Below, piece by piece: positions 1 to 64,000 of a DNA stretch of 64,000 bases. The notes under the pieces were generated by a model. That model had not been told where the DNA came from and made no database searches. It saw only the letters and a list, made by a program, of their open reading frames with translations. Origin of the DNA: Macrostomum lignano (taxonomy: Eukaryota); NCBI GenBank assembly GCA_002269645.1, contig NIVC01000261.1:1-64000 (forward strand), read 5' to 3'. The position numbers and the translations under genes are program-made. Numbering within the stretch: position 1 is the first letter of the stretch; every line of letters starts with the position of its first letter.

Positions 1-503
1 ACACGTCATACGATAGAAATTTTCTTCTAGCAGCTTTTTTGTCAATGGTTTTGCAAAGCAAATGAGGAATCATCACAAAAAGAAAGTTTATGTAACTCTG
101 AGATTTCGCAAAAATGAAATTTCTACTGGTGGAAACAAGTGGAAACAATGGAAACCCGATGTATGTTTGCAGGATTGACATGCGCCACTGGTCACGCCTC
201 TCTAAGCAAGCAGAAAATGATGCGCTCCAATCCTCCAACTCCAATAGTGTGACAGTTGTGACAATGCTGCACAGGCACATAGCAGCATCCGTGACCAAAA
301 TACATTTCGAAGCTTAGAGAGGAATGCCTGAACAACGCTGCAAACAAGTTTCGCTCAACCTGAACGTTGCAGCAAGCTTTAAATTCTCGCTACTACCATC
401 GGCCGAAAAGTCGCCCTCATTTAATCTGTAAAATTCGACATGCAGTTTATCCCGATTAACTAATGCACTAGATCTAGTTAAAGAAAAATAATCTTACACA
501 TAC

Positions 504-1368
504 ATGAATCGTTACGGTATGCTTGTTCGGGCCCTGCTGCCTGCTCAGCCTGCTGTCCGTCGTGTCGGCGTCTGCGTCCGCTTCCGCATCGTCTGCGGTT
601 GCGCCGGAAACGTGACCGACCTGTTTCAGGTTAACGGAGTTCGAGACCCTCGCGTCTGCTCTGTGGAGTGCGCAGTGCGACCCAACTGCACGCCGCGTGT
701 TCAAGCGAGACGGCACTTGCTATCTGGCCACTGCCGCTCAGTATGAGGCGCTGTGGAGACCCCTGACTGCATCAGCGAGGTCAGTCGGTATCTCTTGCCT
801 TGTGATTCAATTGTTTTTGGATAATTTTTGCAGCAAAAAAGCAAAAGTGCGTGCTGGGGTAATGCAAAATATTCTCCCTGCAAATAAAACAATCTCTATA
901 AAACAAGTTGAGATGTCGGAAATGTTTCAGCCAATTTCACTCATTTTTAGGTCGTTGAGGATCGGCTTCTATCCAACATTACTGAGGAAAAAAGTTTCGA
1001 GACTGACACTGCTCCAGCTTCAACCACTGCTCCAGCCTCAACCACTGCTCCAGCCTTAACCACTGCTCCAGCCTCATCCACTGCTCCAGCCTCAACCACT
1101 GCTCCAGCCTTAACCACTGCTCCAACCTCAACCACTGCTCCAGCCTCAACCACTGCTCCAGCCTCATCCACTGCTCGCCTCAACAACAGCCTCATCTGCT
1201 CCAGCCTCAGCCACTGCTCCAGCCTCATCCACTGCTCCAGCCTCAACCACTGTTCCAGCCTCAACTACTGCTCTAACAACAGCTGACACTGCTCTAACAA
1301 CAGCTGACACTGCTCCAACAACAGCTGACACTGCTCCAACAACAGCTGACACTTCTCGAACGCTTTGA
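504..1368 (+). pseudogene. Family A copy A1 (secreted PAN-like + Thr/Ala/Pro-rich mucin tail), multiply frameshifted
   Basis: Exon 1 is 504-779 (GT at 780) and exon 2 is 951-1368 (AG at 949-950). It is clearly homologous to intact copies A3/A5 (CSVECAVRPNC...CYLAT) but has several 1-nt indels in exon 1 and a 2-nt deletion at ~1176 in the 18-bp TTAPAS repeat. The C-terminal Cys domain is absent. Errors in the assembly consensus cannot be excluded. Confidence 0.75.
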
Positions 1369-1696
1369 GAATAAAGTCTCAGTAGAATTTGATGCATGGA
1401 AATGACTGAAGTCTCGGTAACCTTATATTTATTATACCTTTTAAACGCTTTTTAACAGAATATGCATGCGCAGTTTTACATGCACAGGCCTACGCGGAAG
1501 ATTAGCAATGTCTATTGACCATAATCAAAGGGACCTGCGTAAAGCTGAGTTTGTAACAATAAAATTGAAATTGATTTTTAAGGAATTTGTTAACAAAACA
1601 GGTTATGATCCAAACCGTATCAAAATACCGATAGTGTCGCTGGATGTTTCTGGGACTTCTAGTCATTGCTTTTTCCCCCAAGATTTCAGGCAATCA

Positions 1697-1770
1697 GCAT
1701 GGGGGTAGAGCAGTTAAACCTGACACTTAAACCGCGACCCCTGGTTCGATTCCGTGAGCGGCGGTCACTC
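1697..1770 (+). mobile_element. Possible degenerate tRNA-derived SINE head
   Basis: A box-B-like GGTTCGATTCC lies at ~1743-1753 with a weak box-A-like TGGGGGTAGAGCAG upstream. No cloverleaf was established. Confidence 0.3.
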
Positions 1771-2422
1771 TCATTTGGGACTTGTGTGCACGAAATTTGG
1801 CCGGAAGATTGTCATGCTATCCACACCTACGACGGACAAGCCGCCATGGCACAGAAAGTGTACATGTCTGACGATTAGAAAGTCAGGACCGCTGTACACC
1901 CTGTGTGAGCGTGTGCAAGAGTGAGTGCCTTTGAACAGTATTGGCGCTCTTGTTTGTTCTCAGGAGTCAGCGGAATGGGTAAATTTGCCGTCAGAGCTGG
2001 TTGTGGGACGATGCCACCGAGGACGTTGCTCCAGAATGCCAGCAGCCACTTGCAAGTACTATCATTGCTATTTCCACCAAGGCGCACGTTCAGCAAAAGT
2101 GAAAAAAACTCGGTCAGTTTCCAAGTCTTTATTTTAATTGGGTTTTAAGCAAACAAAGTTGCAGAAATCGGTTTCAAAGACTGGAATCACAAGAAATCAA
2201 AGCGTCATGGTTTGTGAATTGACTGGCTTTGAATTGACTCGCTCGATGATGGCCCTCGATGCATTTCTGGTGTACCTAAAGCTCATGATTCAGAAGAAAA
2301 AGCCTCCAGAAAATCTTCGCTATGTTGTTTCTGTTGCCTGACAACAAGAACTTTCACTGTGCTTCTTTCTCAAGATTCCTCTTTGTGTGAGCTCGGTCGA
2401 ACAACTTGAGTAGAAAGATGCA

Positions 2423-2793
2423 ACACTCGACTTTCTTAGACACAAGCTGGGGGCCGATTAGTATCGTGTATTTTAAGCAGACCATTTCAACGTACGCGTA
2501 CTAAGTGAAACGAAACAAACTGCTTGATATTTGAGATACGTGGGAAATAAGAACTAATAATGCTGATAACTTGATTTGACCAAGTGGACTTCATTATACA
2601 CGTGAAATTTTTATTTGGTATGCTTAGAATGAGAATTCGTCCCAAAAGATTAATACTTGTCGAAACATGTCACTGAAGCATAACTAATAATTAGCGATCT
2701 CAAATATTAGAAAACCGATTTAGACGGACGATTTACTAGCTCATTATAACTTTCCTTAACGGTCTACAGCTCATTTCTAAGAAAGTCGAGTGT
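2423..2793. mobile_element. MITE-like segment bounded by ~27-bp imperfect inverted repeats
   Basis: ACACTCGACTTTCTTAGAcacAAGCTG at 2423 pairs with CAGCTcatTTCTAAGAAAGTCGAGTGT ending at 2793. No TSD was recognised. Confidence 0.5.
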
Positions 2794-3124
2794 CCTTCGA
2801 CTCAGGAGCTTTGCATTGGATTTTATGATGAGCAGGACAAAGCCAAGAATTCTACGTGGGTAATTTTCAAGATTTTTTTGGGAATCGGTGTGTTAGCCCA
2901 CATTTATACTCCTCAGGCAGGCACTCATTCGGGGGGGGCAGATCTTGGCGCCCAGCAACCAAGTTATTGATTCTCATAACGGGTCACAAGGTGAGGTGGT
3001 CACAAGCCGTTGTCCACTAGTTGCTGAGGGTACGTCTTCATTGTCCTTGATGATAAAAGCCTACAGCATGTGAGTGAACAAATAATAAATTCATGCAGCC
3101 ACCCTCTTCAAAATCACGCTACAA

Positions 3125-4059
3125 GTCACAGGGCAGGTTCCAGCCGACCAGCTTGTACCCGTGGGACATCGCATTTGCACATGTGCTCCCTTATGGCACT
3201 CCAGATTTGATTCGTCACTGCTTCAATCCCCACGACGCCAGTGGTGCACAAACAGAGCAAAGAAGCTGACTAGTGGCGGCGTACTCGGCTACACTCGCTT
3301 TTGTCGTAGCAGTAGTCAGCTGCTGTGACAGTAGTCAGTTGTTGTGGCAGTGTTAGGTGTTGTGGCAGTGTCAAGCGTTGTGGCAGTGTCAGTTGTTGTG
3401 GCAGTGGCAGGTGTTGTGGCAGTGGCAGGTGTTGTGGCAATGTCAGGTGTTGTGGCAGTGTCAGTTGCTGTGGCAGTGTCAGTTGCTGTGGCAGTGACAG
3501 TTGCTGTGACAGTAGTCAGTTGCTGTGACAGTAGTCAGTTGCTGTTACATTGTCAGTTGCTGTGGCAGTGTCAGTTGCTGTGACAGTAGTCAGTTGTTGT
3601 GGCAGTGTCAGCTGTTGCAATGCCAGTTTCAGAGGCAGGAGCGGTGGCAATGGATCAGCCACAGGGGTCATGCTCGAATTCTTAGCGGAGGTCGGCCGTT
3701 CATCCACTACCTAAACAGACAATCGGACGAACTGGTATTAGTTGCGTTTCTTTATGAAAAAAGTTTACCATTAAGCAGAAAAAATTGAGCACCGACCTTC
3801 CTCGCTGACGCAGTCCAGGGGTCTCCACAGCGCCTCATACTGAGCGGCAGTGGCCAGATAGCAAGTGCCGTCTCGCTTGAAGCCGGCGGTGCATTTAGGT
3901 CGCACTGCGCACTCCACTGAACAGGCGCGTGAATCTCGAACTCCGAGACATGTCGGTCACGTTTCCGGCGCAACCGGAGACAACGCGGAAGCGGACGCAG
4001 ACGCCGGACACGACGGACAGCAGGCTGAGCAGGCAGCAGATTCGCAACGATGGCTTCAT
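3125..4059 (-). pseudogene. Family A copy A2 (inverted), pseudogene
   Basis: ATG at 4059 gives MKPSLRICCLLSLLSVVSGVCVRF. An 8-nt deletion after NVTDMS shifts the frame to a stop. Exon 2 starts at 3710 (VVDERP), its Thr-rich repeat is frameshifted, and the Cys domain carries a TGC->TGA stop (D*SSD...ECHKGAHVQMRCPTGTSWSAGTC). Confidence 0.8.
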
Positions 4060-4939
4060 AGCCAAGAGTTTGAGTCCACTTTTTTCCCACTTGCTTGAAA
4101 CTTGGTTTCAAATTCTTCGATTGCAAGAAACGTGGTAAGAACTGATTTGAAAATGTGCAGTCGTAGGAGATTACAAGATTAGCATTCCAGTTTTTATGCT
4201 ATCAGTGAATTCAAATGTGTAACTTTGTTTTACTAATCCTATTTTTGTGTCGTACGGAGGCATTTTGTTTTTCTCTACACATACTACTCGTCAGTAGGCA
4301 AGCTGTAGTTATCGTGAATGAAAATTAAAACAAAATTATACATGAAATATTTTGTAGTGACAGGCCGTCTGAGCAAACTAAAGGAGCTCCCCAACGGCGA
4401 GCGCGGGTTCGCTTCAATCCGCTGGCCGGACTGAGCTTCGATCCTGAGCGGAGGTCGCGTCAAGAAGCGTCGACAGTCCGTCCCTAAACTTCCCAAGTAC
4501 TGCTCCCAAGCCCAGTATAGTTCCGAAAGTAGTAACTCAAACACGCGAACTTCTGGCGATGATCAATTCAGTGTATGCACGACTCAGCAGAGAGCAGGTG
4601 GCGTGATTAGCTAGTGGATAGTTTCGGTAGAAGGTATTCTATTGATGGCCTAGTTTAAGTTGCAGGACCTGCTCCCCGCCAGCGATTCTCATTGTATTTA
4701 GGCTGCCTGGCGTAAGCCCTAGGGTCCCACGCCAGACAGCATTAGCGCAAACAATCCACCCCAAGCCAATCGCGACACGCCAGAGGGTCAAAAATACAAT
4801 ATGTAACAACCTCAGCCAATCAAAAGAAAGCGGGGGGGGGTTTCAACGACAACGCGGGGCAGGGGGTTGATGTACACATTATCAATTCATTACTATTATC
4901 ATCATTATCAATATAACACGAGTAATAATTAATAATAAT

Positions 4940-5240
4940 TTATTACACCTGCCCCGATTGGGCCAGATGTGCAACCGACAGCTCAGCCGCAGCTATTGCG
5001 CGGCGCATCTGAAGGCTGCGTACGGCTGTTCAGTCCAAGGACTGGGGGGTCGCCCCACACAGCCTCAATTACGAGCGTACCCCAGCTAATGCTGGCACAC
5101 ATTTTACAGCTGGGTGTACTGAAGCAATACAGAGTTAAGTGTCTTTCTCAAGGACACAAATTGTTCTAGTGAAATCGGGAATCGAACCCGCGACCTTAAA
5201 GTCGTGATTCCGACGCTTTAACCGCTAAGCTACAACCCCC
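4940..5240 (-). mobile_element. tRNA-derived CORE-type SINE, apparently full length
   Basis: On the minus strand the head GGTTGTAGCTTAGCGG...GGTTCGATTCC has Pol III boxes A/B. It is followed by TGTGTCCTTGAGAAAGACACTTAACTCTGTATTGCTTCAGTACACCCAGCTGTAAAATG, which aligns by eye with the MIR/CORE consensus, and by an AT-rich tail. A second partial copy lies at 35149. Confidence 0.8.
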
Positions 5241-5370
5241 TAGGCTAAGCTACAGCACAGTATCGAACATTATTCTAGAGAGGTTAACAATATACCAGCA
5301 TTAGGCTGAAAAGGTGGGAAATGAGATTGCAAAAACAAATTCACTGAATCATAATGCCTGATTTGCTCTA

Positions 5371-5444
5371 AAGCCAGACGGCACCTGCTATCTGGCCACT
5401 GCCGCTCAGTATTTGGCGCTGTGGAGACCCCTGGACTGCGTCAG
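5371..5444 (+). pseudogene. Family A exon-1 3' fragment
   Basis: AAGCCAGACGGCACCTGCTATCTGGCCACTGCCGCTCAG...CTGGACTGCGTCAG matches KRDGTCYLATAAQ..LWRPLDC. It has no upstream part. Confidence 0.8.
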
Positions 5445-6269
5445 TATGTTCTCCGCGATGCTTTAAAAGGAAAAATCTTTGATATTAGGTTCATCGATTT
5501 GATGTTTGATTTAATATTGGTAGGTTATCTGCTTATATTTACGGTGTCACATTTCTAGGTACAAGTAATGCAGAGGAGGCGTGTATTCCGTACCTACAAA
5601 AAAGTAGGTACATTTAAATAAACTTCATAAAAGTAGGCACTATCTATGTATGTGCTTTTTTGAAATCCATTTTTTATTCTTTAATCATCGAACGGACTAG
5701 TAGAAAAAGTAGCAAAATAGCCAACTTAAGAAGCTCATAAATACGCTCGTAACTCATTTCAAGTTCGACATATTCAATTCAAGTGGCGACCAGCCAAATC
5801 AGGGTTACCCAAAGACCAAGTCAAGTGCATCATATAGTCAGTTTAAGTAGCAGACTCTGGGTTTCCGGGTATTTTCCTCTGTCTATTTATTCTGGCAGAT
5901 AAGCTGAATTTTCTGCATTATGGTTTGACTGCTATCAGGAAGATATAATCAGTAAAATCACACTGCTGTCATAAGCCTGCGAATCTTCCAGAGCTCTCTC
6001 AAATTTCGACAAGCCATTTTACTTCCTAGAAAAAGCATATCTAGTATTAATTTTTCTATTCTCCACCTGCAGCCCTACGTTTGTCAATTTCCACACTCTA
6101 AATTTACTTTGTGGAACCTGATCGGTGCACTGCAGTTGGCACCCACGCAGTTTTATCCAGTTTTGCTGCCTGAAAACCTAGGTTTGGTTTCATTATTTGA
6201 CATAAATTCAGATCTGGTTCTAAAACTGAAAATATCAAATCTACATGCAGCTGCAACTTTAATTGTGGG

Positions 6270-6317
6270 TCTATCTATCTATCTATTTATCTCTATCTAT
6301 CTATCTATCTATTTATC

Positions 6318-6376
<59 letters not shown>

Positions 6377-6386
6377 CTATCTATCC

Positions 6387-6420
<34 letters not shown>

Positions 6421-6428
6421 GTATCTAA
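6270..6428. repeat. (TATC)n microsatellite, ~160 bp
   Basis: Direct reading. The paralogous tract at 19996-21262 is about 8x longer. Confidence 0.95.
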
Positions 6429-6965
6429 GTATGCTTAGGTCCATATTAAATCTTTACTGAAAATGTTCGAATTTAAATTAATGCGAAAAAAATTTACGTT
6501 TTTGACTAAAAAAATTAGACGAATTGAAAATTTGTAGATTTTTCTTTTTTTCTTTTTTAAACCCCTTAAAGCCGATTTTTAATATCTTAATATCAATTGA
6601 TATTATAAAACCAGGTAATTATGCAGCCAGGACGTTCCGTCTCAAGGCAGAATGTCCGAACAAATTTTCTGTTGCTACCGAAGTTGAATTTTATCATCTG
6701 AAGCGAAAATCTTAAATAATTCTGTTTGGATTCCCAAAAATTATAGTTATGGCTCTAGGGAAGAGCTTTAGTTAGGGTTAGGGAGATGCCAGGGCTCGTG
6801 GGGCAGTTGCTGAGATGCTAATGCCAATAAATAAATCGATTCGATGAGAGCTAGCCTAGATGTGGCAAGGCTGAACTGCTAATGCAGTGACATAGGTTCA
6901 AATTTTGAGTGCAATGTTTCTATTTAAAGCTTTTATAATGTGACGAAAACTCCAGGAAAGAAAAA

Positions 6966-7700
6966 GCATAAAAGAAGCGCCACGTCGAACATAAAAGAAG
7001 TGCCACGTCGAACATAAAAGAAGCGCCACGTCGAACATAAAAGAAGTGTCACGTCGAACATAAAAGAAGCGCCACGTCGAACATAAAAGAAGTGCCACGT
7101 CGAACATAAAAGAAGTGTCACGTCGAACATAAAAGAAGCGTCACGTCGAACATAAAAGACGCGTCACGTCGAACATAAAAGACGCGTCACGTCGAACATA
7201 AAAGAAGCGCCACGTCGAACATAAAAGACGCGTCACGTCGAACATAAAAGACGCGTCACGTCGAACATAAAAGACGCGTCACGTCGAACATAAAAGAAGC
7301 GCCACGTCGAACATAAAAGAAGCGTCACGTCGAACATAAAAGAAGCGTCACGTCGAACATAAAAGAAGCGTCACGTCGAACATAAAAGAAGCGCCACGTC
7401 GAACATAAAAGAAGCGTCACGTCGAACATAAAAGAAGCGTCACGTCGAACATAAAAGAAGCGCCACGTCGAACATAAAAGACGCGTCACGTCGAACATAA
7501 AAGAAGCGTCACGTCGAACATAAAAGAAGCGCCACGTCGAACATAAAAGACGCGTCACGTCGAACATAAAAGAAGTGTCACGTCGAACATAAAAGAAGCG
7601 TCACGTCGAACATAAAAGAAGCGCCACGTCGAACATAAAAGACGCGTCACGTCGAACATAAAAGAAGCGTCACGTCAAATCTAAAAGAAGCGTCACCTCA
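6966..7700. repeat. 23-bp minisatellite (CACGTCGAACATAAAAGAAGCGT), ~32 copies
   Basis: A period of 23 was read directly. It explains the repetitive minus-strand ORFs at 6898-7567. Confidence 0.95.
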
Positions 7701-8277
7701 AACATCAAAGAAACGCCATACCAATGCTCACTCGGGAGATGCTGAGATGCTAGTGAGTGACTTAACGATGCGAAGCTTTTAGCAGGTAAAACTTGTTCAC
7801 CCAACACATTTCTTCCTTCTTTGCAGTTAAATCCCAGAACGGAGACCAAGAAAGCTATGATAGTATACTAAATGGATGTGTGAACAATGTTTGAAGTTTT
7901 AAAGCATTTTTGTCAAAGATGAAGTAAAAATCTTTTAAATATAAACTCTGAGTAAATAGAGGCAGCAATGTCTTTGATCTCAGGAGAAAGCTCCGAAACA
8001 AAGGAACTCAAGCAAAGAAGCCCGCCCCCAGACTTATCGACTACAATGAAGCGCATGAGAGCCAAGAAGACTTGCTCTCTACGATTGGCTGCGATCCCGC
8101 CTTTCACAGACTTTCTCCCCCTGTCCCAATGGAATTGCCATCCGACAGCAGCTCATAAAAAACCCGGTTGCAACCCGGTTGCCAAATCACTGCAGAAGAA
8201 TTTATAAAGTGTATCATCCTACAATTAGAAACACAAGAAATTGAAAGTTAAAATAATCTTACTAGCTCTGCAGTGCC

Positions 8278-9777
8278 ATGGCTGAGCAATGCTTGTCATT
8301 AAAACTTGCTTTTCTATTCGGTAAGTGACTAAAATGCAGCTCCCACATTACTCGTATTTAAGACTGCCTAAATTGAAGCTTTTTACTGCACTCTGTTCTA
8401 TACTGACTTCATTGCCCAAACGCAGTTTGCTGCTCTCTCGTGCTTCGAGTACAAGGCGACAGTTCGCGGACCTATTCTGTGTGCTCAGAGCAGCAGCTTC
8501 ACATGCTGGAAGCCGTTCTGAACGCCTACAACAACTTCACGACAACAACCAAGGCCACTACTGCAATTGACTGTCTAGCAAAGTGCCAGAGGGTGAGCTG
8601 CAGCGCTGCCGTCTCGGTGGAGAGCAATGCCACGTGCGAGATGGTCGCCATAACAACCGCCAAGCTGTCAATCTCAGCAAATCAGGTGCAGCAAGTCATC
8701 GGATCTCAGGTCGGTGCGAAGGTGTGGAAGGCGGACGACAGCGACTGGCCTCCGCCTGCAATGCAGCCTCGGAGTGAGTCATCAATGCATTGTCTCAGTG
8801 TTGAGTGGTAACCATTATTTGGCACAGACAGAAATTGCATTCACTGCAGTTTTGTAACACGCTGACGCTGCTCCATTGCAGACAGCAGCACAGGCAGAAA
8901 CGGCTCAATCCAAAGCGTCCTCATCAACACGACCGGCTGCTACCTGATCAAAGCTGCCGGCGCCAGAGGTGGCGGAAACTTACTGACGAACACATCCGGA
9001 GGCCAGGGAGCCCAGGTGAGCGCCAGAGTCAACCTGACGGCCGGCACCCAGCTGAGCATCGTTGTGGGCCAGATGGGCGGCTCGACGTCGTTGGATATCG
9101 AAGGAGGCGGCGGAGGCGGCGGCAGCTTCGTGTACCGGACGGTCGACCGGCTGCTGCTGCTGGCTGCTGGCGGAGGCGGCGGAGCTTCCAGCATTAAAAA
9201 TGGTGAGCTCAGTAGCTGCAGTTACTAGAAATTGTAAACTATGATAAGCAAAAACCACTCGAATAAGCAGTTTGGCTGATTTCACTGCAGGACAACAGGG
9301 AGAGACTGGAATAAACGGTTCCAACAGCCTGGGTAGCCACGCCCACAACGGATTCGGCGGAACCAACGGTCAGCCGGGCTCCAACAGCCCGCTGACACCC
9401 CAAGCAATAGCAACCATGGCGGCTGCGGCGCCGGCTGGCTCGGCAGGGCCGTCAGCCCAAGGCGGAGCTCCTCGGACGGAGAGAGAGGCGGCAGTCTGGC
9501 CGACGGCTGGGTCGGCGGCAGCGCCGGAAACGGCAGCGTCTGCGACGGAGGCTTCGGGGGAGGCGGCGGAGGCGGCAGCAGGACCAGCTCAGTGAGAGGC
9601 GCCGCTGGAGCCGGCGGTGGCTTCAGCGGCGGCGGAGCCGGACTGGGCTACGGCCACTGCGGCGGCGGCGGTGGCTCCTTCTGCAGGGGCGGCTGCGTGT
9701 TCGGCGGCACCTGGACCGGCGACCAGGGCTTCGTGTCCGTGCTTCTGGAGTCGGCCGCCTGCGACTCGGGCACCTGA
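8278..9777 (+). CDS. Family B copy B1: secreted PAN-like + ALK/LTK-like glycine-rich domain protein, with a 1-nt frameshift in exon 4
   Basis: Exons are 8278-8320, 8426-8773, 8882-9202 and 9291-9777, all GT-AG and phase 1. Exons 1-3 have the same lengths as in intact B3. One C is missing in the C-run at ~9388-9390 relative to B2/B3, so this is either a pseudogene or a homopolymer error. Confidence 0.75.
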
Positions 9778-11686
9778 TGCCGCTGCAACCGCTTGTTGAA
9801 GTGGGGTTTGGCCAGTAATATTTTAACTCTGACGGTCACTGTTTAGGATATTCACAACCCTTAATCTGATTAGAGCGCTCTTCTATATGTAATCAATTTA
9901 TACATTATGCTGTTAAACCAATGAATCAGTTTCAATACTACTCACCAACTTCTCATCACTAGTAGATTATGCGCATTTTAAAGTGCATAGCTTGAAACCC
10001 AAGCGATTTCAAGGCGAATCGTTGCGACTTTCACTCAAGATTTGTTAGATTTCTGATCAGCTTCGCTTTCATGCTTAAAAACCATTTTGCTGTTTTCTTC
10101 CTGAAATCACGTCAAACTGAACTGTTATTTAACTGATTATTGAATCTTTAACTGCTACTGATTTTGCACTCAGACAACTCAAAAGGTTTTCAATTCCGGC
10201 TAATTACGAACTAATAAATACTGAAAGCACTCGGATGTCCCATGCAAGCCGCTCGTCTTTTTTTCCTACCAGAGGATATCTGGAGGTTTTTTTGGACGAG
10301 CGGAATAAATCTGTGTGCTCAGCTGTCTTTCAGTGCCTGCTTCTGGCTTCTAAACAAAAAGCTTTATGAATATCAACCTTCTCTAACTATAAAAATAAAA
10401 ACTGTGTGTGTGTGCAATTGAAGAGTTTAAGAGTGGTGATCAGTCACTCAAAAACCCCCACTTCTAGACACTGGGTACCCTAGGTACCCTAGTGCCTAGG
10501 TATAGGTAATGTCAAATAGCTCTTACTGCAGCGGAATCTTTAGTGGCTTGTAGACGTCTTGGTTTAGTTTAGGTGACTCGTTACCCCCGGGAGTCCTCAA
10601 CTTTTATCTGGGGGTTGACCAAAAACGAGAGCGAATCAGAACTTCTTGACGGTCCTCGAGCTCGGAATTAACAATAGAATGTGCGCCTTAATTAACAATC
10701 GAACTCTCTAAGTTTCTGTGACAGGTCCTCCTGAAGGGCGTCTTCTTCGTTGCGTCCGAAACGTAATGGATAACTCAATTAAATCAATAAATCCTGTAGG
10801 AATGTATCCTAGGAAACAAGGAGGCCTTTCTCAAATGTGTCGACAATAAACGGCTCTCCAGAACGGTGCTGTGCACTTTTAAACTTTGTCTGCTTTTTGT
10901 CAGCGAGACAGCCACCCCAATCTCCGCCTCTCTCTCCCCTTATCTGGCATGGCCAGGTGTGGAATATTGGGCTTTCAAAATTGACTAAAAATTCGGCTTC
11001 CATAAGTTTGCTCTACGTTAAGTGATTGACTTCAAACTTGACAAAATTCTTAATTGACTCATTCTGTGTCTAAATATAAAGTCTCGACTCTGTAACTTAA
11101 TCAAAACAGAAACAGTAAAATGTGAAGTTTTTCTGCTTTTTCTGGTGTTAGGCCGCTCACCCATACATTCCCGCTCCCGCTCACCAAGGGTCAGGCGATA
11201 GGGCTGAATGTACATAGCAATGAACAGTGTTTTGGATGACTTTATTTATAGCCTTCTCTGCACCTTCGTGGAGAGGCTACGTTTAGCCATGACAGTTTAG
11301 TGACAAATTCTAACCCAGGCAGCAAACTCTGCAGCAGTTCATCAGTGGATGGCAACTCAAGGCAATGCAGCATCATGGTTATTGTAAAACTAAAATCGAA
11401 ACATTTATGAAAAAGCGATTACAATACAAACCGACTAAGTTAGGTACATCATCGAAATTTTAACACCAAGTTTCACCTAAAGGTACTTTAAAATTAAATA
11501 GTCTATAAAGAAATGTGCATTTCCTTGATTGTCAGACTGCTGCAGACTGCAGTGGAGCTGGTAGTACACAAATTCCTATCGGGCTGCAAATTGGCCAGAA
11601 AGATGACGTGTCCAAAGCAGTCAGCAAGCGGCTAACGGAATGAAACAACCATGAGAGTACTACGTCCCAAAAACTGGCTATCGGAG

Positions 11687-12346
11687 CAGGGGTCGGCAGA
11701 ATTTTACCTCAAAGGCCAGATGAAGAGTCCAGCTCATGGCTGTGGGCCAGATGAGAGTGGAAAGGAGAAATAATATAAGATTAGTAAAGAAAGGTGTTGG
11801 GCCTGGTGCGTGGGGGTTGGGCGTGGGCTTTTATTCCGTGTATCGTTTGTGATTTTAACCCTGTGCGTGCGCCCTTTGTTTGTGCTCACGTTCTTTGCAC
11901 GTCTCTGCTCTATCGTGACTTTAATCTACACTGTAGGTAATTTAGCCCTTGGGTTGGGGGGCTGCTAATGGGTGAGAGAGAGAAGAGAGGAGAGAGAGGG
12001 GAGACAGAAGAGAAGAGAGAGAATGGAAAAGAGATGAGAGATTTGAGAGAAGAGAGAAGAGGGAAGAGAGTAGAGAGAGTATAGGAGAAATGAGAAATGA
12101 GAGGAGAGAGGAGAGGGAAGAGAGGAGAGAGGAGTGGGAAGAGGGAAGTGAGAGAAGATAGAGTAGACAGCAGAGACAAGAGGGAAGAGAGGAGAGAGGT
12201 GAGATGAGATGAGAAATGAGAAGAGATAAGAGAGCAGAGATATAAGAGGAGAAAGGAGAGATGAGATGACAAGATAGAGAAGTTTCAAAGGACTCAAGGG
12301 ACGTAGAGAGAGGCAGGGGCCAGAGACCGGAGTTTACCAATGCCTG
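11687..12346 (+). mobile_element. Non-autonomous hAT (Charlie/MER58-like) element with internal polypurine tract
   Basis: The left end CAGGGGTCGGCAGAATTTT..AAAGGCCAGA and right end GACCGGAGTTTACCAATGCCTG resemble Charlie-type termini. The GA-rich interior spans ~11970-12300. Related ends occur at 44780/47191 and ~49495. No clean 8-bp TSD was found. Confidence 0.55.
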
Positions 12347-13506
12347 CTTTAGACAGACATTGCCCGACATTCTGCGCGGCACCCCAGCCGACGAGATCAA
12401 TGCTTCACTCAAACCTTAATTTAACACGAATGTACTCCATTTTATGTTTCCTCTATCTTAAGTATTAGCAAGTTTTTGTTTGAGTATGACTTCAGATTTA
12501 AGAATGCATTTAAAATAGTTCCGGGTATTTGAATTCTGCGGGTTCAAAATCCATGTTTTAGAACATTGCGGATTCAAAATAGCTTATTTTATAGCTATTT
12601 ATTAGTTTGTAAATTTATTACAGAACGTTCGCTTTTGTGAAATATGAAATCATACTACTGTCATAAGCATGAAAACTTCGCAGCGCTTATCTCGAATTCA
12701 TACAAGCCATGTTTCTTCCAATAGAATAAAGTAAATCCAATATAAATTTTTGTATTCATAAATTTTTGGTTGTTTGTCAATATCCTCATTTCAAATTTAC
12801 TTTGGAGAACCTGGTCTGGATATGTCAGTTGACTGCACCGATGAAGCGCTATTTGAAAAAGTTGTGCAAATTTCGTTTAGAGCCATTTGATCCCAGTCCA
12901 AAACCTAGGATAGGCTCCATTATTTGAGCGAATTTCAGATCCGGTTGTGAAACTCCAACAAAGAATCTACATTCAGCAGCTGCTCTGTTTGTAAAACCTG
13001 AGAGTTTGCACAGCGCGTTGAGCTTTTAGTGATCGCTGCAAAAAGGAGTATCATTCTTTATACTGGCATTGATTCATCTCAGCTTTCTGACATTTTGCAT
13101 ATTTCCTGTTTTTTGACTAAGTTGATGTCTTCATTAGCTACACTGCAGATTCGTTGCGCCCCTAGTTCAATTCCTGTTGCTAAATCGCAGTTGTCAGTTA
13201 GGTGCGGTTTGTCTACACGTAGGAGAATATGGCAGGCTAGGAACAACGGTTAAAGTTGCAGTTCACACACACAGGTAGACCAGCTGCAACCGTTTTGCAC
13301 CGGCAGGCATTGGCTCCAATAATTTTAAGGCAATGCAATCTTCTGATTGGCATCTCAGAGGCTGAGAAGCTAATTGGCTCAGAAACGTATTATGAGTATA
13401 TACTTCGTGCAGCACAGAAATGAAAATACACCAACACGTCCCAGCTCTAAAAAGCAAGTCTGAGTACTAAAAAATTATTTTCTTAGGAAAGCAAGCCATA
13501 ATAGCC

Positions 13507-14171
13507 ATGTTTTCACTCCTAGAAGCTGCCTGCTGCCTGCTCAGCCTGCTGTCCGTTGCGTCCGGCGTCTGCGTCCGCTTCCGCGTCGTCTCCGGTTGCC
13601 CCGGAAACGTGACCGGCCTGTCGCAGGTCAGCGGAGTCCGAGACCCTCGCGCCTGCTCGGTGGAGTGCGCAGTGCGACCCAACTGCACCGCCGTGTTCAA
13701 GCGAGACCGCACTTGCTATCTGGCCACTGCCGCTCAGCATGAGGCGCTGTGGAGACCCCTGGACTGCAGCAGCGAGGTCAGTCGGCTCTCTGTCATTTCT
13801 TTTTGTCTTGTGTTAATATTTCTTATTATGAATTGTATTAGCCAAACATTGCAACAGAAATTGACGTATGCAATCGTTTCCTTTAGGTTGTAGATGAGAG
13901 GAGATTGGTCACTGATACAACCGACAGTATTGAGTCTGTTGCAGCCTCCAACAGTGTCACAGCTCCAACTAGCCATGAAATTGCAGTTTCCACTACCAGC
14001 CAGCTTCCCTGCTCTCTAGCCAACCAGCCTTGCACATTCGATAACTCCTATCTGGCCGATTGCACCAGTGAAACAAAATTTCTGCAATGCGACGGTAGTA
14101 AATATGTGCAAAAGACTTGTGGGTCTGGAACAAAGTGGTCAGCGGCTCTGAAAACGTGCGTTAACATTTAA
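13507..14171 (+). CDS. Family A copy A3, intact 184-aa secreted PAN-like + short Ser/Thr linker + CBM14/peritrophin-A-like protein
   Basis: Exons are 13507-13776 and 13887-14171 (phase 0, GT-AG). The N-terminus is hydrophobic (ACCLLSLLSVASG) and the PAN-type core is CSVECAVRPNCTAVFKRDRTCYL. The C-terminus DC..FLQC-x9-CGSGTKW-...C has C-x9-C-x12-C spacing like chitin-binding type-2 domains. Confidence 0.85.
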
Positions 14172-15524
14172 ATCTGAATCTAACGGTCAGCTGTGAAGTC
14201 AACTATTGCTATCACTTTGTGGTCATCGTAGCACTCAGTAATACTCGTATTTGGTTTTCTTACTATGAGGTACTTCTGGCTAGCTTTTCTGAGAACTGCT
14301 AACACAAGCTGAAAAAATGTAAATGTGGGATTGACGTGGTTAGGTTGAAGATAATATCGGGATGAAGTATGCGAAAGTTAGAAAAGCTGCTGGCAACTGC
14401 AGATGGCTTTGAATTGTGAGCGGCACAAGGGGCTTTCTAAGGGCGGGCTTGAGTGCAGGAAAAGAAATACAAAAGGCGGGCACAGACAAGACGCGTGAGC
14501 GAGATCCCGAGTGAATTTCATAGGCTTTCCTATTCTAAAAAAGTACTGGGGAAAGATGACACGCCTGTCACCAAATCCAAAGGCGGAACGATACAGCGAA
14601 AAGAATTCATGAGGATAAGAAAGAATTGATGTGCATCAGACACACAGGAGCTGGTAATTCATGCAGCTGCGTCGAAGAAAATGTGCATCGATGCGTTTCT
14701 TTTAGCTCTTAACTGTTTTCCCGAAATTTCATGTCTCAACTCTAGAATTCTATCTTTATCCAGAATTTTGTGAAAAACTCGTCCTTACTTTTAAATTCGC
14801 TTTGTTATAAAGTCAAAGACCTCTTATCTGCGTATGTTTTAAACGCATTGGTCTTAATTTACTAAGATATTTTATCTAAGATATTTTATCTTCAAATCAT
14901 TTTACTTCTTTAATATCCTTGTTATAGTCAATAGTTTCTGTGCTTCTTTAGAGCACCCTATTCCTCCTTGTCTTGTCCTTGTACAATGGTCCTTGGGTAA
15001 AAGCGAAATGACACAGCGAAACAAATTCGAGGAGACAAGAGGGCAATTCATGTGTAGCAGTTATTGAAAATAATATTTATTCAACGCTTTTTCACTAAAT
15101 TTCCCCCCTCTTCTCAGTAGAATTAGCAGGAGTCAAAAATGAAATGAGTAAAACTTGTTTTTCCCTTTTACGTTTGCAATTTGTTATAAAGTGAAGGACC
15201 TCTTTGTCTGCAGGTAGAAAATTTATTTGAAGGTTAAATATCGTTTCAATTGTTTTGCAATAGAAATTTTTGCAGATAATTAATCTTTTTAGGAATTTAA
15301 TTGTCACTTCTTGGCAAAAAAGGAAACTTGGGAAGATTATGAACTTTATTAATATGCTCCGTTTTGTTAAACTTGTTTTTAAGCTCTTCGATGTTAATTA
15401 TAAAAACAAAATGCATATTTTAGTCGAATATTTTAACCTATAACGTCTTTATTATATTACTAATTAGTTTCTTTTTCCTTTTTGTCGTTTTGGGTCGTCG
15501 TGAGACAACAGTTGTACACCATAG

Positions 15525-16021
15525 GACAACCGGGAGAGAGTGGGATAAACGGTTCCGACAGCCTGGGTGGCCACACCCTCTTCACGCGATTCGGCGGCAC
15601 CAACGGTCAGCCGGGCTCTAACAGCCCCGCTAGCACCCCAAGCCATAGCAACCACGGCGGCTGCGGCGCCGGCTGGCTCGGCAGGGCCGTCAGCCCCAGA
15701 CGGAGCTCCTCGGACGGAGAGAGAGGCGGCAGTCTAGCCGACGGCTGGGTCGGCGGCAGCGCCGGAAATGGCAGCGTCTGCAACGGAGGCTTCGGGGGAG
15801 GCGGCGGAGGCGGCAGCAGGACCAGCTCAGTGAGAGGCACCGCGGGAGGCGGCGGCGGCTTCAGCGGTGGCGGAGCCGGACTGGGCTTCGGTCACATCGG
15901 CGGCGGCGGCTCCTTCTGCAGGGACGGCTGCGTGTTCGGCGGCACCTGGACCGGCGACCAGGGCTTCGTGTCGGTCCTGCTGGAGTCGGCCTCAGCCGCG
16001 TGTGACTCATCAGACACCTGA
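15525..16021 (+). CDS. Family B copy B2: orphan intact terminal exon (glycine-rich domain C-half)
   Basis: The AG is at 15523-15524 and the exon is an open phase-1 frame to TGA at 16021. It is homologous to exon 4 of B1/B3. No exons 1-3 are found immediately upstream. Confidence 0.6.
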
Positions 16022-16864
16022 TGGCAGTGCAACCGCTTTTTGAAGCTGTTTGAAGCTTGGCCAGTCATATTTTTACTTGGATTGTCACTGATTGATGCTG
16101 CTTATTTTGGAACCTTGACGTATTCAGAGTCGGTAAAAATAGGTGTAACAACTCTGATTAGTTGGCTATTCTAAATGTAATCAATACCTGCATCATTTTT
16201 GTTTGGGCGATAAAATTGTGAATTCAAAATATTCATCCTTATACGCGCTCGTACTCGTACTGCTAGGAATGAGAACAGTGTTGAATTTCAGAGTTGAGTA
16301 ACTCCAAATCTAACTACTTACTAACTTGTCATCACTAGTAGTGTGTGCGCATTTTAAAATTCCATGAGCCAGGCGATCATCGTTGTGTCACCTTTACTCA
16401 ACATTTGTTATTCTCAACTTAAAGGAAATTTTCTTCAATACGCTTTTTGCCTTTTCTGAAAGCACGTCAAGCTAAATTGCCATTGAACTGATTGTTGAAT
16501 CTTTCCCATCTTTAAGCACAGAAAGCTCAAAAAATTCTCAATTCTCAATAATTAATAAATACTCAATGCACTCGTCTGTCTGCAACCGCAGGTACTTTTT
16601 CCTGCCATGGGTTGCCATGCTGTATTTGCTGGCTCAGAAATTAGTGTTACAGCTTAAGCTGTGTTTAAGCCTTAACTTTTGCAGCTCAGTGCGTTGATGG
16701 GAATGTTTTTTTATTCTTGGGTAAAAGGTTTGGACCGACAGACTCTAATGCAATACAGCCAAACTGAATGCTCAAAGCAAACTGCCGGGATTTGTTTGCC
16801 CACAGCAACAACCACGACGTGTAAAAGAAATTACTCAGGGTTCAATATAAACTTCTGAAAGATG

Positions 16865-17568
16865 CATTGGGGTCGCAGAGAGATGCAGGGACGTGGTAGA
16901 AACGCAGGGAGGTGTTGGGAGATGCCAGAGAGGTGGTAGAAATGCAGGGAGGTGTTGGGAGATGCCAGAGAGGTGGTAGAAATGCAGGGAGGTGTTGGGA
17001 GATGCTAGAAAGGTGGTAGAGATGCAGGGAGGTGAAAGAGATATGCAGGGAGATAGTAGAGATGCAGGGAGGTGAAAGAGATATGAAGGGAGATAGTAGA
17101 GATGCATGGAGGTGAAAGAGATATGCAGGGAGATAGTAGAGATGCAGGGAGGTGAAAGAGATATGCAGGGAGATAGTAGAGATGCAGGGAGGTGAAAAAG
17201 ATATGCAGGGAGATAGTAGAGATGCAGGGAGGTGAAAGAGATATGCAGGGAGATAGTAGAGATGCAGGGAGGTGAAAGAGATATGCAGGGAGATAGTAGA
17301 GATGCAGGGAGGTGACAGAGATATGCAGGGAGATAGTAGAGACGCAGGGAGGTGAAAGAGATATGCAGGGAGATAGTAGAGATGCAGGGAGGTGAAAGAG
17401 ATATGCAGGGAGATAGTAGAGACGCAGGGAGGTGAAAGAGATATGCAGGGAGATAGTAGAGATGCAGGGAGGTGAAAGAGATATGCAGGGAGATAGTAGA
17501 GATGCAGGGAGGTGAAAGAGATATGTGGGGAGATAGTAGAGATGCAGGGAGGTGAAAGAGATATGCAG
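16865..17568. repeat. 40-bp purine-rich minisatellite (GAGATGCAGGGAGGTGAAAGAGATATGCAGGGAGATAGTA)
   Basis: Direct reading. It explains the repetitive 248-aa minus-strand ORF. Confidence 0.95.
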
Positions 17569-17838
17569 TGATGGAATTCATACTTTCCTGCTACGGCTCT
17601 TGTAAATCACCCACCCACATGACCCTACATTGTCGAGGTGATCATTCAACTACTTCCAAATACTCAAGTACACACACTTTTGAAGGGATTGATTCTGAGA
17701 GTCGTCAGTCAACCTTTGGTTTTTGAGCACATACTGAGCATTTTACTGAGCATATACTGGGTATGTACTCATGCATATAACACGACAACAAAACTACACA
17801 ACACGTCTCAAATGGAAGAAGCCAGTCTTCTCTGCCAG

Positions 17839-17931
17839 CCTCGCGCCTGCTCGGTGGAGTGCGCAGTGCGACCCAACTGCACCGCCGTGTTCAAGCGAGA
17901 CGGCACTTGCTATCTGGCCACTGCCGCTCAG
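17839..17931 (+). other. Isolated 93-nt family-A PAN core (PRACSVEC...CYLATAAQ) flanked by AG and GT
   Basis: It is identical by eye to the corresponding part of A5. CAG lies immediately 5' and GTGTGA immediately 3'. Confidence 0.7.
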
Positions 17932-18636
17932 GTGTGACGCCTTTGGAAGAAATTGACAATGATTTCATCAATTTGACTATTTCATATTGGTAGTTAATTT
18001 GCTCATATTTACAGAGAGCCACTTTGCCCCTAGCATTTTCAGGTAAGTCTAAGGCTATTTGTTTATTTATTTCAAAGTCACCACTCTACGAAATGAAATC
18101 ACACAATTGCCATAGGCATGCAAACTTCGCAGAGCTCTCTCGAATTCAGACAAGTCATTTTACTCCTAGAAAAAAGTGAATCCAATATCAATTTTTGTAT
18201 TCACTGCCAGCCGGATGTGTGTCAATTTCCTCACTTTAAATTTACTTTGTACGAGCTAGAACCTGGGTGGATACTGCAGTTTAAACTCGTGGAGCATTAT
18301 CCAGTAATTTAGAGAAGTTATGCAAATTTCGTTTAGAGTCATTTGATCCCAGTTCAAACCTAGGCTGGGCTTCATATCTGAGCGAAATTCAGGTCCGGTT
18401 GTGAAACTCAAACAAAGAATCTGCATTCAGCAGCTGCTCTGTTTTTACAACCTGAGAGTTTGCACAGCGCGCTCAGCTTTTTGGGAACATCGCTGCAAAA
18501 TGGACTATCATTCTTTTTACTGGCATTGATCCATCTTAGCTTTCTGATATTTTGCATATTTCCTGTTTTCTGACTAATTTGACGCCTTCATTTGCTACAC
18601 TGCAGATTCGTTGCGCCCCTAGTTCGATTCCTGTTG

Positions 18637-18806
18637 CTAATTAGGAGCTACTGAACACGACAAACTTGGCCTGCACATGTAGGTTGTTTTAAGATACACA
18701 GCCATGAGGGCCGAACTCCCCAAATTAGGAGCTACTGAGCACGACAAACTTGGCCTGCACATGTAGGTTGTTGTAAGATTCACAGCCATGACGGCCGACC
18801 TCCCCA
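18637..18806. repeat. 84-bp tandem duplication
   Basis: TTAGGAGCTACTGAACACGACAAACTTGG... occurs at 18641 and again at 18725. Confidence 0.85.
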
Positions 18807-19134
18807 AGGCACAGACAGTGTTCATGCCTGCCGATTAGAAAGTCAGGATTGCTGTACACTCTGTGTGAGTATGTTTATGAGTATTGGCGCGCTTATGTGC
18901 TCAGAAGTCAGAGGAATGGGTAACTTTAAGCGAAAATACAACAGAGAGATCTGGCGCGCACGAACACTGTGCAGACAGCTACAATGGGCTAAAATCAACA
19001 TTTTATTATGGTTTTTGCGGCACGAGTTTGCGTATAACTAAACATTCTCGAAACGTCTTGTTTCCTTGTTTCCTTCGTTAGGAAATGAGATCGCAAAAAC
19101 AAAGTCACTGAATCAGAATGCCTGATTTGCTCTA

Positions 19135-19208
19135 AAGCGAGACGGCACTTGGTATCTGGCCAATGCCGCTCAGTATTTGGCGCTGTGGAGACCACTGGAC
19201 TGCGTCAG
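19135..19208 (+). pseudogene. Family A exon-1 3' fragment (paralogue of 5371-5444)
   Basis: It is the same fragment with TGC->TGG in the CYL motif. Confidence 0.8.
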
Positions 19209-19995
19209 TATGTTCTCCGTGATGTTTTCACGAGAAAATCTTTGATATTAAGTTTGTCAGTTTAATTAATATTGGTAGGTTATCTGCTCATATTAACAGT
19301 GGCACATTTCTAGGTAATGCTGGAGAGGCGGGTCTTCCGTACCTACAAAAAGTACTTTACATGTATGTGCTTTTGTGGAATTCCATTTTTATTCTTTAAT
19401 CATCGAACGGACCAGTTAGAAAAAGTAGCATAATGGCCAGCTTAAGTGCATAAATAATTCACTTCAAGTTCGACACATTTAATTCAAATGGCGACCAACC
19501 AACTCAGAGTTACTAAAAGACCAAGTCAGGTGCATCAAATAGTCATTTCAAGTAGCAGAATCTGGGCTTCTGAGTATTTCTCTTCCGCCTAGGAATAACG
19601 AACACGGAGGTGCCAGTCTGTCATCGTTTAATTTGCACGTGACTCGGATATATTTTGGCAGACAAACTGAATTTTATGCTTTCAGAGCTTTCTCAAATTT
19701 AAGCAAGTCATTTTACTCATCGAAAAGAGAATATCCAGTATTCTTCTTGGTATTCTCTCTCCAGCTGCAGCCCGACGTTTTTCAATTCCGACACTAAATT
19801 TACTTTGTAAAACCTGATCTGCACACTGCAGTTGACCACGCAGTTTTTTCTGCAAATGTAAAGAGAAAATTTTGCTAATTTTTCTGTCAGTTTTTTCCTG
19901 AAAACCCAGGTTGAAGTTCATTATTTGACCAAAATTCAGATCCGGTTCTGAAACTCAAATCACAAATCTCCGTTTAGCAGCAACTTTACTTTTCA

Positions 19996-21262
<1,267 letters not shown>

Positions 21263-22582
21263 GAGTGAAATTGTAAGCCATAAGTACAAGTCCGTATAAA
21301 ATCTACACTTAGAATGTCCGAATTCAAATCGGCGCCCAAAAGTTTACGTTTTTATGCTTTGAAAATATTTAAAGCTTAAAGTTTACGAATTGAACAATTG
21401 TAGACCAAAAAAGACCATATTTCTTATATTTGATATCAATCAATAAAAATCCAGGACAATCGGTCTCAAGGCAGATTTTGCTGTTCCTACTGAATTGAAT
21501 TTCATCATTTGAAGTGAGCATGTCAGAAGATTCTAACTGGATTCCCAAAAAATCCTGGCTCATGGGCAGTTGCTGAGATTCCAATGCCAATCAATAGATC
21601 GATTCGATGAGAGCTCGCGTACATGTGGCCAGACTGAACTGCTAATGCAGCGACCTGGGTTCGAATTTTGAGTGCAAATGTTTTCATTTAAAGCTTTTAT
21701 GATGTGACGAAATCTCAAGAATAGAAGAAACATAACAGAAGTGACATATAATGCATAAAAGAAACGTCTAACAACCATGAAAGAATATAGAATTGTCTCT
21801 TATTTAGGGCCATCTAACTCTGCTGCCCACGCTTGCATCATTTTAGCATCTATATTATTGCCTGAAGATGCCGATTGTTCGGCGAAACATGTCGCGCAAA
21901 GATGAATAAAATTGTAATTAAGTAATTTTAAAGGAAAAAGCGAATGTTCGTTTTTGCTTCGTTCTCCTGGCTTTTATCAAACCATAAAAAAGTCACTTCA
22001 GACATCAAAGAAACGCCATACCAATGCTCACTCGGGAGATGCTGAGATGCTATAGTGATGATGATTTGACGATGCAAAGCTTTTAGCAGGTAAAACTTGT
22101 TTTACCAAACACATTTCCTATTTCTTTGAATGTTAAATCCCAGAACGGAGACTAAGAAAGCTATGATAGTAAACTAAATGGATGTGTGAACACTGTTTGA
22201 AGTTTTAAAGCATTTTTGTCAAAGATGAAGTAAAAATCTTTTAAATATAAACTCTGAGTAAATAGAGGCAGCAATGTCTTTGATCTCAGGAGAAAGCTCC
22301 GAAACAAAGGAACTCAAGCAAAGAAGCCCGCCCCCAGACTTATCGACTACAATGAAGCGCATGAGAGCCAAGAAGACTTGCTCTCTACGATTGGCTGCGA
22401 TCCCGCCTTTCACAGACTTTCTCCCCTGTCCCAATGGAATTGCCATCCGACAGCAGCTCATAAAAAACCCGGTCGCAACCCGGTTGCCAAATCACTGCTG
22501 AAGAACTTCTAAAGTGTATCGTCCTACAATTAGAATCACAAGAAATTGAAAGCTAAAATAACCTTACTAGCTCTGCAGTGCC

Positions 22583-24064
22583 ATGGCTGAGCAATGCTTG
22601 TCATTAAAACTTGCTTTTCTATTCGGTAAGTGACTAAAATGCAGCTCCCAAATTACTCGTATTTAAGACTGCCTAGATTAATCTTTTTGATTGTTTTATA
22701 CTGACTTCATTGCCCCAACGCAGTTTTCTGCTCTCTCGTGCTTCGAGTACAAGGCGACAGTTCGCGGACCTATTCTGTGTGCTCAGAGCAGCAGCTTCAC
22801 ATGCTGGAAGCCGTTCTCAACGCCTACAACAACGTCACGACAACAACCAAGGCCACTGATGTAATCGACTGTCTAGCAAAGTGCCAGAGGGTGAGCTGCA
22901 GCGCTGCCGTCTCTGTGGAGAGCAATGCCATGTGCGAGATGGTCGGCATAACAACCGCCAAGCTGTCAATCTCAGCAAATCAGGTGCAGCGAGTCATCGG
23001 ATCTCAGGTCGGTGCAAAGGTGTGGAAGGCGGACGACAGCGACTGGCCTTCGCCTGCAGTGCAGCTTCGGAGTGAGTCATCAATGCATTGTTGTGGATTG
23101 GCTAGCAAAGACCGAAATTGCACTCACTCCAGTTTTGTAACTCGCTGACGCCGCTCCATTGCAGACAGCAGCACAGGTAGAAACGGCTCAATCCAAAGCG
23201 TCCTCATCAACACGACCGGCTGCTACCTGATCAAAGCTGCCGGTGCCAGAGGTGGCGACAACTTACTGAACAACACATCCGGAGGCCAGGGAGCCCAGGT
23301 GAGCGCCAGAGTCAACCTGACGGCCGGCACCCAGCTGAGCATCATTGTGGGCCAGATGGGTGGCTCGACGTCTTTGGATTACGAAGGAGGCGGCGGAGGC
23401 GGTGGCAGCTTCGTGTACCGGACGGTCGACCAGCTGCTGCTGCTGGCTGCCGGCGGAGGCGGCGGAGCTTCCAGCATTAAAAATGGTGAGCTCAGTAGCT
23501 GCAGTTGCTAGAAATTGTAAAATATGATAAGCAAAAACCACTCGGATAAGCAGTTTGGCTGATTTCACTGCAGGAAAACCAGGAGAGACTGGGATAAACG
23601 GTTCCGACAGCCTGGGTGGCTACGCCTCCTTCACGGGATTCGGCGGCACCAACGGTCAGCCGGGCTACAACAATCCCGCTGACACCCCAAGCAATAGCAA
23701 CCACGGCGGCTGCGGCGCCGGCTGGCTCGGCAGGGCCGTCAGCCCAAGGCGGAGCTCTTCGGACGGAGAGAGAGGCGGCAGTCTGTCCGACGGCTGGGTC
23801 GGCGGCAGCGCCGGAAACGGCAGCGTCTGCGACGGAGGCTTCGGGGGAGGCGGCGGAGGCGGCAGCAGGACCAGCTCACTGAAAGGCGCCCCTGGAGCTG
23901 GCGGAGGCTTCAGCGGCGGCGGTGCCGGACTGGGCTACGGCCACAGCGGCGGCGGCGGTGGCTCCTTCTGCAGGGGCGGCTGCGTGTTCGGCGGCACCTG
24001 GACCGGCGACCAGGGCTTCGTGTCCGTGCTTCTGGAGTCGGCCGCCTGCGACTCGGGCACCTGA
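22583..24064 (+). CDS. Family B copy B3, intact 400-aa secreted PAN-like + ALK/LTK-like glycine-rich domain protein
   Basis: Exons are 22583-22625, 22724-23071, 23165-23485 and 23574-24064 (1203 nt, open). The N-terminus is signal-like (MAEQCLSLKLAFLFVFCSLVL) and the PAN-like motif is DCLAKCQRVSCSAAVSVESNAMCEM. The GRD motifs are GSIQSVLINTTGCYLIKAAGARGG, GQGAQVSARVNLTAGTQLSIIVGQMG, GGGGGSFV, LLAAGGGGG and GAGGGFSGG. There is no TM segment. Confidence 0.88.
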
Positions 24065-24744
24065 TGCCACTGCAACCGCTTGTTGAAGTGGGGCTTGGCC
24101 AGTAATATTTTAACTCTGACGGTCACTGTTTAGGATATTCACAACCCTTAATCTGATTAGAGCGCTCTTCTATATGTAATCAGTTTATACATTATGCTGT
24201 TGAACCAATTAATCAGTTTCAATACCTTAATTCGCAGAACTTTGAATTCAAAAATATTCGCAAAATACTACTGCTTGGGATGAGAACATTGTGACTAGTG
24301 CTGGACTTCAGAGTCGAGTTACATGTAAATTTAACTACTCACCAACATCTCATCACTAGTAGTGCATGCGCATTTTAAAGTGCATAGCTTGAAACCCAAG
24401 CGATGTCAAGGCGAATCGTTGCGACTTTCACTCAAGATTTGTTAGAATTCTAATCAGCTTCGCTTACATGCTTAGAAAACCATTTTGCTGTTTTCTTCCT
24501 GAAATCACGTCAAACTGAACTGTTATTTAACTGATTCTTGAATCTTTAACTGCTTCTGACTTTGCACTCAGACAACTCTAAAGGTTTTCAATTCCGGCTA
24601 ATTACGAACTAATAAATACTGAAAGCACTCGGATGTCCCATGCAAGCCGCTCGTCTTTTTTTCCTACCAGAGGATTTCTGGAGGTTTTTTTGGACGAGCG
24701 GAATAAATCTGTGTGCTCAGCTGTCTTCCAGTGCCTGCTTTTGG

Positions 24745-25691
24745 CCTGTTGCAGGTTAACGGAGTTCGAGACCCTCGCGCCTGCTCTGTGGAGTGCGCAG
24801 TGCGACCCAACTGCACCGCCGTGTTCAAGCGATACGGCACTTGCTTTCTGGCCAGGGCCGCTCCGTATGAGGCGCTGTGGAGACCCCTGCACTGCGTCAG
24901 CGAGGTCAGTTGGCTCTCTGTCATTCGATCTCTCTGTCTTGTTTATATATTGCTTATTATGAATTGTATTAACTATAGGCATTGCAACAGAAATTTACGT
25001 ATGCAATCGCTTCTTTCTTGTTGTAGATGAAAGGACATTGGCCACTGATACAACCGACAGTATTGAGTCTGTTGCAGCCTCCAACAGTGCCACTGCTCCA
25101 ACTACCAGTGCCACTGTGCCACTGCTCCAACTACCAGTGCCACTGTGCCACTGCTCCAACTACCAGTGCCACTGTGCCACTGCTCCAACTACCAGTGCCA
25201 CTGTGCCACTGCTCCAACTACCAGAGTCACTGCTCCAACTACCAGTGCCACTGCTCCAACTACCAGAGTCACTGCTCCAACTACCAGTGCCACTGCTCCA
25301 ACTACCAGTGCCACTGCTCCAACTACCAGTGCCACTGCTCCAACTACCAGTGCCACTGCTCCAACTACCAACTACCAGAGTCACTGCTCCAACTACCAGT
25401 GCCACTGCTCCAACTGCCAGTGCCACTGCTCCAACTACCAGTGCCACAGCTCCAACTGCCAGTGCCACTGCTCCAACTACCAGTGCCACTGCTCCAACTA
25501 CCAGTGCCACTGCTCCAACCAGCACCATCGGCCCCATTTGCGCCCTAGCTGAACAGTCCTGCACCACTGATTTCATCTACATGCAAGCCTGTGACAGTGA
25601 CCTGCATTTTCTTCAGTGCACAAACGGAAAATACGTTCGCATGCAATGCGCTGATGGAACAAGTTGGTCGGCTGGAACGTGCACTGGATGA
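24745..25691 (+). pseudogene. Family A copy A4: 5'-truncated, in-frame acceptor lost, long Thr-rich repeat, intact C-terminal Cys domain
   Basis: Homology starts abruptly at 24745, so there is no signal peptide. The donor is at 24905. The A3-type acceptor (CTTTAG|GTTGTAG) reads CTTTCTTGTTGTAG here, leaving only an out-of-frame AG at 25025-25026. The exon-2 frame is open to 25691 (...FLQCTNGKYVRMQCADGTSWSAGTCTG). Confidence 0.7.
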
Positions 25692-25914
25692 TAACCCGCG
25701 GCTTAATTTGTTGGAATCGATATGGAGAAATAGCCATTCTGCAGTCGGTTTGCCAAGTGCCGCCATTTAAGATTCAATTAAGACATTTGTCTACATTTAG
25801 AGGAAAATTTGATAGATATGGACAAACCAGTTTTAGTATATATGATTTGTAGCTTTTTTAAGCTTTAGACAAAACGAGATTGGCCTCTATTACAACTGAC
25901 AGCCTTGAGACCAT

Positions 25915-26818
25915 GGGCCGTATGAATAAAACGTGAGAAAATCTTTAAAGATTATCTTTCGAGCCAAGAATTCCTTTAAAGAAATTCTTTTCCGGCAAGA
26001 AAATCTGTTGGAGAAAATCTTACGAGTCAAGATATTCTAGAAAAGACATGAATAAAAGTTTCTCGGCTCGTGAGATTTTCTCGGCGACTGCCACTTGGCT
26101 GAAAGTTGTCTAGGGCCCAAACCAAGATGTCGGTGACGTGGAATCGACGGCCGTCTCCTCAGGCTTGGGCGCAGCCCATGCTGTGTCTATGGCTAAAACC
26201 ACGTGAACACCGAAAATCCGTCCAGAAAAATCCTACTAGAAAGTGGCAAAATCCATGTGGAGTTCACCTGAACATCAGGTGACAGGAAAGTCACTTTGCT
26301 TTGAAATTTTACCCTGAGATTGAGCGTCCTGGTACCGCAGCGTGATCTCCATCTTCTGTTTCGGTGTCAGCGCACCGCCCCTTGTCTCGGAAGTATGTCC
26401 TAGGAAGCGCGTTGTCAGAAAGGTCACGTGATCCTCAGTGAATCGATGAAGCTGTCTATATGTCTCCACTGGAGTGGCCTGTCGGGGCAGGTACTCCTTG
26501 GTCTTTCTGATCTGAAGGAACATCTCGTGTCTCGTGTTATGGGCGCTGAAGATTCGCTTGAGCCAGAGAAAGAGTTGCTCGCATAAAACTCAAGTGTCGG
26601 CTCTCTCGGCGAGAAAATCACGTCTTTTATTCATCAGAAAGCAAGAAAATCTTTTCCTCGTGAGATTTTCTTGCCGAGCAAATCTTTTCTTGTGAAAGCT
26701 CGAGATTTTCTTGGCGAGAAAATCTTGCAAGAAACTCGCAGTTTTTTATTCTTATAAACGCAAGAAATTCTTGGATTTCTTGCAAGAAAAAAAATTCTTT
26801 TTTTTATTCATACGGCCC
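25915..26818 (-). mobile_element. PIF/Harbinger non-autonomous deletion derivative (904 bp)
   Basis: The TIRs are GGGCCGTATGAATAAAA / TTTTATTCATACGGCCC with a 3-bp TSD CAT. Many subterminal GAGAAAATCT/AGATTTTCT repeats are present. An internal minus-strand fragment, LHRFTEDHVTFLTTRFL..ETRGGALTPKQKMEITLRY, matches the Harbinger transposase N-terminal motif. Confidence 0.88.
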
Positions 26819-29046
26819 CATGTTTTTACAGCCTCAACCACTGCCACTGCTTAAGCTAACACCTAATTAAAGTTTAAATCTTTTACTTTGACTTTGTGGC
26901 AATCGTGGAGCTTAGTAATATGTACGTGTACTTTTTATGGGGGCTGTAAGTTTTCTATTATATGAATAACTCCTAACAAGAGCAGCAAACTTGAATGCAG
27001 CATAGACAATGCCATGCATTGTTGAAGTTTAGGTTGTGACGAATAGCTATTGGTATGAAGTACATTTATGGGAAAGTTAGAAAGGCTGCTTGCAACTGCC
27101 AATGGATTAGAATTGTGATAGGCAGAACTAGTTCTTTATAAGGGCGGGCTTGAATACAGGAAAGGAATTAGCAAAAGGCGGGCTCAAACAATAGGCGTGA
27201 GCGTGATCCCAAGGGAATCACATAAGTTTTCCTATCCTAAAAAAATACTGGGAAAGATGACACGCCTGTCACCAAATCCAAAGGCGGAACGATACAGCGA
27301 AAAGAATTCATGAGAATACGAAAACTTTGAGATGCATCAGACTCACATGAGCTGGTAATTCCCGCCTGAGCTGCATTGAAGAAAATGTGTATCGATGCGT
27401 TTCAATTTTTGCTCTCAACTGTTTTCCCGTAATTTCTGACTCTCATAACTCTAGAATTCCCATCGAATCCAGAATTTTGCGAAGAAAAACTCGTCTTTAC
27501 CTTTAAATTCGCAGATCAATTTTTTCTTTAGAGATTTGTACTTTATTTTCTGAAATTATGTCGATGTTACTAAGCTGTTATTTAACTGATTTTTGAATCT
27601 TTCACTGCTACTGACCTTGCACTTAGACAACCCAAACATTTCTCAATTCCCAATAATTAATAAATCATGACGGCATTCGGCTGTCCGAAGCCGCTCGTCT
27701 TTTTTTTCCTGCCAGAGGAGGGAGAAATCCACTTCTCACAAAACAGCTCCACATTGTGAGGCAGCTTCTCTTTGGCCTAAAAATATTTCTAAGAAAGGAA
27801 CTGCTGTGGTCAGAGCAGCTCACCGGTAAATGCGTGTAGCTCTCGCGCCACGAAGCCGCCATGAAATCTGGTTGCTTTACGTCCCAGGCGAGTCTACAAC
27901 ATTGTTCGATGCAGTCGAGGACTGTACATGGACGCGAGAAGCTGGCGGTGCGCTCAAGGGTCGCTTGACTGTCTGAGTGATCTCCTTCCCCATACTTCTC
28001 GACTGTACAGCTCCATGGCACATGAGCTGATGGCAAGAAATTCGTTATGGAAGACGGTGTAGAGAAGGTTCCGGCGTGTTGGGAAGATTTGGGACTCGTC
28101 AGTGCAGAATCAGAGGATTTCACGGGGTTTTCAGTTGTCCCTTGCTTTGTGACGCTCAGACGATAAGTCGCGAGAAGTCCAAGTCTGATTCCGACAGTTT
28201 GTATTTAATTCAGTGAGGCGAAATTTTCACTTTAGGCCACAGACAGTACGAGTTAAAGCTCGGATATAGGAAGAAACCAGCCTGTCCGAATCATTGATCT
28301 ATGGTCTGAATTGAATAAATACTCTCGGAATCGATTTGACTTCTCACATTCTGAGCCACAGTTGTCCTTGATCCTAATCCAGTTGTTTCATCTAAGTTAT
28401 CAAGTCGTCCTTGATTAGGATATAATACTCGTAGCCCACTGTCGGAATTGAGTATTAATTAAAAAAACAGTTTGAATTGAATTGAAAGCAAAGGGCCGTT
28501 TTAGAACGCACGCAGTTGTCGGAACTGAATGCACATTGCACCTTGTGCTACCATAAAGAATTACATGTATATGAAAATACTTAAACTTTGACTGCACAGT
28601 TAACAAAATAGAATGGAAACTAAAGGTGTAGTATGCTATACTATACATACTATGTAAATCTGCAATGTAAACCTGCCATTAATTCGGGGCTTAGTCCGCC
28701 ACCATGCAGTTACCAAGCAAGCTAAGATGTTCGTAGATGTAAGTTTCTGCTGGCGCTGTTGCTGAGTCTCCGCTTTCGACTTACATGTATTCACGAATTA
28801 ATGGGTTATAGTGTGTCTACATGTGTAGAATAGGATAGGCTAGAGCCTGTTGCCTTCAAGTTTCAAGGCAATGCAATGTTTTGATTGGCATTGAGAAGCT
28901 GATTCGCTCAGAACTTGCTGTTAAGCACTTGTTTTGAGCATATAACTCGTTTAGCACGGAAACGAAACTCCAACAAACCTCAACTGTCAAAAAAAGCCTG
29001 AGTAACAAAACAAATTATTTTCTTCTGAAAACCAACCCTAAAAGCA

Positions 29047-29647
29047 ATGTTTATAAAAACTGCCTGCTGCCTGCTCAGCCTGCTGTCCATCGCATCCGGT
29101 GTCTGCGTCCGCTTCCGCGTCGTCTCCGGTTGCCCCGGAAACGTGACCGACCTGTCGCAGGTCAACGGAGTCCGAGACCCTCGCGCCTGCTCGGTGGAGT
29201 GCGCAGTGCGACCCAACTGCACCGCCGTGTTCAAGCGAGACGGCACTTGCTATCTGGCCACTGCCGCTCAGTATGAGGCGCTGTGGAGACCCCTGGACTG
29301 CCGCAGCGAGGTCAGTCGGTGCTCAATACACCAGTAAAATTAAACTTATCCATAAGTGCCCTTCATTGTTGTTAAGAACCTTTTCGTTGATTGTTGCACC
29401 CACTCAGGTGGTGGAAGGAAGACTGGTCAACACGACTTCACCTCCGAACTCTGGTGCTGACATGAGCACCACCAGAAGCTCCGTCTGCTTCACAGATGGC
29501 CAGGCGTGCACCATCGACTTCATGAGAGACTGCAGCAGCGATGTGCACTACCTGCGCTGCAATCATGGAGCCTACGTTCAGATGCCGTGCTCAGCTGGCA
29601 CATCCTATTCCGCTGGCACATCCTATTCCGCTGGCACCTGTCCATGA
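29047..29647 (+). CDS. Family A copy A5, intact 167-aa secreted PAN-like + CBM14-like protein
   Basis: Exons are 29047-29310 and 29408-29647 (phase 0, GT-AG). It has a signal peptide, PAN core, short linker and Cys domain with a tandemly duplicated AGTSYS. Confidence 0.85.
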
Positions 29648-30844
29648 GGATGCCCACCACTGAAGACAATCTAACCAAACCAAACCGATTTGAAGCTATC
29701 AGATGTTCAGAGCTTTTGAAGATAAGATATGCCTGCTTGAAGGAACTCGCACTTTAATAAAGGACACGTCCAAAATTAACTATACTTATAATTAGTAATA
29801 TTTGGTACAGCATGTTAATGCGCTTGCTTTGTTATTTCAAATAGATTTTGTTTGTTATGCTAAGTTTGAAAGCGAACAATCAAATTTTATAAAGCCTGCA
29901 CAGAATACTCAGACTTGTCCCTTTACAAGTATTCATGTGGCCTAATGATTTGTTGTTTGGATTGTGGATATTTATCGGGATAAATTTTTGGTTAGAAAGG
30001 TGCTTGCAAATCCGAATTGTTAGGAACTGTGACTGGGGAAACTGGCGTTTTTTATGAGGGGGCTTGAGTAAAGGAAATAATCGCTAAGGCGGGCTGAAGA
30101 GGCGTGAGTTGTGATCCCTTTGTGTGTTTTATGTTCTCCTATCACAAAAAGAAGGTAAGAAAGACAAGTTTGTCACCAATTCCAAAGGCTGAGCCCTGAG
30201 AGAGAGCCCTGAGCTGCATCCAAGATGGTAGTTTATGCAGCAGCATTGAACAAAATTTTTATCGAGACGTTTTTCACCTCTCAAGGCTTTTTTCACGAAA
30301 TTTTCACAGAAATTTCCCGTAGTAGAATTTTTATTGTGAAAAACTCAAATAAAACACGTTTTCCCTATAAATTTGCCTTGTTAAAGTCAGGGGCACCTCT
30401 TGTTTGCAGGTGTGGCCAGGAAATTTATTTTTAAAGGATCCATTCTTGAGATGAAAATTTATTCACTTTAAAATATTTTTTGCAGAATAGGCGGGTTCAT
30501 TTCCTTATAGCAGGTGTTGGTTTGCCTCATTAGAGTTTTTGTACCTCCAGCGATGTTAAGTAGTATACACGGATAACAATAAAGTGTAAATTTAGCAAAC
30601 AATAAAATTCAGTATGCAAACTATTTAGCTTACTTAACTACTATTAGTAAATGATACGAGCGAAGCTGCCTATTTCAAATACAGCTCAACTGAATGCTCT
30701 ACATGTGATTTGATTGGCTGGATTAATCCTGCCGATACTACACTGCAGATAGAAAAAGTAAAACTATAAAAGCTTAGAAAATTCCCTTTAACTTTATTAC
30801 TCATATGCTCAGTTTGAAGAGCTCTCTGAACTCTCTCTCCGATA

Positions 30845-31186
30845 ATGCTCATTTATAAAGCCGCTGTGTCCTTGCTGGTTGCTGGGTCAGCCTGCTGCCT
30901 CCTGAGCCTCCTGTCCGAAGCAGCCGGTCTCACCGTCCAGCTGACCATCGTAGCCGGCTGTCCGGACAACCTGACCCTGTTTAGCCGGGTGTCCGGGGTT
31001 CGAGACCCGCGCGCCTGCTCAGTGGAGTGCGCGATACGGCCGAACTGTAGCGCCGTTTACAAACAGAACAGCGTCTGCTACTTCGCAGTTGGGGAGCAGT
31101 ACCCCCTGTTGTGGACTGGCGGCGGCTGCAGCAGCGAAGTGAGCTAGTTGGTTAATCAGTCAGTTAGTTTGTTTGTTAGTTAGTTG

Positions 31187-31220
<34 letters not shown>

Positions 31221-31421
31221 CAGTTAATCAGTTAGTCAGTTAGTTAGTCAGTTAGTTAGTTAGTTAGTCAGTTAGTTAGTCAGTTAGTTAGTTAGTTAGT
31301 TAATTAGTTAGTCAGTTAGTTAGTTAGTTAGTTAGTTAGTCAGTTAGTTAGTTAGTCAGTTAGTCAGTCAGTTAGTTAGTTAGTTAGTTAGTCAGTTAGT
31401 TAGTTAGTTAGTCAGTTAGTC

Positions 31422-31456
<35 letters not shown>

Positions 31457-31585
31457 CAGTTAGTCAGTTAGTTAGTCAGTTAGTTAGTTAGTTAGTTAGT
31501 TAGTCAGTTAGTTAGTTAGTCAGTTAGTTAGTTAGTCAGTTAGTTAGTTAGTTAGTCAGTTAGTTAGTTAGTTAGTCAGTTAGTC

Positions 31586-31620
<35 letters not shown>

Positions 31621-31709
31621 CAGTTAGTTAGTTAGTTAGTCAGTTAGTCAGTTAGTTAGTTAGTTAGTTAGTCAGTTAGTCAGTTAGTTAGTTAGTTAGT
31701 CAGTTAGTC

Positions 31710-31744
<35 letters not shown>

Positions 31745-31773
31745 CAGTTAGTTAGTTAGTTAGTCAGTTAGTC

Positions 31774-31804
<31 letters not shown>

Positions 31805-31905
31805 CAGTTAGTCAGTTAGTTAGTTAGTTAGTTAGTTAGTCAGTTAAACAGTTAGTCAGTTAGTTAGTCAGTTAGTTAGTTAGTTAGTCAGTCAGTTAGT
31901 CAGTC

Positions 31906-31964
<59 letters not shown>

Positions 31965-32021
31965 CAGTTAGTTAGTTAGTTAGTTAGTTAGTCAGTTAGT
32001 CAGTTAGTTAGTTAGTTAGTC

Positions 32022-32056
<35 letters not shown>

Positions 32057-32065
32057 CAGTTAGTC

Positions 32066-32096
<31 letters not shown>

Positions 32097-32554
32097 CAGT
32101 TAAACAGTTAGTCAGTTAGTTAGTCAGTTAGTTAGTTAGTTAGTTAGTCAGTTAGTCAGTTAGTTAGTTAGTTAGTTAGTTAGTCAGTTAGTTAGTTAGT
32201 TAGTTAGTTAGTCAGTCAGTCAGTTAGTTAGTTAGTTAGTCAGTTAGTTAGTTATTCGGTGAGTTAGATAGTTAGTTAGTGACTAACTGTGACCAATGTA
32301 TATCAGTACATTTTGAGACTGTAACTCAGGAACTGCCCAAGTACAGTCACGTGCATGCCCACTGCATCCCGCAGGCTGTGCGAGGAAGGCTGACCTGCTC
32401 GTTTCCCAACGACAACTGCACCGGCATGCCAGCAGCCCGCAAGCACTGCACAAAGAATCTTCACTACCTGACCTGTCTGGGAACAAACGTCTATGCCGAG
32501 ATGCCCTGCGCTAACGGCACATCGCGCAACGCCAACACCTGCCCGCCTCCGTGA
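30845..32554 (+). CDS. Family A copy A6, divergent intact ~157-aa PAN-like + CBM14-like protein without spacer
   Basis: Exon 1 is 30845-31138 (GT at 31139). Exon 2 is 32375-32554 (CCGCAG|GCTGTG; AVRGRL aligns with VVEGRL of A5). An alternative in-frame acceptor at 32329 is possible. Confidence 0.8.
31147..32282. repeat. (GTTA/GTCA)n microsatellite filling the A6 intron
   Basis: Direct reading, ~1.1 kb. Confidence 0.97.
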
Positions 32555-33463
32555 ACTGATATATATGACAAGCACCAATGCATGCTTTTACTAATCAAAC
32601 TGAAAAACAATAATGACCTTGCAATGTGCCTTGATACAGATGTGATCGAATTTAATATATCGCTACGCTCGCCTCGAGACCATTAAACGCAGCCTCGGAC
32701 ATTCTAACTACAGAATGTGAATAAAACGGCGTTTATTATTTACATAATCCCGCAAATACAAAAAGAATCCCGCATCTTTGAATATACTATCGGAAGGCAT
32801 AAAAACTATGGTTTATTTAATAATTTGAGCATTCATTTTCTTGTTTTTTAGGTTTAGGTTTTATTAAAATCAACCAATGAACTAAGAATATGTAAGACGC
32901 TCACGTGTTTTTGGGGATGTACATGTATAGCAGTCTCAGTCTACCTCTCAGAACCATAGACATCTTATTAAGAAACGAAATTTCCAGTCGTAATTTCTGT
33001 CATATGTAAAAATCTGGTTCACAATAGTTGACTTAAAAATAGTTTCAATGCGCTACATACCATAGACACTGGACTGAGCCACACTGGGGTTTAAATGCAA
33101 TTAGGTTCTTTTATTCCTGTGGAAGTCCCAGTGTATGGGACTCGACTCGATTCTCAGGTCTGAGAAAAAATTCGTGTATTTAGTGTCTGGCAAATATTCT
33201 AGGTCTCAAATCCATGGCAGCATTCATACAAGGTCTGTCTTCACATAGAAACTTTCTGCTCCTATATAAATAGCGAAAAATCTTTGTTCAACTGATGCGT
33301 TCAGAGTATAGAAGCACTGTACGTTCGTACTCGTACTTGCAATAATATTTTTACGAACTTAAAGTACAATTCAATTCAATTGCTCTGGGCTTTAACACCA
33401 TTAGGTATTGCAGTTTGATGAAAACTAGCATCGATCCACTCATAGTCTATTAAACTAAACTAT

Positions 33464-33656
33464 GGGCCGTATGCAGAAAGCTTAGTCCAGACTAGCTAGT
33501 CCGGACTTGGGTAGTTCAGTCTATAGTCTATGGTCTAGCTAGCCTAGTTCTGCTATAGTAGACTGGTCTAACTTTGCGTTTCTGCATACCAAATCCAAGT
33601 CCAGACTAGCTTTTCAAGACCGGACTACCCTAGACAGAGCTTTCTGCATACGGCCC
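33464..33656. mobile_element. Harbinger-type MITE (193 bp)
   Basis: It has perfect 19-bp TIRs GGGCCGTATGCAGAAAGCT and a 3-bp TSD TAT. The terminal 10 bp are shared with the 25915 element. Confidence 0.88.
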
Positions 33657-35148
33657 TATAACCAAACCCATGCAAGCACCAAAGCGCCTGTGAAATCACG
33701 CTAAACAAATGCTTTGTAGTCAATAGCAACCACTTAATTAAATTACTGCATAATAGTAAACTGATGTTAGCTCTGGTCTGTCTCTGAAGTGCGCACTGGA
33801 AGTAATGCACGCCTAATTAAATAACAATATGCATGATAGCTGATTGCAGGAATATTATTCACCAACTAAAAATGAAAAACAAAAACACAGCACAGATCAG
33901 CTCTCAAGCATGATTTCCTCTTCAGAGATTATATTATTTTCGCAATTCATACAAACCAATGTTCGTGGGTCTGTGGCAGCCATGGACTGCTAGATTAGAA
34001 TGACGCTCACACAGGGTGTACAGCTGCCCATTCGGCTTATGCGAATTGATTTTAATCCAAGATAGGTTTGTCAATTTGGTCCATAGCTTCATTTGCAACT
34101 GTTGCGGAGGAGCAAGATCAGCCCCAGAATTGTGGACCATATTGCTAGGCTTCTGAACGAATGCCATTGGCTTGCGATCGAAGCACCCGGCAGAGGTGAA
34201 CACCCAAATGACAGTGCAAGGTTGCTGAATGTAAAAGAAAAGATAGTTTATAGCATCCATCAGTGTGTTGAAACCACTACCGGCAGAGATCGCCTGCGAA
34301 AGAGGTGGCGTGGCAATCGACAAGGTGGTAATCGCTATTAATTTCGGAGTTGTGATTTTTCGTGTTTATGATGGCAACCCCTATCTTGGATTAAAATCCA
34401 TGCGCGCAGACCTAAACGGGCTTCAAAGAGCTCTAGTAATATAGTCGTAACTACATTACAGACAACACTACACAAAACAGTGTAAACTCCATCCTTTGTT
34501 ACCGGCGCTTACACAATGCAAAAAAACGGATAAAATGATGCCCAGCAATAAACAGTTTAGCGGCAGACAGACTCAAACATGAACAAACATAAATGAATAT
34601 ATAATTAGGAAATTAGATTTAAAAAAATATTTCGCTAAATAGTACCTCCGCTATTGGTAATGAAAGCAGGAAAAACCGATTACATAAATACACAAATAAT
34701 ATATATATATATATATATATATATCAAATGAGAAAGCTATGTAATTATTACTGGTAATGGCAAAGTCTTTCTGAGCGAAATTGAACCGAATAGCAAGTAA
34801 AAAAAAAACAAATTTAACTGAATCAGCAAAAAAACACTTGGCAACCTCAGTACAGTTGTTGTGCAATAATTTTATAAAATATACTCAAAAAATTCACTTA
34901 ATCTTTAGGTCGCTGTATTTGCTAGGAACAAAAAGTAACACTGCTTTTTCACGATTAACTTCTAACTGTTTTTCCCACAATCAGGGAAAATTTGTTGAGA
35001 TCCAATTAATCGTGAGCATATTTTGGTCTACATAATTGATCGAATAAACAAACATTTGTGTTGAAAAATACGCAGCATTATAAAGTCATGGGCAAGGATT
35101 CTAAACAGCTATCTTAGCCATAAAAAGCATTTTGAGCTCGAGACAGGT

Positions 35149-35287
35149 AACTCTGCATTGCTTCAGTTCAGTGTGGCGAACCCCCCCCCCCAGTCAGGGA
35201 CTGAACAGCCGTAAGCAGCCTTCAGATGCGCCGCGCAATAGCTGCGGCTGAGCTGTCGGTTGTACATCTGGCCCAATCGGGGTAGGT
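35149..35287 (+). mobile_element. Truncated, internally deleted copy of the CORE-SINE at 4940-5240
   Basis: It has a near-identical 3' part (GGACTGAACAGCCGTA..GCCCAATCGGGG) preceded by a CORE remnant AACTCTGCATTGCTTCAGT. Confidence 0.8.
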
Positions 35288-35479
35288 CAAAGCCCTCCTA
35301 CTAATATCTATAATTTGGTAATCTCTTGGGTTAAATTTAAAACAAAACAATGAACACCTTCAATAAACCTTTAATTAATGCAAAAGCTAAATAAAGCGAA
35401 TCAAAGTGGAGCTGTTCCGAATGCCACAAAATCATCGGAAGTTATAATACACTTATCTAGTGCTATTGTGCTTATTCAT

Positions 35480-38400
35480 TCACAGAGGTGAGCTCCTGTG
35501 CTGCGGATGCTTGGCACTGCCAGATCCGCCCTCCTGCAGGTCAAGGAACTCGGACATCAGCGGCGGTACAAACCTCGGGTTGGACATTGTGGCCAAGTCG
35601 GAGAAGTCTTTCTCGAGGCCGCGCAGCTCCGCTAGCTGGGTGAGCAGCTGTGGATAGACTTTGCGAGCGTGGGACACGGTGAACCGCGTGCGCAACAGGC
35701 GTTCGAGCAGCATGCAGTACTTCACCTGCGACTCTTCCACCTGGAGGGCAACATGGGCGATTGGAGGTTGGTGAGTTCGGTGAGATCAAAAGAGATTTAG
35801 GGGGTATTGATGTGTCAGTGAGATCAAAGAGATTCAGGGGGTATTGGTGTGTCAGTGAGATCAAAGAGATTCAGGGGGTATTGATGTGTCGGTGAGATCA
35901 AAGAGATTCAGGGGGTATTGGTGTGTCAGTGAGATCAAAGAGATTCAGGGGGTATTGGTGTGTCGGTGAGATCAAAGAGATTCAGGGGGTATTGATGTGT
36001 CAGTGAGATCAAAGAGATTCAGGGGGTATTGATGTGTCGGTGATATCAAAGAGATTCAGGGGGTATTGATGTGTCAGTGAGATCAAAGAGATTCAGGGGG
36101 TATTGATGTGTCAGTGAGATCAAAGAGATTCAGGGGGTATTGATGTGTCGGTGATATCAAAGAGATTCAGGGGGTATTGATGTGTCGGTGAGATCAAAGA
36201 GATTCAGGGGGTATTGGTGTGTCGGTGAGATCAAAGAGATTCAGGGGGTATTGATGTGTCGGTGAGATCAAAGAGATTCAGGGGTAACTATATGACGGTA
36301 AGATCAAAGAGATTCAGATGATAATGTGTCGGTGATATCAAAGGATCTGATTTAAATTGTAAAATTGTTCAGAAGCCGTACAATTGAAAAATATTCAAGC
36401 AGAAGCTGCGCGTATGCAAGAAGTGCAATCGTATAATTATTCAACATGAAATTTCCTGAGACAGGCTGCAGCAAGTTCATGCCCAAAGCCAGTTGCTCTT
36501 GAAAAAACAGCTGTACCCAGCCCTCAGCTTACAGGGGAGTTTGCGATTCCACCAGCGAAAAAAACCGAACAAAGGAAAAGCAGAGATCCCCGTGAGAAAA
36601 GCGAGACAACTCTGCAGCTGTTTCCTGCAACCCGACTGCAAACAAAGTTGAAGCAAACTCAACTGCCTGCATTGTGAATTGCTTTTCAAAAATGTTGACA
36701 TCAGATTTCCTACTGTATTTCAGCCCGTTATACGGTAGATCGCTTGGAATTGGAATTCCTAGAATGCCGCTTCAGAGAAAATTCCAGAAATTATATCAAA
36801 AGAAGCTAATTAGAATGGCGCCAGATAGAAACTTCTTAGAATGGCGCCAAAAGCACATTTTTAGAATGGCGCTAAATGGACATTTCTAAGAATGGCGCCA
36901 AATAAACATCTTTTAAAAATATCACCACATAGACATTTCTTAGAAGAACACAAAACAGAAATTTCTAAGAATGGCGCTAAATAGACATTTCTTAGAACGG
37001 CGCCGAATGAACATTTCTTAAAATGGTGCCAAGCAGACATTTCTTAGAATGGCACCTAAGGATATTTCTTAGAATGGCGCCAAATAGAATTTTTTTAAAA
37101 TGGCGCAAAGCAGAAATTTCAACGAATGGCACCAAAAAGACATTTCAAAAAGAAGTGGCACCAAACATTCTTTTCTTAGAATCGCCCCGATTAGAAAGTT
37201 CTCGGAAGTGGCGAAAAAAAGATTCAGAATGGCACTAGGCAAGCATTTCTTAAAAAAGGACCGACAATAAAAAAATAATCCCTCAGCCGAAACAGACACT
37301 CACCAGATCCCTTCCCTCAGGCGACAAGCCGGCCCGGTCTGGGCTGAACAGGCAGCAGACGAGCAGCAGCACCAGGGTGTGATGATCGCACTGCAGATTG
37401 CTGCGCAGAGTCCGGGCCAATTGAAAGAATGCGTGCCCGGCATTGGGCCCGGCCGCTCTCAGGAAATCCTGGCCCTGCATAGAGTCCGACTCGGCACTGG
37501 CCGTGTCCGTCTCGTCAAGGAATCTGGCATGGTCCGGATCGAAGCTGATGACGCCGCGCAGTAGAATGAGCTCGAGGGCGCCACCCTTCAACAGACAGAC
37601 CTTGTCCGGCTGGCTGAGCTGCCGGAACTCGTCCAGCTTCTTGCTCAGATCGATCACTCGCATCACGGACAGCTCGGCAAAGTTGATCAGGTCGTCCACG
37701 TTGGCCGCACGCTGGCCGTGGCGCTCGGCGACTCGAACCTCGGCCGACTGGCGATAGTACTCGGCCAACTGGGTCAGCTCTTGGACGTCCGATTCGGACA
37801 TGATCTCGCGGTCGGCCAGCTCTGATGGCGTGAGCTCCTTCGGGAGCAGGCCCAGAGTCTCCAGAGTGCGCAGCAGCCTGCGGTTTGGGGGGAGTCACCG
37901 ATTGAGACCAGAGTGACTGGGGAGTGACTGGAGTGACCAATTGAGACCAGAGTGACTGGGGAGTAACTGGAGTGACCGATTGAGACCAGAGTGACTGGGG
38001 GAGTGACCGGAGTGACCAATTGAGACCAGAGTGACTGGGGAGTAACTGGAGTGACCGATTGAGACCAGAGTGACTGGGTGAGTGAGCGGAGTGACTGATT
38101 GAGACCAGAGTGGCTGGGTGAGTGAGCGGAGTGACTGATTGAGACCAGAGTGACTGGGTGAGTGAGCGGAGTGACCAGTTGAGACCAGAGTGACTGGGTG
38201 AGTGAGCGGAGTGACCAGTTGAGACCAGAGTGACTGGGTGAGTGACCGGAGGGACCAGTTGAGACCAGAGTGACTGGGTGAGTGACCGGAGTGACCAGTT
38301 GAGACCAGAGTGACTCGGTGAGTGAGCGGAGTGACCAGTTGAGACCAGAGTGACTGGGTGAGTGAGCGGAGTGACCAGTTGAGACCAGAGTGACTGGGTG

Positions 38401-41400
38401 AGTGAGCGGAGTGACCAGTTGAGACCAGAGTGACTGGGTGGGTGAGCGGAGTGACTGATTGAGACCGTGACTGATTGAGACCAGAGTGACTGGGTGAGTG
38501 AGCGGAGTGACTGGGTGAGTGAGCGGAGTGACTGGGTGAGTGAGCGGAGTGACTGGGTGAGTGAGCGGAGTGACTGGGTGAGTGAGCGGAGTGACTGGGT
38601 GAGTGAGCGGAGTGACTGGGTGAGTGAGCGGAGTGACTGGGTGAGTGAGCGGAGTGACTGGGTGAGTGAGCGGAGTGACTGATTGAGACCGTGACTGATT
38701 GAGACCAGAGTGACTGGGTGAGTGAGCGGAGTGACCAGTTGGGACCAGAGTGACTGGGTGAGTGAGCGGAGTGACTGGGTGAGTGAGCGGAGTGACTGAT
38801 TGAGACCGTGACTGATTGAGACCAGAGTGACTGGGTGAGTGAGCGGAGTGACCAGTTGGGACCAGAGTGACTGGGTGAGTGAGCGGAGTGACCGATTGAG
38901 ACCAAAGTGACTATGTGAGTGACCGGAGTGACTAGTTGAGACCAGAGTGACTGGGTGAGTGACCGGGTGGCAATTTACTTACCATATTTGAGTTGTAATA
39001 TGATTAATCTACTCTCACCACTAAAATATACATAACCGAATTCCTACACTGCCTAGTCTCGATATTAAATCTGGTTCAAACATCTGATTTCATTCTTAGA
39101 ATATACTAATCTAATTGTCTGAATATCTAATCTTATTCTTGGATTGTCTATCTCTTTGAACACAGAATATTATTCTTAACTCTTCATTCTTCATTAGATA
39201 GAAACAACAAAGTTAGACAAAATCTCTGCTCACTTATTCTGATCAATCTTCTTTCTCTTCTCAGTCTTCTCCTCCTCGGTGAGAATGTACTCCTTCTTCA
39301 TGCCAACGTCAAAACATTTTCGCAGCCGGCATCGCTTGCAGAATCGCCTGTTTGAGACGTCAATCCGGCAGTTGCCTTCGTACGGACATTTTAGCGCCTC
39401 CTGGAGTTATAAAGCAATAACTTTAATATGTAGGATGGAATTGTATTACTACTAACAATAACATTCATGAGTAGCATTAATAACTTGCAAGCAGATAAAT
39501 ATAAATTATTACGTTAAAATCCTGAACAAGCTGATTAGCAGATAGAATGGTAGATAGAGATTAGCAGATAGAATGGTAGATAGAGATTGGCAGATAGAAT
39601 GGTTGATAAAGATTAGCAGATAGAATGGTAGATAGAGATTGGCAGATAGAATGGTTGATAAAGATTAGCAGATAGAATGGTAGATAGAGATTGGCAGATA
39701 GAATGGTTGATAAAGATTAGCAGATAGAATGGTTGATAAAGATTAGCAGATAGAATGGTTGATAAAGATTAGCAGATAGAATGGTTGATAAAGATTAGCA
39801 GATAGAATGGTATATCTAGAGATTGGCAGATGGAATGGTATATAGAATTTGGCAGATGGAATGGTAGATAGAGATTGGTAGATAGAATGGAAGATAGAGA
39901 TTGGCAGATAGTAGAAATGTAGATCTATAGGCAGACAGATCAGCAGGTAAACAACTCACCACTCCTTTAGCGGCATTCCGCCTGAAGAAGGCTTTGCAGG
40001 ACTCGCAGCTGACTGCGTCAAAATTGAAGCCCAGAGCTTTGTCGCCGCACACGCCGCAGAACTTGTCCTCGCGCTGCTTGGCGCGCCTGGCGCCGCCTGA
40101 GACAGACGCGGCGCTAGAGGCGCTAGCGGAGGCGCCGGCGCCACCCCCGGTGGCGTCGCTTGAGACGGCGGATGCGACAGACGGAGGCGGAGGAGAGTAG
40201 CAACTGGAAGCTGCTTGATGAGGCATGGGCTGGCCTGGGAGATCCACAGGCATGTACAGCGGCGGCTGATCTCCGAACGACATGGCCTGATAAATCATTT
40301 AAAGTCGTGTACAGTGAAATATCACACACAGAATGACCGGAAGTACAGTGAATTATCACACACTGAATGACCGGAAGTACAGTGAATTATCAGCACACAG
40401 AATGACCGGAAGTACAGTGAATTATCAGCACACTGAATGACCGGAAGTACAGTGAATTATCAGCACACTGAATGACCGGAAGTACAGTGAATTATCACAC
40501 ACTGAATGACCGGAAGTACAGTGAATTATCAGCACACTGAATGACCGGAAGTACAGTGAATTATCACACACTGAATGACCGGAAGTACAGTGAATTATCA
40601 CACACTGAATGACCGGAAGTACAGTGAATTATCACACACTGAATGACCGGAAGTACAGTGAATTATCAGCACACAGAATGACCGGAAGTACAGTGAATTA
40701 TCAGCACACTGAATGACCGGAAGTACAGTGAATTATCAGCACACTGAATGACCGGAAGTACAGTGAATTATCAGCACACAGAATGACCGGAAGTACAGTG
40801 AATTATCAGCACACTGAATGACCGGAAGTACAGTGAATTATCAGCACACCGAATTACCGGAAGTACAGTGAATTATCACACACTGAATGACCGGAAGTAC
40901 AGTGAATTATCAGCACACAGAATGACCGGAAGTACAGTGAATTATCAGCACACTGAATGACCGGAAGTACAGTGAATTATCAGCACACAGAATGACCGGA
41001 AGTACAGTGAATTATCAGCACACAGAATGACCGGAAGTACAGTGAATTATCAGCACACAGAATGACCGGAAGTACAGTGAATTATCAGCACACTGAATGA
41101 CCGGAAGTACAGTGATTTATCAGCACACTGAATGACCGGAAGTACAGTGAATTATCAGCACACTGAATTACCGGAAATACAGTGAATTATCAGCACACTG
41201 AATTACCGGAAATACAGTGAATTATCACACACTGAATGACCGGAAGTACAGTGAATTATCAGCACACTGAATTACCGGAAATACAGTGAATTATCACACA
41301 CTGAATGACCGGAAGTACAGTGAATTATCACACACTGAATGACCGGAAGTACAGTGAATTATCAGCACACTGAATGACCGGAAGTACAGTGAATTATCAC

Positions 41401-42224
41401 ACACTGAATGACCGGAAGTACAGTGAATTATCACACACTGAATGACCGGAAGTACAGTGAATTATCAGCACACTGAATTACCGGAAATACAGTGAATTAT
41501 CACACACTGAATGACCGGAAGTACAGTGAATTATCAGCACACTGAATTACCGGAAATACAGTGAATTATCACACACTGAATGACCGGAAGTACAGTGAAT
41601 TATCACACACTGAATGACCGGAAGTACAGTGAATTATCAGCACACTGAATGACCGGAAGTACAGTGAATTATCACACACTGAATGACCGGAAGTACAGTG
41701 AATTATCACACACTGAATTACCGGAAATACAGTGAATTATCACACACTGAATGACCGGAAGTACAGTGAATTATCACACACTGAATGACCGGAAGTACAG
41801 TGAATTATCACACACTGAATGACCGGAAGTACAGTGAATTATCACACACTGAATGACCGGAAGTACAGTGAATTATCACACACTGAATGACCGGAAGTAC
41901 AGTGAATTATCAGCACACTGAATGGCCGGAAGTATTCACCTGAAAAGCCTCAACATCGGAAGTTGGCAAGGCAAACGAAGCACCAGATGATTGGTCCTGT
42001 GCCACCGGATGCTGCTGATGCAGCGGCTGCTGGGGCATCATGCTACTAGAGGGGCCGCCATAATTCTGGCTGGGCATGGGGCTGTAGGAGCTGGCAGACA
42101 GGGGACTCAGGGTGACGCCACACAGGCTAAATGATGCGTCGCTAGCCGAGTCATCCAAAGGAACAAATTGTTCCACTTTTGGTGCCTGCTGCCTTTGCTG
42201 TTGCTGCTGATTGTAGAGATCCAT
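35480..42224 (-). CDS. Nuclear receptor of the NR1I/J group (HR96/DAF-12/VDR-like), ~537 aa
   Basis: Exons (minus) are 42224-41940, 40286-39960, 39400-39234, 37877-37304 and 35740-35480, with consistent phases (0,0,2,0) and 1614 nt in total. The C4 zinc fingers read CGVCGDKALGFNFDAVSCESCKAFFRRNA and CPYEGNCRIDVSNRRFCKRCRLRKCFDVGM. The ESCKA P-box is typical of HR96/DAF-12. The LBD has the signature F..LSQPDK.CLLKGG and an AF-2-like PLMSEFL. Confidence 0.92.
35770..36340. repeat. 37-bp minisatellite in NR intron 4
   Basis: The unit is AGATCAAAGAGATTCAGGGGGTATTGATGTGTCGGTG. Confidence 0.93.
36810..37255. repeat. Degenerate ~26-bp repeat (TTAGAATGGCGCCAAATAGACATTTC) in NR intron 4
   Basis: GAATGGCGC and ATTTCTTAG motifs recur. 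Confidence 0.8.
37890..38965. repeat. Compound GAGTGA-based minisatellite in NR intron 3
   Basis: Units are built from GAGACCAGAGTGACTGGGTGAGTGAGCGGAGTGACC and 21-bp subunits. Confidence 0.93.
39533..39930. repeat. 26-bp minisatellite (GATTAGCAGATAGAATGGTAGATAGA) in NR intron 2
   Basis: A period of 26 was read directly. Confidence 0.92.
40315..41932. repeat. 33/35-bp minisatellite (ACAGTGAATTATCA[GC]CACACTGAATGACCGGAAGT), ~47 copies, filling NR intron 1
   Basis: Direct reading. Confidence 0.96.
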
Positions 42225-42391
42225 GTTTCTAGGGGAACTATCTTTTGTCTATATTGTTTGATCGTTGCAAGACCACGCCGTGGTATTTGACTGATGGTTC
42301 AGAATCAGGCACTGATTGGGGTTGACCGCTTTTGCTGTCCGGTCTGAAAGCAAGTCAGGATTTTTCATGGGACAGTCACAGTATCCAACGT

Positions 42392-43335
42392 CTCACTGAC
42401 CAAGCGCGACCGCCTCACTGACCGACCGCGACCGCCTCACTGACCCACCGTGACCGCCTCACTGACCCACCGCGACCGCCTCACTGACCCACCGTGACCG
42501 CCTCACTGACCCACAGTGACCGCCTCACTGACCCACCGTGAACGCCTCACTGACCCACCGTGACCGCCTCACTGACCCACCGTGACCGCCTCACTGACCC
42601 ACCGTGACCGCCTCACTGACCCACAGTGACCGCCTCACTGACCCACAGTGACCGCCTCACTGACCCACGCCAAATTCCTGCTCTGACTCACACTAAACTA
42701 CCCATCTAACACACACTAAACTACCTATCTGACACACACTAAACTACCCATCTGACACACTAAACTACCCATCTGACTCACACTAAACTACCCATCTGAA
42801 TTACACTAAACTACCCATCTGACACACACTAAACTATCCATCTGACACACACTAAACTACCCATCTTACACACACTAAACTACCCATCTGACACACACTA
42901 AACTACTCATCTGACACACATTAAACTACCCATCTGACACACACTAAACTGCCCATCTGTCACACACTAAAATACCCATCTGACACACATTAAACTACCC
43001 ATCTGACACACACTAAACTATCCATCTGACACACTAAACTACCCATCTTACACACACTAAACGACTTATCTGACACACACTAAACTACCCATCTGACACA
43101 CACTAAACTACTCATCTGACACACATTAAACTACCCATCTGACACACACTAAACTGCCGATCTGACACACACTAAAATACCCATCTGACACACATTAAAC
43201 TACCCATCTGACACACATTAAACTACCTATCTGACACACACTAAACTATCCATCTGACACACTAAACTACCCATCTTACACACACTAAACGACTCATCTG
43301 ACACACACTAAACTACCGCACTAATATACACTAAA
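42392..43335. repeat. Two adjacent minisatellites upstream of the NR: 22-bp (CGCCTCACTGACCCACCGTGAC, ~42392-42668) and ~23-bp (CACACACTAAACTACCCATCTGA, ~42685-43335)
   Basis: Direct reading. Confidence 0.92.
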
Positions 43336-44779
43336 CTCTTACTCTGATCCAGTATGCGCGACTTACGATTACCCTCAACATTCGTGAAACTTATTAAAAA
43401 TAAAGTGCATAACTATATCGCTTTTTATCCAGTTACTATCACAATAACAACGCGTAAAAATTAGGCAAAAAATAATCTATCTTGAGATATTGACATAACT
43501 TTAAACTTTCCTAGAAATAAACTGAAATCTTTTTGCGCCCAGGAAAGTCTAGGAAAGCCAAAGTAAAAATACTGCAATGACAGCCTGTCAGTGACTCATT
43601 TGAAATTCTCAACTTTGAGTAGCTTAGTCCGACAAGCTAAGGCCAGAAGCACACAATACGTACATAAGAAAAGGCAATAAGTTGAGTCGATTTCTTGAAG
43701 CAGTCTGTTGACACTAGAGACACTATTAGTATTGATGTCCATTGTGCGTGTGACTTAATACACTAATATTAGATACATATATCAAGTAGGCTAAAATATC
43801 GATCCCTACAGAGACCACATACGGCTTTTACGCTTGTAAAACAACACACTTACTTAGTCAAACAGAACAGAGATGAGAGAAAACACAATAGAAAAGAGTT
43901 GTTTCGCCTCGAGAGGCATTAATCAATACATTCTTTTCATTGACAAAAAATTGTTTAAAATATGTAATTGGTATTCTTGAGAATACTTGTGATTGCAGAA
44001 AAATATTGTGGGGAGAGGGGTTAGTCGGTGCAATGCTATTGTAGCTCTTATCTAGTCATTTTCTTGATTAAAAATATTGAATATTTCTGTTCTAGCTAGC
44101 AGAAATATAATCAATACTTACACAACACAGACGATGCTATGCTCACTGTGCGATTAATTCCGAATTTTTTTGCAACTCAGTAAAACCAGTTAGCTAGAAG
44201 AGTTTAGTCAGCGGCGCAATTGAAATTAAAAAATCATACGATCCAGAACTTACGCGTTAAGTATCTATCTAGCGGGAAATTCCTGTCCCTTGGCCTCAAC
44301 CAATAGAATTCCCTGTTCAAATATGGGAGGGCTGGCATCTGTAGCAAATGTTCGTCAGTTCATGGACCTCTTAAACATAGAATCTAGACAGGATGGAATT
44401 TATTTTAAAGCTTTATTTCAACACAACGTTTGTGACACAGTCAGTTATTGACAGTTTTTGCAAACAGAAATAAATGACTGAGCTCATTACCAAATGCATC
44501 AGTGAGACAGTAGTCCTCATGGTAGGAGAGGTTTGGGATGAGGGTTGTGAAGCCATTGACAATATAAATTATTAATCCATATACTAAAAATGAATTTCTT
44601 GTTTGTACCCAAATCGATTATCTCCCAAAATGCAGGGCCCCCAACAATAGGGGGTTAGTAAACCGGACTGACTGGGTTGATGACTATGACAATGGTGGGA
44701 GAGCTACACTAGACAGGTAGCTGGGCAGGTGGGCTGGGTGCAATGGCATGACTTTATAACAGTATAAGTTGGTATAGCT

Positions 44780-47191
44780 CAGGGATGGGCAAACTCCGGC
44801 TGGAAAAGCCTCTCTATCTGGCTATCGGGTCTTTTGAAACTTCACAATAGCAATCCGGCCCGCTCAAGGTTTTTGTCTCCTCTCAGCACCCTTCTCTCTA
44901 AACTCCTCTCGTTTTGTCTCCTCTCTATCCCCTCGCCTCTCCTTTCTCCCAACTCTCCTCTCTATCCCCTCGCCTCTCCTTTCTCCCAACTCTCCTCTCT
45001 ATCCCCTCGCCTCTCCTTTCTCCCAACTCTCCTCTCTATCCCCTCGCCTCTCCTTTCTCCCAACTCTCCTCTCTATCCCCTCGCCTCTCCTTTCTCCCAA
45101 CTCTCTTCTCTATCCCCTCGCCTCTCCTTTCTCCCAACTCTCCTCTCTATCCCCTCGCCTCTCCTTTCTCCCAACTCTCCTCTCTATCCCCTCGCCTCTC
45201 CTTTCTCCCAACTCTCCTCTCTATCCCCTCGCCTCTCCTTTCTCCCAACTCTCTTCTCTATTCCCTTGCCTCTCCTTTCTCCCAACTCTCCTCTCTATCC
45301 CCTCGCCTCTCCTTTCTCCCAACTCTCCTCTCTATCCCCTCGCCTCTCCTTTCTCCCAACTCTCCTCTCTATCCCCTCGCCTCTCCTTTCTCCCAACTCT
45401 CCTCTCTATCCCCTCGCCTCTCCTTTCTCCCAACTCTCCTCTCTATCCCCTCGCCTCTCCTTTCTCCCAACTCTCCTCTCTATCCCTCGCCTCTCCTTTC
45501 TCCCAACTCTCCTCTCTATCCCCTCGCCTCTCCTTTCTCCCAACTCTCCTCTCTATCCCTCGCCTCTCCTTTCTCCCAACTCTCCTCTCTATCCCCTCGC
45601 CTCTCCTTTCTCCCAACTCTCCTCTCTATCCCCTCGCCTCTCCTTTCTCCCAACTCTCCTCTCTATCCCCTCGCCTCTCCTTTCTCCCAACTCTCCTCTC
45701 TATCCCCTCGCCTCTCCTTTCTCCCAACTCTCCTCTCTATCCCCTCGCCTCTCCTTTCTCCCAACTCTCCTCTCTATCCCCTCGCCTCTCCTTTCTCCCA
45801 ACTCTCCTCTCTATCCCCTCGCCTCTCCTTTCTCCCAACTCTCCTCTCTATCCCCTCGCCTCTCCTTTCTCCCAACTCTCCTCTCTATCCCCTCGCCTCT
45901 CCTTTCTCCCAACTCTCCTCTCTATCCCCTCGCCTCTCCTTTCTCCCAACTCTCCTCTCTATCCCCTCGCCTCTCCTTTCTCCCAACTCTCCTCTCTATC
46001 CCCTCGCCTCTCCTTTCTCCCAACTCTCCTCTCTATCCCTCGCCTCTCCTTTCTCCCAACTCTCCTCTCTATCCCCTCGCCTCTCCTTTCTCCCAACTCT
46101 CCTCTCTATCCCCTCGCCTCTCCTTTCTCCCAACTCTCCTCTCTATCCCCTCGCCTCTCCTTTCTCCCAACTCTCCTCTCTATCCCCTCGCCTCTCCTTT
46201 CTCCCAACTCTCCTCTCTATCCCCTCGCCTCTCCTTTCTCCCAACTCTCCTCTCTATCCCCTCGCCTCTCCTTTCTCCCAACTCTCCTCTCTATCCCCTC
46301 GCCTCTCCTTTCTCCCAACTCTCCTCTCTATCCCCTCGCCTCTCCTTTCTCCCAACTCTCCTCTCTATCCCCTCGCCTCTCCTTTCTCCCAACTCTCCTC
46401 TCTATCCCCTCGCCTCTCCTTTCTCCCAACTCTCCTCTCTATCCCCTCGCCTCTCCTTTCTCCCAACTCTCCTCTCTATCCCCTCGCCTCTCCTTTCTCC
46501 CAACTCTCCTCTCTATCCCCTCGCCTCTCCTTTCTCCCAACTCTCCTCTCTATCCCCTCGCCTCTCCTTTCTCCCAACTCTCCTCTCTATCCCCTCGCCT
46601 CTCCTTTCTCCCAACTCTCCTCTCTATCCCCTCGCCTCTCCTTTCTCCCAACTCTCCTCTCTATCCCCTCGCCTCTCCTTTCTCCCAACTCTCCTCTCTA
46701 TCCCCTCGCCTCTCCTTTCTCCCAACTCTCCTCTCTATCCCTCGCCTCTCCTTTCTCCCAACTCTCCTCTCTATCCCCTCGCCTCTCCTTTCTCCCAACT
46801 CTCCTCTCTATCCCCTCGCCTCTCCTTTCTCCCAACTCTCCTCTCTATCCCTCGCCTCTCCTTTCTCCCAACTCTCCTCTCTATCCCCTCGCCTCTCCTT
46901 TCTCCCAACTCTCCTCTCTATCCCCTCGCCTCTCCTTTCTCCCAACTCTCCTCTCTATCCCTCGCCTCTCCTTTCTCCCAACTCTCCTCTCTATCCCCTC
47001 GCCTCTCCTTTCTCCCAACTCTCCTCTCTATCCCCTCGCCTCTCCTTTCTCCCAACTCTCCTCTATCTCGCCTCTCCTTTCTCCCAACTCTCCTCGCCTC
47101 TCCTTTCTCCCAACTCTCTTCTCTATTCCCTTGCCTCTATCCCCGGCTCTGGACCGCAGTCATGCGCTAGGTTACGTTGTCCTAACCCCTG
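44780..47191 (-). mobile_element. Reverse-oriented copy of the Charlie-like non-autonomous hAT whose interior is a 37-bp pyrimidine satellite (~44880-47140, ~60 copies)
   Basis: The ends CAGGGATGGGCAAACTCCGGC (44780) and CTGGACCGCAGTCATGCGCTAGG..CCCCTG (47191) match the reverse complement of the ends of the 11687-12346 element. The unit is CCTCGCCTCTCCTTTCTCCCAACTCTCCTCTCTATCC. Confidence 0.65.
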
Positions 47192-47344
47192 GGGGGGGGT
47201 TGAGTTTCAATATAAGGGGAAACGTGGCTATTTTAATGTACTCTCTGACGATTTGTTCTCAAAAACGAATTTTACTGCTTAAAACCTTAGATTTATCCAA
47301 ATCAATTTATTTCCTAATTCTTCCCTATCTCAATCAAGCTCATT

Positions 47345-47730
47345 CTTAATATCATTCCCCATCCCTATCAATTTCAGTTCCCATCCCAATCAATCCCATT
47401 CCCCATCTCAATCAATCTTATTTCCCGTCCCAATCAATCTCATTCACAATCTCAATCGATTTCATTCCTCATCTCATTTCCCATCCCAATAAATCTCATC
47501 CCCCATCCCAATCAATCTCATTTCCCCATCCCAATCAATCTCATTTCCCCATTTCAATCAATCTCATTCCCCATCTCAATCAATCTCATTCCCCATCTCA
47601 GTCAATCTCATTCCCTATCTCAATCAATGTCATTCCCCATCTCAATTTATTTTATTCCCCATCTCAATCAGTTTCATTCCCCATTGCAATCAATATTATT
47701 CCCTATATTAATCAATCTCATTCCCCATCT
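47345..47730. repeat. Degenerate ~22-bp repeat (TCAATCAATCTCATTCCCCATC)
   Basis: Direct reading. Confidence 0.85.
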
Positions 47731-48799
47731 GTGAACCCCTATACAATTAAATGGACATAGGATAGATCAGTTTACACTGGGATAGAATATAAGTAAAATG
47801 GCCCATTTTGCATCAAAATTTGTGGGAATTCTCCTTCCGTTTCCACTCTTATCTCTTCATATATATAGGACTCCATGAATATATAGACTAAGACTAGTAT
47901 AATAACAGCATACGACACAAAATTTATTGTACCCTCTTTAGAGTGCCAGCGTACTTAAACTCCCTATTTCTACGTCATGCAAGTTCTATATATTATCTAG
48001 GGATCCGAGGGGAAGAGGACCAAGGTTTAGATGTGTTGATAAAAATAGAAAAAGGGACGCTTGAAACTCTTCAAGCCCGGCCAGAGTTTTAGAATTCGCG
48101 TATGGGTAAGAAAACAACAAATTGCTCTTTATACTAAAAGAAACTGAAAGAAGTAAAAAATACTAAATTTCACTTTACTACTACATCTAGTTTGTTGTTA
48201 TTAGACTAGACTCTAATGGCTGCGGGAACAGAAGATAAAAGAGAACTAGACACTAAGTAAATACTTTAGTATGCATATATAGGACTAGTCTAGACACATG
48301 CAGATAAATACGCAGCCCTCAACTGCCACTCCTACCAACCCACCCACCCCCTCTTGTGGTTCCCACATAGTTGAAGCAATGGCGCCCGAGCTTCTAAGCT
48401 TTGGCCACAGCAGCAGACGACCTCAAATGTCGCTCACTCACGCAGCAGTCAATTAGTATTGCAGCAAGTAGCAACCATTCATTCTTATTGGCTAGACAAG
48501 TAAGATAATACGCATCTCAATGACTCTAAATCTCACTCAATACCTCAATCAGCTTTTCTCTACTACTAATAGGGATCTCTCTCTTACCAGATCCTCAATA
48601 TTCTTTTAGATCCTTAATCGCATATTTTAAGCTCCCAAAACTCCCAGATCCCTTATCCAAATATCCTTGAAGATCTTGAATCTTCATTACAGTTACTAAC
48701 CTCACTCTTGGATCCCTAATTGCATTCTTAGTTTGCTGTTCCCACTTTTAGATCAATAATTGCACTCTTAGGTCCTTAATCTTACTCTCAGATTCACAG

Positions 48800-49570
48800 G
48801 GAAGTGAGGAGAGAGAAGATAGAGAGAAGAGGGTAGCGAGGTGCGAGGAGAGGAGAGAGAAGAGGGGAAGGGGGGAGAGAAGAGAAGAGAGAAGAGGGGG
48901 GCGTAAGGAGAGAGAGGAGAAAGAAGGAAAGAGAGGAGAGGAGAGAGGGAGAAGAGGGAAGAGCGAAGCGAGAGGAGAGAGCAGAAGAGGGGAGAGAAAA
49001 GCGAGTGGAGCGGGGAGAAAGATAAGAGGGGAGAAAGAAGCGAGAGGAGAGGAGAGAGGAGGGGAGACAGGAGAGGGAAAGAGGAAAGAAGAGGGGAGGG
49101 AGAGAGATAAGAGGCGAGAGGGAACATACATGCGCAAACCCCCTAGTTTACAAATGCCGTGCGACTTTTTTGATAAAAATGCGACTTACCTGTGGAAAAA
49201 AACCTAAGCAAAAATTAACGTAATTTTTAGGTAAACGGCAGGAGTAACTATGACTATTATTAGAGCTAAATGCCCCATCATCTAATTAGTGTACGTTTGT
49301 ATTTTTCAGATGGGCATTTTTGCGATGTATGAGAAATGAGAGATGACAGAGCAGAGATGAGAGTAGAGAGAAGAGAGGAAGGATGAGAGAGCAGACGAGA
49401 GAGAAGAGAGTAGACAGAAGAGAGGAGAGAAGAGGAAGAGAGAAGAAGAAGGAAAGAGATGATAGATGAGAGATAAGGGAGGAGAGAAGAGGCCAGATTT
49501 TGCCAATGCATGCTTTAGAGATGTTGCCTGTGATTCTATGCGACCCTAACGAACAAGATCAATGCTTGCC
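48800..49570 (+). repeat. Two GA-rich tracts; the second ends in a decayed copy of the right end and flank seen at 12320-12410
   Basis: GGCCAGATTTTGCCAATGCATGCTTTAGAGA...AAGATCAATGCTT aligns with GACCGGAGTTTACCAATGCCTGCTTTAGACAG...GAGATCAATGCTT. Confidence 0.7.
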
Positions 49571-49801
49571 TTAGAGGTTGGATGATATCACATTTTCGAG
49601 ATTAAGCCTAATTTGCATCTAGTAGGCCTATTTACACTATTCTATCCATCCATGTTGATATTGTTACTTGTTAAAAATATACACAATCATGATAATAGAA
49701 AGAAAAGCAATGATTATTTAATATTGAACCTGTTAATAACTTGATATATATCAAATATAAGTATGATATTGAATAACATAAACAAGCTTTTATTTTTTTG
49801 C

Positions 49802-50039
49802 AATATTATTTTCAAGTTTGAATTGGTGCAACAACATATTGCCTCTGAACACTAGATACAGCAGTTTATAGATAAGTAAATGGAGCAATAGCTAAAGTGG
49901 TAGATAGAGCAATAGATAGGGCTAGAGAGCTAGAGACTGGAGCATTTTCTGATACTATTTTCTATGCCTTTTGGTTATAGACATCATTTTCTACCATGGC
50001 ACTATATTGCAGCACCAATTCAAACTTGAAAATAATATT
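49802..50039. mobile_element. MITE-like element with 28-bp perfect inverted repeats
   Basis: AATATTATTTTCAAGTTTGAATTGGTGC pairs with GCACCAATTCAAACTTGAAAATAATATT. Confidence 0.65.
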
Positions 50040-53000
50040 AGGAAACAAACTGGAAGATCACCATAACTAGATATGCTTGTATTATTATAGTCACAAATAT
50101 TTATGTAGGCCTTTACAAATCTTAACTTTTTGAGATTTTGAAACTAAGTTTGAGATTGAAAAAAGTGGCAAGATCTTGATGATTATGATTGAGATCTTGT
50201 CTGACCCTTAGCTTGCCTTGAATTTTAATTTGATTTCATTATAACTATTAACAAGTTTTTCTTTGAGTATGACTTCAGATTTAAAAATGTATGCAAAAAA
50301 TAGTTCAAGGGATTAAAATACAGCAGGTTTAAAATCTAGCATTCTTTTGTCTTATAATACCCTTAGCCCAATTGATTATTTGTGTCAATTTTGTTACACA
50401 ATACCCAATGGAGAATAGTAAGAATTGAAACAGATGTAGCCAATTGCAAAAGCCTACTTGTAGCTTACTAGAGCACAATCCTTATATTCACTTTATATTT
50501 ACAATACCCTAAATAGACAATTTGTTAATAATGTATTTTAAAATGAAAGTGAAGGGGTATCAACTTAGGATTTCATATGCTAATGAATAGGTCCTAGTTC
50601 ATTTACTATTTATTTTTGCAGGTCTCTTATGACAATGTATTAGATCTAGTCTGAGGCTAAGATCTTTGCTGCTTTCTTTTAGGACCTGTAACTATTCATT
50701 CTAACAACCATTTCTTTAATATTGATTGGGACTAGGGGTCCCTGGGATCCCAAGATCCCAGGATCCTGGCGCTTTGTTAGTGTTCAGGATCCCAGGATTA
50801 GGGGTCCAGGATCCCAGTAAACATGGGATTGGAATTCACACTACAGAAGTAAATATTTTTTTTTGTTTTGGAGTTAGCAATTAACAGTTTTGAGAGAATT
50901 ATTGCATCCTAAGAATGAAGTTATTGAGGTTATAGAATGAATGACAGTAAGAGTATCAATTAACTGTATCAAGCACTATGTACTAGCTAGTTACTAGACT
51001 AAGGGTCTAGTCTAGACTAGCCTAACTGTCTAAGTGGCAATGGCCTAGACACTGGGCCTACTGGCCCAGGCCCCACCGCAGGATGCAGGTGCTGACTGCC
51101 ATAGTGCCAATGCCATGTAATATAAGCAACAATACTGACAATTTGCAATTCATTCATGGCTATTTGTGCTGTTGCAACAACCCCAATTTGTGTATGCTCA
51201 CAATTTTTACAATTGAGCTGTCACCTCTCACTGTCACTTGCCATAGTTGCTAGTTTTTTATATCACAGAAACAGTGCAGTTGCAAATTTCTATTACTGCT
51301 GCTGGTACTTGTGTTGCATTGCATGATTTGCGATGGAAATACTCGTATATTGCATTGGTGGAAGGGATATGAGAATTTTACAAGGAATAAGTGACTGAGG
51401 ATAAGTGAAATGAAATGAAATAAATTTATTTATTTTATCAATGCAGTAAATATAGAAAGTAGAAACCCAAATGATGCTCAAATAAGTTGAGAAATTTGTT
51501 CTATGGACAATAGAAAACTTCCCATAAATTTTTTGTTTAATCCTAGGATTGTAGCAAAAACAATCCCAGGATCCAAGGGGATTTGGGACCCCTAATTAGG
51601 ATTATGCCTAGATAGGAAACTGAAAGTTTGGCTCAACTTTTTGGACTTAACATTTCTGTCCTCACTTTTGTAATACAATACCCTCAATGTCTATCTCTAA
51701 TTATAGGCATTGTTAAACAAAAGTAAATTCTATAAACCTTAGTCTTTACTACCATGATATAACCTCTGGTTTTTTTAATTTTAAGACTTCTGTTTCTTTA
51801 CATTCCTTACTATTTTCCATTGGGTGTCATATAACAAATTTGATGCAAAATGTAGGTTGTAAGATAAAAAAATGCCCAAAATCTATGGGTTTCAATAGCT
51901 TGTTTCCTGGAATTAAATTGGTATAATTAGGCATAAGATTAATAAAATTTGTCAAAATGGCATAAACTAGTGCAAAGAATTAGTAAATTAATGAACCCTA
52001 TTGGAATAAGTTGCAAAATGGTGGATGGCCCTCTGGCACATTTTTACAAAATGACCCTGCGGCACGGCGCATTTTCAGTAAGGCAATACTTAATGCAATT
52101 CGGTGCAACACGGCTTGGCACAGTGCAGCGCAGCTCAGTATGGTGCAATGTGGCTTGGCATGGTGCAGCGCAGCATGGTACAGCATGACATAGAAACAAA
52201 GTTGTGACTTGTGTTTTTTTGAAAAAAAATGGTAAACAGTAAACAATGACCACTTGTGTTGCAACTTTTAAAGTGACCCCTTGATCATACATGCGCTACC
52301 TCCAAAATTTGGTTGGCTGTGTGACTTAGTTTTAACAAAAATGTGACTTGCATGTAAAAAAACTGTAAAGCAAAATTAATGAAACTTTGGGTAAATGGCA
52401 GAAGTAACTATGACTCTCTTATTAAGCCAAAATGCCTCGTCAGCTACTTAGTACTACCACTTGGGTGTTTTTTGGGTGGGCATTTTTGTGACTTTCTTAG
52501 TTGGTCGCCAAATCAGTCGGCCAGATCGGCCAACTCAGCCGACTGTTGCGCATGTATGCCCTTGATGCAGCCCATGTACTTTAGACAGTGACCCCTTGAT
52601 ACAACCTATTTACCTCAGAGAGTGACCCAAGGAGATGTACATTTGTAGTTATTATAGGGCCTAGGCCTAGAAGCATAATGAGGAGGGTATCAGTGTATTG
52701 GCCAATACCCCCAAATTTCCAAAGCAAAAAGTTTTTTCAGTTGCAAGTTATCATTTAAAAAGTGAAAGCTATCTGAATTGATAGAATAACAATTAACAAA
52801 CAAATATAGTGATAATATGTAATAATATCACTAATATGCACTAGAAATATATAAAGTGGATCTCAAGTCTTTGATTTTTTTGTATTCATATAACTTGGTC
52901 TTTGGATAACTATCAACTCACTCACCCAACTGACCAACTATTTAGGGGTGAAGGGGGTAAGTGGATAACTGAAATGTGGTACTAGGGCATGGGTAGTCAG

Positions 53001-53363
53001 CTAGTGGAATTAGTGATAGACAATGGAGGTGGGTGCCTAGCCAGTTTTCGCTGCAAAATTCATTAGCTTCTGATTTGTTTGAAAGAAGTCTGTCTAGAAT
53101 TAACTATAAAATAAAATTCAGGGGGTTAGTACATTACATACAGAGAACTAGTAGGAAGAAAGGAGCTAAATGAGCAATCTACAAGTTATACATTAAGGAA
53201 GACTAAGAGTATCTGTCTGCTGTCCTCACCACCCAAGGAAGGGAAATGAATAAGGAAATAATTAACTATAACCTCTTCCAAGTCATTTATAATTAATTCT
53301 AAGGCAGATTTTTTATTTCTAGATTGCTACTAAAATCTGCAAAGAGTTCATGTGAAATTCAAA

Positions 53364-55500
53364 ATGAGCAAACAAAAATCTCATGGTCATGATATCTGCT
53401 CATTATTTGAGAACTTAAAGCAGTCTTGCCCAAACCCTGATCTTGCGCAACTGTCTAAACCTAGTTCCAGCACTACATAGCCAGTCATCTATTGTGTCTT
53501 GTGACATTGCTACTGACAGTTAGCCAGACTTGGCTACTCCAAATTCAGTTCCAACAGCTCTCGAGCAACAACTGCCTACAATTACTTCTTCAAGTCAGTT
53601 TGACAAGTCTGAACTCTAACATCAAGCAGATGAAACAGCTGCTGAGATCAATGTCAATGACATTGGCTATGTTGTTGAACTTTGTCACAATGGAAAGCTG
53701 GATACAACTATTTGACTGCAATTGCTTAAGGACTATTGGGTGCCCCCTCCAAGGTACTCATTCCCATTCTTGCTTAAATCTAATAAGGGCAATGTCCACA
53801 AGCACTACTTGTCTCACCAATATATCTAACTGGTTGTAACACATGCTTTGAGTATTCTGCTAAGCTCAGCAGTGCATTTTGCAAGTGATTTTGAAGTTAA
53901 TGAGGTTATTGACATATATTGCTAAATCCTACTCTTGCTATCTAGATCTAGTCTTGACGAGATACTTACTTTTTCCATTCCAACCATTTCTTTCTCCTTT
54001 AGGTATTGCGTTCTTTTTCTTTTGATTAACTTTGCCATCCATGGACAAAAAGTTGATGAATTTGTGAGAACTCCATGCACTAAGTTCAATGTGATCACAA
54101 CAAAGCTGAAGAAGCATTTGCAATGTGACTATCACAGAAGTGACTGTGATCAAAGTTGATGCCCTGTTATCTGGAATGAATGTTGGCCACATGCTGGATA
54201 TCAGTTGCACAAAGCTAGTGAAAGAAAATAGGGAAAGACTAAAACATGTAATTGAACCAATTGAATTTCTTGCTTATTGTAGTCTAGTTTTTCAAGGACA
54301 TTGTGACTGTGGACTTATAAAAGTTCATTTAGATGGAACTATTGACTATGACAAAGGGAACTTGGTTGTACTTCTAAAGCTTCTTGCAAAACATGATCCT
54401 GTTCTATGTAATCACCTTTGTACTGGACCATCAAATGCCAAATACACTTCCAGTGAATCACAGAATGAAATAATTCAGGCTCTGTCTAATGTTATCACCC
54501 AAAATTTAGTTAAAAAATCAACAAAGCAGGCTACTTTGTGCTGCTTGCAGATGAGACTATAGATTCTTTATACAAAGAACAAATATCCATCTATGTTAGG
54601 TACTTCAACATCAATGGTGGAAGTGTAGTTATTAACAAACAGTCCATATGCTTTGTTCATATTGAAGATCTGACTGACTGGTATTGGGCTTGCAAAGCTT
54701 CTTGAGACACTTGATTCTCTCCATATTATAGCATAACTTGTTACTCAAGGCTATGATAGACCTTCAACCATGCCTGGCAAGTTCAATGACATTCAGGCAG
54801 TGATTTGCAAGTACTGGGAAAAAAAAACTAGCAATCTATATGCACTGTGCTGCACATGATCTAAACATATCTTTCCAGGATGCTTATAAGCTAGATTTAG
54901 TTTTAAGCTACTATTACTGCCATTATTATAGTCACAGTTTTATTTGCTGATTGCCACAAAAATAGCTCTGCTTGAAAAAATCTAAGAGTTGGTTCCAAAG
55001 TTATCTATGCATCAACTTTTATAGAACTGCAAGACCAGATGGGTTGAAAAGTAGGAGGCTTTCATCCAATTCAACCTGCTCTTACCACCAAACATTGAAG
55101 CTCTATAGGAGATCAGCACATGGGTAGGAAAGGCAGGCAACAATGCTCAAAACAACCTTAAACTTTTACTAGGCCCAACTAGACAACAAATATTTTAATT
55201 ATTTCAGGCCACATTATCAATGCTATTCTTAATATCACAAAGCCATTATCAAAAAAAAATTTTAATATGTAGATCTCAATCTTGTTGATTGTGTCAATAA
55301 AATTAAGGCTGTCATTGCTATCATTGATGTTCTTCAAGATCTCTTCTCTGATAATAGCCAAGTCTATTTCAATAAGATATTCAATTCTGCTAAGAAAGCA
55401 TTCGGTGAGCCACTATAAAAGCCTCAAACCAATGCCAGGTCAGGTGTCAATGGAAGCATTGTACTAACCCTGGTGTCTCCATGGGACATGATTATCTGTA
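53364..55500 (+). mobile_element. Degenerate hAT transposase (ZMYM1-like/DUF4371 type), many stops and frameshifts
   Basis: Recognisable motifs are WVPPPRYSFP, ENRERLKHVI..FQGH..KGNLVVLLKLLAKHDPVL..NAKYTSSESQNEII, ADETID..KEQISIYVRYF, HCAAHDLN and CKTRWVE. A possible right TIR CTGGCTACGCCCCTG lies at ~55958-55972. Confidence 0.85.
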
Positions 55501-57569
55501 AGTAACTAATTTAAACTTTTAGTTGTCAAGTCTTAATATAATAAGCCTAGAATTAGTATGAGTAATATATATTTAGCAACATTAAAGTCACCACCTTTGA
55601 GAGTGAGGAGTAAATTCTAGCTCAGTATTGCCTTTTGAGTGATGCAACTTGCAATATGAGAGTTGCAGAGTTGGGCTAGCTGAGGAGAGATTGGGAAGAG
55701 CAAAAAGCAAAGATTAGATACATTGAAAACCCAGTTTTCATAGTTTTTTTTTCAAGCATTTTTAATATCAAGATGGTTGACACAAGGTAATGGGTGCTGG
55801 TCGAAAGACACTGCTCACTGGGGCAAAGGATGGCTGGATGGCAAATTCATTTAATATTACTGATTACTGAGTACTATATAGGCCTAACTAATCAAATTAG
55901 CCTAGTAGAGTAGATTCATTAATCATTAATTCATTAATCATCACCCCCAAAAAATTCCTGGCTACGCCCCTGCCTAGGCCCTCGTTCAATTACTTCGGCA
56001 ATTTAGGCACTGCATGTTAGGAACTTTTTTAATTTCTGGTTTCTTGTAAAACGTACTTATAAGAAATGGTGAAAGTAAAACAAAGTACATAAAACGCTTG
56101 TACACTTATAAATAATTAGTGAAATATATTACTGTTAATTAGTAAAAACAAAACAAGACATATTTTTCTTCTATAAGGCATGATTTTTGTATCTCACGAA
56201 TGTTCTAGAAAAAAAGCTTTCTGCTTGTTTGTTTTATAAACTCTGACGTATACGACCATACGTAATTAGGACAAAATTGATCCTGAGGCTTTTCACATTA
56301 CTGCCTACCCAATTTCAAAAACAGACTGGCTTTGGATCTTCCAAGAAAAAAGCATTGTAGGATTGTTTTTTAACTTTATTGAATGTTTGCATGCCCGAAC
56401 AGCCTCACTTTGCACAATTTTTCACTCCTTGGCTATTGCCATTCAATAATTTGAATTTACAAATTGGATCTGGTTCTAAAACCAGAATAATTAAAATAAA
56501 AGGCCCAGTAATGATAGTGATACTACTATAATGTGCAAGCTATAAAGTGATGTCAGTAAAACAATTTACTTCAATCATAAGTCATAAATGAATGAATCTT
56601 AGCATTTAATCAATACAAAAAGCAATAAAATATTTGTTTTGGTTATTAGAGTAGTAACTAGTAAGCAGGGATAATAGCATCGACATTAGTATGCAATGCA
56701 ACCCCAATGGCCTAATTATCATATAATATGCATCATAAGATTGCTATAGCCTATAGGTCTATTTGTTTTATTTTAGCTAAAAGGCCTAGGCCTATAAGAA
56801 TTTTCGGAAATAAAAAATTGTATAACAAGTTTAGTAAGCAATAGTGTTAATGGTATCAATAGAAAGAAAGTGTCAATAATAAATGATCAAATTATTGCCT
56901 GGACTAGGCTAGGCCTTTTAGCTAGCCTAGCTTTAGTTAGCTTTGATATTTAAAATAGGCCTACTGGATTCTAGTAGATTTGATTTAGTATAATATGTAG
57001 CTTAATTAATAATTGTCTAAGACTAAGAGCTTATTATAATTTGTATTAGGAAATGTAGGCCCTAGTCATTTGAATATACCTTAACACACTGGTTTAACAT
57101 TGTGATATATCTATAATGATAATTAATAGATTAAATTTTATTTAACTTTTTAATCTATTTACTTTTTTTTCTTTTTAATAGTTACTTATATTTTCTCATT
57201 AATTCAAGCTTTGGCACCTTGGCAATTCCTTACAAAGTTTAATATCTTAGCAGTAACTTGTAAGGCAAAATCTTTTGACTATTAGTTTTTTAAACCTAAA
57301 GCAGATTTTTATTTAATATTTGACCTTGTATGCTTCTATTGGGTTGTAATAAAAGGTTTGAGCATTTATGTAGTCAAACTTTAAATTCAGTTTTCTAGTC
57401 CCATAATACTAATAGTTTTTAGTCTAGGATATAATCACTATCCTAATAAATGATCTTTTGCCATCATAGGATCAAAAACTATTATATTACCCAAAATAGC
57501 ATTCCCAATCTGGCAATAAGATTCTAGATGCCTTTCTTAAAGAACTAAGGCAATAGTGACTTAAAGTAT

Positions 57570-58420
57570 TGCTCAAGCAAAGCTGTCATCTCCTTAGCCT
57601 ATCTAGAGGCTATCAAGCAAGTATGGAGAGTGAGGCATGACTTCCCAGCTCAGCTCAAGCAGCTTCTACAGTGTCTTCTTCACCACATAAGGTTGGGAAT
57701 TGTCGTGAAAAAATCAAATTTTTGCACCAGCACCCTGCTGCTTTGACAATAGCCTAGGCCTAGTATAGTCTATCTAGCTGTTTATAATAGACTTTGGCAG
57801 TGATGCTGGTATTATAGGCAAGAGCTCCCAATGGACAATTTGACTGGAATTCTACCAGATACACAACATGAGTACATGACTTTCTTTTGGTTTGGATCAG
57901 GTTTGGGTATTGGTTGTGGCTAATCTCCCATGCCAAGCCATTGGCGCTTGTGTGTATAGTTGAAATTGGCCATCCACTTCTCATTACCAATCACTAGGCT
58001 ATCAAGCCATCCTGGGTTGTGGCAATAGGATAAGAGTTGGGTGCATGTATATGATAATATGTTGATCCTTATTCTCATGTGAAAGTTTATGAGGAACCCA
58101 TTGACCAAGCTTGTGCACTTTGCTGAGTTGATGAAAGTAGCAGTCAATGGTCATGGTAGAGACCTTGAAGTACTCTGCCATTTCATGTATTGTAAGATTT
58201 GGCTTAGCTTTAACAAGTAAGGCAAGCTGCTATATATCAAGCTTAGGTGGGTGACTAGAGTGTTCCTTGTCTTCAAGTTATTCCTCACCCTTCTTGAACT
58301 CCGCAAACCAGGCATAGCAATATTGCTCACTCAGATAGTCCTCGCCATATGCCTAAGATAACTTGCAATATGCCTTAGCTACTGAGTTGCCTAGCTTGAA
58401 GTAGAAAAGTAAATATGCTT
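57570..58420 (-). mobile_element. Degenerate mariner-family transposase
   Basis: Minus-strand fragments are YGEDYLSEQYCYAWFAEFKKGEE*LEDKEHSSHP (HTH, cf. LED..RSGRP), WLDSLVIGNEKW (cf. I.TGDEKW) and FHDNSQPYVVKKTL*KLLELSWEVMPHSPY (cf. HDNARPH..LGWEVLPHPPYSPDL). Confidence 0.85.
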
Positions 58421-60269
58421 AAATGAAGTAATGTTGATCATGTTATTGCATAGCCATTGTAGGTGAAGGTTGATCATAACCAAGTCAATATGGTAGTGCA
58501 CACTGGTTACTCTTATATAGCCCCATAGAACATTCTAGAAATTTCTTTAGAGAAAGTTCTAGAAGTTTAAAGAAAACACTTGAACTTTTTTACAACCCAA
58601 TATCAAATAAAGATAAACTAATTTAATGTTATTGATCCTATGCAACAATCTAATATTAGCTATATTAGCCAACAATTCAAATATAAGAATAGGAATTAAT
58701 TCAAATAGGCTTTTTAACATAGTTCATTGAAAATTAAACTATTTAACTTTAGCCTATTATAGTCTATCTCAGTCTATCAAAGTATAAGATAAAAATATAA
58801 ACTATTTCTTAATACTAACAATAAAATATCATTCAAGATTCCTATGACACTCTAGTTTATTATATAAACTATAACTTATATGCCAACTATAGTGGTAACA
58901 TTAGAGAAATGAAGGATGCCTAAATATCTAAAAGTCCATTGATACTTGGTCTAACAAATAGGATCTAGGTGTGGTAACAGTTTAAAGTGCAAGTCAAGAA
59001 TAATAGTCATTGTTGCTTGATTTATAGGGCTTAGGCAATTAAGCAAAATTCTATGTAGTAACTTCTATTGTGTTTCTTTCATATATTGATAGCTTGATAG
59101 GCTTGATAGTCTTGATAGTTAGGTGTGGCTCCTTGAATACACCACAGGGAGGTTTCAGCATATATCTGCCAAGGATACGAAACCTTTTTTAGTTAAGGAG
59201 GCAAATTTTTTTACCAAAAAATACACTACAGAGATGAGTTTTTCACTTTTTTATACAAAAATTACTTTCAATAGGAGACAGGCTTAGTGTTCATCTTTAG
59301 ATATAAAAAAGAACCATATTTATAAAAAGTTTTTTTCAATTTGGATTCTATGTATTTTTTTTTCATTCTATATATAGTTCCTATGTTCAAAATCATAAAA
59401 AATGCCTTGACAGCTTAAATCCAAGTCTGCAAGTCTGCAACTTTGCAAGTAAACATAAACCAAAATTTTAATTCAGCTCTAAATTAATGCGTTTGCACTT
59501 AGAAGTAAGCTTGCATTATTAACATGGAACAAAAGTAATTTCAAGACTTATTATTATTAGTTTGAAACTTTGAATAACCTATTGACAAGAAATTTGTATA
59601 TTTAGCATTTTATTTGATTTTGAACTTTTGGTTACTATTAGAATAGCTAGCATCTTGGTTCTTAATTTAGCAACTTGAGTTTGCACCCAGTAGGCCAAAT
59701 GGAACTATAATTTTGAAATCAAACAACCAGATAGTGCTTATAGATTTAGCTGACTGAGACCTTTTTATCCCTATAAATGAAATTATTGCAGTTTCTTAAT
59801 ACCTATGTTTTTATACATATACATATATAATTTTTGTATTTTAAATAGTCACTATGATTATTTTACTTAGTTTAATTTTGTGAATCTTTCATTAGCTGCT
59901 AATTAATTTTTAATTGCTTCAACAACCAAAAATGTTTGGCTTCCATTTTCTTGTTTTTATTCAATTATTAAACATATTTTGTTTAATTTATTATCATTTT
60001 TCCTATTGTTTACTACTATTAGTAAAGTATCAAGAAAATTCAGTAGTAGAAGTTGTATTTGCTATTTTTAATTTATTGATAAATATTCTGCCAGAGCTAG
60101 TTTGAGCCTCATCTTTTTTTGGACAGAGACAATGTTTTTGTTTGAAACAACAGAGTCCCTTGATCTGGGGGCAGTGTATGCGGAGCCTGGCCATGCTGTC
60201 TCTGTCAGTGATGTGGGCTCGTTGCTGGGGTTGGATGGTTTGAGCCAATGCTGCAGTCAACATCATGCC

Positions 60270-62735
60270 ATGCAATTTCAGGAAGCAGTGCTGCTTGCCT
60301 CAGAGGCTGAAGGCTTTGTCCAGAGCCTCCAGTCGCTAGAGCTGACTCGTATAGGCGATCCCCAATGGCAGAGGCAGCATCAGTACATTGAAAAGCTTAA
60401 TATGCAGGCTGTCCTGTCAGTTGCTAAGCAGCAAGATGAGTTCGTGCCCGAATTCGTGGTCAATCACGGCAAATTGGAGACACTGATGCACGACCTGCTT
60501 GTAACTGAAGTTTGGAAAGAGAAAATATTTCCATTGATGATTTCTAATAGCGACTTCAAGCCGCAGGTGACCTTTCCTATCTATCTGGTGCTCTATCATG
60601 AAGCTACAGTGCTGAATTTGTTGGAGACGCTGAGCTTTCATTCGGATGTTGTTGAGAGTCTTGGCGAAGTTGCTTTAGACTTGATTGATTATTGTCACAG
60701 GAAGCTGGTTAAACTGACACAGTCAGGCAGCATGCTGGAAGATGGGCTGCTGTCAGTTAGAAGTAAAACTAACAGCGGTCTGTCAGGTGAGGCAGAGTCT
60801 GCAGACTCCACAAAGTCCAGCCTATCTGAGCTTGAGCAGCAGAGACGCAGTCTAGAATTTGAATTGGCATTGAAATGTGTCACAGTGTCCAGCAACTTGC
60901 TGACTAACTCCAAGTCTTTGTCTTTGTCAGCTCTGACTCGGGCACTGAATGTGCACGACTATCCGCTGCTGTTTGCCAGTCTGATCGAATTGCGTCCTTG
61001 GAAACTGCGGCATCCGTCTACTGGGCAGTGCTATCAGTACGTTGACAATGGTTGGCAGACTGTTGACCAGGCGGAGTTCAACAGTGGAATTGTCAAATTA
61101 GAAGGCTGCGTTTGGTTAGCCCTGTACGAGATGCTTACTAACTCAGAGTGTCAGCGTAAATATGAGATGACTAATTATCGAAAGAATTTCTTATTGAAGC
61201 TTCGTTCGCATCTGCACGAGACTGTTCTGGATCAGTTGTCCTTTCTAGTGCCGCTAAGGCAAGGCTTGGAGCATATGGCTCTGTTGGAGCCCGCGCCTTA
61301 TAAGAAAGAATTGTTGCTGGAACAGCTGCCTGAAGTCAGGGCTTCTATTCTTAACAAGTATCAAGGTTAGTGCTGCTGGTTTCATCTACTCATTTCCAGA
61401 GCACATTTGATTTCAAGTAAAAAGTGTCGGCATTTCTGCCGGAATAAATAATGTAACTCCGGTAATAAATTAGAAATGGGAAAAATCGCCTTCAATTCCC
61501 TAACATAAATGGTAAAAATCGCCTTTAACTCCCCACAAAAAAATAGGAAAAATCGCCCTCAATTCCCGCCAAAAATTGGAAAAATCGCCTTTAATTCCCC
61601 ACCAAAAATGGAAAAAATCGCCTTCAATTCCCCACCAAAAATGGGAAAATCGCCCTCAATTCCCCGCCAAAAATTGGAAAAACTGCCTTCAATTCCCCAC
61701 AAAAAAAGGAAAAAATCGCCCTCAATTCCCCACCCAAATTCCCGCCCATCGCCCAAAATGGAAAAAATCGCCTTCAATTCCCCACAAAAAATGGAAAAAA
61801 TCGCCTTCAATTCCCCAAAAAAATGGAAAAAATCGCCCTCAATTCCCCACAAAAAATGGAAAAAATCGCCTTCAATTCCCCACTAAAAATGGGAAAATCG
61901 CCTTCAATTCCCCACCATAAATGGGAAAAATCGCCTTCAATTCCCCACTAAAAATGGAAAAATCGCCTTCAATTCCCCACCATAAATGGGAAAAATCGCC
62001 TTCAATTCCCCACCAAAAATGGAAAAAATCGCCTTCAATTCCCCACTAAAAATGGGAAAATCGCCTTCAATTCCCCACCAAAAATGGAAAAAATCGCCTT
62101 CAATTCCCACCAACAACGTAAAAAATGGCCTTCAATTTCTTACAAAAGTGGGGAAATCGCCTTCAATTCCCCACCAAAATGTAGAAAAAATCGTCTTTAA
62201 TTCCCCACCAAAATGTAGAAAAAACACCTTTGATTCCCCACAAAAAATGGGGGATAAAGCCTTCAATTCCCCACCAAACATGGAAAAAATCGCCTTCAAT
62301 TCCCCACTAAAAATGGGAAAAATCGCCTTCAATTCCCCACCAAAAATGGGAAAATCGCCTTCAATTCCCCACCATAAATGGGAAAAATCGCCTTCAATTC
62401 CCCAACCCCCAGACAAATGGCCCGACATCGCCCGCATCCAGATGGGCACAGTGTTCAACATCAGCGCGGCAGATTTCAAATCCCAAGCCGCCCTCTGGTC
62501 GGACACTTACAATCTGGATGTACTTGAAGCCATGCTGGCTGAGCCGCCAAAATGCGCCGCCTGCGGCGCCCCAGCTGTTAAACGCTGCTCGCGCTGTCAG
62601 AACGAATGGTACTGCCGAAGAGAGTGCCAAGTGGGGCACTGGACTAAGCATAAGCCGGCGTGCGACTTGATGCTGGTGGTTCCTCAGAATAAGCCCAACA
62701 CTGGAGCCATCGTTGAGGAAGTTAAATCTGATTAA
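60270..62735 (+). CDS. ZMYND10: Zinc finger MYND domain-containing protein 10 (BLU), dynein-arm assembly factor, ~472 aa
   Basis: Exon 1 is 60270-61365 and exon 2 is 62413-62735 (phase 1, GT-AG). Motifs WQRQHQYIEKLNMQA, FKPQVTFPIYLVLYHEA, LDLIDYCHRKL and MYND finger CAACGAPAVKRCSRCQNEWYCRRECQVGHWTKHKPAC match known ZMYND10. The start was chosen by alignment to the known N-terminus; an in-frame ATG also exists at 60132. Confidence 0.93.
61475..62405. repeat. ~33-bp minisatellite (AAAAATCGCCTTCAATTCCCCACCAAAAATGG) filling the ZMYND10 intron
   Basis: A period of 33 was read directly and the array abuts the acceptor. Confidence 0.93.
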
Positions 62736-63083
62736 CGCCGGTTTTTTAACTACAGACTTTTTTAATTGCTTAATTTTCATTCACCCTACTTATTGTTCAA
62801 TAGTTTACACGCGTTTGCCTATAATAATCCGTCCTGTTTTTTTGTTTTCTTTACTTTCCTATCATTCCATTTTAGCTGTGAAGTTTTTTTTAATAAAAAA
62901 GTACTTTTCAATACGTGTTCTATTAGTTATGTCACTGAAGTTTATACGAACATTATTAAAAGTTATAGTTAAATATTTGTTGAAACAACAAGCAAGCTTT
63001 TCGCTGTTCTGTAATTTTGTGAATGCTTACTTCTAAGCCATGTAACTTCGTTCCTTAATATAAATAAAACGTGTGATTTAACC

Positions 63084-63465
63084 AATCCTCAGAATCGCCC
63101 CCACCAGCCATCAATAAGAATCGCCCCCACCAGGCATCAATAAGAATCGCCCCTCAGCCATCAATAAGAATCGCCCCTCAGCCATCAATAAGAATCGCCC
63201 CTCAGCCATCAATAAGAATCGCCAGTCAGCCATCAATAAGAATCGCCCCTCAGCCATCAATAAGAATCGCCCCTCAACCATCAATAAGAATCGCCAGTCA
63301 GCCATCAATAAGAATCGCTCCTCAGCCATCAATAAGAATCGCCCCTCAGCCATCAATAAGAATCGCCCCTCAGCCATCAATAAGAATCGCCCCTCGGCCA
63401 TCAATAAGAATCGCCCCTCAGCCATCAATAAGAATCGCCCCTCAGCCATCAGTAAGAAGCGCCTC
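63084..63465. repeat. 24-bp minisatellite (CAGCCATCAATAAGAATCGCCCCT), ~15 copies
   Basis: Direct reading. It explains the MAEGRFLL ORF. Confidence 0.93.
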
Positions 63466-63517
63466 AGCCATTAGTATTATCATTCCTGATAAAAATCGAT
63501 TGATAAACGCATTCCAG

Positions 63518-63658
63518 CCTCCATCAGAGCGGCAAGCATCGATATGCACCAAGCCGACGACAGTGACAGCTTGAAGTCCACCGACTGGCGGATGGACAAG
63601 CGACGCAAAGAGAAGGAGCGACGACGTGAGCGTCACAGAGCAGCCGTTCGATTAAAAG
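63518..63658 (+). CDS. Candidate coding exon of a downstream gene (basic/acidic helix MHQADDSDSLKSTDWRMDKRRKEKERRRERHRAAVRLK)
   Basis: TTCCAG acceptor at 63512-63517, GC-rich open frame, ATG at 63544, weak donor GTTTTG at 63659. It is not in the ORF track and no family was recognised. Confidence 0.4.
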
Positions 63659-63779
63659 GTTTTGTCATTTTCACTTGTTTTGGATATGTTTTTGCATTTC
63701 TACTTTAAGTAGCTGAAGTAAGATATGGTTCAAATTTATTTGGTTTTTTAGGCTAATAAGTTTTCTGAAGCGGTGATAC

Positions 63780-64000
63780 CCCAGGACAAAAATGAAGCGA
63801 TTTCTCAAGTTGTTAATAGAGGGATTCCACGGGTGTTTAATGGGAAGATTCCCCAGGTCGTTAATGAGGGATTCCCCAGGTAGTTAATAGGGGATTCCCC
63901 AGGTGGTTTTTGGAGCGATTCCCCAGGTGGTTAATGGGAAGATTCCTCAGGTAGTTTATGGGTGATTCTCTAGGTAGTTTATGGGTGATTCTCTAGGTAG
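63780..64000. repeat. Degenerate GATTCCCCAGGTAGTTAAT-type repeat running off the window
   Basis: The motif recurs. Confidence 0.75.

Follow-up and report, generated by a model that had tools for sequence, protein, structure and literature searches.

Descriptions of the glycine-rich TG (TNF-like plus glycine-rich) module usually treat it solely as the part with which ALK and LTK bind ligand. A gene in the flatworm Macrostomum lignano encodes such a module directly behind a cysteine-containing N-terminal domain (the N-domain), and raises the question of what the module does there: whether the product is a piece of a receptor, a soluble trap for a receptor ligand, a structural material, a decaying duplicate, or an extracellular protein with a role of its own. 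The gene lies in a 64,000-nucleotide stretch of contig NIVC01000261.1 (positions 1 to 64,000), which is the window referred to throughout. The initial annotation had described a soluble, spliced protein with an ALK/LTK-type glycine-rich domain (GRD) and no transmembrane or kinase part, and had implied that such a protein is rare. The analysis below supports most of that description, qualifies the identity of the N-domain, and places the protein in a family that is large.

The gene, designated copy B, is intact and has four exons, all of whose borders are GT..AG (Table 1). The joined exons span 1203 nt, coding for 400 aa. Both the exon 2/3 and the exon 3/4 junction recur residue for residue in the database protein P0003 (100% identical over the matched part), which confirms these two junctions of the 400-aa product that had been proposed. 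Exon 1 is predicted from its splice sites and from its identity at 43 of 43 positions to the first exon of a neighbouring copy (copy A), whereas the adjoining intron 1 is identical at 91 of 105 positions. An AG shortly 5′ of the ATG could be a trans-splice acceptor.

Table 1. Features of the copy B gene, its relatives and its neighbourhood in the window.
Feature	Position	Strand	Description
Copy B gene	22583-24064	+	Intact, four exons
Possible trans-splice acceptor	22577-22578		AG, 4 nt 5′ of the ATG
Copy B exon 1 (predicted)	22583-22625	+	ATG and first 14 codons, putative signal peptide n- and h-region; GTAAGT donor directly after
Copy B exon 2	22724-23071	+	Putative signal peptide end and probable PAN/Apple-like N-domain (residues ~26-130)
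Copy B exon 3	23165-23485	+	TG module start, NSSTGRNGSIQ...TGCYLIKAAGARGG; N-terminal TNF-like strands
Copy B exon 3 motifs	23165-23485	+	First glycine motifs, GGGGGSFV and LLAAGGGGG
Copy B exon 4	23574-24064	+	Glycine-rich part: GCGAGW, GGFGGGG, GAGGGFSGG, GGGGGSF
Copy B exon 4, 3′ end	to 24064	+	Last two TNF-like strands (GFVSVLLES), then TGA
Copy B stop codon	24062-24064	+	TGA
Candidate polyadenylation signal	24611-24616	+	First AATAAA 3′ of the stop
Copy A	8278-9777	+	Same four exons: 8278-8320, 8426-8773, 8882-9202, 9291-9777; CDS ~96% identical
Copy A exon 4 deletion	about 9388		1 bp
Copy C	15523-16021	+	Lone last exon, open frame, own AG acceptor; 80% protein identity
Segmental duplication	19081-24745 vs 5317-10347		~14.3 kb offset
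Duplicated stretch (example)	21977-24225 vs 7675-9938		93.8% identity
Cys-domain exon, five occurrences	616-1056, 13471-13890, 24707-25027, 29029-29334, 30830-31144	+	GVRDPRACSVECAVRPNCTAVFKR.GTC.LA
Gene 3′ of copy B (includes)	24963-25688	+	Thr/Ala/Pro-rich repeat, then Cys-rich end
21-bp repeat in that gene	25203-25519	+	Thr/Ala/Pro-rich
Nuclear hormone receptor gene exons	37286-40298	-	Two domains, below
zf-C4 DNA-binding domain	39819-40298	-	E 3.7e-10
Ligand-binding domain	37286-37894	-	E 2.3e-10
Micro-/minisatellite arrays	19996-21262, 44917-47095, 40309-41934, 6967-7712, 31138-32280, 37891-38966, 61474-62404		Include (ATCT)x317, 37-bp unit x59, 35-bp unit x47, 23-bp unit x32
Stop-free ORF	60072-61367	+	432 aa

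Sequence profiles and a predicted structure together confirm that the resemblance of the glycine-rich part to an ALK/LTK-type TG module is more than chance, as had been claimed. Six of the seven GRD motifs that had been listed match as written, and the first needs an extra residue (SIQ...I..TGCYLI.A.GARGG). Against the copy B protein itself, Pfam PF12810 (ALK_LTK_GRD) scores 18.3 bits (E 0.0025), below its gathering cut-off of 24.5; P0003, a fragment identical to copy B, carries a precomputed match to the same model, and relatives score 23.8-63.8 bits. Used as a single sequence, copy B matches LTK (7nx0) over 66 residues (query 132-197, LTK 38-103, E 0.0016). With a family profile built from 70 members, the PDB search reaches ALK at E 4.9e-11 over the whole TG region, the alignment running from the first TNF-like strands to ...GEVNIKHYLNC, which we take to be the last residues ahead of the start of the ALK EGF-like domain. 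The copy B protein presumably stops at the point from which ALK goes on with an EGF-like domain, a transmembrane helix and the kinase.

The fold was assessed with an AlphaFold model of P0001, an 87%-identical M. lignano paralogue (69 homologues), rather than of the exact copy B protein. This model has a pLDDT of 77.8 and a pTM of 0.67, with pLDDT >90 through most of the TG module, and shows β-strands at both ends of the module with a DSSP-blank, glycine-rich middle between them. When it was compared with the PDB by Foldseek, all 21 matches at E <= 0.001 were TG structures of ALK, LTK or C. elegans SCD-2 (E 5e-10 to 2e-6, target-normalised TM 0.42-0.61, RMSD 6-7 Å). The strands and the matches therefore support a TNF-like plus glycine-rich architecture, as the structure-prediction check suggested in the initial annotation had anticipated, at a moderate TM. 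Motif order and fold are shared with the TG supradomain of ALK, LTK and SCD-2 (PF12810; PDB 7n00, 7nx1, 7lir), at an identity of ~20-27%.

Whereas ALK and LTK have an EGF-like domain, a transmembrane helix and a kinase, the copy B protein has none of the three. Its N-terminus, MAEQCLSLK-LAFLFVFCSLVL-RVQG|D, is compatible in hydropathy and by the -3/-1 rule with a cleavable signal peptide, and cleavage is predicted after G25 (VQG|D), within the limits of an exon 1 that is itself predicted. The sole 19-residue Kyte-Doolittle window above 1.1 covers residues 1-28, and scanning with 19-residue windows gave no hydrophobic segment after residue 28 that could form a transmembrane helix. Nine N-x-S/T sequons follow the signal peptide region. 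Residues 131-400 make up the 270-residue module, which is 30% glycine, and the protein stops 8 residues past the last TNF-like strand without an EGF-like domain after the TG module. Pfam found no MAM, LDLa or EGF-like part anywhere in the protein, and a heparin-binding part is likewise lacking. Kinases were sought by motif regular expressions over all six frames of the 64 kb and by Pfam on ten neighbouring ORFs. No tyrosine or serine/threonine kinase catalytic loop (HRDLAARN-type), DFG, APE or P-loop was found in the six frames, and none of the ten ORFs gave a kinase match. Both the absence of a hydrophobic helix and the absence of a kinase part, as first described, thus hold.

The position of the stop codon agrees with this. 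In the 126 homologues retrieved, a median of 26 residues follows the last GGGGS motif, as compared with ~31 in the copy B protein, and coral homologues with an N-terminal signal peptide terminate at the same β-strand. The copy B stop is therefore the natural C-terminus of the family, and an in-frame stop occurs at the same position in copies A, B and C. One paralogue stands apart: of the homologues retrieved, only P0017 (618 aa) has a hydrophobic stretch C-terminal to the GRD (residues 552-595). This paralogue may be anchored in the membrane, or its gene model may be a chimera.

The N-domain had been called a PAN domain. A cysteine domain does lie directly ahead of the GRD, in copy B and in every M. 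lignano paralogue examined; however, PAN sequence models do not match it and the fold matches are not significant. In copy B it contains five cysteines, C34 and C64-x3-C68-x4-C73-x11-C85. Neither PAN_1, PAN_3 nor PAN_4 gave a Pfam match at E<=1, and the N-domain alignment, searched as a profile against the PDB, returned nothing at E<=10. A Pfam match of the isolated domain to AGK_C (E 0.052) was rejected as spurious. Aligned by hhalign, the flatworm N-domains and coral PAN domains have their cysteine cores in register, at a non-significant E of 0.11. The stand-alone model of the domain is of low confidence (pLDDT 63). In the Foldseek lists obtained with that model and with the full P0001 model, PAN-fold proteins prevail (HGF N domain, SML-2 lectin, plasminogen, leech antiplatelet protein (LAPP), MIC4 and a Colletotrichum oxidase), with best E values of 0.09-0.12 that are also non-significant; the stand-alone model had no match below E 0.1. 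The N-domain is similar in size to known PAN/Apple domains (HGF N, plasminogen PAp, Sarcocystis SML-2, Toxoplasma MIC4), although neither sequence nor profile comparison matches them significantly. Its nested C-x3-C...C...C core presumably corresponds to the hairpin-loop disulfide pattern of PAN domains, and UniRef names the 87-88%-identical paralogues 'Apple domain-containing'. We consider the N-domain a probable, rather than a proven, PAN/Apple-like domain.

Copy B is not alone in the window. The duplication that had been reported is real: a segmental duplication carries the GRD gene together with its flanks, giving the four-exon copy A, and the last exon is present once more as copy C. In copy A the frame is shifted by a 1-bp deletion in a G+C-rich stretch of exon 4, which makes this copy either a young pseudogene or the product of an assembly error; dN/dS between copies A and B is 0.48, which indicates mild constraint only. 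Nine paralogue queries detected no exons upstream of copy C, so this copy is probably left over from an incomplete duplication.

Several other features share the window. A different gene begins ~600 bp past the copy B stop and combines a Cys-domain with a Thr/Ala/Pro-rich repeat; its Cys-rich end has a weak match to CBM_14 (E 0.012). Exons for this type of Cys-domain, with the signature GVRDPRACSVECAVRPNCTAVFKR.GTC.LA, occur five times, one of them with a weak PAN_3 match (E 0.034). These exons resemble a family of genes for mucin-like secreted proteins that is scattered among the GRD copies. Further along are exons of a nuclear hormone receptor gene, with minisatellites in the introns between its two domains, and a long ORF without stops, normal in its amino-acid complexity, to which no Pfam model matches. 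Micro- and minisatellite arrays are unusually dense in the window, and account for the strong local swings in GC and skew of its composition profile.

The best database matches to the copy B protein are all from M. lignano. Nine UniRef entries are near-identical, most of them automatically named 'receptor protein-tyrosine kinase' and two 'Apple domain-containing'; the kinase name is also carried by the fragments identical to the copy B gene (A0A1I8GL89, A0A1I8J4T5 and others; the P0003 cluster). Apparently the name was transferred automatically from the GRD domain, and it misleads because the locus has no kinase. Beyond these entries, an exhaustive profile search recovered 5,909 cluster representatives at E <= 0.001, of which 1,927 were at E <= 1e-10. 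Many family members have 2,000-6,000 residues and several modules, and in the animal members sampled the GRD module is joined to EGF repeats or to a C-type lectin domain.

After the flatworm proteins, the next relatives are from stony corals (Pocillopora, Porites, Stylophora, Acropora) and share 44% identity with the flatworm module over 212 aa. These coral proteins combine a signal peptide, PAN_1 (E 1.2e-7), EGF repeats and a GRD; examples are Porites harrisoni ABFA07_017308 (P0052), Stylophora pistillata AWC38_SpisGene21703 (P0087) and a Pocillopora verrucosa 'putative lysozyme-like' protein (P0045). Like copy B, with its putative signal peptide and probable PAN/Apple-like N-domain, they have a signal peptide at the N-terminus and a PAN domain ahead of the GRD, and end right after the last TNF-like strand. 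Unlike copy B, they have a COLFI-like stretch and EGF repeats inserted, as well as a ~20-residue insert within the GRD, and their PAN domain passes Pfam whereas the flatworm N-domain does not.

The family extends to bacteria, where we found GRD modules at seven loci in metagenome-assembled genomes (MAGs). One of these, L003, in a Gammaproteobacteria MAG (CAYYDR010000002.1, 85-4818, + strand), is a 1577-aa ORF in which three ALK-type GRD modules follow one another in tandem, with Ser/Thr-rich Ig-like spacers between them; all three open with YNNSSTG.TGTIQTW, which is nearly the flatworm entry motif. The bacterial modules share with copy B the entry NSSTG.TGTIQ...TG.Y.I.A.GA.GG and the order of the glycine motifs, at 40% identity over 96 aa. 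L003 differs from copy B in its prokaryotic setting, in its three modules within a giant protein and in having no PAN-like domain. A bacterial origin was rejected for metagenome-derived ENA matches of ~300 aa, which are coral-like, exon-sized ORFs on Mb-scale eukaryotic contigs.

The size of the family and its coral and bacterial members thus make kinase-less GRD proteins common, and the implied rarity of the copy B protein is not upheld: the 5,909 representatives include PAN+GRD proteins of corals and multi-module proteins of bacteria. The copy B family consists of extracellular proteins, from bacteria to animals, that have the TG module and no kinase. The searchable literature holds nothing on the function of PF12810, of kinase-less GRD proteins or of the coral 'loricrin-like' proteins, nor on function for Macrostomum in combination with glycine-rich proteins or ALK. 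The one relevant passage there mentions the domain in three Drechmeria proteins.

Taken together, these observations make it fairly probable, in our judgement, that copy B encodes a secreted, N-glycosylated protein of two modules and ~375 mature residues that works in extracellular binding or bridging, and not a receptor fragment. The first module would be a small N-domain, knotted by disulfides around a PAN/Apple-like cysteine core; the second is a complete TG module, in which a TNF-like β-sandwich holds a glycine-rich insert, and is homologous to the ligand-binding ectodomain module of ALK and LTK. We propose that the protein would be secreted and glycosylated, that the N-domain would tether it to a glycan or protein in mucus, in matrix or on a surface, and that the rigid TG module would offer a second binding face. 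In this role the protein would serve as a soluble factor for recognition or bridging, lectin-like or adhesive, rather than as a signalling receptor or a cytokine trap. The bridging reading fits because of the partner domains seen in the family (PAN, EGF, C-type lectin), the tandem multi-copy organisation and the secreted, apparently mucin-like neighbours. By comparison with these domain partners, a lectin-like binder or adhesin would fit best among the roles that have been proposed.

Other explanations account for part of the evidence. The flat glycine-rich lattice might instead pack into the fibres or sheets of a secreted, self-assembling polyglycine material (such as eggshell, adhesive, rhabdite or mucus), with the N-domain as anchor. 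The 30% glycine of the TG part would suit such a material, as would the apparent secretion of the protein, a multi-copy, tandemly duplicated family and adjoining genes that look mucin-like. The glycine motifs, however, form part of a globular ALK-like fold predicted with high confidence instead of running as extended low-complexity repeats; cross-linking motifs are absent and nothing points to oligomerisation; and in the 2021 structures of ALK and LTK the TG modules are reportedly soluble monomers until ligand is bound. We therefore consider a structural role unlikely. It is quite improbable that copy B is a non-functional duplicate, decaying in a repeat-rich, recently duplicated genome and open in frame by chance. 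The frameshift in copy A, the lone exon of copy C, a dN/dS of only 0.48 and the abundant minisatellites of the region would agree with decay, but copy B retains its four exons and their splice sites together with an unbroken frame of 400 codons, exon 1 is perfectly kept between the copies while intron 1 is not, and nine near-identical protein entries exist in the database.

Two further alternatives start from the kinship with ALK. In one, which the initial annotation had raised, the protein would be a soluble decoy or modulator that captures a flatworm ALK ligand, as soluble receptor ectodomains do. The fold is indeed that of the ALK/LTK ligand-binding module, the GRD of C. elegans SCD-2 included, and the protein is apparently secreted and has no kinase. 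At the position aligned with the glutamate of ALK 'GEVNIK', however, the copy B family has a hydrophobic residue; this glutamate probably contacts the ligand, and the argument from it weighs little. Dozens of paralogues are poorly compatible with a dedicated decoy. The copy B module is also much closer to the secreted coral proteins and the bacterial modules, at the identities given above, than to LTK with its 66-residue match. Because of this, and because the ALKAL/AUG ligands are a vertebrate innovation to which Jeb and HEN-1 are unrelated (PMC7851593), an ALKAL decoy is very improbable. The other alternative, that the copy B exons encode the ectodomain of a genuine ALK-type receptor, with more distant exons for its transmembrane helix and kinase, is barely credible to us. 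It could draw on the UniRef name of the identical fragments and on the C-terminal hydrophobic stretch in the P0017 paralogue model. Against it stand the shared in-frame stop of copies A, B and C, at which homologues end too, 64 kb without a kinase motif, a different gene ~600 bp downstream, and a protein that lacks MAM, LDLa and EGF-like parts.

A secreted recognition or bridging protein remains the reading we prefer, and what the locus offers has to be seen within its family. The copy B protein is a well-defined addition to a large, uncharacterised family that shares the ligand-binding fold of ALK and LTK, and it is less novel than had been assumed; the locus reveals no new kind of system. 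It is instead a clean, intron-bearing example of the TG fold as a free, putatively secreted protein. There are many such free TG proteins across bacteria, corals and flatworms, with PAN, EGF or lectin domains as their usual partners, and the locus corrects the automatic 'receptor protein-tyrosine kinase' names in the databases. It also bears on the origin of the ALK ligand-binding module. We speculate, while holding it to be rather unlikely, that the secreted TG proteins of flatworms and corals either keep an ancestral, pre-receptor job, which would be soluble pattern recognition or matrix binding, or bind an invertebrate ligand and modulate ALK-like signalling outside the cell. If the ancestral job were the true one, the function would be inherited from or shared with bacterial surface proteins, and ALK would represent a module captured by a kinase. 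RNAi works in M. lignano, and the flatworm is a tractable animal in which to find the non-receptor function of the TG module.
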